46,311 nt of DNA from an uncultured Desulfovibrionaceae bacterium. Its GTDB lineage: Bacteria > Desulfobacterota > Desulfovibrionia > Desulfovibrionales > Desulfovibrionaceae. The first letter of the stretch is position 1, and every line of letters begins with the position of its first letter. Made by a program: the position numbers and the translations under genes. The stretch is taken from NCBI GenBank assembly GCA_964367875.1, contig CAYJAL010000001.1, positions 1 to 46,311 of the forward strand. The letters are read 5' to 3'. Shown in pieces: positions 1-46,311 of the stretch. The notes under the pieces are model-generated. The model ran no database searches and was not told where the DNA came from. It saw only the letters and a list, made by a program, of their open reading frames with translations.

Positions 1-87
1 CCTGTAACGATTGATTAAATTATTGATGGCTTTTTTTGATTGCATGCGAGCTCCACAGTATGAGATTAAAATTTAAAAGTAAAAAAA

Positions 88-585
88 CTACACCAAAAAT
101 TTGCGCATATTTATATGACAAATGGCCACACCTAGGGCGTCGCTGGTATCTAGCAACCATTCTTCCTTAGTGCCCTTGGTGCCTAAAAGAACGCGTACCA
201 TATAGGCCACTTGTTCTTTTTCTGCCCTGCCCACACCTACCAGCGATTTTTTCACTAAGGTGGGTTCATAATCGTGTACGGGCAAATCAAAGCCAGCACA
301 GGCCGCTACGGCAACGCCGCGGGCTTGACCAAGCTTTAGGGCTGTCATGGCGTTTTTAGCAGTGAAAACTTGCTCTATGGCAGCCTCTTGGGGCTTATGA
401 TAGGCTATAACAGCGGTGAGTTCTTTATAGATGGTGGCAAGGCGCACAGAAAAAGGCGTATTGGCCTTGCTTTGGGTGCGAATGGCACCACAATCTACAA
501 GTCGCAATACGCCTGAATGTTCTTCTACTATACCCCAACCTGTTATGCGCGAGCCGGGGTCAATGCCTATAACGCGTACAGACAT
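88..585 (-). CDS. ruvC: Crossover junction endodeoxyribonuclease RuvC
   Basis: 165-aa ORF. The N-terminus [21 protein letters not shown] is the typical RuvC (RNase H-fold) start. The start overlaps the yebC stop (TAATG at 583..587). Confidence 0.9.
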   Translation of the reverse strand: MSVRVIGIDPGSRITGWGIVEEHSGVLRLVDCGAIRTQSKANTPFSVRLATIYKELTAVIAYHKPQEAAIEQVFTAKNAMTALKLGQARGVAVAACAGFDLPVHDYEPTLVKKSLVGVGRAEKEQVAYMVRVLLGTKGTKEEWLLDTSDALGVAICHINMRKFLV

Positions 586-1328
586 TATTCCATTTCTGCC
601 AAGATTTCTTCCGGCAGGTCAAAGTTAGCATAGACATTTTGTACATCGTCGTTATCGTCCAAAGCATCCATAAGCTTGAGCACTTTACGAGCGGTATCTG
701 CGTCTAACATAATGGTATTTTGCGGAATCATGGCCAGTTCTGCCGAAAGCATTTCCACTTCGGCGCTTTCTAAGGCATCACGCACGCTAGCAAAATCTGT
801 TAAAGCGGTGTGGATTGTCCATGTATCGCCATCATCAATAACATCATCGGCGCCGGCTTCCAAGGCCACTTCCATCATGGCATCTTCATCGTATTTGGCT
901 CTATCAATGCTGATAACGCCTTTGCGATCAAACATAAAGGTTACGCAGCCAGTTTCACCCATGGAGCCACCATGCTTGGTAAGCAAGTGACGTACTTCAG
1001 CAACGGTGCGATTTTTATTATCGGTGGCTGTTTCTACAATAACGGCAATGCCGCCGGGGGCATAGCCTTCGTAGTTGATTTCAAAAAGCTCACCGCCGGC
1101 ATCTTCGCCTGTACCTTTACGGATGGCGCCTTCAATTTTATCCTTGGGAAGGTTCACAGCTTTTGCCGCGGCAATGGCTGCGCGCAAACGTGAGTTACCG
1201 GCAGGATCGCCACCGCCCTTGGCAGCAATAATAATTTCTTTGGCAGCCTTGGTAAAAACCTTGCCGCGCTTGGCATCTTGACGACCTTTACGGTGTTGGA
1301 TATTGGCCCATTTACTATGTCCAGCCAT
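585..1328 (-). CDS. yebC: YebC/PmpR-family transcriptional regulator
   Basis: 247-aa ORF starting [23 protein letters not shown], the hallmark YebC-family N-terminus. It shows the classic yebC-ruvC linkage. Confidence 0.9.
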
Positions 1329-1346
1329 GTTCTAAACCTCGCTATT

Positions 1347-1958
1347 TCAAATGGAATTTATATATTCTTTGCCTTTAAAACCTGTACCCACAAAGAAGGT
1401 TTCTTTGCTTTCTTGGCGAGAACTGTTGGGTTTAAAGGATTTAACCTTGGTAAATTGCTTACGCATGGGCAAGAGCAGCTCTTGCACGTCCGGCCCCATA
1501 AAAATTTTCACAATAAAGGCGCCGCCATCTTTTAGGTATAAACCTGCCACGGCAAGAGCCTCAACGCACAGCTCTAGGGAGCGCGTTTGGTCGGTAAACT
1601 TTGTGCCCGTGGTACGCGGAGCCATATCGCTCATAACCACATCAAAAGGGCCAAGAGCTTGCAATTTTTCTTCAAACTCCGGCGAGCGCTCAAAAACATC
1701 CTCTTGCAAAAAAGTGATATTTGAGGGAAAAATAGTTTCCGTGGTTTGAATATCGCAGCCCAGCACCAAGCCCTCTTTGCCCACTTTTTCAGCAGCGCCA
1801 AGAGACCAAGAGCCGGGAGCAGCGCCTAAATCCAGCACCTTCATACCGCGACGAAAGATTTTGAATTTATTATCAATTTCTTTCAATTTATACACAGAAC
1901 GCGCAGGATAGCTTTGCTCTTTTGCTTTACGAAAATAGTAATCTCTGTATTCTTTCAT
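1347..1958 (-). CDS. rlmE: 23S rRNA (uridine-2'-O)-methyltransferase RlmE/FtsJ
   Basis: [32 protein letters not shown] is an FtsJ-type SAM-binding motif. I placed the start at the internal ATG 1958 ([13 protein letters not shown]), which is preceded by GGTGA. The upstream ATG at 1979 has no SD. Confidence 0.85.
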
Positions 1959-2036
1959 AGTTTCACCATGCGGGAACATATGCTAAAAATTACTTTTAGC
2001 CAAGTATATTATGCCCATAAAAATTTTTGAGGCTTT

Positions 2037-3731
2037 ATGACACATTCTCCCCCTTTTAACCATGATGCTACAAGACAGCGCCCCCTGCGTTTACGCAAGG
2101 CCGATTTTATGGGTAAAGTATGCAGCTTGCCCAGCGGCGCCGCCTCCTATGAAAGATTAGATAGCCATGCTAAGCTTACAGCGCACATACTTTTGGGCAC
2201 AGCAGGCTTATGGGGGCAAGAAGGCCTAGAAAAGCTATTACCCCATGCAGATATGCTTAAAGACAATACCCCTGTGGCGGTGGTGGAGAGCGAACATTTT
2301 TTTGCTAGCCTATCAGATGAAGAAAAAAGATTTTATCCTGTATTACCAGACTATTGGAAAACCGCAACAACGCAACAACAAGCACTTGCCCTCTTAGCTC
2401 TATGGCAAGAAAAATACACAGTGGCGCTGTGGTGGTATACGTACAATGAGCGTTTGTATCCCGAATTTTGGGAAACCATTATGGGCAGCATTTTACAGGT
2501 AAATATGTTGCAGCATACAAAGAAGATACAACACACCCCACAGCTCCCTAAAATACTTTTGGGCTGTGCGCCGCATCAATTGCTGGAGCAAGAAATCACG
2601 CAAGCCTTTACGGAGCTTGGCTATGAAGTCTTGCCTGTACGCCAAGGGGGTTTTAGTTGTAACCAAGGAAAAAATAAGCCCGACGCCCTGCCCGACGCCC
2701 TGCCCGACGCTCTACATGATGCCTTGGGCAGCAAGCAAACGGTGCTCTTCTTTTCGCTCAATGCGCAAGGCCTAGATGCTGAGGGGCGAGACTTTGCCCT
2801 CTTACGCGCGCTGAATATTCCTGTGGCTTTGTGGTTTGTGGATAATCCGTGGCATGTACTGGCTTCCTTGCGTCTGCCATGGTGGAAAAAAGCTTTGCTT
2901 ATGCCCACCGATGATTCCTTTATACAGCCCTTACAAGATGCAGGCGCCACGCAAGTATTGCATATGCCCTTGGCCGCAGCAGAACATATGTGGCAAGCGC
3001 AACAACAACACCGCAACACACCGCATATATTAGACTTACAAAAGAAAGCACAAAGCGCCACTTGTATCTTTGTAGGTAATGCAGCCTTTGCGCAAAAAAA
3101 CGCCTTCTTTGCGGCAGCTAAGCTTAATGAAAAACTTTTCTTCCAAGCACAAAAACTTATACAAAGCGGAAAAGAATCACCGCACTATCATTGGTGGGCT
3201 CAAGCTATGTATATGGATTGTTATTGGCAGCATGCGCAGTTACGCCATGTGGGATTTAATGCAGAACAAAGCGCTCAATTTCAGCGCGTGCATTGGCTAC
3301 AACACTTTGCTCAAGAAAATGTAGCCATCTTTGGAGATACAAAGAACTGGCAAAGCTTACTGCCCACGCTCAAAGCCCATTGCTTTCATGCTGCGGTGGA
3401 TTATTACACGGACTTGCCAAGCCTTTATGCAGCGGCAAACAGCGTGCTTAATGTTACATCCTTACTTTTGCCGACAGGCCTAACCCAAAGGCATTTTGAT
3501 GTATGGGCAGCGGGGGGTTTTTTATGGACAAATCACACCAAGGGCTTGGATATATTTGCACAAGAGCTAGTAAAGCCCATAGCTTTTACCCGCGTTGAAG
3601 ATATGAAAAAGGCCTTGCTCAGTATGCCCTATGGGCAAAAGCAAGACCTCAAAAAAGGCTGGCAAGAAGAGCTACGCACAAAGCATAGCTATGTCATGCG
3701 ACTGAAAAAACTTTTAAACTCTATTGGCTAA
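2037..3731 (+). CDS. CgeB-like (DUF3880 plus glycosyltransferase-like C-terminus) protein, function unknown
   Basis: 564-aa ORF with GAGG 5 nt upstream of the ATG. LFFSLNAQGLDAEGRDFALLRALNIPVALWFVDNPWHVL and the C-terminal LNVTSLLLPTGLTQRHFDVWAAGGFLWTN resemble CgeB-type proteins. This is from memory only, not searched. Confidence 0.55.
   Translation: MTHSPPFNHDATRQRPLRLRKADFMGKVCSLPSGAASYERLDSHAKLTAHILLGTAGLWGQEGLEKLLPHADMLKDNTPVAVVESEHFFASLSDEEKRFYPVLPDYWKTATTQQQALALLALWQEKYTVALWWYTYNERLYPEFWETIMGSILQVNMLQHTKKIQHTPQLPKILLGCAPHQLLEQEITQAFTELGYEVLPVRQGGFSCNQGKNKPDALPDALPDALHDALGSKQTVLFFSLNAQGLDAEGRDFALLRALNIPVALWFVDNPWHVLASLRLPWWKKALLMPTDDSFIQPLQDAGATQVLHMPLAAAEHMWQAQQQHRNTPHILDLQKKAQSATCIFVGNAAFAQKNAFFAAAKLNEKLFFQAQKLIQSGKESPHYHWWAQAMYMDCYWQHAQLRHVGFNAEQSAQFQRVHWLQHFAQENVAIFGDTKNWQSLLPTLKAHCFHAAVDYYTDLPSLYAAANSVLNVTSLLLPTGLTQRHFDVWAAGGFLWTNHTKGLDIFAQELVKPIAFTRVEDMKKALLSMPYGQKQDLKKGWQEELRTKHSYVMRLKKLLNSIG
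2679..2726 (+). repeat. In-frame 12-bp tandem repeat (cccgacgccctg x3 plus one degenerate unit) encoding PDAL-PDAL-PDAL-HDAL
   Basis: Read directly: cccgacgccctg (2679..2690), cccgacgccctg (2691..2702), cccgacgctcta (2703..2714), catgatgccttg (2715..2726). Confidence 0.9.
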
Positions 3732-4198
3732 TAAATAGCCTTACGCATGCGCCATAAATGCGCCGCCGTAAGCAGTGCAAAAGCGCCGCCGGCCATATAG
3801 TGAGCTTTTTTATTGCCCACACCGCCGCTAAGCAAGGTCACCATAAAGGTGGAAATCATGCTGGCGTGAATAATTTTGCGCTTTTGCGCCTTAGTAAGCT
3901 TGGTGGGTAAGGCAAGAGGCTTGGAGCTCGCGGCGGCTGGGGTCTCTTCCTTGGCGCCATTTTCCTTAAGCCATTCTTCACCTTGGCTTAAAAGCACTTG
4001 AATTTCTTCATCGCTAATAAACTCGGCATCATAATGAATAAGCAAAGAGCCCGTAATGGCCTTATGCTCAATGCTTTGAATGCCATTCATTTCTAGCAAA
4101 AAAGTGCAAATTTCTTGCCCAATGGCGGCATCCTTCAAAGCAGGATGGCGCAAGCGAATACGCCCTTCAGTAAAAGAAACTATATAATCTTCTAACAT
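3728..4198 (-). CDS. Membrane-anchored HMA-like (cysteine-motif-less) domain protein
   Basis: 156-aa ORF. The N-terminal VSFTEGRIRLRHPAL...SIEHKAITGSLLIHYD parallels the N-terminus of the upstream ATPase. The C-terminus has two hydrophobic helices (IIHASMISTFMVTLLSGGVG and HYMAGGAFALLTAAHLW). The start lies 1 nt after the ATPase stop. Confidence 0.6.
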   Translation of the reverse strand: MLEDYIVSFTEGRIRLRHPALKDAAIGQEICTFLLEMNGIQSIEHKAITGSLLIHYDAEFISDEEIQVLLSQGEEWLKENGAKEETPAAASSKPLALPTKLTKAQKRKIIHASMISTFMVTLLSGGVGNKKAHYMAGGAFALLTAAHLWRMRKAIY

Positions 4199-4199
4199 C

Positions 4200-6344
4200 T
4201 TATACCTCGCTGCATGTATTTTCTACAAGGTCTTGGTCATGCACCACCGGCAAGTGCGGTCTGGTGGCATTGATAGTCACGCCCACTGTGGTCACATTAT
4301 GCAAAACGGCAGATAAGGTGGGGGTAATAATGCCAAAAAGACTGGCCGCTAAAAAGGCAGAGTTCAAGCCCATATTGGCCACAAAATTGCCTTTAATGCG
4401 TTGCACAACCTTTTGCCCCAACTGACGTGCCACCACAAGCGATTGTAAATTACTTTCTAATAGCACCACATCAGCCACTTCTTTAGCTAAGTCGGTACCA
4501 TCGCGCAAACTTACGCCCACATCGGCCATGGAAAGACCAGGCGCGTCATTGACGCCATCGCCCACCATAATAACCTTGCAGCCTTGAGCTTGCAAAGCTT
4601 GCACAATTTGTGCTTTGTCCACCGGTAAAATACCGGCATGAAATTCTGTAATGCCCAAATGGTCAGCCATATTTTTGGCAGCGCGTCTATCATCGCCTGT
4701 AAGCATAACCACACGCTTAATGCCGCTTTCTTTAAGCTGCTCAATAACGTCTGCTGCTTCGGGGCGCACGGTATCGCGTATGGCAATAATGCCGGCAATG
4801 GCTCCACCTTTAGCAAGGTATAACATGGAATAGCCCTGAGCTACAAGGCGTTCCACTTGCTCTTCCAAGGGGCTGATATCAATATTTTCATCATCACGTA
4901 CATAGTGGCGACTGCCAAGCAATACACGCTCTCCGTGCAATTTGCTGGCAATACCATGAGCAACCACATATTCCACTTCGCCATGCTCTTCTTCGTGCAT
5001 AAGATTTTGCAGCTCTGCCTCGCGCACAATGGCTCTAGCCACAGGGTGCGGAAAGTGCTCTTCCATACACGCAGCAAGGCGCAAAATTTCTTGCGGCGTA
5101 CTGCCTTCACATGCCAGCACCTCAGCCACTTCAGGCTTGGCCTGGGTCAAAGTACCAGTCTTATCAAATACTATGGTGTCTGCTTCGGCAAGGGCTTCTA
5201 AAAAGACGCCGCCCTTAATAAGCACACCGCGGCTAGCAGCCTCGCGCATGGTGGCTAAAATGGCCAAAGGCGTAGCCAAACGCAATGCGCAAGAATAATC
5301 TACCAAAAGCACGGATGAGGCGCGGATAGGATCGCGCGTTACAAGATACACAAGGCCGGCCAATAAGAAGGTAAAGGGCACTGCGCCATCAGCCATGCGC
5401 AAGGCGCGGCTTTCTATATCAGCCTTTAAGCTTTGAGAATCTTCGATAAAATCTATAATTTTTTGCAGGCGCGTTTCAGAAGCTAAAGAGGTGGGACGCA
5501 CCAAAATGGCGCCTTCTTCCACCACGGTGCCGGCATATACCGAGCACCCCGCATTGCGTACAACGCCTTGCGGTTCCCCTGTCATGGAAGATTGATTCAC
5601 CACTGCTTCACCGCCCACCACAAGGCCATCTACCATGATGACGGCACCGGTGCGCACAATAACTTCATGCTCAAGGGTAAGCTGGCTAAAGGGAATACGT
5701 ACCTCTGTATCGCCATCGCGCACCCAAACATTATCCACATCCAGCGCCAAGCTTTGCGCAAGCCCTTCGCGCGAATGGTGGCGCGTCCAAGATTCTAAGG
5801 CTTCACCAAGTCCTAAAAGGAAGGTGAGCATGCTTACGGTGGGATAATCGCGGCGCCATAAGGAAATACCAATGGCTGTTGCGTCTAAAAGCTCCACATT
5901 GATATGCCCCTTGCACAAGGATTTCAGCCCTTGTAACAAATGAGGAATGGCAGATCTAAGGCTGCAGATAATGCGCAACCAGGGCGGCATTAAGGGGCGC
6001 AATAAAATGTAACGTACGATGGGCCATAATAAGGGGAATTTACCCATTTTTTCTGGCAAGGCCACCGCATGGCTTACTAAGGCTAAGGTGGAAGAACGCG
6101 TACAAACCGGCGGCGTTGTATCTTCTACCTGTAAAAACTCTAAGGCTTTAGCGCGCGACTTTGCGCTGGAATACCAAAAAAGCACCGAACCACTACGCGG
6201 ATTGATACTTATTTCTTGTATACCTTCTATGCCTTCAAGAGCGGTCTGCCACTGCTGGGCAGTACGTTTGGAAAGAGGACAAAGGGAACGCGCACGCAAT
6301 CTGCCTACGCTTCCTTGAATTTCATGAACAATAGTACACTGCAT
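4200..6344 (-). CDS. Heavy-metal-type (P1B) P-type ATPase with non-canonical TM4 motif
   Basis: 714-aa ORF with DKTGTLT (DKTGT = 5151..5165), MLTGD and GDGVNDAP. TM4 reads LLVDYSCALRLATP (YSCA = 5286..5297) where CPC/SPC is expected. The N-terminal HMA-like domain has no CxxC. Confidence 0.9.
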   Translation of the reverse strand: MQCTIVHEIQGSVGRLRARSLCPLSKRTAQQWQTALEGIEGIQEISINPRSGSVLFWYSSAKSRAKALEFLQVEDTTPPVCTRSSTLALVSHAVALPEKMGKFPLLWPIVRYILLRPLMPPWLRIICSLRSAIPHLLQGLKSLCKGHINVELLDATAIGISLWRRDYPTVSMLTFLLGLGEALESWTRHHSREGLAQSLALDVDNVWVRDGDTEVRIPFSQLTLEHEVIVRTGAVIMVDGLVVGGEAVVNQSSMTGEPQGVVRNAGCSVYAGTVVEEGAILVRPTSLASETRLQKIIDFIEDSQSLKADIESRALRMADGAVPFTFLLAGLVYLVTRDPIRASSVLLVDYSCALRLATPLAILATMREAASRGVLIKGGVFLEALAEADTIVFDKTGTLTQAKPEVAEVLACEGSTPQEILRLAACMEEHFPHPVARAIVREAELQNLMHEEEHGEVEYVVAHGIASKLHGERVLLGSRHYVRDDENIDISPLEEQVERLVAQGYSMLYLAKGGAIAGIIAIRDTVRPEAADVIEQLKESGIKRVVMLTGDDRRAAKNMADHLGITEFHAGILPVDKAQIVQALQAQGCKVIMVGDGVNDAPGLSMADVGVSLRDGTDLAKEVADVVLLESNLQSLVVARQLGQKVVQRIKGNFVANMGLNSAFLAASLFGIITPTLSAVLHNVTTVGVTINATRPHLPVVHDQDLVENTCSEV

Positions 6345-6362
6345 GACGTTCCCTCAAAAAAC

Positions 6363-6614
6363 CTAGGCTTCGGCCTTTTCTTGTGTAGCTTTACGCTTTT
6401 CAGAAGTATTTTGGGCTTCTGCCACTAAATCCTCTACAGTTTCTTTCAAGGTTTCTACCTTGCCCATAACGCAATCTTTGGCATCCATGCCACGGCTAAG
6501 TAAATCTGCTGCCATAGGACGAAATGCAGAGTTCCCACTTAAGGCTTGCTTTGCCATGGCACCAACGACCACACCACCTAAAAATACCAAACCGAAACGT
6601 AAAAATCCTTGCAT
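6363..6614 (-). CDS. Small single-pass membrane protein with charged Glu/Ala/Lys-rich tail (first gene of the ATPase cluster)
   Basis: 83-aa ORF with an AAGGAG-like SD (aaaaaggagtagtat ATG on the minus strand). It has the N-terminal hydrophobic helix FGLVFLGGVVVGAMA. There are 18 nt between its stop and the ATPase start. Confidence 0.55.
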   Translation of the reverse strand: MQGFLRFGLVFLGGVVVGAMAKQALSGNSAFRPMAADLLSRGMDAKDCVMGKVETLKETVEDLVAEAQNTSEKRKATQEKAEA

Positions 6615-6668
6615 ATACTACTCCTTTTTGTATTCCCCATGAGGGAAAAATATAATGTTCTTTCAGCA

Positions 6669-6696
6669 TATCTAACACGGAAAAAGACTTTTGCAA
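6669..6696 (-). promoter_or_regulatory. Candidate sigma70 promoter of the ATPase cluster
   Basis: On the minus strand: TTGCAA (6691..6696), a 16-nt spacer, then TAGATA (6669..6674), about 55 nt upstream of the 83-aa ORF. Weak match found by eye only. Confidence 0.25.
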
Positions 6697-6939
6697 GCCT
6701 CCTTATATGTTAAAACGCTTAAGAATGATTGGCGTTTTCATTTACCTAGAGCATTTTACTAGGGATAGCAAGCTTTTTTTGAACTTAAACTTCAATTTTA
6801 CGCCTTATTTACATATTTCTATAAAAATTTTTTCCTATAATATTTACCTATTATAAAAACACAAAGGAGATATTAAGCAATAATTAACATGTAAAACATA
6901 TGGTTATTCTGAATGTTAATTTCATTGAAGAATTTTACA

Positions 6940-9396
6940 TTACCTCATAATTTCTTGCTGCCATCGCAAATGCCCATAATAAGCCTGTCCCAAAGAAATA
7001 CCGCCATCATTGGGGGGAATATCTTTAGCGCGTAATACAGTGAATCCATATTTCTGCAAGCTCATAGACAAAAGACTGTGAAAAGTGGTATTTTGCATAA
7101 CACCGCCGCAAAGCACCATATTTTGTATGGGCTTTGCGTATTCCTGCGACGCCTTATGTGCCATATAAGCACAATTTGCTGCCAAAGCATGATGAAAAAA
7201 GGCAGCAGCAGCGCCCACACCTTGGTCAGCATGCACACGTAAAGTTTGCACAAAAATTTCTTGCGCCCCCACTTGCCACAAATCGCCCTCTTTGCGTACA
7301 GCATTATACAGCGTGCTTACATCAAAAATAGATCCTGAGGTATAGAGGTTTTTATCTTGAGCATATTCAAGACGTATGGCCGCTTGCCCCTCATGGCTGG
7401 TCGTGTCACATAAGCCCAGAGCCGCAGAAACAGCATCAAAAAGGCGCCCTACGCTGGACGTTAAGGGTGAGCGAATGTTTTTTTCCAGCATTTCCAACAC
7501 GGCAGGCGCCATGGGGTATTTTTGCACCAGCTCCTGCTCAAAATCCGTTCCCTTAGCCAAGGCTATGGCCATGCGCCACGGCTCGCGTATGGCTTGCTCC
7601 CCTCCTGGCATAGCAAAGAGGCTAAGGCGCCCAAGCCTGCTATGGGTGGCACCATCTATGTAGAGCAATTCGCCGCCCCATATGGTGCCATCCAGTCCAT
7701 AGCCTGTACCATCAAGGCTTAAGGCTAGGCAAGGCTGCGGCATACTTTCTTGCTCGGCCAATACGGCATAGGCATGGGCAAAATGGTGCTGCAAAGGGTA
7801 TTTTACAATGCCGCGCTCTTGTGCCAGCTCCTCAGCCACACGCGTGGAAAGAAAATCAGGATGGGCATCATGCACAAGCACTTGCCCCTGCACTCGGAGG
7901 AGCATTTCTGTATGGCTTAGCACTTGACGGTAAAAATCTAAGCTTTCCAGATTTTGCAAATCCCCCACATGCTGCGATACAAAGGCTTTGCCTTGACGCG
8001 TAAGGCAAAGGGTATTTTTGAGCTCTGCCCCCATGGCCAATACGCAAGGCGCTGCATCGCCATCTATGGCTAAGCTTATGGGACGCGGCACATAACCTCT
8101 GGCGCGGCGCAAAAATACCGTATGCTCTTCTTCTCCTATACTGTGCACGGCGCATACAGAATCGTCATTGCGTACCAATATATCGCGATCATGCAACAAA
8201 AACACCTCTGCCACCGAGCATAAATTGGCTACAGCTTCCCTATTGCCTAGGCAAATGGGATTACCTGCCGCGTTGCCTGAAGTCATAACCAAGGCCAAGG
8301 GATATTGCGCCATGGCGTTTTTGCGCAAGTGCTGAAATAAAGCCATGTGCAAGGGGGTATAGGGTAAAACAAGGCCTATGGTATCTGTATCGGGAGCTAA
8401 TATAGAAGGTAATATATTCTTACGTTTACAGAGTACTATGGGCTTTTCTTTGCTGCATAAAAGAGCTTCTTCTGCCGGGCTAATATGCGCAAAAGCATGA
8501 GCACTTTGTATATTCTCCACCATAACCGCAAAGGGTTTATGAGGGCGAGATTTATATTTTCGCAAGCGCGCAATGACCTCTTCATTAAGGGCATCACAGG
8601 CCAAATGAAAACCACCAAGCCCTTTCACGGCGGCAATACGCCCTTGCTGTAAGGCGAGGCTGAGGGCGCGTAAGGCTTCTTGCCCTTTGCCCTGTTCTGC
8701 CACTGTATGCCATGCGGTATCCGGCAAATACCCAGCGCTATCTTTTTCCACATACCAAAGCTTTGGCCCGCACACAGGGCAAGCATTGGGCTGAGCATGG
8801 AAGCGCCTATTAAGAGGATCGTCATATTCCGCCTGACAGGCAGCACAGAGTGGAAAGCAGGCCATGGATGTGGTGGCTCTATCATAGGGAATACTATGGG
8901 TAATGGTATAGCGCGGCCCGCAATTGGTGCAATTGGTGAAGGGATACATATAGCGTCTATTATCTTCTTGCAGCATATCCTCTTCACATTGAGCGCACAT
9001 GGCCACATCAGAGCTTATAAGCACGCTATGGGCACCGGCTTCTGCCCCTTGGCTATGAATAATAATAAAGTTTTCTTCCTGCCCTTGCGGCGCCATGGGG
9101 CTTTGGGAAAAAGCACTGAGCTGCGCCAAAGGGGGAAGTTTATCTTGAATATCTTGGGCAAAGCTTTGCAATGCAGCTTCTGCCCCTTGCACCTCTATAT
9201 AGACTCCCTGCGCTGTATTGCATACATGCCCGGTGAGGCCATATTCCAAGGCTAAACGATAGATAAAAGGGCGAAATCCCACCCCTTGCACTTGGCCTTG
9301 AGCCACAATTTGCTTGCGGGCAAGGTTTGCATAAGAGGTATGCTCCGAATCTGCCTTCTCGGTGGAAGGTGTTGCTGTAAAAGATGTAGTAGACAT
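6940..9396 (-). CDS. hypF: [NiFe]-hydrogenase maturation carbamoyltransferase HypF
   Basis: 818-aa ORF with an acylphosphatase-like QGQVQGVGFRPFIYRLA. It has two zinc-finger pairs (CAQCEEDM...CTNCGPRYTI and CAACQAEYDDPLNRRFHAQPNACPVCGP), then YrdC-like and Kae1-like C-terminal domains. Confidence 0.95.
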   Translation of the reverse strand: MSTTSFTATPSTEKADSEHTSYANLARKQIVAQGQVQGVGFRPFIYRLALEYGLTGHVCNTAQGVYIEVQGAEAALQSFAQDIQDKLPPLAQLSAFSQSPMAPQGQEENFIIIHSQGAEAGAHSVLISSDVAMCAQCEEDMLQEDNRRYMYPFTNCTNCGPRYTITHSIPYDRATTSMACFPLCAACQAEYDDPLNRRFHAQPNACPVCGPKLWYVEKDSAGYLPDTAWHTVAEQGKGQEALRALSLALQQGRIAAVKGLGGFHLACDALNEEVIARLRKYKSRPHKPFAVMVENIQSAHAFAHISPAEEALLCSKEKPIVLCKRKNILPSILAPDTDTIGLVLPYTPLHMALFQHLRKNAMAQYPLALVMTSGNAAGNPICLGNREAVANLCSVAEVFLLHDRDILVRNDDSVCAVHSIGEEEHTVFLRRARGYVPRPISLAIDGDAAPCVLAMGAELKNTLCLTRQGKAFVSQHVGDLQNLESLDFYRQVLSHTEMLLRVQGQVLVHDAHPDFLSTRVAEELAQERGIVKYPLQHHFAHAYAVLAEQESMPQPCLALSLDGTGYGLDGTIWGGELLYIDGATHSRLGRLSLFAMPGGEQAIREPWRMAIALAKGTDFEQELVQKYPMAPAVLEMLEKNIRSPLTSSVGRLFDAVSAALGLCDTTSHEGQAAIRLEYAQDKNLYTSGSIFDVSTLYNAVRKEGDLWQVGAQEIFVQTLRVHADQGVGAAAAFFHHALAANCAYMAHKASQEYAKPIQNMVLCGGVMQNTTFHSLLSMSLQKYGFTVLRAKDIPPNDGGISLGQAYYGHLRWQQEIMR

Positions 9397-9559
9397 ATTT
9401 TAACCATAGCAAATCTTCTTCACAGCGTCTAACTATTCCCACGCCATTTTGCCCCTTGCTACGCTTTTAAAGCTGTATTCACACCTTGCCTAGAGCGGCA
9501 CAAGTGTTTATTGTTCTGTGTTGCACAAAAATTACATTTAAAAAGGCAAAGAAATATAT

Positions 9560-10444
9560 ATGGAAGAAAGATCTCAAGAAAAAACACAGCAAGAAGCCCC
9601 CTCCCACAGCTCGCGCATGGCCGACATTTTACAAGATAAGCAGCATAAAGAATTACTTTTTTACTTATCCATAGCCATTTTCTTTTTAGAACTCATCGTG
9701 GGCGGTGTGGCATTTTTTTATGGTATTATCCACGCCATACCCGGAGAAAATGGCGGGCCGCCTCAATTTCAATTCCCTTGGCTCACCTATGGTATAGCCG
9801 CCATAGTGGCACCGGCAGCCCTCTTACTTATAGTACATATGGCTGGCGTAGGGCTTTTCCGCTCCATGCAGAAAAAAAGCCCCGAAGAGGAAGAGGCTTG
9901 GCGCGAAAACCTGCCGCATCGCTTACAAAAAGTCTATACCATCATTCAAGGCGCCCCCACCATTGTGCTTTTCTTAGGGGTTATTTTATTGGGTGTGGCA
10001 CTTTTTTATGTGGACGGCGCCATTGGTATAGTTATGAGCATGGGCAGAGCACTAGCACCCTACTGGCCATGGATTTTGGGCGGAGGCCTTGGCGCCATTT
10101 GCTTTATTTACACAGGCAAAGCCTATTTTGCCTATCGCACCAAACGCATGGAACAAGAGTACGCCTTTAGGCGCGAAGTTTTTGAGCGCACTGGGCAAAT
10201 ACTTGTGGATAGAGGCACGGTGCAATTGCCACTAGCCTATGATGTGAGCCAAGCAGAACCCATGGCACTGCATGGCAATGCTGTTACTGTAGAGGCCTTA
10301 CCCACAGGGACAAAGCCAGCAGATACTGTGGCAAATACTGTAGATGCAGAACACATTGTGGACATTGTTGCGCCTGTTGTGGATAAAGACAATAACGCGC
10401 AAGATGTAGAAATTATAGAAGATAAAGAAGAAAAGAAAGCTTAA
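9560..10444 (+). CDS. Hypothetical polytopic membrane protein with acidic C-terminal tail
   Basis: 294-aa ORF with several hydrophobic helices (LLFYLSIAIFFLELIVGGVAFFYGII, IAAIVAPAALLLIVHMAGVGLF, TIVLFLGVILLGVALFYV). No recognisable family. Weak SD. Confidence 0.6.
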   Translation: MEERSQEKTQQEAPSHSSRMADILQDKQHKELLFYLSIAIFFLELIVGGVAFFYGIIHAIPGENGGPPQFQFPWLTYGIAAIVAPAALLLIVHMAGVGLFRSMQKKSPEEEEAWRENLPHRLQKVYTIIQGAPTIVLFLGVILLGVALFYVDGAIGIVMSMGRALAPYWPWILGGGLGAICFIYTGKAYFAYRTKRMEQEYAFRREVFERTGQILVDRGTVQLPLAYDVSQAEPMALHGNAVTVEALPTGTKPADTVANTVDAEHIVDIVAPVVDKDNNAQDVEIIEDKEEKKA

Positions 10445-10605
10445 GGAATATCCTGAAATCTTCCCGATTCAAGCGCGTCGACCTCAGAGATTCGGAAAGA
10501 TTTTTTAAGCAATAAGCGAGCGATGAAGCGGAGCGCAATTGCTCAGCAGCTTAAAAAACTTTCGCGAATCTTACTTTTCAAGTTAAATAAGATTGTCGAA
10601 ACCAC
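10445..10605. repeat. Palindromic intergenic element A (three copies of an approximately 15-nt motif giving mutually exclusive hairpins)
   Basis: gagattcggaaagattttttaagc (10487..10510) is inverted relative to gcttaaaaaactttcgcgaatctt (10549..10572). A third copy, aaatcttcccgattc (10457..10471), can pair with 10489..10503 (13/15). Confidence 0.6.
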
Positions 10606-11346
10606 TCATTGCATCCAAGGGCAAAAACTTATGGCCGCATGGCTTAGGTTTTCGCCCTTTTTTCGTGCATACAGGCATAGACTAGGCTCCACGCTTACAT
10701 CATGCGCCGCATCTTTTTGGGCTGCCAACAGCACCCAACGCGCCTTTTTTTCCGGCCTGCTATGCACCGCAAGCATGGAGCGTAGCCCAAAGCCGTGCTT
10801 TTGCAGGGCAAAGCTCATATCCAGCATATGCTCTGCTGCATAAATACTAAAAAACCACCCATGATGGCGTAGCAAGCGCTTAGCCGCGCCACAAAAAATA
10901 TCCGCCACACCGGCCTGCTCTTGTTGCAAAGCGTCTTGATGTAAGGCCAAAGCTCTGGAGGCATTCTTACTCACGCGACCCTTTTTATAATACGGCGGAT
11001 TAGCCATCACACAGGCAAGCCCCGTAAAGCTATGCTCAGCACACAGAGTAGCCAAGATTTTTTTTTGCGCCAAGTCCACCTGAGCAAAATGCAACATATC
11101 TTGCATGCCTTCTTCTTGACAAAGTTGTATGGCGCGCACCAAGGCTTGTTCTTGTACATCTATGCCCAGCGCCGTCACTTCCTTGCCATGCCCTTTTTGC
11201 AAGGCCTTGGCCAATACGCGCATGGCAAGAGCCTCCCCACAACCCAACTCGGCAAAGCGCGTGGTCTTGGGGGCGTGGCGGCGTACATAGGCTGCCAAAA
11301 GAAGAGCATCCGTACCGGAACGAAAAGAAGCATCATGAGCTGTCAT
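10606..11346 (-). CDS. SAM-dependent N6-adenine methyltransferase (TrmN6/YfiC-like)
   Basis: 246-aa ORF with the SAM-binding motif FAELGCGEALA and the catalytic motif VMANPPYY (NPPY). The tRNA substrate is an inference from family resemblance. Confidence 0.65.
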   Translation of the reverse strand: MTAHDASFRSGTDALLLAAYVRRHAPKTTRFAELGCGEALAMRVLAKALQKGHGKEVTALGIDVQEQALVRAIQLCQEEGMQDMLHFAQVDLAQKKILATLCAEHSFTGLACVMANPPYYKKGRVSKNASRALALHQDALQQEQAGVADIFCGAAKRLLRHHGWFFSIYAAEHMLDMSFALQKHGFGLRSMLAVHSRPEKKARWVLLAAQKDAAHDVSVEPSLCLYARKKGENLSHAAISFCPWMQ

Positions 11347-11467
11347 AAAAATCTCGCTTTATTTATGAACTTTTTTATCTCAAAACGAATATTGCTATAT
11401 AGAAAAACTATTGACAAAAAGAAATTTCTATATATTTTATTGCATATAAAATTTTAGGAGAATATCT

Positions 11468-11884
11468 ATGTCTTTTAGCGCACATACAAGCCAAATGAAA
11501 AAAATTTGTGCTCATTTGCATCCCCTTATGCAGGCAAATACCACAGAACATCATGTTCACGCTCTGTTAGAATATATTTGCGCTAACGAGGCTCTTTTTG
11601 AAGCGAGTATAAGCAAAAACAGCCCTTTTTATGCAGAGTTTTTCACCCATATTTGCGCAGATAGCGTTCACCCAGAATTATGCTTTGAACTTTTGGAATG
11701 CTTGATTATCTTTTGCCGTGAGCGCCAATTATGCACCCATACGCAAAATATTTCCGCCGCCGAAAAAGAGCTTTTAGATTTTTACGAACAAAGCCAGCAT
11801 TGGAAAGAAAGCGAGCATACCTTGGTATATGAATGGTATTGGCGCACTTTACCCGGGCAGTACGGGCACCCTATTCAAGCTTAA
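11468..11884 (+). CDS. Hypothetical His/Cys-rich protein
   Basis: 138-aa ORF preceded by AGGAG (ttaggagaatatct ATG). By direct count it has 12 His and 7 Cys. No family recognised. Confidence 0.55.
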   Translation: MSFSAHTSQMKKICAHLHPLMQANTTEHHVHALLEYICANEALFEASISKNSPFYAEFFTHICADSVHPELCFELLECLIIFCRERQLCTHTQNISAAEKELLDFYEQSQHWKESEHTLVYEWYWRTLPGQYGHPIQA

Positions 11885-11928
11885 CAGATTTTGAGCCAAG
11901 CTTTAAGCCAGCCCATTAAGCCAATCCA

Positions 11929-12819
11929 TTAAGCCGGACTGTTTTTGTGGCGCATAACCCACAAGCTTTGCAAAAGCACCGATACAATAATACACGCAAG
12001 CCCCAAATAAAAAGAATAATTAACCTCGCGAGCTTCGCCCATAAAGGCCATGGCTATGGCTATGCTATACACAGGTTCAAGGTTATAGCTTAAGTTTACC
12101 GTAAAAGCCGAAATATGCTGTAAGCTTTCAATAAGCAAATAGGTCATGCCCATGGTGCAGGCTATGGCCAAAACAAGCAGCATGGCGGTATCGCTGAGAC
12201 TTGGCACCAAATAGGTGATGGAAAAGTAATCAATATACCAGGGTAAAAGCAAGGTTAGGAAAGCCACACCGCCGCCCATTTGATATAAAAGCGTAGTGCC
12301 GGGCTTATAATCATGGCAAAGTTTACGTATACTTATGGTATATAAAGCAGAAAGCAGCGCCGCAATAACGCCTATGATAATGCCCAGTCTATAACGCACA
12401 TCAAAAGAAAAAATCAGCATTACCCCCAGCACCGTAAGCATACTATAGGCAAACTCACGCCAAGAAAAACGCGTTTTCATAAACACCGGCTCTAAAAGCG
12501 CGGTAAAAAAGCCCACTAAGGAAAAACACACTACCCCAATGGACACATTGGATAGCTTAATACTGCCGTAAAAAAAGAGCCAATGCAGACAAATAAGCAC
12601 ACCGGTAAAGGCGATTTTTGCCATATCTTTAAGGGGAAGTATTTCTAATTTTCCGCGCCAGAGCACAAAAATTCCAAAAACAGCAAAGGTAAAAAACATG
12701 CGATACCACACCAGCATGCCTTCGCTCATGGTGATAAGCTTACCCAAAATACCGGTAAAGCCCGCAAGAATAATAGAAATATGTAGCTGTGTAAAAGCTT
12801 TAGCTGTGGTGGAAAGCAT
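11929..12819 (-). CDS. EamA/DMT-family transporter
   Basis: 296-aa ORF with about 10 hydrophobic helices in two EamA-like halves. GAGGT SD upstream. Confidence 0.85.
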   Translation of the reverse strand: MLSTTAKAFTQLHISIILAGFTGILGKLITMSEGMLVWYRMFFTFAVFGIFVLWRGKLEILPLKDMAKIAFTGVLICLHWLFFYGSIKLSNVSIGVVCFSLVGFFTALLEPVFMKTRFSWREFAYSMLTVLGVMLIFSFDVRYRLGIIIGVIAALLSALYTISIRKLCHDYKPGTTLLYQMGGGVAFLTLLLPWYIDYFSITYLVPSLSDTAMLLVLAIACTMGMTYLLIESLQHISAFTVNLSYNLEPVYSIAIAMAFMGEAREVNYSFYLGLACIIVSVLLQSLWVMRHKNSPA

Positions 12820-12854
12820 GGAAGATACCTCTATGGATTATGAAAGCAGGGCTT

Positions 12855-13580
12855 TTAGTTTTGTTTATCAAATACAACTTGTTCTGACGAAGTTTCTTCT
12901 GATACCTCTTGTTCCGCCGCTGCTTTTTCTGAATCAACTTTTTCTTGGGCTGCCTTTTCTTGCGCTGCTTTCTCAGCCGCTATTTTTGCTGCTGCAGCCT
13001 TTTCTTTTAAATCTTTCTTAAAGGCTTCATAAGATTTTTCGGCATCTTCTCCCAAATAAGGATAAGCACGCGCGCCGCCTTCAAAAACCTTGGCATTCTC
13101 ATCTAAAATACGCAGAGAATACACCGTGCTTTTATATTTTTCACAATGCCCCATGACAGTGACTGCGCTAAAATAAGGCCCCACATGAACCAAACGTGTC
13201 ACCGCCGGCATATCGGTATTGTGTTTTAGGTCAAAAGTCATACCGCCGTCCACATCGCGACCATTTTTTCCTTGTAAATTTTGGTAAAAAGAAATGACCA
13301 TTTCGCGAAAGGGCACATTTTGGTGCGGCACAACCATAGCAGACAAAGCGCAAAGCCTTTGCGGATGACTAAGCACAACAAGACTTTCTTCTTTATACAC
13401 CGTCCATTGATGCGGTATATCTATGCTAAAATTCTCAAAAGATTGACCTTGTGCATGAGCGCCTAGATCTTTTGGAGCGCAATGCGCGCTTGCGCTCCAG
13501 ATAAAGCACAAGAGCAAGCCCATCGCCATAGCGCCAAAGGCTTGCTCCTTGCCATATAGTACTTTATTTTTCAGTAGCAT
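12855..13580 (-). CDS. Hypothetical secreted protein with Lys/Ala/Glu-rich C-terminal repeats
   Basis: 241-aa ORF with a signal-peptide-like MAMGLLLCFIWSASAHC. The C-terminal tail is KEKAAAAKIAAEKAAQEKAAQEKVDSEKAAAEQE. Its ATG overlaps the upstream gene's stop (TAATG at 13578..13582). Confidence 0.6.
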   Translation of the reverse strand: MLLKNKVLYGKEQAFGAMAMGLLLCFIWSASAHCAPKDLGAHAQGQSFENFSIDIPHQWTVYKEESLVVLSHPQRLCALSAMVVPHQNVPFREMVISFYQNLQGKNGRDVDGGMTFDLKHNTDMPAVTRLVHVGPYFSAVTVMGHCEKYKSTVYSLRILDENAKVFEGGARAYPYLGEDAEKSYEAFKKDLKEKAAAAKIAAEKAAQEKAAQEKVDSEKAAAEQEVSEETSSEQVVFDKQN

Positions 13581-15268
13581 TACTTATTTTTTTTATCTTG
13601 CATGGCTTCAGGCCAAAGCTCACCAGCCATTTCACGCAATTTAAATTTTTGAATTTTGCCACTACCTGTAAGCGGGTAAGCTTCTACCGTGGTTATATAG
13701 CGCGGCACTTTATACCAAGAAATTTTACCCCGGCAAAAATCGCGTACATCTTCCGGTAAAACCTCATGGCCAGGTTTTTCTATAATAAATGCACCTACTT
13801 CTTCGCCATATTTGTAGCTGGGTACACCCACAACCTGCACATCAAGCACGCCTTCCATGCCCATAAGATATTCTTCAATTTCACGCGGATACACATTTTC
13901 TCCGCCGCGAATAATCATATCCTTAATACGGCCTGTCACCACCACATAGCCATCTTCATCCATGGTGCCAAGGTCACCAGAATGCAGCCAACCATCGGCC
14001 GTGATGGCCTTGGCTGTTTCTTCGGGCATATTATAATAGCCCTTCATAACATTGTAGCCGCGGCAAAGAATTTCCCCTTGTTCACCGCGGGGCAATTCCT
14101 CGCAGGTATCAGGATCTGCCACAATAACTTCAATACCAGGCATGGCACAGCCCACGGTGGAGCAGCGCGAAGCTAAGGAATCCGTCACATCAGATTGCGT
14201 CATCACCGGCGAAGCTTCCGTTAAGCCATAGCAAATGGTAATATCTTTTAAATACATCTCTTCGGTAACTCGGCGCATGAGCGGCTCTGGGCAAACTGAA
14301 CCGGCCATAACACCTGTACGTAAAGAAGACATATCAAAACGCGAAAACATTTTATGCTCAAGGGCGGCAATGAACATGGTGGGCACGCCGTACACGGCGG
14401 TGCAGCGCTCACTTTCTATGGCTTCCAGCATATGCAAAGGATTAAAGTTTTCTAAAATAATCATGGCCGTACCATGGTTCACACAAGCAGCCACACCCAA
14501 CACACAGCCAAAGCAGTGAAATAAAGGAACTGTGAGGCAAAGGCGATCTTTTTCCGTAAAGCCTTGGTGCGCACCAATCCAATAGCCATTAAGGCCAATG
14601 CCCACATGGGTAAGCATCACACCCTTGGGAAAGCCCGTGGTGCCCGAGGTGTATTGCATATTGATAACATCCCAAGGGTCAAGCTGAGCCTGCCTGTCCT
14701 TATATTCTTCGTCTAAGGTCATGACACTCATGGCGCGAAGTTCCGGTATGGAATACATGCCACGATGTTTTTCATGCCCTAAAAAGAAAATACGGCGCAA
14801 ATGGGGGAAGGTGCTGGAAGCAAAATGGTCGCGGCTTTGCGTGCGTAATTCCGGCGCAATTTTATACAAAGTTTGTACAAAATCATGATCGCGCAAACCG
14901 TCCACAATAAAAAGGTTTTCGCATTCAGAATGCTTCAGCAAATATTCTAGCTCATGCTCGCGATAATTAGTATTTACCGTGATAAGAATGGCGCCAATTT
15001 TTGCCGTGGCAAATTGCAAGGCCACCCAATAAGGCACATTGCTGGCCCATACGGCCACTTTTTCGCCCTTTTTCACGCCAAGAGCCATGAGCCCCTTGGC
15101 CAATTCGTCTACGGTTTTTCCAAATTCTTTATAACTTTGGCGATACTCTCTATCCACATAGACCACAGCATCATTATCGGGAAAGCGTTCAATGGCTTCG
15201 TCTAAAAGCTGTCCTAGAGTTTTTTCCCGCAGTTCAAAAAGCTTTTGTCTTTCTGCTACTTTATTCAT
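13580..15268 (-). CDS. AMP-dependent synthetase/ligase (acyl-CoA synthetase family)
   Basis: 562-aa ORF with the AMP-binding signature YTSGTTGFPKGVMLTH, plus GYGLTE-like ICYGLTEASP and the C-terminal GKIQKFKLRE. Confidence 0.9.
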   Translation of the reverse strand: MNKVAERQKLFELREKTLGQLLDEAIERFPDNDAVVYVDREYRQSYKEFGKTVDELAKGLMALGVKKGEKVAVWASNVPYWVALQFATAKIGAILITVNTNYREHELEYLLKHSECENLFIVDGLRDHDFVQTLYKIAPELRTQSRDHFASSTFPHLRRIFFLGHEKHRGMYSIPELRAMSVMTLDEEYKDRQAQLDPWDVINMQYTSGTTGFPKGVMLTHVGIGLNGYWIGAHQGFTEKDRLCLTVPLFHCFGCVLGVAACVNHGTAMIILENFNPLHMLEAIESERCTAVYGVPTMFIAALEHKMFSRFDMSSLRTGVMAGSVCPEPLMRRVTEEMYLKDITICYGLTEASPVMTQSDVTDSLASRCSTVGCAMPGIEVIVADPDTCEELPRGEQGEILCRGYNVMKGYYNMPEETAKAITADGWLHSGDLGTMDEDGYVVVTGRIKDMIIRGGENVYPREIEEYLMGMEGVLDVQVVGVPSYKYGEEVGAFIIEKPGHEVLPEDVRDFCRGKISWYKVPRYITTVEAYPLTGSGKIQKFKLREMAGELWPEAMQDKKNK

Positions 15269-15280
15269 AGTAATTCCGCA

Positions 15281-15862
15281 CTAAGGATGATAGGTTACGG
15301 CCAAAATCTGCGCCGGAGCATCACCATGGGCGCCCACATAATGCGGCACGATGGAATTATAATAAATGCTTTGTCCTGCTTGTAAAATATGTGTTTCGCG
15401 GCCATACACCACTTTTAATTCACCGCTCAGCACTAACATAAATTCTTCCCCTTGGTGAGAAGAGGTTTTTTGTTCCTTAGCTTGCTCTTCGGCAGAAAGG
15501 GGCGCAATGGTAATATGAAAAGGCTCCATATTGCGATCCGTTTTGCCCTTACCCAAGGAAACATAAGAATAGCTCACATTTTGGGTGCGGCAATTTTGTA
15601 TGGCCACATCGGGATCTGTTTGGTCCAGACTAGAAATAATGGGATCGCTGCTATTTTCGTCATCCAAAAAAGTGCCCAAACGTAAACCAAGGGCATGCGC
15701 AATCTTTTGCATGGGGCCAATGCTGGGGTAAACATTATTTTCTTCAAGACCTTGCAAAAAACTTAAGCTTAAGCCTGTTTCTGCTGACAAAGTTTCCAAG
15801 CTTTTTTCACGAGCTTCGCGAAAAGCTTTAATTCTTTTACCCAATTTATTTTCTGTAGCCAT
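15281..15862 (-). CDS. XRE-family HTH regulator with C-terminal cupin domain
   Basis: The HTH is LGKRIKAFREAREKSLETLSAETGLSLSFLQGLEENN. The cupin part is HQGEEFMLVLSGELKVVYG...YYNSIVPH. I moved the start to ATG 15862 (MATENK), which has GGAGG 4 nt upstream. The longer ORF reaching 15961 has no SD. Confidence 0.85.
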   Translation of the reverse strand: MATENKLGKRIKAFREAREKSLETLSAETGLSLSFLQGLEENNVYPSIGPMQKIAHALGLRLGTFLDDENSSDPIISSLDQTDPDVAIQNCRTQNVSYSYVSLGKGKTDRNMEPFHITIAPLSAEEQAKEQKTSSHQGEEFMLVLSGELKVVYGRETHILQAGQSIYYNSIVPHYVGAHGDAPAQILAVTYHP

Positions 15863-16088
15863 TTGAACCTCCATGCTCAAGGGTAGTATTTGTAAGCGAG
15901 TAACACTACATGATGAACCATTATCAAGTGCTTCCAGAATAGGCAAGCTCTTGTAAGGCAAAGAACGCCATTTTTAAGCTTTTATTTTCTGCACACTGCC
16001 ACACTAAGCCCTTTACCCCAGCAAAAATACCCACAAAAGAACACTGGATAAACATCATAGAAAACAGTATGGTGCGTGAAGCAGTATT

Positions 16089-16116
16089 TTGACAGCGCCT
16101 AAAAAAGTCTTATCTA
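16089..16116 (+). promoter_or_regulatory. Candidate sigma70 promoter upstream of the epimerase gene
   Basis: TTGACA (16089..16094), a 16-nt spacer, then TATCTA (16111..16116). Found by eye only. Confidence 0.3.
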
Positions 16117-16158
16117 TGATTTCAAGGCGTATTTTTGCGCACATTTTGGAGGATTTGT

Positions 16159-17166
16159 ATGCACGTTTTAGTTACGGGAGCAGCAGGCTTTATCGGCCAT
16201 CAATTATCTTTACGTCTTTTAAGCCTTGGACATAGCGTGGTTGGCATTGATAATCTTAATGATTATTACGATGTAAACCTAAAAAAAGCGCGCCTAGCAG
16301 AGCTGGAGCCTTTAGATAATTTCCGCTTTGTTTTTGGTGACTTGGCCGACAATGCCTTTATGGATAACCTTTTCGAAACAGAAAATTTTAGCCATGTGGC
16401 GCATTTAGCTGCTCAAGCCGGCGTGCGTTATAGCATAGAAAATCCTCGTTCCTATATACAATCTAACCTTGTGGGCTTTGGCAATATTTTAGAAGGTTGC
16501 CGCCATACACAAGTGAAGCATTTGGTCTATGCTTCGTCCAGCTCAGTCTATGGCCTCAATGGCAAGCGCCCCTATGCAGAGGAGCACCCTGTCAACCATC
16601 CTGTAAGTTTGTACGCTGCTTCTAAAAAAAGCAATGAGCTAATGGCGCATTCTTACAGTCATCTTTACCATTTACCCACCACGGGTTTGCGCTTTTTCAC
16701 TGTCTATGGCCCATGGAATCGCCCCGATATGGCTTTACACCTTTTTGCCACAGCCATTGTGCAAGGTAAGCCCATCAATGTTTTTAACAATGGACAAATG
16801 CAACGCGATTTCACCTATATAGATGATATTGTAGAAGGCGTCGTGCGCACCTTAGAGCTTCCTGCCACAGCAGATGACGCATGGGATGCACAAAACCCTG
16901 CCCCCGATACCAGCCCTGCCCCTTGGCGTATTTATAATATTGGCAATAATAATACGGTGGCCTTGGGCGATTTCATTAGCATTTTAGAAAAAAGCCTTGG
17001 CATGACTGCCATTAAAAATTACATGCCCATGCAGCCCGGTGATGTGGTTTCCACCCATGCTTCGGTGGATAATCTCACCAAGCTTACGGGCTTTTCCCCT
17101 TGTACTCCGCTAGAAGAAGGTATTGACCGCTTTGTGGCTTGGTACAAAAACTATTACAAAATCTAA
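16159..17166 (+). CDS. NAD-dependent sugar-nucleotide epimerase (UDP-glucuronate 4-epimerase-like)
   Basis: MHVLVTGAAGFIGHQLS is a Rossmann GxxGxxG motif, and YAASKKSNE is the YxxxK catalytic motif. GGAGG lies 7 nt upstream of ATG 16159. Confidence 0.85.
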   Translation: MHVLVTGAAGFIGHQLSLRLLSLGHSVVGIDNLNDYYDVNLKKARLAELEPLDNFRFVFGDLADNAFMDNLFETENFSHVAHLAAQAGVRYSIENPRSYIQSNLVGFGNILEGCRHTQVKHLVYASSSSVYGLNGKRPYAEEHPVNHPVSLYAASKKSNELMAHSYSHLYHLPTTGLRFFTVYGPWNRPDMALHLFATAIVQGKPINVFNNGQMQRDFTYIDDIVEGVVRTLELPATADDAWDAQNPAPDTSPAPWRIYNIGNNNTVALGDFISILEKSLGMTAIKNYMPMQPGDVVSTHASVDNLTKLTGFSPCTPLEEGIDRFVAWYKNYYKI

Positions 17167-17171
17167 TTATG

Positions 17172-17188
17172 GGGGAGCCTTGCTCCCC
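17172..17188 (+). other. Intercistronic GC hairpin between the epimerase and U32 genes
   Basis: ggggagc (17172..17178), ctt loop, gctcccc (17182..17188): a perfect 7-bp stem with no T-run after it. Confidence 0.4.
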
Positions 17189-17199
17189 ACGAGCACCTT

Positions 17200-19329
17200 A
17201 TGACAACACAAGTTGAAATCCTTGCCCCTGCCGGCGATAGTCAATGTTTTTTGGCGGCTCTTGCCGCCGGCGCCGATGCCATTTATGTGGGACTTAAACA
17301 CTTTTCTGCACGTATGCAGGCCGAAAACTTTGGCGCTGGCGAGCTTTCTCGTCTGGTAGACCTTGCCCATGAGCAAAATACACGCGTTTATGTGGCCATG
17401 AACACCCTGCTTAAGCCCGACGATATGGACAGCGCCTATAATCTTGTATCGCGCCTAAACAAACAAGTGGGCGCCGATGCCATTATTGTGCAGGACACAG
17501 GCTTTGTGAACCTTGCGCGTCAGGCCGGCTTTGAGGGGGAAGTGCACCTTTCTACCCTTGCCAATATCACCCACCCTTCTGGCCTTGTGGCGGCGCAGAA
17601 ATTGGGCGCTAGCCGCGTTATTTTACCGCGCGAGCTGAGCATTGATGAAATTCGCGCCATGGGTGAAGCCTGCCCTGAGGGCCTTGAGCTGGAAACCTTT
17701 GTGCACGGCGCTTTGTGTTTTTGTGTGTCCGGTCGCTGTTATTGGTCTAGCTATATGGGCGGTAAAAGTGGCCTGCGTGGTCGCTGTGTGCAGCCTTGCC
17801 GCCGTATTTATAAGCAAGGCGGACACAATTTAGCCAAACAATTTACCAAGCTGGAAGAAGAAGCCAGTCGCCATAAGGTAAAAGAAAATAGGGGCAAGCC
17901 ACTTGCCGGCGGTCGCGCTGCGCAACGCGGTAACGATAGAGGGCAAAGACCCAATCGCGTGGGTAAGGAGCATAGCGGACGCTATTTCTCTTGTCTTGAC
18001 CTCTCCATAGACGTACTGGCCAAAACTTTATTAGATGTGCCTAACTTACGCTCTTGGAAGATTGAAGGGCGTAAAAAAGGACCGCATTATGTTTACCATG
18101 TGGTGTCCGCCTATAAGCTTTTGCGCGATAATCCCGGCGATTCCAAAGCCAAGAAAATGGCCGCAGATTATTTGGAATTGGCCTTGGGACGCCCTGCCAC
18201 CAAGGCGCGTTTCTTGCCACAAAAAAATAATATCCCCACCGATCCCAATGCCTCCACCTCTTCGGGCTTACTTATTGGTAAGGTGGCCATTGAAGAGGGC
18301 GGTCAGGCCATTGTAAAGCCTTATCGTGAGCTTTTACCGCAAGATTACTTGCGCATTGGCGTGGAAGATCAAAGCTTTCACTCCACCCTTTCTGTAACGC
18401 GTCGCATTCCCAAGGCCGGAACCTTGGCCTTGCGCGTGCCTAAGCATAAAACGCCCAAGGCCGGTACTGCGGTATTCCTTATTGACCGCCGCGAGCCAGA
18501 ATTAGTGCAAACCTTAAAGCAATGGCAACAAAAGCTGAATGCCCATAAAGGACGCCCCAGTGCTGCCCAGCATATAGGTCGTGACCGTCCTGTGTTTGAA
18601 CCTGCTCAGCGCGAAAAAAGGCGCCCAGACTTAACCCTACGCTCTGCCCTGCCCCAAGGACGCGAAACACGCGGCGCCAAAGGCGGACATATGGCTCTTT
18701 GGCTTTCACCCAAGGCCGCAGAGCTTTCGCGCACCATTGTGCCGCGCGTGTGCTGGTGGTTACCCCCAGTGATTTGGCCAGAAGAAGAAAAGGGCTATAA
18801 GCGCCTTATAGAGCAAATGTGCCGCAACGGCGCCACGCAATTTGTGTGCAATGCCCCATGGCAAATTGAGCTTTTTAGCAAAAGAGAAGGGCTCGATCTT
18901 ATGGCCGGCCCCTTTTGTAATGTGGCCAATGTGGCGCACATTAGCGTGCTTAAGGACATGGGCTTTTCTTTAGCCTTTGTAAGCCCTGAGCTGCCCGGTG
19001 AAGATTTACTCAACCTACCGCAAGTAAGCCCCTTACCCTTGGGCTTTGTGTTGGAAGGCTTTTGGCCTGTGGGTATTGCTCGCTTTGGCCTCTTAGGCGT
19101 TAAAGCCAATGAGCCTTTTATGAGCCCCAAGGGAGAAATCTTCTGGGCACGCAATTATGGCAGTAATGTATGGCTTTACCCTGCATGGCCGCTGAACTTT
19201 ACGGAAAAGCGCAATGCACTGGAAAATGCCGGCTATAATATGTTTGTACGTGTGGTAGAACATGTACCGCAAAACTTGCCTGTATTGCGCCGTGATGGGC
19301 TGTTTAACTGGGACGGCGAATTACTTTAA
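17200..19329 (+). CDS. U32-family protein (peptidase U32 / Fe-S hydroxylase-type), long form
   Basis: 709-aa ORF with a U32-type N-terminus, VEILAPAGDSQCFLAALAAGADAIYVGLKHFSAR. The Cys pattern C173-x6-C180-x15-C196-x3-C200 spans 17716..17799. Confidence 0.85.
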   Translation: MTTQVEILAPAGDSQCFLAALAAGADAIYVGLKHFSARMQAENFGAGELSRLVDLAHEQNTRVYVAMNTLLKPDDMDSAYNLVSRLNKQVGADAIIVQDTGFVNLARQAGFEGEVHLSTLANITHPSGLVAAQKLGASRVILPRELSIDEIRAMGEACPEGLELETFVHGALCFCVSGRCYWSSYMGGKSGLRGRCVQPCRRIYKQGGHNLAKQFTKLEEEASRHKVKENRGKPLAGGRAAQRGNDRGQRPNRVGKEHSGRYFSCLDLSIDVLAKTLLDVPNLRSWKIEGRKKGPHYVYHVVSAYKLLRDNPGDSKAKKMAADYLELALGRPATKARFLPQKNNIPTDPNASTSSGLLIGKVAIEEGGQAIVKPYRELLPQDYLRIGVEDQSFHSTLSVTRRIPKAGTLALRVPKHKTPKAGTAVFLIDRREPELVQTLKQWQQKLNAHKGRPSAAQHIGRDRPVFEPAQREKRRPDLTLRSALPQGRETRGAKGGHMALWLSPKAAELSRTIVPRVCWWLPPVIWPEEEKGYKRLIEQMCRNGATQFVCNAPWQIELFSKREGLDLMAGPFCNVANVAHISVLKDMGFSLAFVSPELPGEDLLNLPQVSPLPLGFVLEGFWPVGIARFGLLGVKANEPFMSPKGEIFWARNYGSNVWLYPAWPLNFTEKRNALENAGYNMFVRVVEHVPQNLPVLRRDGLFNWDGELL

Positions 19330-19330
19330 G

Positions 19331-19458
19331 CCAGTACGCTGAAAATGAGCAATGTGCTTCGTCAGACTTGTTTTTTGCTACGGTCATGTATGTCTCTATA
19401 CACTCCCTTCGCAAAAAACGGCGTCTTCCTTGCATCTTACCCATTTTGAGCATACTGG
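19331..19458. repeat. Palindromic intergenic element B (48-nt imperfect inverted arms)
   Basis: The arms are ccagtacgctgaaaatgagcaatgtgc...gttttttgc (19331..19378) and gcaaaaaac...gcatcttacccattttgagcatactgg (19411..19458). The outer 27 nt match 21/27 and the inner 9 nt are perfect. Confidence 0.65.
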
Positions 19459-19614
19459 ATTTGTCCTGTTTTTAAATGAATACTTAAAAGTCTACATATT
19501 TTTTACAACTTTAAAATACAAGGAAAAGAACTTTTTTCGCAAATTTCAGCTGCGCAAAAATCTTTATTACAAAGACAAAGCGTAGCCGCAATGAAAGTTT
19601 TTTGGAAAAGGGGT

Positions 19615-19655
19615 CTGGGGAAAGAACCTTTTTTTTAAAAAAGGTTTTTCCCCAG
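19615..19655. repeat. Near-perfect 41-nt palindrome upstream of yccF
   Basis: ctggggaaagaacctttttttt pairs with aaaaaaggtttttccccag, with a single 1-nt bulge and essentially no loop. Confidence 0.7.
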
Positions 19656-19718
19656 TAGACTTTGTCAACAATCTGTGTCGTACAGGACATACGACCAAAA
19701 GTCATCTTAAGGAATACT

Positions 19719-20174
19719 ATGAGCTTATTAGGTAATATTATTTGGTTTGTACTTGGCGGGGTCTTTATGGGGCTTATGTGGTGGATTTTTGGCGTGCTGG
19801 CCTTTATTTCCATCATTGGTATTCCCTTTGGTCGTGCCTGCTTTGTTATGGGCTCTTTTGCCTTCTTTCCTTTTGGTAAGGTCATTATCGAGCGCGATAC
19901 CCTTACCGGTAAAGAAGATGTGGGTACCGGCGCCCTAGGCCTTGTGGGGAATATTATATGGTTTATCTTTGCAGGTCTCTGGATTGCCTTGGGGCATTTA
20001 GCCTCAGCACTGGCTTGCGCCATTACCATTATTGGTATTCCCTTTGCGTGGCAGCATATTAAATTGGCCGCTTTGGCCATTAGTCCCATTGGCAAAACGG
20101 TGGTTCCCACTGCTGTGGGCGCCGCGGCGCAGCAAAAAGCCGCAGAAGCCTTTGTGGATAAAATGCGCCAATAA
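19719..20174 (+). CDS. yccF: YccF-domain inner membrane protein
   Basis: Duplicated motif: MSLLGNIIWFVLGGVFMGLMWW...IGIPFGRACF, then LVGNIIWFIFAGLWIALGH...IGIPFAWQH. ATG 19719 has an AAGGA SD. The upstream TTG extension is rejected. Confidence 0.85.
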   Translation: MSLLGNIIWFVLGGVFMGLMWWIFGVLAFISIIGIPFGRACFVMGSFAFFPFGKVIIERDTLTGKEDVGTGALGLVGNIIWFIFAGLWIALGHLASALACAITIIGIPFAWQHIKLAALAISPIGKTVVPTAVGAAAQQKAAEAFVDKMRQ

Positions 20175-20202
20175 TGGTGCTGTAACAATGCCATAGAAAT
20201 AT

Positions 20203-20237
20203 AAAAAAAGGGGAATGCCTAAGCACTCCCCTTTTTT
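20203..20237. terminator. Bidirectional rho-independent terminator (yccF / RTX gene)
   Basis: aaaaaaa-gggga-atgcctaagcac-tcccc-tttttt, between convergent stops. The stem is short (5 bp). Confidence 0.6.
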
Positions 20238-20256
20238 ATTAAATAATTATTTTCTA

Positions 20257-21768
20257 CTATGCCATGGCCGATTGCGCCACAAGCACGGTTACTTGTACAT
20301 TATCTTCGGTAAGTACATCAAAGCTTCTATAGTCAACACCTGCAATGTCCACTGTGGCTTGTGGTGCTTGCGCTTCATCAAAACTTACCTTGTTTGCATT
20401 TTGCGTCATACCAAGGTTTTGTAACAGAGCATCAGAAGACATACCTTTGAGCATGTCATCAGAAGCACCCAATACGTACATTTCTATACTGCTATTATCC
20501 GAAGCAGCAATATATCCTATATTATTGAGTGAATCCACTCCAGCCAAGAGAATGTCTATACCATCGCCACCATCAGCTTTAGCAGAGAAAATATCATCAA
20601 AGGCAATATTTCCCAAAACAATAACATCATCGCCTGTGCCGCCACTAATAGTAGAATCTTCTAGGTCACCAAAGAGAACATCATCACCAGCACCGCCATA
20701 GAGCCAATCATTACCGCCACTACCTGTAATGGTATCATCTCCGGCTCCGGCATAAAAGACGCCTCCACCATCCACGGTAAACTTATCAGCATCATTGGTT
20801 GCTATGTAAATATCGGATCCGCTAACAGTGTCATCCTTAAGTAATACAGAAATCTTTTTTTCAAATACGCTACCATCGGGCGCTGTTTCTTTCACGGTAA
20901 ATTGCATATCATTGGGGACATCATTGATTGCATTCATGCTAACAGTGAATTTTACCGCATCCCCTTGCTGCTCCAATTGCACAGATCCATGTTTTGTGGT
21001 TCCTTCGTGAATTTCATAATACCCCGCTGTAGTTGTTTCTACCAAGGTATAGGCCGCATTGGTTAAGCTAAGCGCCACATCAGATAAGAGCAAACCGTGG
21101 TCGCTTGTGAAGGTTCCTACTGCCACTGCAGGCAAGTAAGCTGCATCAAAATGCCCATCGGTTACGCTAATGGTACTTGCATAGGTAGGCGCTGGTACCA
21201 CAGAGGAATTAGGCACGCTGGGTACAGAACTACTTTCTGCAAGGCTTGGAATAAATGTTTCAAATGCTAGAGTCGAAGCGCCAAGGCTTAACGGAAGATT
21301 TTCTTCTGCGTTGTCAGCCAATAAACTGGCTAACGATGTGACGTTAGAAGAAGCATCATCTTCCTCTCCATCACTTGCCTCTTCGCTCACAAGAACATTT
21401 TCTTCCTGTACTTCTGCGGCTTTTTCCATGGCTAGGCTAGAACCGCCGCTTTTGGGCGCAGGCTGCGGCGTGTTTTCCCCTTGCTCAGTATCTGTGCCTG
21501 TTTCAGCAGCTATTTGCTCAAAAAACTCTTCTCCCGATAATTCCTTACCATTGACCACAAAGGAAGGTGCTCCTTGGCCGGAAACGCTCGCATAAGCGCC
21601 GCTCACAGTAACGGTGCTGCCTTGACCAAAGTCCACCACCAAATCATCACCTTGGCGTGTAATCTTGGCTTCATTCTCAGAAAAATCCAGTAAAAATCTA
21701 TTGTCAGCTGTGGGTGTTATGACCACAGAAGAACCATCTTTGGGTTTTGAAATACTAACGTCAGCCAT
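20257..21768 (-). CDS. RTX-type calcium-binding repeat secreted protein
   Basis: GGxGxD nonapeptides AGAGDDTITGSGGNDWLYGGAGDDVLFGD...GGTGDDVIV span 20614..20751. I set the start at ATG 21768 (MADVSISKPK), which has GGAGG upstream. There is no signal peptide, consistent with T1SS-type export. Confidence 0.8.
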   Translation of the reverse strand: MADVSISKPKDGSSVVITPTADNRFLLDFSENEAKITRQGDDLVVDFGQGSTVTVSGAYASVSGQGAPSFVVNGKELSGEEFFEQIAAETGTDTEQGENTPQPAPKSGGSSLAMEKAAEVQEENVLVSEEASDGEEDDASSNVTSLASLLADNAEENLPLSLGASTLAFETFIPSLAESSSVPSVPNSSVVPAPTYASTISVTDGHFDAAYLPAVAVGTFTSDHGLLLSDVALSLTNAAYTLVETTTAGYYEIHEGTTKHGSVQLEQQGDAVKFTVSMNAINDVPNDMQFTVKETAPDGSVFEKKISVLLKDDTVSGSDIYIATNDADKFTVDGGGVFYAGAGDDTITGSGGNDWLYGGAGDDVLFGDLEDSTISGGTGDDVIVLGNIAFDDIFSAKADGGDGIDILLAGVDSLNNIGYIAASDNSSIEMYVLGASDDMLKGMSSDALLQNLGMTQNANKVSFDEAQAPQATVDIAGVDYRSFDVLTEDNVQVTVLVAQSAMA

Positions 21769-22085
21769 AATCCCCTCCATTATGCTTGGACTAGCGTAAA
21801 TGTACGCATGGTAAAAAAACGTGCAATCAAAGAAAAGCCCAAAATGCATGTAAAAATTCTAAAACACCATGGACGAATACAGAATCGCTGGGGCAATTTT
21901 TCCCAGTAAATACGGAATAAGAAATGCTACACAAGCTTACTAAAAAAAGCAGCTGTACTTTCCCTGTATAATATTTCATTTTATAAGTCAACATAAAAAG
22001 GGTTTTTTGCTTATTTTCTTTTTTCTAAAAAAAACATAGTAAAGCAGTAACTTATATTTTACTTCAATAAAAAGTTTCTTACTGA

Positions 22086-22123
22086 CAAAAAAAGAGGGAA
22101 AGCTGTGTAAGCCCTCCCTCTTT
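22086..22123 (-). terminator. Rho-independent terminator after flgE
   Basis: On the minus strand, aaagaggga-gggcttacacagcttt-ccctcttt is followed by tttttt. The stem arms are 22091..22099 and 22115..22123. Confidence 0.7.
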
Positions 22124-22141
22124 AGATTTATATAAAAAAAC

Positions 22142-23617
22142 TTAATTTCGCTTCAGCTCCATGGCTTTTTGCAACATGGCATCAGCGGTGGTTACCACCT
22201 TGCTATTACTCTGGAAACCGCGCTGGGTAATAATCATATTTACCATTTCCGCAGACATGTCCACATTGGAGCCTTCGGTATAATTGGAAATAATATCAGC
22301 ATAGTTTTCTGTGCCGGCCTTGCCAAGTTCTGCAGGGCCAGATTCCGGCGTGGCAGAATATAAATTACCGCCCTCACGGCGTAGGCCATCTTGGCTGGTA
22401 AAGCGCGCCACAGGAATCTCATACAAAACAGCATCTTGATTATTACTATAGGAGCCTAAAATCTCTCCATTGGTGCCAATGGTAATATTGGTTACAAAGC
22501 CTTCTGTATAACCATCTTGCTCATTTAAGTGCATGCTATTACTACCGGAAAAAGCCGTAGTAGCATTGCCTGTGAGGGTAGAATTGGCTGTGGAACCCAG
22601 CATGGTTCTGTCTGTACCCACCGCCGCCGCTGTGGCCGCCACATTTTGCATATTTCCTGTAAGGCCAAAATCCAGACCTATGCTTTGTCCATTATAAGTA
22701 AAAACACCCTGCCCACTACCATTGGTAGAAGCTTGCACCCAATTATTAAGATCAGAAGTATCCCCTGTGGGCGTAAAGTAGCTCACACCCATAAGATTCC
22801 CTGCAGAGTCAAAGGTCATGGTGCCGGAAAGTAGGGCTTGACCCTCGGCATTATGCTCACTGGCATTGGCCGCCACCACAAATTCCATCACGCTGTCCGG
22901 ATCTGCCGAAGGCGCTCCATCCACATACAATGTTAAGTCGTGGGAATTACCTTCAGCGTCATACACACGTATGGGCTGGGTGTAGCTATATAAATCTTCC
23001 GACAATGGAGGATTAGAAGTGCCGTCATAACTTTTAGCCAAGGTGAAGTAAGGATCTGTAGTGCTGGCAGAATTATCTTCTATTTTACCAAGGTTAAAGC
23101 CAAGGCTTACCTCTGTGGTTGCTTTGGCAGGCATGGTGTCAAATTGATCTACCTGTATGGGCTCAAGAGCGCCCCTATTGCCTTCTAAGTCCACCGAATA
23201 TCCCATGAGATTGCTGCCATCTGGGAGGGTTAAATAGCTTTCTTCATTAAAATTAAAGTTTCCAGCACGGGTGTACATGGTATCGCCGTCCACCGTTTGC
23301 ACCTGAAAAAAACCATCGCCGCTTAAGGCTAGGTCGGTAACGGAGCTGCCAAGCTCAAAAGAACCTTGCGTAAAAATAGTTCGAATATCACTTACTTGAA
23401 CGCCCATACCCACTTGGTCTAGGGCTACGTAGGATTGTTCGTTACCATTCCACGAATTGCCGGTATTCCCTTCAGATTTATAGATAAGATCTGCGTATTG
23501 TATATTTTGTTGCTTATAGCCAATGGTGCTTACATTGGCCAAGTTCTGAGACACAACATTCATGCCCTCAGATAAACTTTTCATGCCCGTTGCACCGATA
23601 TAAAGAGAACTCATCAT
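22142..23617 (-). CDS. flgE: Flagellar hook protein FlgE
   Basis: 491-aa ORF with the N-terminus MMSSLYIGATGMKSLSEGMNVVSQNLANVSTIGYKQ (flagellar basal-body rod/hook motif). The C-terminus is IITQRGFQSNSKVVTTADAMLQKAMELKR. Confidence 0.9.
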   Translation of the reverse strand: MMSSLYIGATGMKSLSEGMNVVSQNLANVSTIGYKQQNIQYADLIYKSEGNTGNSWNGNEQSYVALDQVGMGVQVSDIRTIFTQGSFELGSSVTDLALSGDGFFQVQTVDGDTMYTRAGNFNFNEESYLTLPDGSNLMGYSVDLEGNRGALEPIQVDQFDTMPAKATTEVSLGFNLGKIEDNSASTTDPYFTLAKSYDGTSNPPLSEDLYSYTQPIRVYDAEGNSHDLTLYVDGAPSADPDSVMEFVVAANASEHNAEGQALLSGTMTFDSAGNLMGVSYFTPTGDTSDLNNWVQASTNGSGQGVFTYNGQSIGLDFGLTGNMQNVAATAAAVGTDRTMLGSTANSTLTGNATTAFSGSNSMHLNEQDGYTEGFVTNITIGTNGEILGSYSNNQDAVLYEIPVARFTSQDGLRREGGNLYSATPESGPAELGKAGTENYADIISNYTEGSNVDMSAEMVNMIITQRGFQSNSKVVTTADAMLQKAMELKRN

Positions 23618-23765
23618 AGGCTATCCCTCACAAATAATAGAGCAGGGAAAAAACTTCCCAAATAGCTCTTAGGGTCGAGATTTCACGGCAGTATTTTTGC
23701 CCCAAAGGCTAAAATACATAGCATAAGGGAAAAAGCTTCCCCATTTCTATCTCGCTGCCTATATC

Positions 23766-23781
23766 TAGCAGATATCGTGCC
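23766..23781 (-). promoter_or_regulatory. Sigma54 (-24/-12) promoter candidate for flgE
   Basis: On the minus strand, TGGCACGatatCTGCT matches the consensus TGGCACG-N4-TTGCW, with correct GG/GC spacing. It lies about 150 nt upstream of the flgE ATG. Confidence 0.55.
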
Positions 23782-23819
23782 AAAAAAAAGCAGCTCTCAT
23801 AAATCATAAGAACTGCTTT
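23782..23819 (-). terminator. Rho-independent terminator after the sugar transferase gene
   Basis: On the minus strand, aaaagcag...ctgctttt (perfect 8-bp outer stem, 23785..23792 / 23812..23819) is followed by a run of T. Confidence 0.55.
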
Positions 23820-23849
23820 TCACATTGTGATAAAGAAATTTAAGGTTTT

Positions 23850-25241
23850 CTAAAAGGCTCCATGCCCCCGCAAGGCCACGGGAATGGTACGCATAAGTAT
23901 CCACAAATCCATCCACACCGACCAATTGGTTACGTAATAGCGATCATAAGAGACCCTTTGCTCATAAGTGGTATTATTGCGACCAGAAACTTGCCACAAG
24001 CCTGTAATGCCGGGCTTTACTTCTTTATATTCCAAGTACACATCGCCGTAGCGCTCTATTTCATCATCCACAATGGGACGCGGCCCCACCAAGGTCATAT
24101 TTCCCTTAAGTACATTAAAAAGCTGGGGAAGCTCATCAAGGCTTGTTTTACGTAAAAAATGCCCCGCTTTTGTGATACGTGGGTCATGGCGTAATTTTTG
24201 GTCTTTTTTCCATTCTTCACGATACTTTTCATTTTCTGCCAAATACTGTTCTAAAACTACATCAGCATTTTGCACCATGGAGCGAAATTTATAAATACGT
24301 ATACTTTTACCACCCTGCCCAATGCGCCTTTGACTGTACAAAGCTTCCCCTTGAGAGTCCGCGCGTATCCATACAATCAAGGCCGCGAACAAAGGTGCAA
24401 GCATAATTAAAGCCAGGGAAGATATTAATATATCCATACATCTTTTTAAGCGTATGCGGCGCACGTCGGTTAAATTTTGCTTTACTAAAAAAGCTGTAGA
24501 TCTACCTAGAATGCGCGGCGCCAACCAAAATTTCTTGGTTTTTTTGGATTTCACCGGCACAACTAAAATCTTTTTGCACAAAAGAGCCACTTCATCAAAC
24601 ACAGGCACATCATCCATTTTTTCACGGCCATCACTACACCATACAAACAGTGGCGCCACAAAACTTTCTTGCATATGCATCACTTTTTCACGCCATGAGC
24701 TATTTTCTGCCTGAACGTCTATGCAAGCCACAGGGCGTAGTCCGCGTTCGGGATATTCTAAAAGTTCTTGCCACACATGTTCTATATTTTCTCTATCTTG
24801 CAAAAAAATAACCGGTGTACCCCACCATAGCTTGCGACATAATCTTCTACGTATAAAGCCACGCACCATAGGCACAGCCACCACCGAAAAAGCCCAAGCC
24901 ATGATTAAAATAATGCGCGAATAGGATACCGTCACCTGTGCCATAAAAAATACCACTAAGATGACTAAATAGGCCAATGATACAGAAAGGAATAATGATT
25001 TTACTTCTTTATGCGGTGGCGGTACGGGGGTTTCGCAAGAGCCCAACATAAGAGCAAATACAGGCCCTGTACACAATAATAGGCTCATGCTCAAATAAAT
25101 GTCGGGGTCTATATCTCCCCAATAAGAGCGTATAAGTACACTTAAAGCCAACACTGCCTGCAAAGTAATCAAATCGCCTAACAGTGTTAGAAGCTGCGCT
25201 GGGCGTATACCTATATTTTTACGAATTGCCATATCCCACAT
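23850..25241 (-). CDS. Polyprenyl-phosphate glycosyl-1-phosphate transferase (bacterial sugar transferase, WbaP-like)
   Basis: 463-aa ORF with an N-terminal multi-TM region. The C-terminal domain reads RIGQGGKSIRIYKFRSM...DELPQLFNVLKGNMTLVGPRP...GITGLWQVSGR. Confidence 0.85.
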   Translation of the reverse strand: MWDMAIRKNIGIRPAQLLTLLGDLITLQAVLALSVLIRSYWGDIDPDIYLSMSLLLCTGPVFALMLGSCETPVPPPHKEVKSLFLSVSLAYLVILVVFFMAQVTVSYSRIILIMAWAFSVVAVPMVRGFIRRRLCRKLWWGTPVIFLQDRENIEHVWQELLEYPERGLRPVACIDVQAENSSWREKVMHMQESFVAPLFVWCSDGREKMDDVPVFDEVALLCKKILVVPVKSKKTKKFWLAPRILGRSTAFLVKQNLTDVRRIRLKRCMDILISSLALIMLAPLFAALIVWIRADSQGEALYSQRRIGQGGKSIRIYKFRSMVQNADVVLEQYLAENEKYREEWKKDQKLRHDPRITKAGHFLRKTSLDELPQLFNVLKGNMTLVGPRPIVDDEIERYGDVYLEYKEVKPGITGLWQVSGRNNTTYEQRVSYDRYYVTNWSVWMDLWILMRTIPVALRGHGAF

Positions 25242-25536
25242 ATATTCTGCCTTGTTTTGGAATGTATATACAAAAATTTAGCCATAAGTTCATAACTATA
25301 CACCAGAGCTTTATAAGTAAGCAAGTAAAGTATGAAGCAATCTCAACACGCTAATATCATAAAACTTTCCATAATTACACAGGATTAAAGTGCTACAGCA
25401 TTTGTTTTACAACCCACCTTGGCATAGGCCTGCATTATTACAACTTGCCACAAAAACAATACTTTGCTATACGTGCCCTTGGTCTTTAAGGACAATTTTT
25501 TTTTTCAATTACCCAGTGGAAGGAGTTTACAAGATT

Positions 25537-26283
25537 ATGAAAAAGATTCTTGCTTTTGGTATGTTAGCTGTAATGCTTACCTTTGGTACTGCACAAGCTG
25601 CCCAAAAAACCTATGTTAATGGTATTGATGCCAACTACCCCCCCTTTGGTTATGTAGATGAGCAAGGCAAGCCTGCCGGTTTTGACGTAGAATCCATGAA
25701 CTGGATTGCAAAAACCATGGGCTTCAAAGTTGAACACAAGCCCATTGCTTGGGACGGCATTATCCCTGCCCTTTTGGCAAAGCAAATTGACATGGTAGCT
25801 TCCGGCATGAGTATTACCGATGCTCGTAAGCAAATGGTAGAATTTTCCAATCCTTACTGGGAAGTTTCTCGCGTATTTATTGCCAAAAAAGATTCTGACC
25901 TTGACGGCGCAAAAATTCTTGCCGGCAAAAATAAAATCGGTATTCAACGCGGTACTTCCGAAGCTGCTGACTTCCAAAAAGAAGCCAAAGAAAAAGGCTA
26001 TCCTGTTGAAATCGTATACTACGAATCTGCTCCTTTAATTGTAGAAGATTTGCTCAATGGCCGCATTCAAGCCGGTCTTATGGATAAGCTGCCTGCTGAT
26101 GACTCCATCAGCAAGGGCAAAGCTGTTAAAATTGCCGGAGTACATGGCCAGCCAGATAATTTTGGCGTAGCTGTTCGTAAAGATGACAACGAACTTCGCA
26201 CCATGATCAACGAAGGCTACAAAAAGCTTATGGCCGACCCTTATTGGAAAGAGTTGCAAGCTAAGTACTTAGAAAAGAAATAA
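25537..26283 (+). CDS. Amino-acid ABC transporter substrate-binding protein
   Basis: Signal peptide MKKILAFGMLAVMLTFGTAQA, followed by the family-3 SBP pattern GIDANYPPFGYVDEQGKPAGFDVE. A GGAAGGA SD precedes ATG 25537. Confidence 0.9.
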   Translation: MKKILAFGMLAVMLTFGTAQAAQKTYVNGIDANYPPFGYVDEQGKPAGFDVESMNWIAKTMGFKVEHKPIAWDGIIPALLAKQIDMVASGMSITDARKQMVEFSNPYWEVSRVFIAKKDSDLDGAKILAGKNKIGIQRGTSEAADFQKEAKEKGYPVEIVYYESAPLIVEDLLNGRIQAGLMDKLPADDSISKGKAVKIAGVHGQPDNFGVAVRKDDNELRTMINEGYKKLMADPYWKELQAKYLEKK

Positions 26284-26292
26284 TTTTATCCG

Positions 26293-26320
26293 CATCCCCC
26301 TTGTTTTAAGCGAGGGGGAT
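26293..26320 (+). terminator. Intercistronic hairpin (attenuating terminator candidate) between the SBP and permease genes
   Basis: catccccct (26293..26301), an 11-nt loop, then agggggatg (26312..26320), followed by tttatatat. Confidence 0.5.
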
Positions 26321-26331
26321 GTTTATATATC

Positions 26332-26997
26332 ATGGAAATATTATATAAAATCTTTGACGCCCTGCCTTATATTTTAGGTGGTAGCGCTGTAACCATTGCT
26401 AATGTTTGCATAGCTTTAAGCCTTGGTCTTATTTTGGGTGTACCCATGGCCATTGCACAAGTGTATGGGCATCCCCTTTTACGCCGCATCGTTTCTGTAT
26501 ATGTATGGTTTTTTCGTGGCGTACCTATTTTAGTTTTATTATTTTTATTTTTTGGCCTTTTCGTTTCTTTGGGCTTAAGTGCCAACCCCTTTATTATATC
26601 TTGCGTGGTGCTAGGCCTTACCAGTACAGCCTACCAATCACAAATTTATCGCGGGGCCATTTTAGCTTTACCCCAAGGCCAGCTTAAGGCAGCTCGCGCT
26701 CTGGGCATGCGCGATTCTACAGCCATACGCCATATTATTTTACCTCAAGCCTTGCGTATGTCCATTCCCGGTTTTGCTAACGAATTTTCCATTTTACTTA
26801 AAGACTCTGCCATTTGTTATGTTCTCGGTACTCAAGAAATTATGGCTAGAGCGAATTTTGTGGCCTCACGTACTTATGAGCATTTAGCTTTCTTTGCTGT
26901 GGCCGGAGCTTTATATTTTATTATTACTATCATCGGCTTTAAATTATTACGCATGGTAGAAGAGCGCACCTATGTGCCGGGCTATGCAGTTTCTTAA
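26332..26997 (+). CDS. Amino-acid ABC transporter permease
   Basis: 221-aa ORF. The EAA-type loop region is AARALGMRDSTAIRHIILPQALRMSIPGFANEF. Confidence 0.9.
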   Translation: MEILYKIFDALPYILGGSAVTIANVCIALSLGLILGVPMAIAQVYGHPLLRRIVSVYVWFFRGVPILVLLFLFFGLFVSLGLSANPFIISCVVLGLTSTAYQSQIYRGAILALPQGQLKAARALGMRDSTAIRHIILPQALRMSIPGFANEFSILLKDSAICYVLGTQEIMARANFVASRTYEHLAFFAVAGALYFIITIIGFKLLRMVEERTYVPGYAVS

Positions 26998-27008
26998 GGG
27001 CAATATTT

Positions 27009-27839
27009 ATGACTACACCTGTGCTACACATTGATTCCATCAGCAAAAAATTGGGCGGTAAGTCCATTTTACAAAATTGCTCCTTGAGCATGAATCGCGG
27101 TGAGTTAAAAGTGCTTATTGGCCCCTCTGGTGCCGGAAAAAGTACGCTTTTACAATGTATTAACTGCCTTATCATGCCAGATAGCGGCAGTATTCACCTA
27201 GAAGGGCAAAAGCTCGATTTGCAAAGCACCGATGCTTTGTGCGCTTTTCGCGCCCAAGTGGGAATGATTTTTCAAGATTTTAACCTTTTTGATCATCTCA
27301 CAGCCGAAGAAAACGTAGCCATTGCCCTGCGCAAAGTACGTGGCTTTTCTGCCACCGTGGCCAAAAATCGCGCCTTGGCAGAGCTTGATCGTGTGGGACT
27401 TTCCAAGCGCTCTACCCTGTATCCTGCGCAGCTTTCCGGCGGTCAAAAACAAAGCGTAGCCATTGCCCGTGCTTTAGCCATGGATCCTAAGGTTAAACTT
27501 TTAGATGAGCCCACTTCCGCCCTTGATCCTGATTTGGTGGGAGAAGTACTTACCGTTATCCGCGACCTTGCCAAAGGCGGCATGACCATGATTATGGCAA
27601 CGCACCAAATGGATTTTGCCAAAGCTCTAGCCAATGAAATTATTTTTATGGAGCAAGGCGTCATCATAGAGCAAGGCAGCCCCGAACAACTCCTTTCTGC
27701 CGACACACGCACCAGCGCTTTTTGCAATAAGGTTTTAGATGTGGAAAACATTAAAGAAACCAAACACACAGCCAAGGTGAACTTTTCCACAGGAGAAGGT
27801 ATCATTGAGCCTGTAGAGCAAGGCCTTGGTAAGGAGTAA
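27009..27839 (+). CDS. Amino-acid ABC transporter ATP-binding protein
   Basis: Walker A GPSGAGKST, signature LSGGQKQSVAIARAL, Walker B LLDEPTSALD. It also carries a C-terminal extension of about 35 aa. Confidence 0.9.
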   Translation: MTTPVLHIDSISKKLGGKSILQNCSLSMNRGELKVLIGPSGAGKSTLLQCINCLIMPDSGSIHLEGQKLDLQSTDALCAFRAQVGMIFQDFNLFDHLTAEENVAIALRKVRGFSATVAKNRALAELDRVGLSKRSTLYPAQLSGGQKQSVAIARALAMDPKVKLLDEPTSALDPDLVGEVLTVIRDLAKGGMTMIMATHQMDFAKALANEIIFMEQGVIIEQGSPEQLLSADTRTSAFCNKVLDVENIKETKHTAKVNFSTGEGIIEPVEQGLGKE

Positions 27840-27842
27840 TTT

Positions 27843-28511
27843 GTGGTAGATATTCCTTTTTTATCACAAGAACTTATACCCATGCTCAATAAAGGCTTAT
27901 GGGTATCTTTAGCTCTTATTATCCCTTCTGCCATTTTTGGCTTTGTGGGTGGCCTTATGGTGGGCATTGCGCGCGTATATGCCTCTCCTTTTTGGCGCAA
28001 ACTCTTTGACGGCTACGTAACCCTTATACGCGGTGTACCTTTAGCTGTACAATTGCTCATGATTTACTATGCTTTGCCCAAGATTGGTTTATTTTTTGAT
28101 CCTTACATGGCCGCAGTGATTTCTTTCACGCTATGTAGCTCTGCCTATCATTCGGAATATATTCGCGGCGCTCTTTTTTCCATTCGCCAAGGGCAAATCA
28201 ATGCTGCCAGTGCGCTGGGCATGACAAAATTACAAGGCATTGTGCACATCATTATACCCCAAGCAGCCAGACGCGCATTGCCCGGTTGCGGCAATGAAAT
28301 AATTTACCTTATTAAATATTCTTCGCTGGCGCACTTTGTGACGGTAATGGATATTATGGGTGAGGGCAAAGCTGTGGCTTCTTATACCTTCCGCTTTACA
28401 GAAGTCTTCTTGGTGGTAGGTGCCTATTATTTAGCCTTGGTAACCATTGCCACATGGATTTTACAGGCATTAGAAAAACGCTACCATATACCGGGCTTTG
28501 GCACGCGCTAA
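27843..28511 (+). CDS. Amino-acid ABC transporter permease (second)
   Basis: GTG start with AAGGAG 6 nt upstream. The EAA-type loop is AASALGMTKLQGIVHIIIPQAARRALPGCGNE. Confidence 0.9.
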   Translation: MVDIPFLSQELIPMLNKGLWVSLALIIPSAIFGFVGGLMVGIARVYASPFWRKLFDGYVTLIRGVPLAVQLLMIYYALPKIGLFFDPYMAAVISFTLCSSAYHSEYIRGALFSIRQGQINAASALGMTKLQGIVHIIIPQAARRALPGCGNEIIYLIKYSSLAHFVTVMDIMGEGKAVASYTFRFTEVFLVVGAYYLALVTIATWILQALEKRYHIPGFGTR

Positions 28512-29194
28512 TGAGTGCTTTTGCCCAGTGGCAAAACCTTGTGCCCAGCCTTAAGCAAGGCTTGCACAAGCCTATCTTAGAAGAAATACTTGCCCTGCGT
28601 CATGCGGGGCAAAAAATTTACCCCCCCCAAGAACATATATTTTGGGCTTTAGAATGCCTTGCCCCCCAAGATGTACGCTGTATTATTTTAGGGCAAGATC
28701 CTTATCATGGTGCAGGACAAGCCCAAGGGCTAGCCTTTTCTGTGCCGACGCATACTAGCCCAAAAGCCGTGCCACCTTCGCTGAAAAATATATTTAAGGA
28801 AATTTGTGATGATATATATGAAGGTAAATGCGCCTATACAGAGCAGAATCCTTCTCTAGAGCGCTGGGGAAAGCAAGGGGTACTTTTACTCAATACCACC
28901 CTTACAGTGCAAGAGGGCAAAGCCTACAGCCATGCGCACATGGGCTGGCAAGACATCACGCAAGATATTTTACACAGCCTAGCGCAACAAGAGCGCCCCT
29001 TAGCAGTGCTGCTCTGGGGAAAACCAGCCCAAAGCTATGCAAAGCTTTTTCAAAATAGCAAAACCCAGCATTTACTGCTTATGGCGCCACACCCTTCCCC
29101 TTTGTCAGCGCATAGAGGTTTTTTGGGCTGTAAACATTTTTCGCAAGTAAATCGCTGGCTGCAAGAGCAAGGCCTGCCTACCATTACATGGTAA
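28511..29194 (+). CDS. ung: Uracil-DNA glycosylase (family 1)
   Basis: GQDPYHGAGQAQGLAFSV (water-activating loop), LLLNTTLTV, and HPSPLSA (Leu-intercalation loop). The ATG overlaps the permease stop (TAATG at 28509..28513). Confidence 0.9.
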   Translation: MSAFAQWQNLVPSLKQGLHKPILEEILALRHAGQKIYPPQEHIFWALECLAPQDVRCIILGQDPYHGAGQAQGLAFSVPTHTSPKAVPPSLKNIFKEICDDIYEGKCAYTEQNPSLERWGKQGVLLLNTTLTVQEGKAYSHAHMGWQDITQDILHSLAQQERPLAVLLWGKPAQSYAKLFQNSKTQHLLLMAPHPSPLSAHRGFLGCKHFSQVNRWLQEQGLPTITW

Positions 29195-29251
29195 AAAGCG
29201 CATGATAAAAAAGCCGCAACAGATATCACGGCTTAAGAAAATCATTGTATA

Positions 29252-29521
29252 TTAATCGTCGTAGTGGTCATCATCAGGCCACATATCTTCGTCCAAAACC
29301 TTATAAGAGCGAACAAAGAGCGTAAGCACGCCGTCTTTTTCTGTGAGCATACCCGTAGCTTCTACCATGGCGCTTAATTCTTCATCTAAATCTGCACCGG
29401 CTCCGCGTGGAGTGATTTGATATTCTTGCTCACCCATGATGATGATGACTCTTTCCCCGCCTTGGCCTTTTTCTGGCATGGGACTTACTGTACCTTTTAC
29501 AGTGACAATTGTGGACGACAT
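29252..29521 (-). CDS. Hypothetical small acidic protein
   Basis: 89 aa counted from ATG 29521 (MSSTIVTVKG), with GAGG upstream. The C-terminus is acidic, DEDMWPDDDHYDD. No family recognised. Confidence 0.5.
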   Translation of the reverse strand: MSSTIVTVKGTVSPMPEKGQGGERVIIIMGEQEYQITPRGAGADLDEELSAMVEATGMLTEKDGVLTLFVRSYKVLDEDMWPDDDHYDD

Positions 29522-29790
29522 TTTTTTTTCCTCTTTAAAATCTGAAACCCAGCACCGCAAAGTGCCTTTTATAGCTGGCGCAATGTAAAACCTTTTCCTT
29601 ACTATTGCAATACTTTTCCTGCATTTTATCCCACAAAATGAGGCATCACTATAAGCCCCTTTTGCTAAAATTATAAATATTCTAGAGTTTTTCTAGGTAA
29701 ATATTTTTAATTAAAGACTTTTTTTTGCCAAAAAACTGTGCTATGGCATAAATATATAGCTGTGAAACTTTTTATTTGTTGGGGTGTATT

Positions 29791-30282
29791 ATGCAAAAAC
29801 ATGAAAATAACATACAATGGAAATTCTTTAATATACTTATTTTATTGATTTTATGTCTTTTTTTAGCGGCATGTGGTACTAAAACAACCACTTCTAAAAA
29901 AGGCATACACAAAGGTTATGCCATATCCAAAACGGCCCAAAGTCAAATTGGAAAGAAATATACTTTTGGTGGCGCCACACCATCCAAAGGTTTTGATTGC
30001 TCCGGCCTTATTCAATGGGCCTATAAAAAGCATGGTATCAAAGTACCACGCGTTACCAAAGATCAAGCCAAGACCGGTAAAAAAGTTCCTTCAAGCAGAG
30101 CCAAGCCCGGTGATATAGTGGTCTTCCGCTCCAAGTATACTTCCAGCGGCTATCACACAGGTATTTATATTGGCAATGACAAGTTTGTGCACAGCCCCAA
30201 ATCCGGCGCAAAAGTTCGCATAGAAAGTTTGAACTCTTATTGGAAACCAAAAGTTGCTTCGGTTCGGCGCATAGTGCGTTAA
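29791..30282 (+). CDS. NlpC/P60 (C40) family peptidoglycan endopeptidase lipoprotein
   Basis: Lipobox LFLAAC. Catalytic Cys motif FDCSGLIQWAY, then HTGIYIGNDKFVHSP. Confidence 0.85.
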   Translation: MQKHENNIQWKFFNILILLILCLFLAACGTKTTTSKKGIHKGYAISKTAQSQIGKKYTFGGATPSKGFDCSGLIQWAYKKHGIKVPRVTKDQAKTGKKVPSSRAKPGDIVVFRSKYTSSGYHTGIYIGNDKFVHSPKSGAKVRIESLNSYWKPKVASVRRIVR

Positions 30283-30287
30283 AATTT

Positions 30288-30337
30288 GAGCCGCTTTGCG
30301 TAAAAAGAAACAGCCTACTTTTTGCGCATTGCGGCTC
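30288..30337 (+). terminator. Hairpin/terminator candidate after the NlpC/P60 gene
   Basis: gagccgctttgcg (30288..30300) pairs imperfectly (11/14) with gcgcattgcggctc (30324..30337), followed by tttcatttt. Confidence 0.4.
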
Positions 30338-30387
30338 TTTCATTTTCCAAACATGTATTTTTAAAACCTTTTTTTCATGCTTTTATC

Positions 30388-30416
30388 TTGCATTGTTAAG
30401 CGCATTGCGCTATGCA
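30388..30416 (+). promoter_or_regulatory. Candidate promoter with palindrome in the spacer, upstream of the MerR-like gene
   Basis: TTGCAT (30388..30393), a 17-nt spacer ending in the palindrome gcgcattgcgc (30400..30410), then TATGCA (30411..30416). The -10 element is weak. Confidence 0.3.
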
Positions 30417-30455
30417 AAAAGAGCAATGACTTTTTTGTCGCATAGGAGGGGTACT

Positions 30456-31283
30456 ATGACCAAAACTTTAAGCCTTGCCGATATGGCACGACATTTTTCT
30501 TTGCCCGAATCCACAGCGCGTTATTATTGTAAAAGGTTTGCCCCTTTCATGACCATTTATGGCGAAGGTAGGCGCAAGCGCTATGGAGAGCAATGTCTCA
30601 CCGTTATCAGTACCATTATGGAACATATGAAAATGGGTAAGACAGCCAATATGGTGGAAGAGTTTTTAGACACGCGCTTTACGCGTACCATGGATGCCAC
30701 CTTTACACGCAGCGGCCCCACCTTTGAAGCCACAAGCAGCGCACAAGACAGCTCTCAAAATTCTTTTTCCGACCACAAACATGCGCCAAGTGCCTTTGTG
30801 CATCAAATGGGTGATTTCGAGCAAAATCAAGGTATGGCGCCTTTGGGTAATTATAGCCCTGCCATGCAAGCCCCTAGCGGTATACAAAATGCCCATCAAC
30901 CTATGGATGGCTTTGCCGGCCAAATGTTTATGCAGCATCTTGAGCAGCAATCTCAAGCTTTGCAAAGCATCGCTCAATCCCTTGCTGTGCTGGCTACGCA
31001 AAAAAATGATATGCAGCGCATGGAAGATGCCGCCAGAACAGCCAAGGAAGAAAATACTCTCTTACGCCAAGAAGTGAGCGTACTAAAAAATCTTTTACAC
31101 AGCTCCGAACAAGTGCACCACGATGACTTATCGCAAATGCGCACTTGGATGAGCAGACTTGCTCAAAGCTACAATAATAGAACCAGCATGGACACACAGC
31201 AACACCCCAGCGCTTCCAGTCCAGCACAAGCCCCCCCCCAGAACTCTGCGCAGCCCCCCGCTCAAGAACAGAACAAAGAATAA
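30456..31283 (+). CDS. MerR-like HTH protein with coiled-coil and Gln/Pro-rich tail
   Basis: An AGGAGG SD precedes ATG 30456. The N-terminus LSLADMARHFSLPESTARYYCKRFAPFM...GEGRRKRYGEQCL fits a MerR-type HTH. The heptad-like stretch is MQRMEDAARTAKEENTLLRQEVSVLKNLL. Confidence 0.7.
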   Translation: MTKTLSLADMARHFSLPESTARYYCKRFAPFMTIYGEGRRKRYGEQCLTVISTIMEHMKMGKTANMVEEFLDTRFTRTMDATFTRSGPTFEATSSAQDSSQNSFSDHKHAPSAFVHQMGDFEQNQGMAPLGNYSPAMQAPSGIQNAHQPMDGFAGQMFMQHLEQQSQALQSIAQSLAVLATQKNDMQRMEDAARTAKEENTLLRQEVSVLKNLLHSSEQVHHDDLSQMRTWMSRLAQSYNNRTSMDTQQHPSASSPAQAPPQNSAQPPAQEQNKE

Positions 31284-31323
31284 AAAAAGCGCGTCATGCT
31301 ATTTCACATGACGCGCTTTTTTT
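31282..31323. terminator. Bidirectional rho-independent terminator
   Basis: aaaaaa-agcgcgtcatg (31288..31298), a loop, then catgacgcgct (31307..31317) and tttttt, between convergent genes. Confidence 0.8.
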
Positions 31324-31339
31324 ACATATAGAAATTTTA

Positions 31340-32125
31340 CTATTTCTTTTTCTTAGCTTCTAAAGCCATATCTATGGCAGCCTTTATAAGCTCACCAGAT
31401 AATGCCCCGCGAATGACAATATCATTAATAAAGAAATACGGTGTGCCCTCTACCCCAAGCTCGCGTCCGTCTTTTAAATCTTGCTCCAAGACTTTTTTCA
31501 CATCCATGCTTTGGGCTTGCTTAACCAGCTTTTTCATATCAAGGCCAATTTTTTCTGCCTCTTCTTTAATGAAGGCTTCACCGCGCTCTAAAAGCTGTGT
31601 TCTGTGTAAGAACAAAGCCTCATACAAGGCATAGGCTTTTTCTTCCGATTGCAAGCCTGCCGCAATGACATATTCAGAAGCCACAATGGCTGTGGGGCTG
31701 GCGCTGAGCGGTGTATGCTTAAAAACTAAATTTACTTTGTCGCCATAGGCTTTTTTAATTTGCGAAATGGTGGCTGCAGCTTGCGCGCAATAAGGGCAAG
31801 TAAAGTCCGAAAACTCCACTATGGTCACCGGAGCATCTTTAGCGCCCCAAATGGGTCTGCCCTCAATATTTATATTTTTAGGCTCTTTCATATCTTCGCG
31901 CCACTGAGCTTCCAAGGAGCGTTTACGCTTTTTGGTGGAGCCTTCTTGGGCAATATCTAAAATGGCTTCACTATTATTGCGCAGCACTGTCAGCACCAAA
32001 TCAGGGCGCTCTGCAAAAATGCGTTGTAACTGTGCAATAAGCTCTGCATCGCTTATTTTAGCCGTGGCTATGGTAGGTGTAGATAAGGCCAGTGCCATGG
32101 CCAAGCTATATAGTATTTTTTTCAT
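31340..32125 (-). CDS. DsbA-family thiol:disulfide oxidoreductase (periplasmic)
   Basis: Signal peptide MKKILYSLAMALALSTPTIATA. Thioredoxin-fold active site FSDFTCPYCAQ. GGAGA SD upstream. Confidence 0.8.
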   Translation of the reverse strand: MKKILYSLAMALALSTPTIATAKISDAELIAQLQRIFAERPDLVLTVLRNNSEAILDIAQEGSTKKRKRSLEAQWREDMKEPKNINIEGRPIWGAKDAPVTIVEFSDFTCPYCAQAAATISQIKKAYGDKVNLVFKHTPLSASPTAIVASEYVIAAGLQSEEKAYALYEALFLHRTQLLERGEAFIKEEAEKIGLDMKKLVKQAQSMDVKKVLEQDLKDGRELGVEGTPYFFINDIVIRGALSGELIKAAIDMALEAKKKK

Positions 32126-32243
32126 AATTTTCTCCGTAAGATTTTTCGTAACATAGATTTTTTTTGATGTGATGTAAAGCCTTTAACTATGCACCTTTAC
32201 GCCTTAATTTCGCAAAAGCGCAAAATCCGCATTGCTATTTTTG

Positions 32244-32273
32244 TTGACCCAATGCTTTAACTTTTCTATAAAT
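32244..32273 (+). promoter_or_regulatory. Candidate sigma70 promoter of parA
   Basis: TTGACC (32244..32249), a 17-nt spacer, then TATAAAT (32267..32273). Confidence 0.5.
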
Positions 32274-32290
32274 ACATTTCAAGAATGACT

Positions 32291-32306
32291 TGTTTCATGT
32301 GAAACA
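32291..32306. promoter_or_regulatory. parS-like site (1 mismatch) between the parA promoter and start codon
   Basis: tgtttcaTgtgaaaca versus the consensus TGTTTCACGTGAAACA. Confidence 0.7.
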
Positions 32307-32330
32307 TCTATTTCACCTAAGGAGCAAAAC

Positions 32331-33116
32331 GTGGCTAGAATTATTGCCATTGCAAATCAAAAAGGTGGGGTTGGCAAAACCACCACCGCCATTAACTTAG
32401 CTGCAGCTCTAGCAGTTATGGAAAAAAAAGTTCTGCTTATAGATTGTGATCCGCAGGCAAATAGCACCAGCGGCCTTGGCATTGTTACGGATGAAATGAA
32501 GGGTTCTGTGTACACAGCCATTTATAATCCGCAAGATGCCCTAGAATACGTCTACTCTACCGGCTCTGATTATTTGCATGTGCTGCCTGCCACCACCGAC
32601 CTTGTAGCCATTGAACTAGAGCTGGTGGATAAAGTGGGCAGAGAGTATTATTTGAGCGAATGCCTTGAAGTGCTGGATGAGCATTTTGAATTTATCATTA
32701 TAGACTGCCCACCATCTCTTGGGCTTATTACCTTAAATGCTCTTTGCGGTGCTAAGGAAGTGCTTATCCCATTGCAGTGTGAGTTTTTTGCTTTAGAAGG
32801 TATAGTCAAATTGCTACAAACTTTTGAGCAAGTAAAAAAGCGCTTAAACCCCAACCTTGCTTTGCTTGGCGTTGTGCTCACCATGTTTGATGGGCGTAAT
32901 AACCTTGCTCATGAAGTGCAAAATGAAGTTAAGCGCTGTTTTCCTGATCATCTTTTTGAAACCTTGGTACCGCGCAATGTGCGTCTTTCTGAGGCGCCAA
33001 GCCATGGTAAATCCATCATTCATTATGCCATTAAATCTACCGGAGCTGATGCCTATTTAAAGCTGGCCAAAGAAGTAATCTTACGCCGCGAAAAAAGTAC
33101 CGAGGCAGAGAGCTAA
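32331..33116 (+). CDS. parA: Chromosome partitioning ATPase ParA/Soj
   Basis: GTG start with an AAGGAG SD. The deviant Walker A is IANQKGGVGKTTTAINLA. Confidence 0.9.
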   Translation: MARIIAIANQKGGVGKTTTAINLAAALAVMEKKVLLIDCDPQANSTSGLGIVTDEMKGSVYTAIYNPQDALEYVYSTGSDYLHVLPATTDLVAIELELVDKVGREYYLSECLEVLDEHFEFIIIDCPPSLGLITLNALCGAKEVLIPLQCEFFALEGIVKLLQTFEQVKKRLNPNLALLGVVLTMFDGRNNLAHEVQNEVKRCFPDHLFETLVPRNVRLSEAPSHGKSIIHYAIKSTGADAYLKLAKEVILRREKSTEAES

Positions 33117-33117
33117 A

Positions 33118-33525
33118 TTATAATTGTTTTGGGGTGCATTCGTAATCAACTTTTCTATGGAAATGTTTTTTACGAATGGTAGCTCCACACCTACATTGAA
33201 ATACCAATAAGCCACCAAAGTTGGCATTGGTTAAATGGAAGGGATGCTCCGGATCATTTTCAAAATCAGTGGTGCTTTTGCCGCAGGCATCGCAGTGCAT
33301 GGAAGGCTCATAGGGATAGGTAAAATCCCAGCAATCTTTCAGCTCTTGCAAAGCGGCCAAGGCCTCTGGCTTTAAAAAGGGATCATCGGGAGCGCTAAGG
33401 GATGTGGCAGCGGCTTTAACCTGCCCTTCTACCTTTGCCCACAGCTCCATGGAAAGCTGAATAGATTGTGGATGCCCTTGCGGGTTAACCACATACAAAA
33501 TGTGATCTTGAGCCTTTTTATTCAT
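33118..33525 (-). CDS. Hypothetical Cys-rich (zinc-ribbon-like) protein encoded between parA and parB on the opposite strand
   Basis: 135 aa counted from ATG 33525 (MNKKAQDH), with AAGGAG 6 nt upstream. It contains HCDACGK...FQCRCG (CxxC...CxC). No family recognised. Confidence 0.6.
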   Translation of the reverse strand: MNKKAQDHILYVVNPQGHPQSIQLSMELWAKVEGQVKAAATSLSAPDDPFLKPEALAALQELKDCWDFTYPYEPSMHCDACGKSTTDFENDPEHPFHLTNANFGGLLVFQCRCGATIRKKHFHRKVDYECTPKQL

Positions 33526-33563
33526 GCAATACTCCTTAGGGAATTTATACAAGTGAGAACATT

Positions 33564-34535
33564 ATGAGCACATCACCACGCATGGGTCGCGGTCTGGACG
33601 CCCTTTGGGGCAATGCAGATGCTGGCGAAGTTAAAAAAAATACCAGCAGCATGGCCCTACATAATCTTATTCCTAACCCCAATCAACCGCGTAGGCAATT
33701 TGATGAACAAAGCCTAACAGAACTTGCTGACTCCATTAAACAGCAAGGTATTATACAGCCCATATTAGTGCGTCCCATAGCGCAAAGCAAGAACTTTGAA
33801 ATAATAGCCGGAGAACGCCGCTGGCGCGCTGCACAAAAAGCAGGCCTTAAAGAAGTGCCTGTTTTTATCAAAGACATGAGCGACGAAGAAGTCATGGCTG
33901 CAGCGCTTATAGAAAATATTCAACGCGAAAACCTTACCCCCATGGAAGAAGCTCTAGCCTTACAAAGCTTACGTGAAGAGTGTGGCATTACGCAAGAAGA
34001 ACTTGCCACACGCCTTGGAAAAAGCCGTTCTGCCCTGGCCAATACCTTGCGCCTTTTGCAATTACCCAAGTCCATGCAAGAGGCCTTAAATCAAGGCTCT
34101 ATGCAGGCAGGCCATGCACGTACCCTACTCAGCTTACAACAAGATAGCGACGCCCAAGAAAAACTTTTTGCCGCCATATTAGAACAAAAACTCAGCGTGC
34201 GCGATGCCGAGGCAGCGGTGAACTATGTAAAAGAGCATGCATGCTTTCCTTGGGAAAAAGCTCACAGTCACGAAGACAGCCAAAATGAGCAAGAAGTAGA
34301 AATCTCAAAGCCAGCCACAAAAAGCAAATCCAGCCGCACAAAATCCATATACCTTAAAAATTTGCAAGATAAGGTAAAAGAAAAAATGCTGGTCAAAACG
34401 GCCATCAGCGGCGATGAACAGCGAGGCCGCATTACCCTTACCTACACCAATGCCGAAGAGCTTATGTTTATTTTAGAGCATATGGGAGTGGATGGCAGCC
34501 CAGAAAATGATGATACGTTTCCCGTGAAACAGTAA
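33564..34535 (+). CDS. parB: Chromosome partitioning protein ParB/Spo0J
   Basis: LIPNPNQPRRQFDEQSLTELADSIKQQGIIQPILVRP and IIAGERRWRAA are the ParB box motifs. The HTH region is QEELATRLGKSRSALANTLRLL. Confidence 0.9.
   Translation: MSTSPRMGRGLDALWGNADAGEVKKNTSSMALHNLIPNPNQPRRQFDEQSLTELADSIKQQGIIQPILVRPIAQSKNFEIIAGERRWRAAQKAGLKEVPVFIKDMSDEEVMAAALIENIQRENLTPMEEALALQSLREECGITQEELATRLGKSRSALANTLRLLQLPKSMQEALNQGSMQAGHARTLLSLQQDSDAQEKLFAAILEQKLSVRDAEAAVNYVKEHACFPWEKAHSHEDSQNEQEVEISKPATKSKSSRTKSIYLKNLQDKVKEKMLVKTAISGDEQRGRITLTYTNAEELMFILEHMGVDGSPENDDTFPVKQ
34516..34531. promoter_or_regulatory. parS-like site (2 mismatches) in the last codons of parB
   Basis: Cgtttccc... read in full as cgtttcccgtgaaaca, versus TGTTTCACGTGAAACA. 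Confidence 0.6.
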
Positions 34536-34550
34536 AAAAACTCACTCACA

Positions 34551-34583
34551 AAAAAAGGCATAGCCCACGCTATGCCTTTTTTT
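34551..34583. terminator. Bidirectional rho-independent terminator after parB
   Basis: aaaaaa-aggcatagc (34555..34564), a loop, then gctatgcct (34569..34578) and ttttt. Confidence 0.8.
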
Positions 34584-34587
34584 GTGA

Positions 34588-34769
34588 TTAACTAGTCGAT
34601 GCTTAAAAACGAATTTTCATACGTTTTTAAGAAAGGCACGCTCACTCCAAATACCCCTTTCGGGGACGCCAGAAGTAAATTCTGGCTTATTTTACGTGGC
34701 GGCAAGCCATGCCATAGGCATGTCTTGTGTCGTCGACAAATGTTTAAGTAATTTTTCAGCGTCGACTAA
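34588..34769. repeat. Palindromic, highly structured intergenic element C (MITE-like or structured RNA candidate)
   Basis: The terminal inverted repeats are tagtcgatgcttaaaaa (34593..34609) and tttttcagcgtcgacta (34752..34768), matching 15/17. Four internal hairpins lie at 34602..34631, 34654..34665, 34668..34686 and 34703..34727. Confidence 0.6.
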
Positions 34770-36080
34770 CTATTTTTGCAAAACAGCCACGTACATACCC
34801 TCAAGGTAAGGGTGATTGTGGGGCGTTTGCCACTGATATACACAAAGGGCAGAAGGCTCTTCTTGTACAAATTTAGCCACCAATTTTTCATTTTCTTGGG
34901 GGTTCAAAGTACAGGTCATATAGATGCAGTATTGCCCTTTTTTAAGATTAGCAAAGGAAGCACGCAAAATCTTTTTCTGGAGTCCCACTAAATTGGACAC
35001 CATATTTTGCGTTCTCGTAAGGCGCATCTCAGGCCTTCTAGCCATGGTTCCAAAACCTGAACAAGGCACATCCAGCAAAATATTTCCCTGCCAATGAGGC
35101 ACCAGTTCCATGCTGGCATCGGCGCATACAATATGAGGGCTTGGCACTTTAAGCCTTCTGGCAGTATCAGCAAAAAGCATAAGTCTACTTTTATGCGTAT
35201 CACTGGCCAATGTTACCTCAAGTCCCTGCTCGATAAGCGCGAGTGATTTCCCGCCCTGCCCTGCGCATCTATCCCATAAAGGAGAAAACTTCAGCTCAGG
35301 CACATGGGTAAAGCAAAGCTTAAGCACCTTTTGAGAGCCGGCAGCTTGCCAAGAAAATGCACCTGTATCGTGCCATTTGTTCATACTGATACCGTCTATT
35401 TCACGTGGAACAGAAATAGTATCAAAAACAAAACCACTCCAGCCCACAGGGCTAGCACCGTGTGCCAAAAGCTCTTCTTGCAAAAATTCATATTTGGCGT
35501 GACGCGGGTTTAAACGAAGGGCAATTTTTGGCCTTTCTAAGCAGCGTTGCAAAACAAGCTCGGTATTTTCTTTGCCGTAACTTTGCACGTACAAATCATA
35601 CAGCCATTGCGGCACCGAATAAAAATCCTCTGCATTGGCGTAAAATTCTTTTTCTAGTGGCTTACCTTCAAGGCGAATAAGAGAGCGCAAAGTACCATTA
35701 CACACTTTTGAAAGCGTTTCCCCAAAGCGTTTTTTTACAAACTTCACCGCCCAGTTTACCGTGGCATGATGGGGCACCCTATCCAAAAAAAGCAAGGCAT
35801 AACCGGCCACGCGCATGACCACCAGCATTTCATCGGGTAAGGATTTACGCTTTTTCATAAGGGTATCAAAAATAGCATCCAGACGCAAAGCATAGCGCAT
35901 ACTCCCATACACCAGTTCAGTGCATAGGCTATGATCAATATGCGGCAAAGTAGTATTGCGTAGCCCCGTATCTAAAGAAGCTTGCAGCGGCTGCGATGGG
36001 CTTACATGCAAAAGAACCTGTACAGCCAAGGAACGCGCATCGGGTATATAATTTTCTTTTTCATCCATGATTTTATTCAT
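34770..36080 (-). CDS. rsmB: 16S rRNA (cytosine-C5)-methyltransferase RsmB/Sun
   Basis: 436-aa ORF with an N-terminal NusB-like region, then a C-terminal SAM methyltransferase domain (DRCAGQGGKS, LLDVPCSGFGTMARRPE, YMTCTLNPQENE). It follows fmt-DUF116, and its ATG overlaps the DUF116 stop (ATGA). Confidence 0.8.
   Translation of the reverse strand: MNKIMDEKENYIPDARSLAVQVLLHVSPSQPLQASLDTGLRNTTLPHIDHSLCTELVYGSMRYALRLDAIFDTLMKKRKSLPDEMLVVMRVAGYALLFLDRVPHHATVNWAVKFVKKRFGETLSKVCNGTLRSLIRLEGKPLEKEFYANAEDFYSVPQWLYDLYVQSYGKENTELVLQRCLERPKIALRLNPRHAKYEFLQEELLAHGASPVGWSGFVFDTISVPREIDGISMNKWHDTGAFSWQAAGSQKVLKLCFTHVPELKFSPLWDRCAGQGGKSLALIEQGLEVTLASDTHKSRLMLFADTARRLKVPSPHIVCADASMELVPHWQGNILLDVPCSGFGTMARRPEMRLTRTQNMVSNLVGLQKKILRASFANLKKGQYCIYMTCTLNPQENEKLVAKFVQEEPSALCVYQWQTPHNHPYLEGMYVAVLQK
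35397..35412. promoter_or_regulatory. parS-like site (2 mismatches) inside rsmB
   Basis: tatttcacgtggaaca. On the coding strand it reads in frame as V-P-R-E. Confidence 0.55.
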
Positions 36081-36913
36081 GCGTCATTTTCCTTGCTCGT
36101 AGCGGTTGGCGCGTCAGCAAAAGTTTGTAAGACCTCGTGCAAAAATGGCACTTGTATATGGGTATTAAAGCAGGGGCCAAAGGGGCGCTCATTGAGGATA
36201 CCGAAAACAGGTAAGGGATAGGTATCTTGAATGCCGGAGGTGAGGTCGCGCTCACAGGCCACAGCCAATATAAGTTTAGGCCTTGTTTCTACCACAATTT
36301 TTCTGGCAATAGTTCCGCCGGTGGCAATGACCACCGTTAAGCCATAAAGGTCGCGTAAATCTAAAAGCTCGCCTAGGGTGCATTTACCGCAGCGGCGGCA
36401 CAAATCTACATTTTGAGAAACCCTGTATGGGCAGTCTGCATTCTGGATACAGTGAGGCAGCAAAATCAAAATCTTTTTAGGGTCAATTTTTTTAGCCCCA
36501 TTGCCTAGCTCACTGAGCACCATTTCATTATTTACCTTCACAAAGGAAAGGCGGATTTTTTCACGTGGAACACGCACCACCCTACCCAGCATAAGCATAA
36601 GCGGAAACATAAGCCGCACAGTGAGGCCATGAATTTTTTTAATGCCCCAAATATTATTGCCCGTATAAACATAGTACACAAGGGAGGCGCACATCCACAC
36701 AAGGCATAAAATGAGCAAGAAGCTCACAAAGCCCAGAATATAGGGAAGGCTCACATGTATGCCCGAAAAACCCACATAAGGTATAAGCCATGCCAAAAGA
36801 ATAAAAAGGCATAGCAAAATGCAGGAGCCGTACATAAGAGTTATAAAAAGCCACTTACCTACTCCGCCGTAAAAAGCCTTAGGTAAGGAGTGAGGATTTT
36901 TTTTCCAAATCAT
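36077..36913 (-). CDS. DUF116-family membrane protein
   Basis: 278-aa ORF with N-terminal TM helices. The C-terminal domain reads LLPHCIQNADCPYRVSQNVDLCRRCGKCTLGELL...VIATGGTIARKIV...ILAVACERDLTSGIQD, which I recognise from memory as DUF116. Confidence 0.75.
   Translation of the reverse strand: MIWKKNPHSLPKAFYGGVGKWLFITLMYGSCILLCLFILLAWLIPYVGFSGIHVSLPYILGFVSFLLILCLVWMCASLVYYVYTGNNIWGIKKIHGLTVRLMFPLMLMLGRVVRVPREKIRLSFVKVNNEMVLSELGNGAKKIDPKKILILLPHCIQNADCPYRVSQNVDLCRRCGKCTLGELLDLRDLYGLTVVIATGGTIARKIVVETRPKLILAVACERDLTSGIQDTYPLPVFGILNERPFGPCFNTHIQVPFLHEVLQTFADAPTATSKENDA
36557..36572. promoter_or_regulatory. parS-like site (2 mismatches) inside the DUF116 gene
   Basis: tttttcacgtggaaca. It shares the identical 14-mer tttcacgtggaaca with the site at 35399..35412. 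Confidence 0.55.
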
Positions 36914-36915
36914 AG

Positions 36916-37929
36916 CTATGCCTGTACAGTGGCGAGTAAACCCTGCCCCTTGGTTAAATAGCCATTGGCAAAAGCGGCGGCGTCCATCTCCCCTTTGCCT
37001 TGAGGGCGAACTTTATCTAAAATATACCATCTATCGGCGCAGGCAATGCCTAATGTGCCATCACCAAGGCGCCATAATTCACCGCAAGCTGGCTTAGTAA
37101 GGCCGTCATCACCACAGGCCTCACAAGAGGCTATTTCAGCGCCTAAGCGCCCTGGGCTAAGCTTTATATCACAAAAATCTTTTTCAGGCCTCAAAAGGCG
37201 CGCTTGTGCACCAGGCCAAGAGGTGACGCCGCGCACCTGAGCATGCACTTGTTCTGCATTTTTAGAAAAGTCGATGATACCTTGCTCCTTGCTCAGCTTG
37301 GGGGCATGGGTAAAGGCGGCGTGATCTTGTTCTATGGAAGGGACATCTTCGCCCTGCACCATGCGCTGTAAAATTTCTAATAAGGTATCAGCGCCCACCT
37401 CTGCCAGAAGCTCGTGCATACTGTCAGAGGTATGCTCACCCACAGGCACAACACAGGTGGTGTATACAGGGCCGCTATCAAGACCTGCTTCCATGCGCAT
37501 AATGGCCACACCGGTTTCTTTGTGGCCGTCCATAATGGCCCTTTGAATGGGGGCAGCGCCGCGATAAAGAGGCAATAAGGAGCCGTGAATATTGATGGGG
37601 GCAATGCGCGGTATATCTAGCACTGCTTGAGGTAAAAGAAGACCATAGGCCGCCACCACCAGCACATCGGGTTGTAAGGCAGCAAGGACATCTCTATCTT
37701 CTTGATTTTTAAAGTTCAGCGGTTGGTATACGGGAATGGAATGCTCTTCGGCAAGAACCTTCACCGCAGGGGGCACAAGTTTTTTGCCGCGCCCTGCTGG
37801 CCTATCGGGTTGGCAATAGGCCGCAGTGAGCTTGCAAAATGGGGCGTCTAAAAGTTTTTGTAAAATATGAGCCGCAAAAGGTGGTGTGCCCATAAAAACC
37901 ACAGAAAGTTGAGCGCTATTTTGCCCCAT
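36916..37929 (-). CDS. fmt: Methionyl-tRNA formyltransferase
   Basis: 337-aa ORF with VVFMGTPPFAAHIL, CQPDRPAGRGKK and NIHGSLLPLYRGAAPIQRAIMDG. Confidence 0.9.
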   Translation of the reverse strand: MGQNSAQLSVVFMGTPPFAAHILQKLLDAPFCKLTAAYCQPDRPAGRGKKLVPPAVKVLAEEHSIPVYQPLNFKNQEDRDVLAALQPDVLVVAAYGLLLPQAVLDIPRIAPINIHGSLLPLYRGAAPIQRAIMDGHKETGVAIMRMEAGLDSGPVYTTCVVPVGEHTSDSMHELLAEVGADTLLEILQRMVQGEDVPSIEQDHAAFTHAPKLSKEQGIIDFSKNAEQVHAQVRGVTSWPGAQARLLRPEKDFCDIKLSPGRLGAEIASCEACGDDGLTKPACGELWRLGDGTLGIACADRWYILDKVRPQGKGEMDAAAFANGYLTKGQGLLATVQA

Positions 37930-37945
37930 ATTTCACCTCGTAAAT

Positions 37946-38464
37946 TTAACCTGTACGTTTGATGGCTTTCTTTACCTTGCCCTCAAACATGGTGCGCCGT
38001 AAACGGCTAATGTGATCTATAAAAAGTTTGCCATTTAAGTGATCAAATTCATGCTGCGCCACAATGGCGGGAAAATCTGTCAAAATTTCATCAACAGTAT
38101 TACCCTGTAAATCAGTAGCAGTAATGCGCACCGAGTCATGGCGCTTCACATCGGCTCTATAGCCAAAGGGCACCGATAAGCAGCCTTCTTGCCCGCTATT
38201 TATAAGCTCGCCCAAAAGCTCTAATTGGGGATTAATATACACGCGCAAGTCTTTTTCTTCATCTTCGCTGCCGGAAGTATCCATAATAAAAAGACGTATG
38301 GCATGCCCCACTTGTGGCGCAGCTAAGCCCACACCGGGGGCGTCGTACATGGTTTCAGCCATATCTTCCACCAGTTGGCGGATTTCTGGGCTAATTTCGC
38401 CCACAGGCTCGCATATTTTAGCAAGAAGGGGATCGGGATAGGACAGCAATTCTAAAATCGCCAT
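37946..38464 (-). CDS. def: Peptide deformylase
   Basis: All three deformylase motifs are present: GVGLAAPQVG, EGCLSVP and HEFDHLNG. Confidence 0.95.
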   Translation of the reverse strand: MAILELLSYPDPLLAKICEPVGEISPEIRQLVEDMAETMYDAPGVGLAAPQVGHAIRLFIMDTSGSEDEEKDLRVYINPQLELLGELINSGQEGCLSVPFGYRADVKRHDSVRITATDLQGNTVDEILTDFPAIVAQHEFDHLNGKLFIDHISRLRRTMFEGKVKKAIKRTG

Positions 38465-38548
38465 AAGGAACCTCAGATCTATTCACAAATTTCATTACAT
38501 ATATACCTAAGTAGCGCCAAAAGGCACTACCTAGGCAATAAAAATACA

Positions 38549-40396
38549 TTAAGCTTCGCTTTTAGCCTCAGTGACTACTTTTTCACGCAGGCGTAAACCC
38601 AGTTCGCGCAATTGCTTGGCAGAAACCACAGAAGGAGCAGCCGTTAATAAACATGTAGCTCTTTGTGTTTTGGGGAAAGCAATAACGTCGCGAATGCTAG
38701 GCGCTTCGCAAAGCAGCATCACCAAACGGTCAAGACCAAAAGCTATACCGCCATGAGGGGGCGCGCCATGCTCCAAGGCATTGATGAGGAAGCCAAATTG
38801 CTCTTCGGCTTCTTCAGGGCTAAAACCAAGGGCATTAAACATATCTCTTTGCACTTCACCGGAGTGAATGCGAATGGAACCGCCGCCCACTTCCGAGCCA
38901 TTAAGCACCATATCATAAGCACGAGCGCGAGCCTTGGCAGGATCGTTACGCATAAGCTCCATATGGCCTTCTGCCGGAGAGGTGAAGGGGTGGTGACAAG
39001 CCACATAACGGTTTTCTTCCGCATCGTGCTCATATAAAGGAAAGTCCGTTACCCATAAGAAATTAAAGGTATTTTCAGGGACTAACTTAAGGTAAGAGCC
39101 CAAATGCACGCGCAAATTACCGAGGGCAGCATTAACCATAGAGCTCTCCCCTGCTTGGAAGAAAGCAATATCGCCCACTTGCAAATCTAAGGCTTGCTTG
39201 ATGGCTTCTTTTTCTTCGTCAGAAAGGAATTTAGCAATGGGAGATTGCCATTCGTTTTCACGAACTTTAATCCAAGCCAAACCTTGAGCGCCGTAAATTT
39301 TTACAAATTCGGTAAATTCGTCAATTTCCTTACGGGATAAGCTTTCACCGCCGGGAACCTTCATACCCTTAACCAGCTCTGCCGAAGCAAAAAGCTTAAA
39401 GCCAGAACCACGTACAGAAGAAGTAATATCCACAAGCTCAAGGCCAAAACGTGTATCGGGCTTATCAACACCATAGCGACCCATGGCGTCATCGTATTTC
39501 ATACGTGGGAAGGGCAAGGTAATGTCCATGTTCTTCACTTTTTTGAACACATGGGCCATAAGATTTTCTGCCATATGCATCACTTGTTCTTCGTCCACAA
39601 AGCTCATTTCAATATCTATTTGTGTGAACTCAGGCTGACGATCAGCGCGTAAATCTTCATCGCGGAAGCAGCGCACTATTTGGAAATAGCGATCCATACC
39701 GGAAATCATAAGCAATTGTTTAAAAATCTGCGGAGATTGTGGCAATGCAAAGAACTGGCCTTCGTTGACGCGGCTAGGCACCAAGAAGTCACGGGCACCT
39801 TCCGGTGTGGACTTGGTGAGCACAGGCGTTTCAATTTCCAAGAAGGCATTATCATCTAAATAATTGCGCACAGCTTGAGAAACCTTATGGCGTAATTGGA
39901 AAATCTGCGCCATTTTTGGGCGACGCAAATCTAAATAACGCCATTGCAAGCGCAAGTTTTCACCGGCTTCGCAACGATCTTCAATGGGGAAAGCAGGAGT
40001 TTTAGAAGTATTTAACAGCTTCCACTCTTCTACTACCACTTCCACTTCACCGGTAATCATATTGGCATTGGTCATGCCTTCAGGACGAGGACGCACCTTA
40101 CCCTTAATGGCAAAAACATATTCAGAGCGCAAAATATTGGCTGTTTCGTGAGCAGCAGGCGCTGCCTCAGGGCTAAACACCACTTGGGTTAAACCCTTAC
40201 GATCGCGCATATCCACGAAAATAAGACCGCCATGGTCACGACGATATTGCGCCCAGCCCATAAGGCATACGCTTTCGCCGTCATTGGCAAGGGTTAATTC
40301 TGCGCAAGTATGTGTGCGCTTCCACTCACCAAGATCTTGAATATATTGTTGGTGCTCGGCTTGGACATTGAGATTTTGCTCATTACTCTGACTCAT
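38549..40396 (-). CDS. aspS: Aspartate--tRNA ligase
   Basis: Class II motifs are present: [18 protein letters not shown], and GGGSIRIH...[10 protein letters not shown]. The preferred start is ATG 40396 (MSQSNEQ), with GGGGAAG upstream. ATG 40411 is possible. Either start lies inside the 3' end of hisS. Confidence 0.9.
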
Positions 40397-41672
40397 TTGC
40401 TTCCCCGTCATAATCTTCTTGCAATTTTGTATAAAGGTATTCTTCTACTTCAGTAATTTTCATGGTGGTTTGATCGCCACTATCCATGTGTTTTACTGTA
40501 ACGCTTTCAGAATTCATTTCATCTTCGCCAATAATTAAAGCATAACGTGCATTAAGCTTACCGGCTTGACGCATTTGGCTTTTAAAAGAACCGCCATTAT
40601 GCGCATAATCACCCACTAGGCCAAAACGGCGCAGCACTGTGGATAAAAGGAATGTCATATGCGAGGCCACCAAATCATCACAATAAATAATTTGGAAATC
40701 AGGACGCTCTTTCGGTACTTCTGCAATGAGCATGGCCAACCTTTCCATACCGCAGGCAAAACCAATACCGGGTACATCTGGCCCGCCCAATTGCTTCACA
40801 AGGCCATCGTAGCGACCACCACCGGCAATGGAGGTTTGGGCGCCAACGCCATTGGAAACCACTTCAAAAGTAGTGCGGCAATAATAATCAAGGCCACGTA
40901 CCAAACGAGGATTGATTTCAACATTCACAATACTTTGAAAATCCAAAAATTTCAGCACATATTCAAAAGCATTAGTACATTCGGGGCACACATGATCTGG
41001 CAATTGCGGCGCAGCGGCGGTATGCTCTTTACAACTAGGTACCTTACAATCCAACACGCGCAAAGGATTGGTCTCTACTCTGCGTCTGCAATCTTCGCAT
41101 AAAGCGTCTTGATCCAGCTCGCGTAAATATTGCGTTAATAAGGCCTTATATTGCGGACGGCATTCAGCACAGCCAAGGGTGTTAATTTGTACTTGAAAAT
41201 CTTCAATACCCAAGGTGCGTAAAAAGTCGCTTAACATCACAATAACTTCAGCATCGGTTCTTGGATGCGCGGCGCCCAAGCATTCGCAATTTATTTGATG
41301 AAATTGACGCATACGACCCTTTTGCGGACGCTCATAGCGAAACATGGGGCCATAGGTGAAGAGCTTAGAAACTGGCTCTTGATTATGCTTTTTAGCTTGA
41401 ATATAAGCGCGCATAACCCCAGCCGTGGCTTCGGGGCGTAAGGTTAAAGAGCGATCCTTACGATCGGCAAAGGTATACATTTCTTTTTGCACAACATCGG
41501 TTTCTGTACCAATGCCACGGCAAAAAAGCTCTGTAAATTCCATAATAGGTGTGCGCAATTCTTCATAACCATAGCAATGAAAAACCGTACGAGCTGTTTC
41601 TTCTATAAAGCTAAAAACATCACTGTGAGGCGAAAATAAATCGGCAAAACCCTTAATGCTTTGTGTTGTCAT
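40383..41672 (-). CDS. hisS: Histidine--tRNA ligase
   Basis: 429-aa ORF with MQSIKGF-type N-terminus ([12 protein letters not shown]), [29 protein letters not shown] and GGGRYDGL. Confidence 0.95.
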
Positions 41673-41683
41673 ATATAACCCTT

Positions 41684-41730
41684 ATAAAAAATAAATGTGT
41701 TGAACCTGTTTTTTACCGCAGGCTCAACAC
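41684..41730 (-). terminator. Rho-independent terminator after purF
   Basis: On the minus strand, gtgttgagcctg, a loop, then caggttcaacac (arms 41697..41708 and 41719..41730), followed by atttatttttt. Confidence 0.6.
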
Positions 41731-41753
41731 GTAAAAGTACTCAATAACTCTTC

Positions 41754-43160
41754 TTATCTTTTCATACAACCTGATGCACATGCCGCTTCTGAGCCGGCAC
41801 AAGGCACAGGATATTCACCGGTAAAGCATGCTGTACAGTAATGGTCTTCATTATTTACCGAGCGTAAAAGCCCTTCTATAGTTAAATAATGTATGGAGTC
41901 AACATCTAAGAGCTTTTTAATTTCGTCAATGCTATGTGTTGCTGCCACCAAATGTTTAGGGTCTGCAAAGTCAATACCGTAAAAACAGGGGAATTTTACC
42001 GGAGGACAAGAAATACGAATATGCACTTCCTTAGCGCCAAGTTCACGCAATTTCTTTACTCGCGTCATCATGGTAGTACCACGTACAATGGAATCATCCA
42101 CAATACAAATTCTCTTGCCTTCAATCATTTCTCGCACGGGGTTAATTTTTATACGCACCCCAAAATTACGCATATTCTGCGAAGGCTGAATAAAAGTACG
42201 CCCCACATAGTGGTTACGTATCATGGCATGCTCATAAGGCAGCTCAGCGCACTGAGCAAAGCCCACGGCGGAATACACGCCGGAATCTGGAAAAGGCATA
42301 ACAAAATCCACATCGGGGGTGGATTCATGCGCCAATTGCCAGCCCATGCGCTTACGCACTAAATACACATTTTCATCAAAAATATTGGAGTCCGGTCTGG
42401 CAAAGTACACTAATTCAAAAATACATTGCCTTGGTTTGGCAGGCTTTGGAAGAAAATACGAAAAAATACTTTCAGAGCGTAAATTTTCCCCTTCTACCAA
42501 TACCAATTCACCGGGCTGTATGGAGCGAATAAATTCTGCTTCCAATAAGTCAAAAGCGCATGTTTCTGAGGCAAAAACAAAAGATTCACCAAGTTTTGCC
42601 ACGCTTAAGGGGTGAAAGCCATGGGGATCTCGCACAGCAGCCATTTTACCGTCTACCAAGACTAAAAGACAATAAGCTCCGCGAACTTTAGAACATACCT
42701 CGCGCAAAGCGTCTTCTAAACAGCGTGTGCGCATGGCTCTCACCAAAAGATGCACAAAAACTTCTGAATCTGTAGTGGTTTGAAAAATGGCGCCATGGTC
42801 TTCTAATTCGGCACGTAACTCTTCGGTATTTACCAAGTTACCATTATGCGCCAAGGCTATTTGCGAGCCTTTAAAATTAATCACAAATGGCTGTGCATTA
42901 CGCACAAAGGAAACACCCGTAGTACTATAACGCACATGACCTAAGGCCGTATTACCTTGTAATTTTTCTAAATCTTGTTCACAAAATACATCGGGGACAA
43001 GACCCATACCACGGTGTTCATAAATATTTTCACCATCCCAGGTAACAATACCGGCACTTTCTTGACCTCTATGTTGTTGCGCATATAAGCCAAAATACGT
43101 CAAACGAGCAGCCTCTTCGTGGTTAGAAATGCCAAGAAGTCCGCAATCGTGATGAATCAT
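41754..43160 (-). CDS. purF: Amidophosphoribosyltransferase
   Basis: MIHHDCGLLGI carries the N-terminal nucleophile Cys. RGQESAGIV is present, along with the PRPP-binding ICIVDDSIVRGTT and C-terminal Cys residues typical of the Fe-S type. Confidence 0.95.
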   Translation of the reverse strand: MIHHDCGLLGISNHEEAARLTYFGLYAQQHRGQESAGIVTWDGENIYEHRGMGLVPDVFCEQDLEKLQGNTALGHVRYSTTGVSFVRNAQPFVINFKGSQIALAHNGNLVNTEELRAELEDHGAIFQTTTDSEVFVHLLVRAMRTRCLEDALREVCSKVRGAYCLLVLVDGKMAAVRDPHGFHPLSVAKLGESFVFASETCAFDLLEAEFIRSIQPGELVLVEGENLRSESIFSYFLPKPAKPRQCIFELVYFARPDSNIFDENVYLVRKRMGWQLAHESTPDVDFVMPFPDSGVYSAVGFAQCAELPYEHAMIRNHYVGRTFIQPSQNMRNFGVRIKINPVREMIEGKRICIVDDSIVRGTTMMTRVKKLRELGAKEVHIRISCPPVKFPCFYGIDFADPKHLVAATHSIDEIKKLLDVDSIHYLTIEGLLRSVNNEDHYCTACFTGEYPVPCAGSEAACASGCMKR

Positions 43161-43193
43161 ACATACCCCTGTGATGCCATAAGCATCACTTAT

Positions 43194-43994
43194 TTATTTT
43201 TTCTTAAGTCGTTTTTCTAAAGCGGCAATGCGTTGTTCCACTACCGTTCTATTTCCATATTCTTCCAAAGCAAGCTTAAAAAAAACTAAGGCTTCGGAAT
43301 ATTTTTTTTGTTGCTCTAAAATATCGCCATGCAAAAAATTTATTTGGCTTAGCTGATAGGCATCAATATCTAACATCTCCAATTGATGCAAAAGCTCATG
43401 TGCCGTAGCATAGGATGCTTTACCCGCATAAATTTCTGCCAAAGTATACAAGCAAAAAGCCATTTTTTGATCAGACAAAGGCAAGGATAAACAATTGTGC
43501 AGCACATCTTCTGCCGCTGTAAAATCCCCTTGTATTAAGTACCAAGCCAAAAGCTTTTCATAAGCCGGAAAAACTTCTTCCGGCGTTAAATTGGGCAAAT
43601 GCGTATAATTAACTAAAGCTTCAATGGCCTCAGCTTCATTGCCTTGCCTTTCTTTACTGCGGGCTATTTGCAATAAAATATATTTTTTCTTTTGCGCATC
43701 TTTACCATAATCTTTAAGCATATCATTAAGATAGCTTAAAATAATGGCATCATGCAATTGCGCTTTTTGACTTACGTCCACAAGTAAAAGCCAGGCATCC
43801 CAGCTTTTATCCATATCCATTTCAATGCGTAAATAATCCACAAGCATTTTTTCTGCTTGCACCCATTCTTTTCTCTCTATGACCTTTTCAATACTGGTCA
43901 AAGCATCTTCTTTTTGCCCATAGCCATAGTGGTATGCGGCAAAAAGAAGTGCAGAGATTATAAGAATGCTGAAAATAATAAAAAACTTACGCAA
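43194..43994 (-). CDS. Membrane-anchored TPR-like repeat protein
   Basis: 266-aa ORF. The TTG start lies 2 nt after the gyrA stop, with GAGGA upstream. The N-terminal TM helix is FFIIFSILIISALLFAAY. Helical repeat texture (e.g. AFCLYTLAEIYAGKASYATAHELL). Confidence 0.6.
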   Translation of the reverse strand: MRKFFIIFSILIISALLFAAYHYGYGQKEDALTSIEKVIERKEWVQAEKMLVDYLRIEMDMDKSWDAWLLLVDVSQKAQLHDAIILSYLNDMLKDYGKDAQKKKYILLQIARSKERQGNEAEAIEALVNYTHLPNLTPEEVFPAYEKLLAWYLIQGDFTAAEDVLHNCLSLPLSDQKMAFCLYTLAEIYAGKASYATAHELLHQLEMLDIDAYQLSQINFLHGDILEQQKKYSEALVFFKLALEEYGNRTVVEQRIAALEKRLKKK

Positions 43995-43996
43995 AT

Positions 43997-46311
43997 TTAT
44001 TCCTCAGAATTTTCAGATTCTTCCTCAGCAGAACTGGGGGATTCTTCTAATTCTGTACCAGATACTTTAGAAGCTTCAGTTACTTCAGATATAATACCTT
44101 TTTCTCCATCGTCTATAGCTGTTGTATCTTCATCTTCAAAATCTTCTTTACGTGCGCCGCCTTCATCTACACGGTCAAAGCCCACCACTGTGGCGCCATT
44201 GTCCATGCGAACCAGCATTACGCCCATGGTGGCGCGTCCCTTGGAACGCACATCATCCACGCCAATGCGCACAATTTTATTGGCAGAAGTTAAAAGTACC
44301 AGACCATCGTCATCACGCACAGGCATAGCACCTACTACTTGGCCAGTTTTGGATGTAACCTTAAAGTTAATAATCCCCTTACCGCCACGAGATTGCGCGC
44401 GGTACAAGTCAACTCGGGTACGCTTACCATAACCATTAGTAGAAATAGACATGATTTCTGTGGTTTGGTCTTCTGATTTTAAGATAACGCAAGCCACCAC
44501 CGCATCATCACGACGCAGAGCAACACCCTTAACGCCTGTAGCACCGCGGCCCATAGGACGTACATCACGGCAAGAGAAGCGTATGGAGAAACCATTGGCT
44601 GTAGCCAGCACAATATGGCTTTCCTCACGTACAGGGCGCACCACTACCAATTCATCATCGTCTTTCAGCCCCACAGCAATAAGGCCGGTTTTGCGGCATT
44701 TAGCATACAGCGAAGCAGAAGAGCGCTTTACCATGCCGCGACGCGTTACAAAGAGGAAGTGTTTATCCTCTGCAAATTCGCGTACAGAAAGCACTGTAGT
44801 TACCCATTCATTTTCTTCCATGGGTAAGAGGTTAGCAATGTGCATACCCTTAGCTGTACGGCTGCCTTCCGGTACTTGGTGTACCTTAAGCTGATGCATA
44901 CGGCCTTTATTGGTAAAAAGTAATAAATACTGATGATTTGTCGTAGTTAAGAACTCTTGTACATAATCATCATCAGAAGTATGCAGCGCTGCAATACCCT
45001 TACCACCGCGTTTTTGCTGTTGATAATTATCCAAGGTGGTGCGCTTCATATAGCCACGACGAGATAAAGTAAAGACCACTTCCTCATCGGGGATAAGGTC
45101 TTCAATATCAATGCCAGTGAGCTCATCAATAAGCACTTCTGTGCGGCGCTTGGTGGCAAAAGTATCACGAATATGCGTAATTTCATCACGTATAACAGAG
45201 CGTAATACTTCTACATTATTTAAAATAGATTTAAAATATTCTATTTTTTGCAAAATATCTTTGTATTCTGCCATAAGCTCTTCACGTTGCAAGCCTGTAA
45301 GGCGTTGCAAGCGCATATCCAAAATAGCCTTGGCTTGAATTTCACTTAAGGAAAAGCGCTCCATAAGGCGATGGCGTGCTTCTTCCGGCGTGGCAGATGC
45401 GCGGATAATGGCCACAATTTCATCGATATTATCCAAAGCTATACGCAAGCCCTCTAAAATATGAGCTCTGGCTTCAGCTTTGGCCAAATCATAACGTGTT
45501 CTGCGAATAATCACATCGCGTCTATGCTCAAGGAAACAACGCAATGCAAATTTAAGATTGAGCAATTGCGGTCTATTATCCACAACAGCCAACATATTTA
45601 TACCAAAAGAGGATTCTAAAGGTGTATATTTATAAAGAGAATTAACAACAATCTCAGGTATGGTACCGCGCTTTAATTCCACAACAATGCGGATACCCTT
45701 GCGGTCGGATTCATCGCGTAAATCGGAAATACCGTCAATTTTGCGCTCATGCACTAAGGCAGCAATATTTTCTACCAAGCGAGATTTATTCAGACCATAA
45801 GGAATTTCTTTAATAATGATGGATTGAAAGCCCTTTTTGCGCTCTTCAATCTCCACCTTTCCGCGCATTTTTACGGTGCCACGGCCGGTGTGATAGGCAT
45901 CATGCAAACCTTGACCGGCATACACATAACCCGCTGTGGGGAAGTCCGGCCCTTTCACATATTCCATAAGGTCTTTCACTGTGCACTCGGGGTTAGCCAA
46001 TAAATGCAACAAAGCATCGGAAAGTTCCCCTAAGTTATGGGGCGGAATATTGGTAGCCATACCTACGGCAATACCGGCGGTACCATTTAAAAGTAAATTG
46101 GGTACCTTGGTGGGTAATACGGCAGGTTCTTGTAAGGTATTATCGTAGTTAGGGCGAAAATCTACCGTTTCTTTATCTATATCACCCAAGAACTCACCGG
46201 CAAGGCGAGACATACGCGCTTCGGTATAACGCATGGCCGCTGCAGCGTCACCATCGATGGAACCAAAGTTACCTTGACCATCAATAAGCGGATCACGCAT
46301 GGAAAATTCTT
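43997..46311 (-). CDS. gyrA: DNA gyrase subunit A (5' end beyond the window)
   Basis: RDPLIDGQGNFGSIDGDAAAAMRYTEARMS is followed by GyrA C-terminal beta-pinwheel repeats. The reading frame is open to the window edge, so the N-terminus (including the active-site Tyr) is missing. The C-terminal tail is acidic. Confidence 0.95.
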   Translation of the reverse strand, partial: EFSMRDPLIDGQGNFGSIDGDAAAAMRYTEARMSRLAGEFLGDIDKETVDFRPNYDNTLQEPAVLPTKVPNLLLNGTAGIAVGMATNIPPHNLGELSDALLHLLANPECTVKDLMEYVKGPDFPTAGYVYAGQGLHDAYHTGRGTVKMRGKVEIEERKKGFQSIIIKEIPYGLNKSRLVENIAALVHERKIDGISDLRDESDRKGIRIVVELKRGTIPEIVVNSLYKYTPLESSFGINMLAVVDNRPQLLNLKFALRCFLEHRRDVIIRRTRYDLAKAEARAHILEGLRIALDNIDEIVAIIRASATPEEARHRLMERFSLSEIQAKAILDMRLQRLTGLQREELMAEYKDILQKIEYFKSILNNVEVLRSVIRDEITHIRDTFATKRRTEVLIDELTGIDIEDLIPDEEVVFTLSRRGYMKRTTLDNYQQQKRGGKGIAALHTSDDDYVQEFLTTTNHQYLLLFTNKGRMHQLKVHQVPEGSRTAKGMHIANLLPMEENEWVTTVLSVREFAEDKHFLFVTRRGMVKRSSASLYAKCRKTGLIAVGLKDDDELVVVRPVREESHIVLATANGFSIRFSCRDVRPMGRGATGVKGVALRRDDAVVACVILKSEDQTTEIMSISTNGYGKRTRVDLYRAQSRGGKGIINFKVTSKTGQVVGAMPVRDDDGLVLLTSANKIVRIGVDDVRSKGRATMGVMLVRMDNGATVVGFDRVDEGGARKEDFEDEDTTAIDDGEKGIISEVTEASKVSGTELEESPSSAEEESENSEE

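What the first reader, a model, noticed from the sequence alone, without database searches (positions are those of the whole stretch)
3728..6614. Three-gene metal-pump module built around a P1B-type ATPase lacking the canonical TM4 CPC/xPC motif
Seen:
- The 714-aa ORF has DKTGTLT (5151..5165), MLTGD and GDGVNDAP, so it is a P-type pump.
- Its layout is P1B-like, with an HMA-like N-terminus, ALRLATP after the TM4 motif, and LHNVTT in the last TM region.
- Where Cu/Zn/Co pumps read (C/S/T)PC-ALGLATP, this protein reads D-Y-S-C-A-LRLATP (YSCA = 5286..5297). The near-universal TM4 proline is Ser and the first Cys is Tyr.
- The N-terminal approximately 70 aa (IVHEIQGSVGRLRARS...) has no CxxC.

Established knowledge, from memory and to be verified: pumps with an SCA motif in TM4 were separated bioinformatically as subgroup P1B-6, with no experimentally assigned substrate.

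Inference: the pump and its two flanking small membrane genes (18-nt and 1-nt gaps) form one functional unit of unknown cargo.
Basis: partly seen in the sequence, partly recalled or inferred. Interest (0 to 1): 0.7.

Follow-up and report, generated by a model that had tools for sequence, protein, structure and literature searches.

The report
Ferrosome (fezABC) iron-storage operon
The three genes are an ordinary copy of the already described fezABC operon, which builds ferrosomes, membrane-bound iron-storage granules of anaerobic bacteria; the odd pump motif is that family's signature, not a new kind of pump.

Summary
Three co-directional minus-strand genes (6363..6614, 4200..6344, 3728..4198; gaps of 18 and 1 nt) surround a P1B-type ATPase. 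Its TM4 reads D-Y-S-C-A where solved CopA structures have C-P-C.

D[Y/F]SCA in TM4, HNxxT in TM6 and an N-terminal RxRxR motif define P1B-6 = FezB, the ferrosome pump (Grant et al., bioRxiv 10.1101/2020.01.10.902569; Pi et al. 2023, cited in PMC12574912).

- The 83-aa gene matches FezA: DUF6110, an N-terminal helix and a GxxxG motif.
- The 156-aa gene matches FezC: an HMA_2 domain with GRIRLRHP, plus a C-terminal helical hairpin.
- This is the fezABC layout of Desulfovibrio magneticus.
- A FezA-like gene lies directly upstream of the pump in 78 of 80 related genome loci.
- A FezC-like gene follows in most non-Firmicutes loci and is absent from almost all Firmicutes loci.
- The pump is 39% identical (546 bits) to the studied C. 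difficile FezB, against 264 bits or less for solved P1B-1/2/4 pumps.

Most likely function: a Fur-controlled operon that loads Fe(II) into cytoplasmic ferrosome vesicles. Direct Fe(II) transport by any FezB remains unshown. Verdict: already known, low interest.

The parts
6363..6614 (-). fezA: 83-aa small membrane protein with an N-terminal hydrophobic helix (residues 3-25). It carries GxxxG (G14-V-V-V-G18, nt 6561..6575) and has a charged C-terminal tail.
   Evidence: Pfam DUF6110 scores 37.3 bits against a cutoff of 26. The motif FLGGVVVGAMA matches the GxxxG subgroup 2-4 of Grant et al., which contains FezA DMR_28320 (86 aa) and DVU3330. It is 31% identical (E 1e-10) to the ORF directly upstream of C. 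difficile fezB. A homologue lies directly upstream of the pump, on the same strand, in 78 of 80 loci.
4200..6344 (-). fezB: 714-aa P1B-6-type ATPase. Features: N-terminal HMA_2-like domain (residues 1-71, nt 6132..6344); R-rich motif R15-L-R-A-R19 (6288..6302); TM4 DYSCA (5286..5300); DKTGTLT (5145..5165); GDGVNDAP (4539..4562); TM6 HNVTT (4287..4301).
   Evidence: Family scores are, and the alignment to solved CopA is. R15, R17, R19, D349, Y350, S351, C352, H682, N683 and T686 are invariant in 14 homologues. Motif counts over 80 loci are. It scores 546 bits against C. difficile FezB and 687 bits against the D. desulfuricans homologue. The AF2 model has the P1B fold, with top PDB matches CopA and ZntA.
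3728..4198 (-). fezC: 156-aa protein. It has an N-terminal HMA_2 domain (residues 6-80, nt 3959..4183) with the R-rich motif G-R-I-R-L-R-H (4145..4165), a low-complexity linker, and a C-terminal helical hairpin (residues about 108-150, nt 3749..3877).
   Evidence: Pfam HMA_2 scores 38.7 bits against a cutoff of 30. The motif 'EGRIRLRHP' matches subgroup 3-2 of Grant et al., which contains FezC DMR_28340 (146 aa, 'EGRIRFRHP') and DVU3333. The AF2 domain is beta-beta-alpha-beta-beta-alpha, and its best PDB matches are HMA metal-binding domains at weak E-values. It is present downstream of fezB in the closest relatives and in most non-Firmicutes loci.
6615..6939 (-). AT-rich upstream control region. 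Candidate delta-proteobacterial Fur boxes lie at 6909..6925, 6821..6837 and 6779..6795 (4 mismatches each to WTGAAAATNATTTTCAW) and at 6725..6741 (5 mismatches). A candidate promoter is TTGCAA (6691..6696), a 16-nt spacer, TGT, then TAGATA (6669..6674).
   Evidence: Three of the 28 sites with 4 or fewer mismatches in the whole 46.3-kb window fall in these 325 nt. Such sites are enriched upstream of fezA in Desulfovibrionaceae-like loci: 1.24 per region against 0.15 in shuffles. The blocks are conserved in three relatives with 81-86% identical pumps, including one with a different upstream gene. The consensus comes from PMC545781. The promoter is an inference; it did not pass the tool's consensus filter.

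Best explanation
This is a fezABC ferrosome operon of an uncultured Desulfovibrionaceae bacterium, with the same gene order and protein types as the characterised fezABC of Desulfovibrio magneticus.

FezB is a P1B-6 P-type ATPase. It is inferred to use ATP to pump Fe(II) from the cytoplasm into small intracellular lipid-bounded vesicles, the ferrosomes. There the iron precipitates with phosphate as a store. The metal site is formed by the unwound TM4 segment (D349/S351/C352) and by TM6 (H682/N683/T686), in place of the CPC and Met/Ser ligands of copper pumps.

FezA is a single-pass GxxxG membrane protein. FezC is an R-rich HMA_2 domain on a membrane hairpin, paralogous to FezB's own N-terminal domain. 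Both are ferrosome-membrane partners needed to form or stabilise the compartment.

The operon is probably repressed by Fur when iron is replete and expressed under iron limitation.

Shown here: family membership, motifs, synteny and fold. Taken from the literature on orthologues: organelle formation, iron content and Fur control. Inferred: Fe(II) as the transported ion, the roles of FezA and FezC, and Fur control in this organism.
For: 1. All three motifs that Grant et al. use to define FezB/P1B-6 are present and invariant among homologues: D[Y/F]SCA, HNxxT and N-terminal RxR(xR).
2. Grant et al.'s Table S1 lists D. piger, D. desulfuricans, D. vulgaris DVU3332 and D. magneticus DMR_28330 as FezB, with these same motifs. 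The window protein is 53% identical to the D. piger protein and 52% to a D. desulfuricans one.
3. It is 38.8% identical over 695 aa (546 bits) to C. difficile FezB. That protein's motifs match the published table entry exactly. The best solved P1B-1, P1B-2 and P1B-4 pumps score 236-264 bits.
4. The flanking proteins match the FezA (GxxxG) and FezC (R-rich HMA) subgroups in length and motif.
5. Synteny: a FezA-like gene lies directly upstream in 78 of 80 loci. A FezC-like gene lies downstream in most Desulfovibrionaceae, Sutterellaceae, Deferribacterales and Synergistaceae loci. The block stays intact in a close relative whose upstream neighbour has changed.
6. fez genes are required for ferrosomes in four species, and FezA plus FezB suffice in E. 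coli. The operon is Fur-repressed in C. difficile, and ferrosome iron is a ferrous phosphate mineral.
7. Candidate delta-proteobacterial Fur boxes are enriched and conserved upstream.
Against: - No experiment exists for this organism.
- No transport assay for any FezB was found in the papers read. The 2026 preprint still writes that Fe(II) imported by FezB 'may' accumulate.
- The Fur-box matches in the window are weak (4-5 mismatches of 16). The E. coli Fur consensus gives nothing above chance.
- There are no other iron genes in the 46-kb window.
- FezC's two C-terminal helices are only weakly hydrophobic and were modelled at low confidence.
- No reference sequences for P1B-5, P1B-7 or CtpC were available, so no full subfamily phylogeny was built.
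Confidence: 0.85

Rival explanations
1. A cytoplasmic-membrane metal efflux (detoxification) pump for Fe(II), Zn(II) or Mn(II). The two small proteins would act as scaffold or chaperone partners, by analogy with the P1B-6-like CtpC and its PacL1 partner in Mycobacterium tuberculosis.
For: - Most P1B ATPases are exporters at the cell membrane.
- CtpC clusters with P1B-6 and is co-expressed with a small single-pass membrane protein.
- Direct transport data for FezB are lacking.
Against: - CtpC has CPC in TM4; this protein has YSC.
- FezA shows no similarity to PacL/DUF1490, even at E up to 10.
- The flanking genes are the ferrosome-type FezA and FezC, and orthologous clusters are required for intracellular iron granules.
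- In C. difficile, loss of fezB lowers rather than raises cell iron in a fur mutant.
Confidence: 0.08
2. An orphan P1B-6 module with an unknown, non-iron cargo.
For: - Some recent reviews still call P1B-6 'poorly understood'.
- NCBIfam has no specific model: the best hit is the generic TIGR01525, and the two small proteins match no family.
Against: - Another review already lists P1B-6 as Fe(II).
- The ferrosome literature ties this exact motif set and gene cluster to iron storage.
Confidence: 0.05
3. A decayed or non-functional pump whose TM4 metal site was lost.
For: The near-universal TM4 proline and the first cysteine are missing.
Against: - All catalytic motifs are intact: TGE, DKTGT, HP, MLTGD and GDGVNDAP.
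- The replacement motif is itself invariant across hundreds of relatives.
- The ORFs are full length with ribosome-binding sites.
- The AF2 model still unwinds TM4 just before YSC.
Confidence: 0.02

Closest known systems
fezABC operon of Desulfovibrio (Solidesulfovibrio) magneticus RS-1 (DMR_28320-28340), the first characterised ferrosome gene cluster (Grant et al., bioRxiv 10.1101/2020.01.10.902569)
   Same: - Same order: small GxxxG protein, then the P1B-6 ATPase, then the R-rich HMA protein.
- Similar lengths: 83/714/156 aa here against 86/743/146 aa.
- Same motif classes: D[Y/F]SCA, HNxxT, GR.R.R, and 'EGRIR[LF]RHP' in FezC.
- Same bacterial family-level lineage and an anaerobic lifestyle.
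   Different: - TM4 reads DYSCALR here and DFSCAIK in RS-1. TM6 reads HNVTT here and HNLAT in RS-1.
- The RS-1 sequences were not in hand, so identity was not measured directly.
- The host here is an uncultured, probably gut-associated Desulfovibrionaceae. The source is inferred only from the named relatives (Mailhella, D. piger, rumen and faecal MAGs).
Clostridioides difficile FezA/FezB (Pi et al. 2023, as cited in PMC12574912, PMC12485843 and PMC13307979)
   Same: - FezB is 38.8% identical over the full length and has the same motif classes.
- A FezA-like DUF6110 gene lies directly upstream (31% identity).
- The C. difficile system is Fur-repressed, required for ferrosomes and sufficient in E. 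coli.
   Different: - C. difficile and the other Firmicutes loci lack the downstream FezC gene.
- The window has the three-gene proteobacterial layout.
DVU3330-DVU3333 of Desulfovibrio vulgaris Hildenborough, and the homologous clusters of D. piger and D. desulfuricans
   Same: - They are listed by Grant et al. as FezA-like, FezB and FezC-like proteins.
- A D. vulgaris P-type ATPase-domain gene was predicted in 2004 to carry three overlapping Fur boxes.
   Different: - FezC of D. piger and D. desulfuricans is short (95-96 aa), and those loci have an extra divergent HMA_2 gene upstream.
- That the 2004 gene is DVU3332 rests on my memory; it was not checked.
CtpC-PacL1 'effluxosome' of Mycobacterium tuberculosis (P1B-6-like)
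   Same: - It is a P1B ATPase related to the P1B-6 clade. Its N-terminal domain lacks CxxC and carries an R-rich motif.
- It is partnered with a small single-pass membrane protein.
   Different: - CtpC has CPC in TM4 and exports Zn at the cell membrane.
- PacL1 is DUF1490, which is not detectably related to FezA.

Membership tests
P1B-type (heavy-metal) P-type ATPase | Catalytic core motifs: TGE (A domain), DKTGT (phosphorylation site), HP (N domain), MxTGD and GDGxNDxP (P domain) | tested here: met
   MTGEP is at residues 254-258, DKTGTLT at 394-400, HP at 433-434, MLTGD at 547-551 and GDGVNDAP at 595-602. TIGR01525 scores 507 bits against a cutoff of 346. The predicted structure's top PDB matches are CopA and ZntA.
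P1B-type (heavy-metal) P-type ATPase | (C/S/T)PC or CPH motif in TM4 | tested here: not met
   Aligned to solved CopA, the CPC position reads Y350-S351-C352. This is the known exception that defines subgroup P1B-6.
P1B-6 ATPase / FezB | D[Y/F]SCA in the metal-binding TM4 | tested here: met
   DYSCA is at residues 349-353 (nt 5286..5300). The motif is invariant in 14 homologues and present in 78 of 80 genome loci.
P1B-6 ATPase / FezB | HNxxT in the last TM helix | tested here: met
   HNVTT is at residues 682-686. The motif is found in 80 of 80 loci. H682 aligns with the Met of the L. pneumophila CopA (3rfu) MALSS segment.
P1B-6 ATPase / FezB | N-terminal R-rich motif (RxR or RxRxR) and no CxxC or His-rich metal-binding domain | tested here: met
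   G-R15-L-R17-A-R19 is present, and these arginines are invariant in 14 homologues. RxR is found in 77 of 80 loci. There is no CxxC in residues 1-100.
P1B-6 ATPase / FezB | Closer to validated FezB than to other P1B subgroups | tested here: met
   It scores 546 bits against C. difficile FezB, against 264 (CopA), 243 (ZntA) and 236 (P1B-4 7qbz). No P1B-5, P1B-7 or CtpC references were available, so this is a score ranking, not a phylogeny.
P1B-6 ATPase / FezB | Encoded in a fez cluster with GxxxG and/or R-rich small membrane proteins | tested here: met
   DUF6110 (GxxxG) lies upstream and HMA_2 (R-rich) lies downstream. The arrangement is conserved in relatives.
P1B-6 ATPase / FezB | [quoted passage not shown] | not testable with these tools
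   This needs electron microscopy, genetics or biochemistry. Genetic evidence exists only for orthologues.
FezA (GxxxG protein, Grant subgroup 2-4; Pfam DUF6110) | An 80-130 aa protein with an N-terminal hydrophobic helix carrying GxxxG, encoded next to fezB | tested here: met
   The protein is 83 aa, with a helix at residues 3-25 and G14xxxG18. DUF6110 scores 37.3 bits against a cutoff of 26. The motif is aligned with DMR_28320 and DVU3330. It lies 18 nt upstream of fezB.
FezC (R-rich HMA protein, Grant subgroup 3-2; Pfam HMA_2) | N-terminal HMA-type domain with a GR.R.RH motif | tested here: met
   HMA_2 scores 38.7 bits against a cutoff of 30. The protein carries 'EGRIRLRHP'. The modelled fold best matches HMA domains, at TM-score 0.6-0.69 normalised to the target but weak E-values of 0.006-0.1.
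FezC (R-rich HMA protein, Grant subgroup 3-2; Pfam HMA_2) | Two C-terminal transmembrane helices | tested here: inconclusive
   Two helices are predicted at residues 109-124 and 130-155, but pLDDT is below 50 and hydropathy is only moderate. No dedicated topology predictor was available.
CtpC/PacL-type zinc effluxosome | CPC in TM4 and a PacL (DUF1490) partner | tested here: not met
   TM4 reads YSC. FezA has no DUF1490 hit at E up to 10.

The most novel reading that the evidence does not exclude
The most novel reading not excluded concerns the R-rich HMA_2 domain. It is found both fused to FezB and free-standing on FezC's membrane hairpin. It would not be a metal-binding domain at all. Instead it would be a paralogous in-cis/in-trans module that targets or gates the pump at the ferrosome membrane, for example by binding phosphate, lipid head groups or the pump's cytoplasmic domains through the invariant arginines. 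The three-gene proteobacterial operon would then work differently from the two-gene Firmicutes one. A lesser possibility is that this lineage's pump carries a metal other than iron.
Probability: 0.12. Interest if true: 0.45.

Novelty: already known. Interest (0 to 1): 0.12.

Why it matters
For discovery it matters little. The locus is an orthologue of a published system.

It has some practical value:
- NCBIfam, which NCBI uses for annotation, has no FezA, FezB or FezC model. [quoted passage not shown] Ferrosome operons therefore go unrecognised in genomes and will keep being re-flagged as 'atypical orphan pumps'.
- It adds another probably host-associated Desulfovibrionaceae lineage to the list of likely ferrosome makers. 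A 2025 review calls for finding such commensals and pathogens.
- The open question it touches is whether FezB really transports Fe(II), and what FezA and FezC do. That question is real, but this locus does not make it easier to test than the cultured models already in use.

Tried and rejected
1. E. coli-type Fur box (GATAATGATAATCATTATC) upstream of fezA. The best window match has 6 mismatches, no better than shuffled sequence. I replaced it with the delta-proteobacterial consensus.
2. Sigma-70 promoter and terminator consensus scan of 3500..7000. It found nothing in the upstream region or downstream of fezC, and total counts were below shuffle expectation. The promoter I propose rests only on conservation.
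3. PacL/DUF1490 relationship for FezA. No hit at E up to 10.
4. NCBIfam scan for specific FezA or FezC models. None exists.
5. Reading the Chem Rev 2024 review for P1B-6. The relevant part lies beyond the stored 300,000 characters. Pi et al. 2023 (PMC10822667) is not held.
6. Word-based homologue search with FezC. It returned only 13 proteins, so the FezC model is shallow and only moderately confident.
7. A first regular expression for the TM4 motif was too strict and missed 57 of 80 sequences. I corrected it.
8. I looked for other iron genes (feo, fur, ferritin) in the window. None was found among 35 ORFs scanned.
9. A full phylogeny against curated P1B-1 to P1B-7 references could not be built, because reference sequences for P1B-5, P1B-7, CtpC and PfeT were not retrievable with these tools.
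Full report
**Observation.** The minus strand of 3728..6614 carries three tightly packed ORFs:
- 6363..6614 (83 aa)
- 4200..6344 (714 aa)
- 3728..4198 (156 aa)

They are separated by 18 nt and 1 nt. Each is preceded by a Shine-Dalgarno-like sequence.

The 714-aa protein is a P1B-type ATPase.
- It scores 507 bits against TIGR01525 (cutoff 346) and hits Pfam E1-E2_ATPase and Hydrolase at about 1e-33.
YSCA is at 5286..5297. DKTGT is at 5151..5165, and the full DKTGTLT runs from 5145.
- GDGVNDAP, MLTGD and LHNVTT are all present. There is no CxxC in the N-terminus.

**Is TM4 really non-canonical?** Yes.
- HMMER alignment to the sequences of solved CopA structures (3j08/3j09, 3rfu) places 'vdYSCAlrlatp' opposite 'vaCPCAfglatp' and 'iaCPCAlglatp', with high posterior support. 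Tyr350 takes the place of the first Cys and Ser351 takes the place of the Pro.
- In the same alignment, H682 of HNVTT sits opposite the Met of the MALSS segment in L. pneumophila CopA (3rfu), a metal-site position in TM6.
- An AlphaFold2 model (pLDDT 71.5) has the P1B fold. It breaks the TM4 helix at residues 347-349, immediately before YSC, even without the proline. Its best PDB matches are CopA (4bbj) and ZntA (4umw).

**What it is.** A literature search on 'P1B-6' led to the ferrosome papers.
- Grant et al. (bioRxiv 10.1101/2020.01.10.902569) purified iron granules, the ferrosomes, from Desulfovibrio magneticus. Three enriched proteins were encoded by one operon, fezABC.
  - FezA is small, with a hydrophobic N-terminus.
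  - FezB is a P1B-6 ATPase, defined by D[Y/F]SCA and HNxxT in the metal-binding helices and by an N-terminal R-rich RxR(xR) motif.
  - FezC has an N-terminal HMA domain and two predicted TM helices.
- Deleting fezBC abolished ferrosomes.
- The fez clusters of Shewanella putrefaciens and Rhodopseudomonas palustris are likewise required. The Shewanella cluster is sufficient in E. coli.
- Later work on C. difficile, as cited in the papers read, reports four things:
  - FezA and FezB are required for ferrosomes.
  - They are repressed by Fur.
  - They are sufficient for ferrosome formation in E. coli.
  - Ferrosome iron is a vivianite-like ferrous phosphate.

**Match of the window proteins.**

*FezB.*
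- It has DYSCALR, HNVTT and G-R-L-R-A-R.
- In an alignment of 14 homologues at 53-100% identity, R15, R17, R19, D349-C352, H682, N683 and T686 are invariant.
- Supplementary Table 1 of Grant et al. lists DESPIG_01416 (D. piger), Ddes_1752, DVU3332, the Bilophila homologue and DMR_28330 as FezB, with the same motif strings.
- The window protein is 53% identical to the D. piger protein (P0112). It is 52% identical (687 bits) to a D. desulfuricans homologue and 38.8% identical (546 bits) to C. difficile FezB.
- The C. difficile protein's motifs (HEIRGRIRFDLQ, DFSCALK, HNAST) equal the published table entry.
- The best solved P1B-1, P1B-2 and P1B-4 pumps reach only 236-264 bits.

*FezA.*
- The 83-aa protein hits Pfam DUF6110 above threshold.
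- It has one strong N-terminal helix with G14xxxG18.
- Its 'FLGGVVVGAMA' lines up with the GxxxG subgroup 2-4 of Grant et al. That subgroup holds FezA DMR_28320 (86 aa), DVU3330, DESPIG_01417 and Ddes_1751.
- It is 31% identical (E 1e-10) to the ORF directly upstream of C. difficile fezB.

*FezC.*
- The 156-aa protein hits Pfam HMA_2 above threshold.
- Its 'EGRIRLRHP' matches subgroup 3-2, which holds FezC DMR_28340 ('EGRIRFRHP', 146 aa), DVU3333 and RPA2338.
- Its modelled N-terminal domain is beta-beta-alpha-beta-beta-alpha, the same order as in FezB residues 3-71.
- The two domains align at 32% identity over 47 residues, including GR.R.R and (T/S)GS.L..Y.
- The best structural matches are classic HMA metal-binding domains (ATP7B, RAN1, Menkes, MerP), at TM-score 0.6-0.69 normalised to the target. 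The E-values are weak (0.006-0.1) and the model is of moderate confidence.

**Synteny.** I scanned one genome per species for relatives of the pump, kept the best 80 loci, and searched their ORFs with iterated profiles of the window's FezA and FezC.
- A FezA-like ORF exists in 79 of 80 loci; the exception is a truncated contig. In 78 it lies directly upstream on the same strand.
- A FezC-like ORF follows the pump in most Desulfovibrionaceae, Sutterellaceae, Deferribacterales, Synergistaceae and Methanoperedens loci.
- It is absent from almost all Firmicutes loci. This agrees with the two-protein FezA/FezB system of C. difficile.
- Three MAGs with 81-86% identical pumps have the window's gene order: hypF, fezA, fezB, fezC, a convergent glycosyltransferase-like gene, rlmE, yebC, ruvC.
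- In one of them the upstream neighbour is a different gene, yet the three-gene block and its upstream region are retained.
- The three-gene-unit idea is therefore supported.

**Regulation (inferred).**
- The E. coli Fur consensus gives no signal.
- Rodionov et al. (PMC545781) derived a different delta-proteobacterial Fur box, WTGAAAATNATTTTCAW. They predicted overlapping boxes upstream of a D. vulgaris gene with P-type ATPase domains.
- With that consensus, 3 of the 28 sites with 4 or fewer mismatches in the 46.3-kb window fall in the 325-nt region upstream of fezA: 6779..6795, 6821..6837 and 6909..6925.
- Such sites are about eight-fold enriched upstream of fezA in Desulfovibrionaceae-like loci relative to shuffled controls.
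- Two of the window sites, plus a weaker one at 6725..6741, lie in blocks conserved among the close relatives.
- A conserved TTGCAA-N16-(TGT)TAGATA element at 6669..6696 is a plausible promoter, but it did not pass the tool's consensus filter.

**Mechanism.**
- Most likely, FezB pumps Fe(II) into cytoplasmic vesicles whose membrane also holds FezA and FezC. Iron then mineralises with phosphate and is drawn on during iron starvation.
- Family membership, motifs, fold and synteny are shown here.
- Organelle formation, iron content and Fur control are shown only for orthologues.
- Fe(II) as the transported species, and the roles of FezA, FezC and the R-rich motif, remain inferences even in the literature.

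**Rivals.**
- A CtpC/PacL-like efflux platform is unlikely. CtpC has CPC in TM4, and FezA is unrelated to PacL.
- A decayed pump is excluded by the intact catalytic motifs and the invariance of the replacement motif.

**Context.** The rest of the window is housekeeping chromosome of a Desulfovibrionaceae bacterium. It carries ruvC, yebC, rlmE, hypF, an acyl-CoA ligase, flgE, an amino-acid ABC transporter, parAB, rsmB, fmt, def, aspS, hisS, purF and gyrA. There are no further iron genes.

**Verdict.**
- It is the known ferrosome operon, so the 'no assigned substrate, unknown cargo' reading is outdated.
- Novelty: already known. Interest: low.
- The one useful by-product is that NCBIfam has no Fez-specific model, so pipelines that rely on it still label these genes generically.

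Noticed in passing
window 3728..3731: The stop codons of fezC (minus strand) and the convergent 564-aa Glyco_trans_1_2-like gene (2037..3731, plus strand) overlap by 4 nt. There is no room for a terminator between them, and no terminator-like hairpin was found there. In the three closest relatives the two genes are either separated by about 65-75 nt or overlap by 8 nt.
   Followed up: partly
window 6651..6697 (minus strand): A block of about 45 nt (CTTGCAAAAGTCTTTTTCCGTGTTAGATATGCTGAAAGAAC) lies 40-85 nt upstream of the fezA start. It is the best-conserved part of the intergenic region among four relatives. I read it as a promoter plus 5' leader, but a regulatory RNA or another protein-binding site was not excluded.
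   Followed up: partly
L008, L009, L010, L011, L018, L019 (Desulfovibrio loci), about 700-850 nt upstream of fezB on the opposite strand: Several Desulfovibrio loci carry an extra HMA_2-like ORF, divergent from fezA. Their downstream FezC is short (about 95 aa, as in D. piger and D. desulfuricans in Grant's table). FezC architecture therefore varies within the family. The window has the long D. magneticus-like form.
   Followed up: no
L016 874..3138 and 3851..6142: This locus appears to have two tandem pump-like ORFs with HMA_2-like N-termini, and fezA lies 3.4 kb upstream. This is reminiscent of the two FezB copies of D. alaskensis (Dde_0495 and Dde_0498).
   Followed up: no
window 9560..10444, 10606..11346, 12855..13580, 19511..20194, 30240..31283: Five ORFs of 227-347 aa have no Pfam family at E <= 1e-5. 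The first is a predicted multi-pass membrane protein with an acidic C-terminal tail.
   Followed up: no
window 20257..21849: A 530-aa protein with RTX calcium-binding nonapeptide repeats (HemolysinCabind, E 8e-15) lies next to the flagellar hook gene flgE (22142..23617).
   Followed up: no
window 4200..6344 (FezB residues 100-144): The AF2 model predicts two further helices (106-118 and 121-144) before the six clearly hydrophobic ones. They are Arg- and Pro-rich and only moderately hydrophobic. Whether FezB has 6 TM helices (as in Grant et al.) or 8 (as in other P1B pumps) is not settled by these data.
   Followed up: partly
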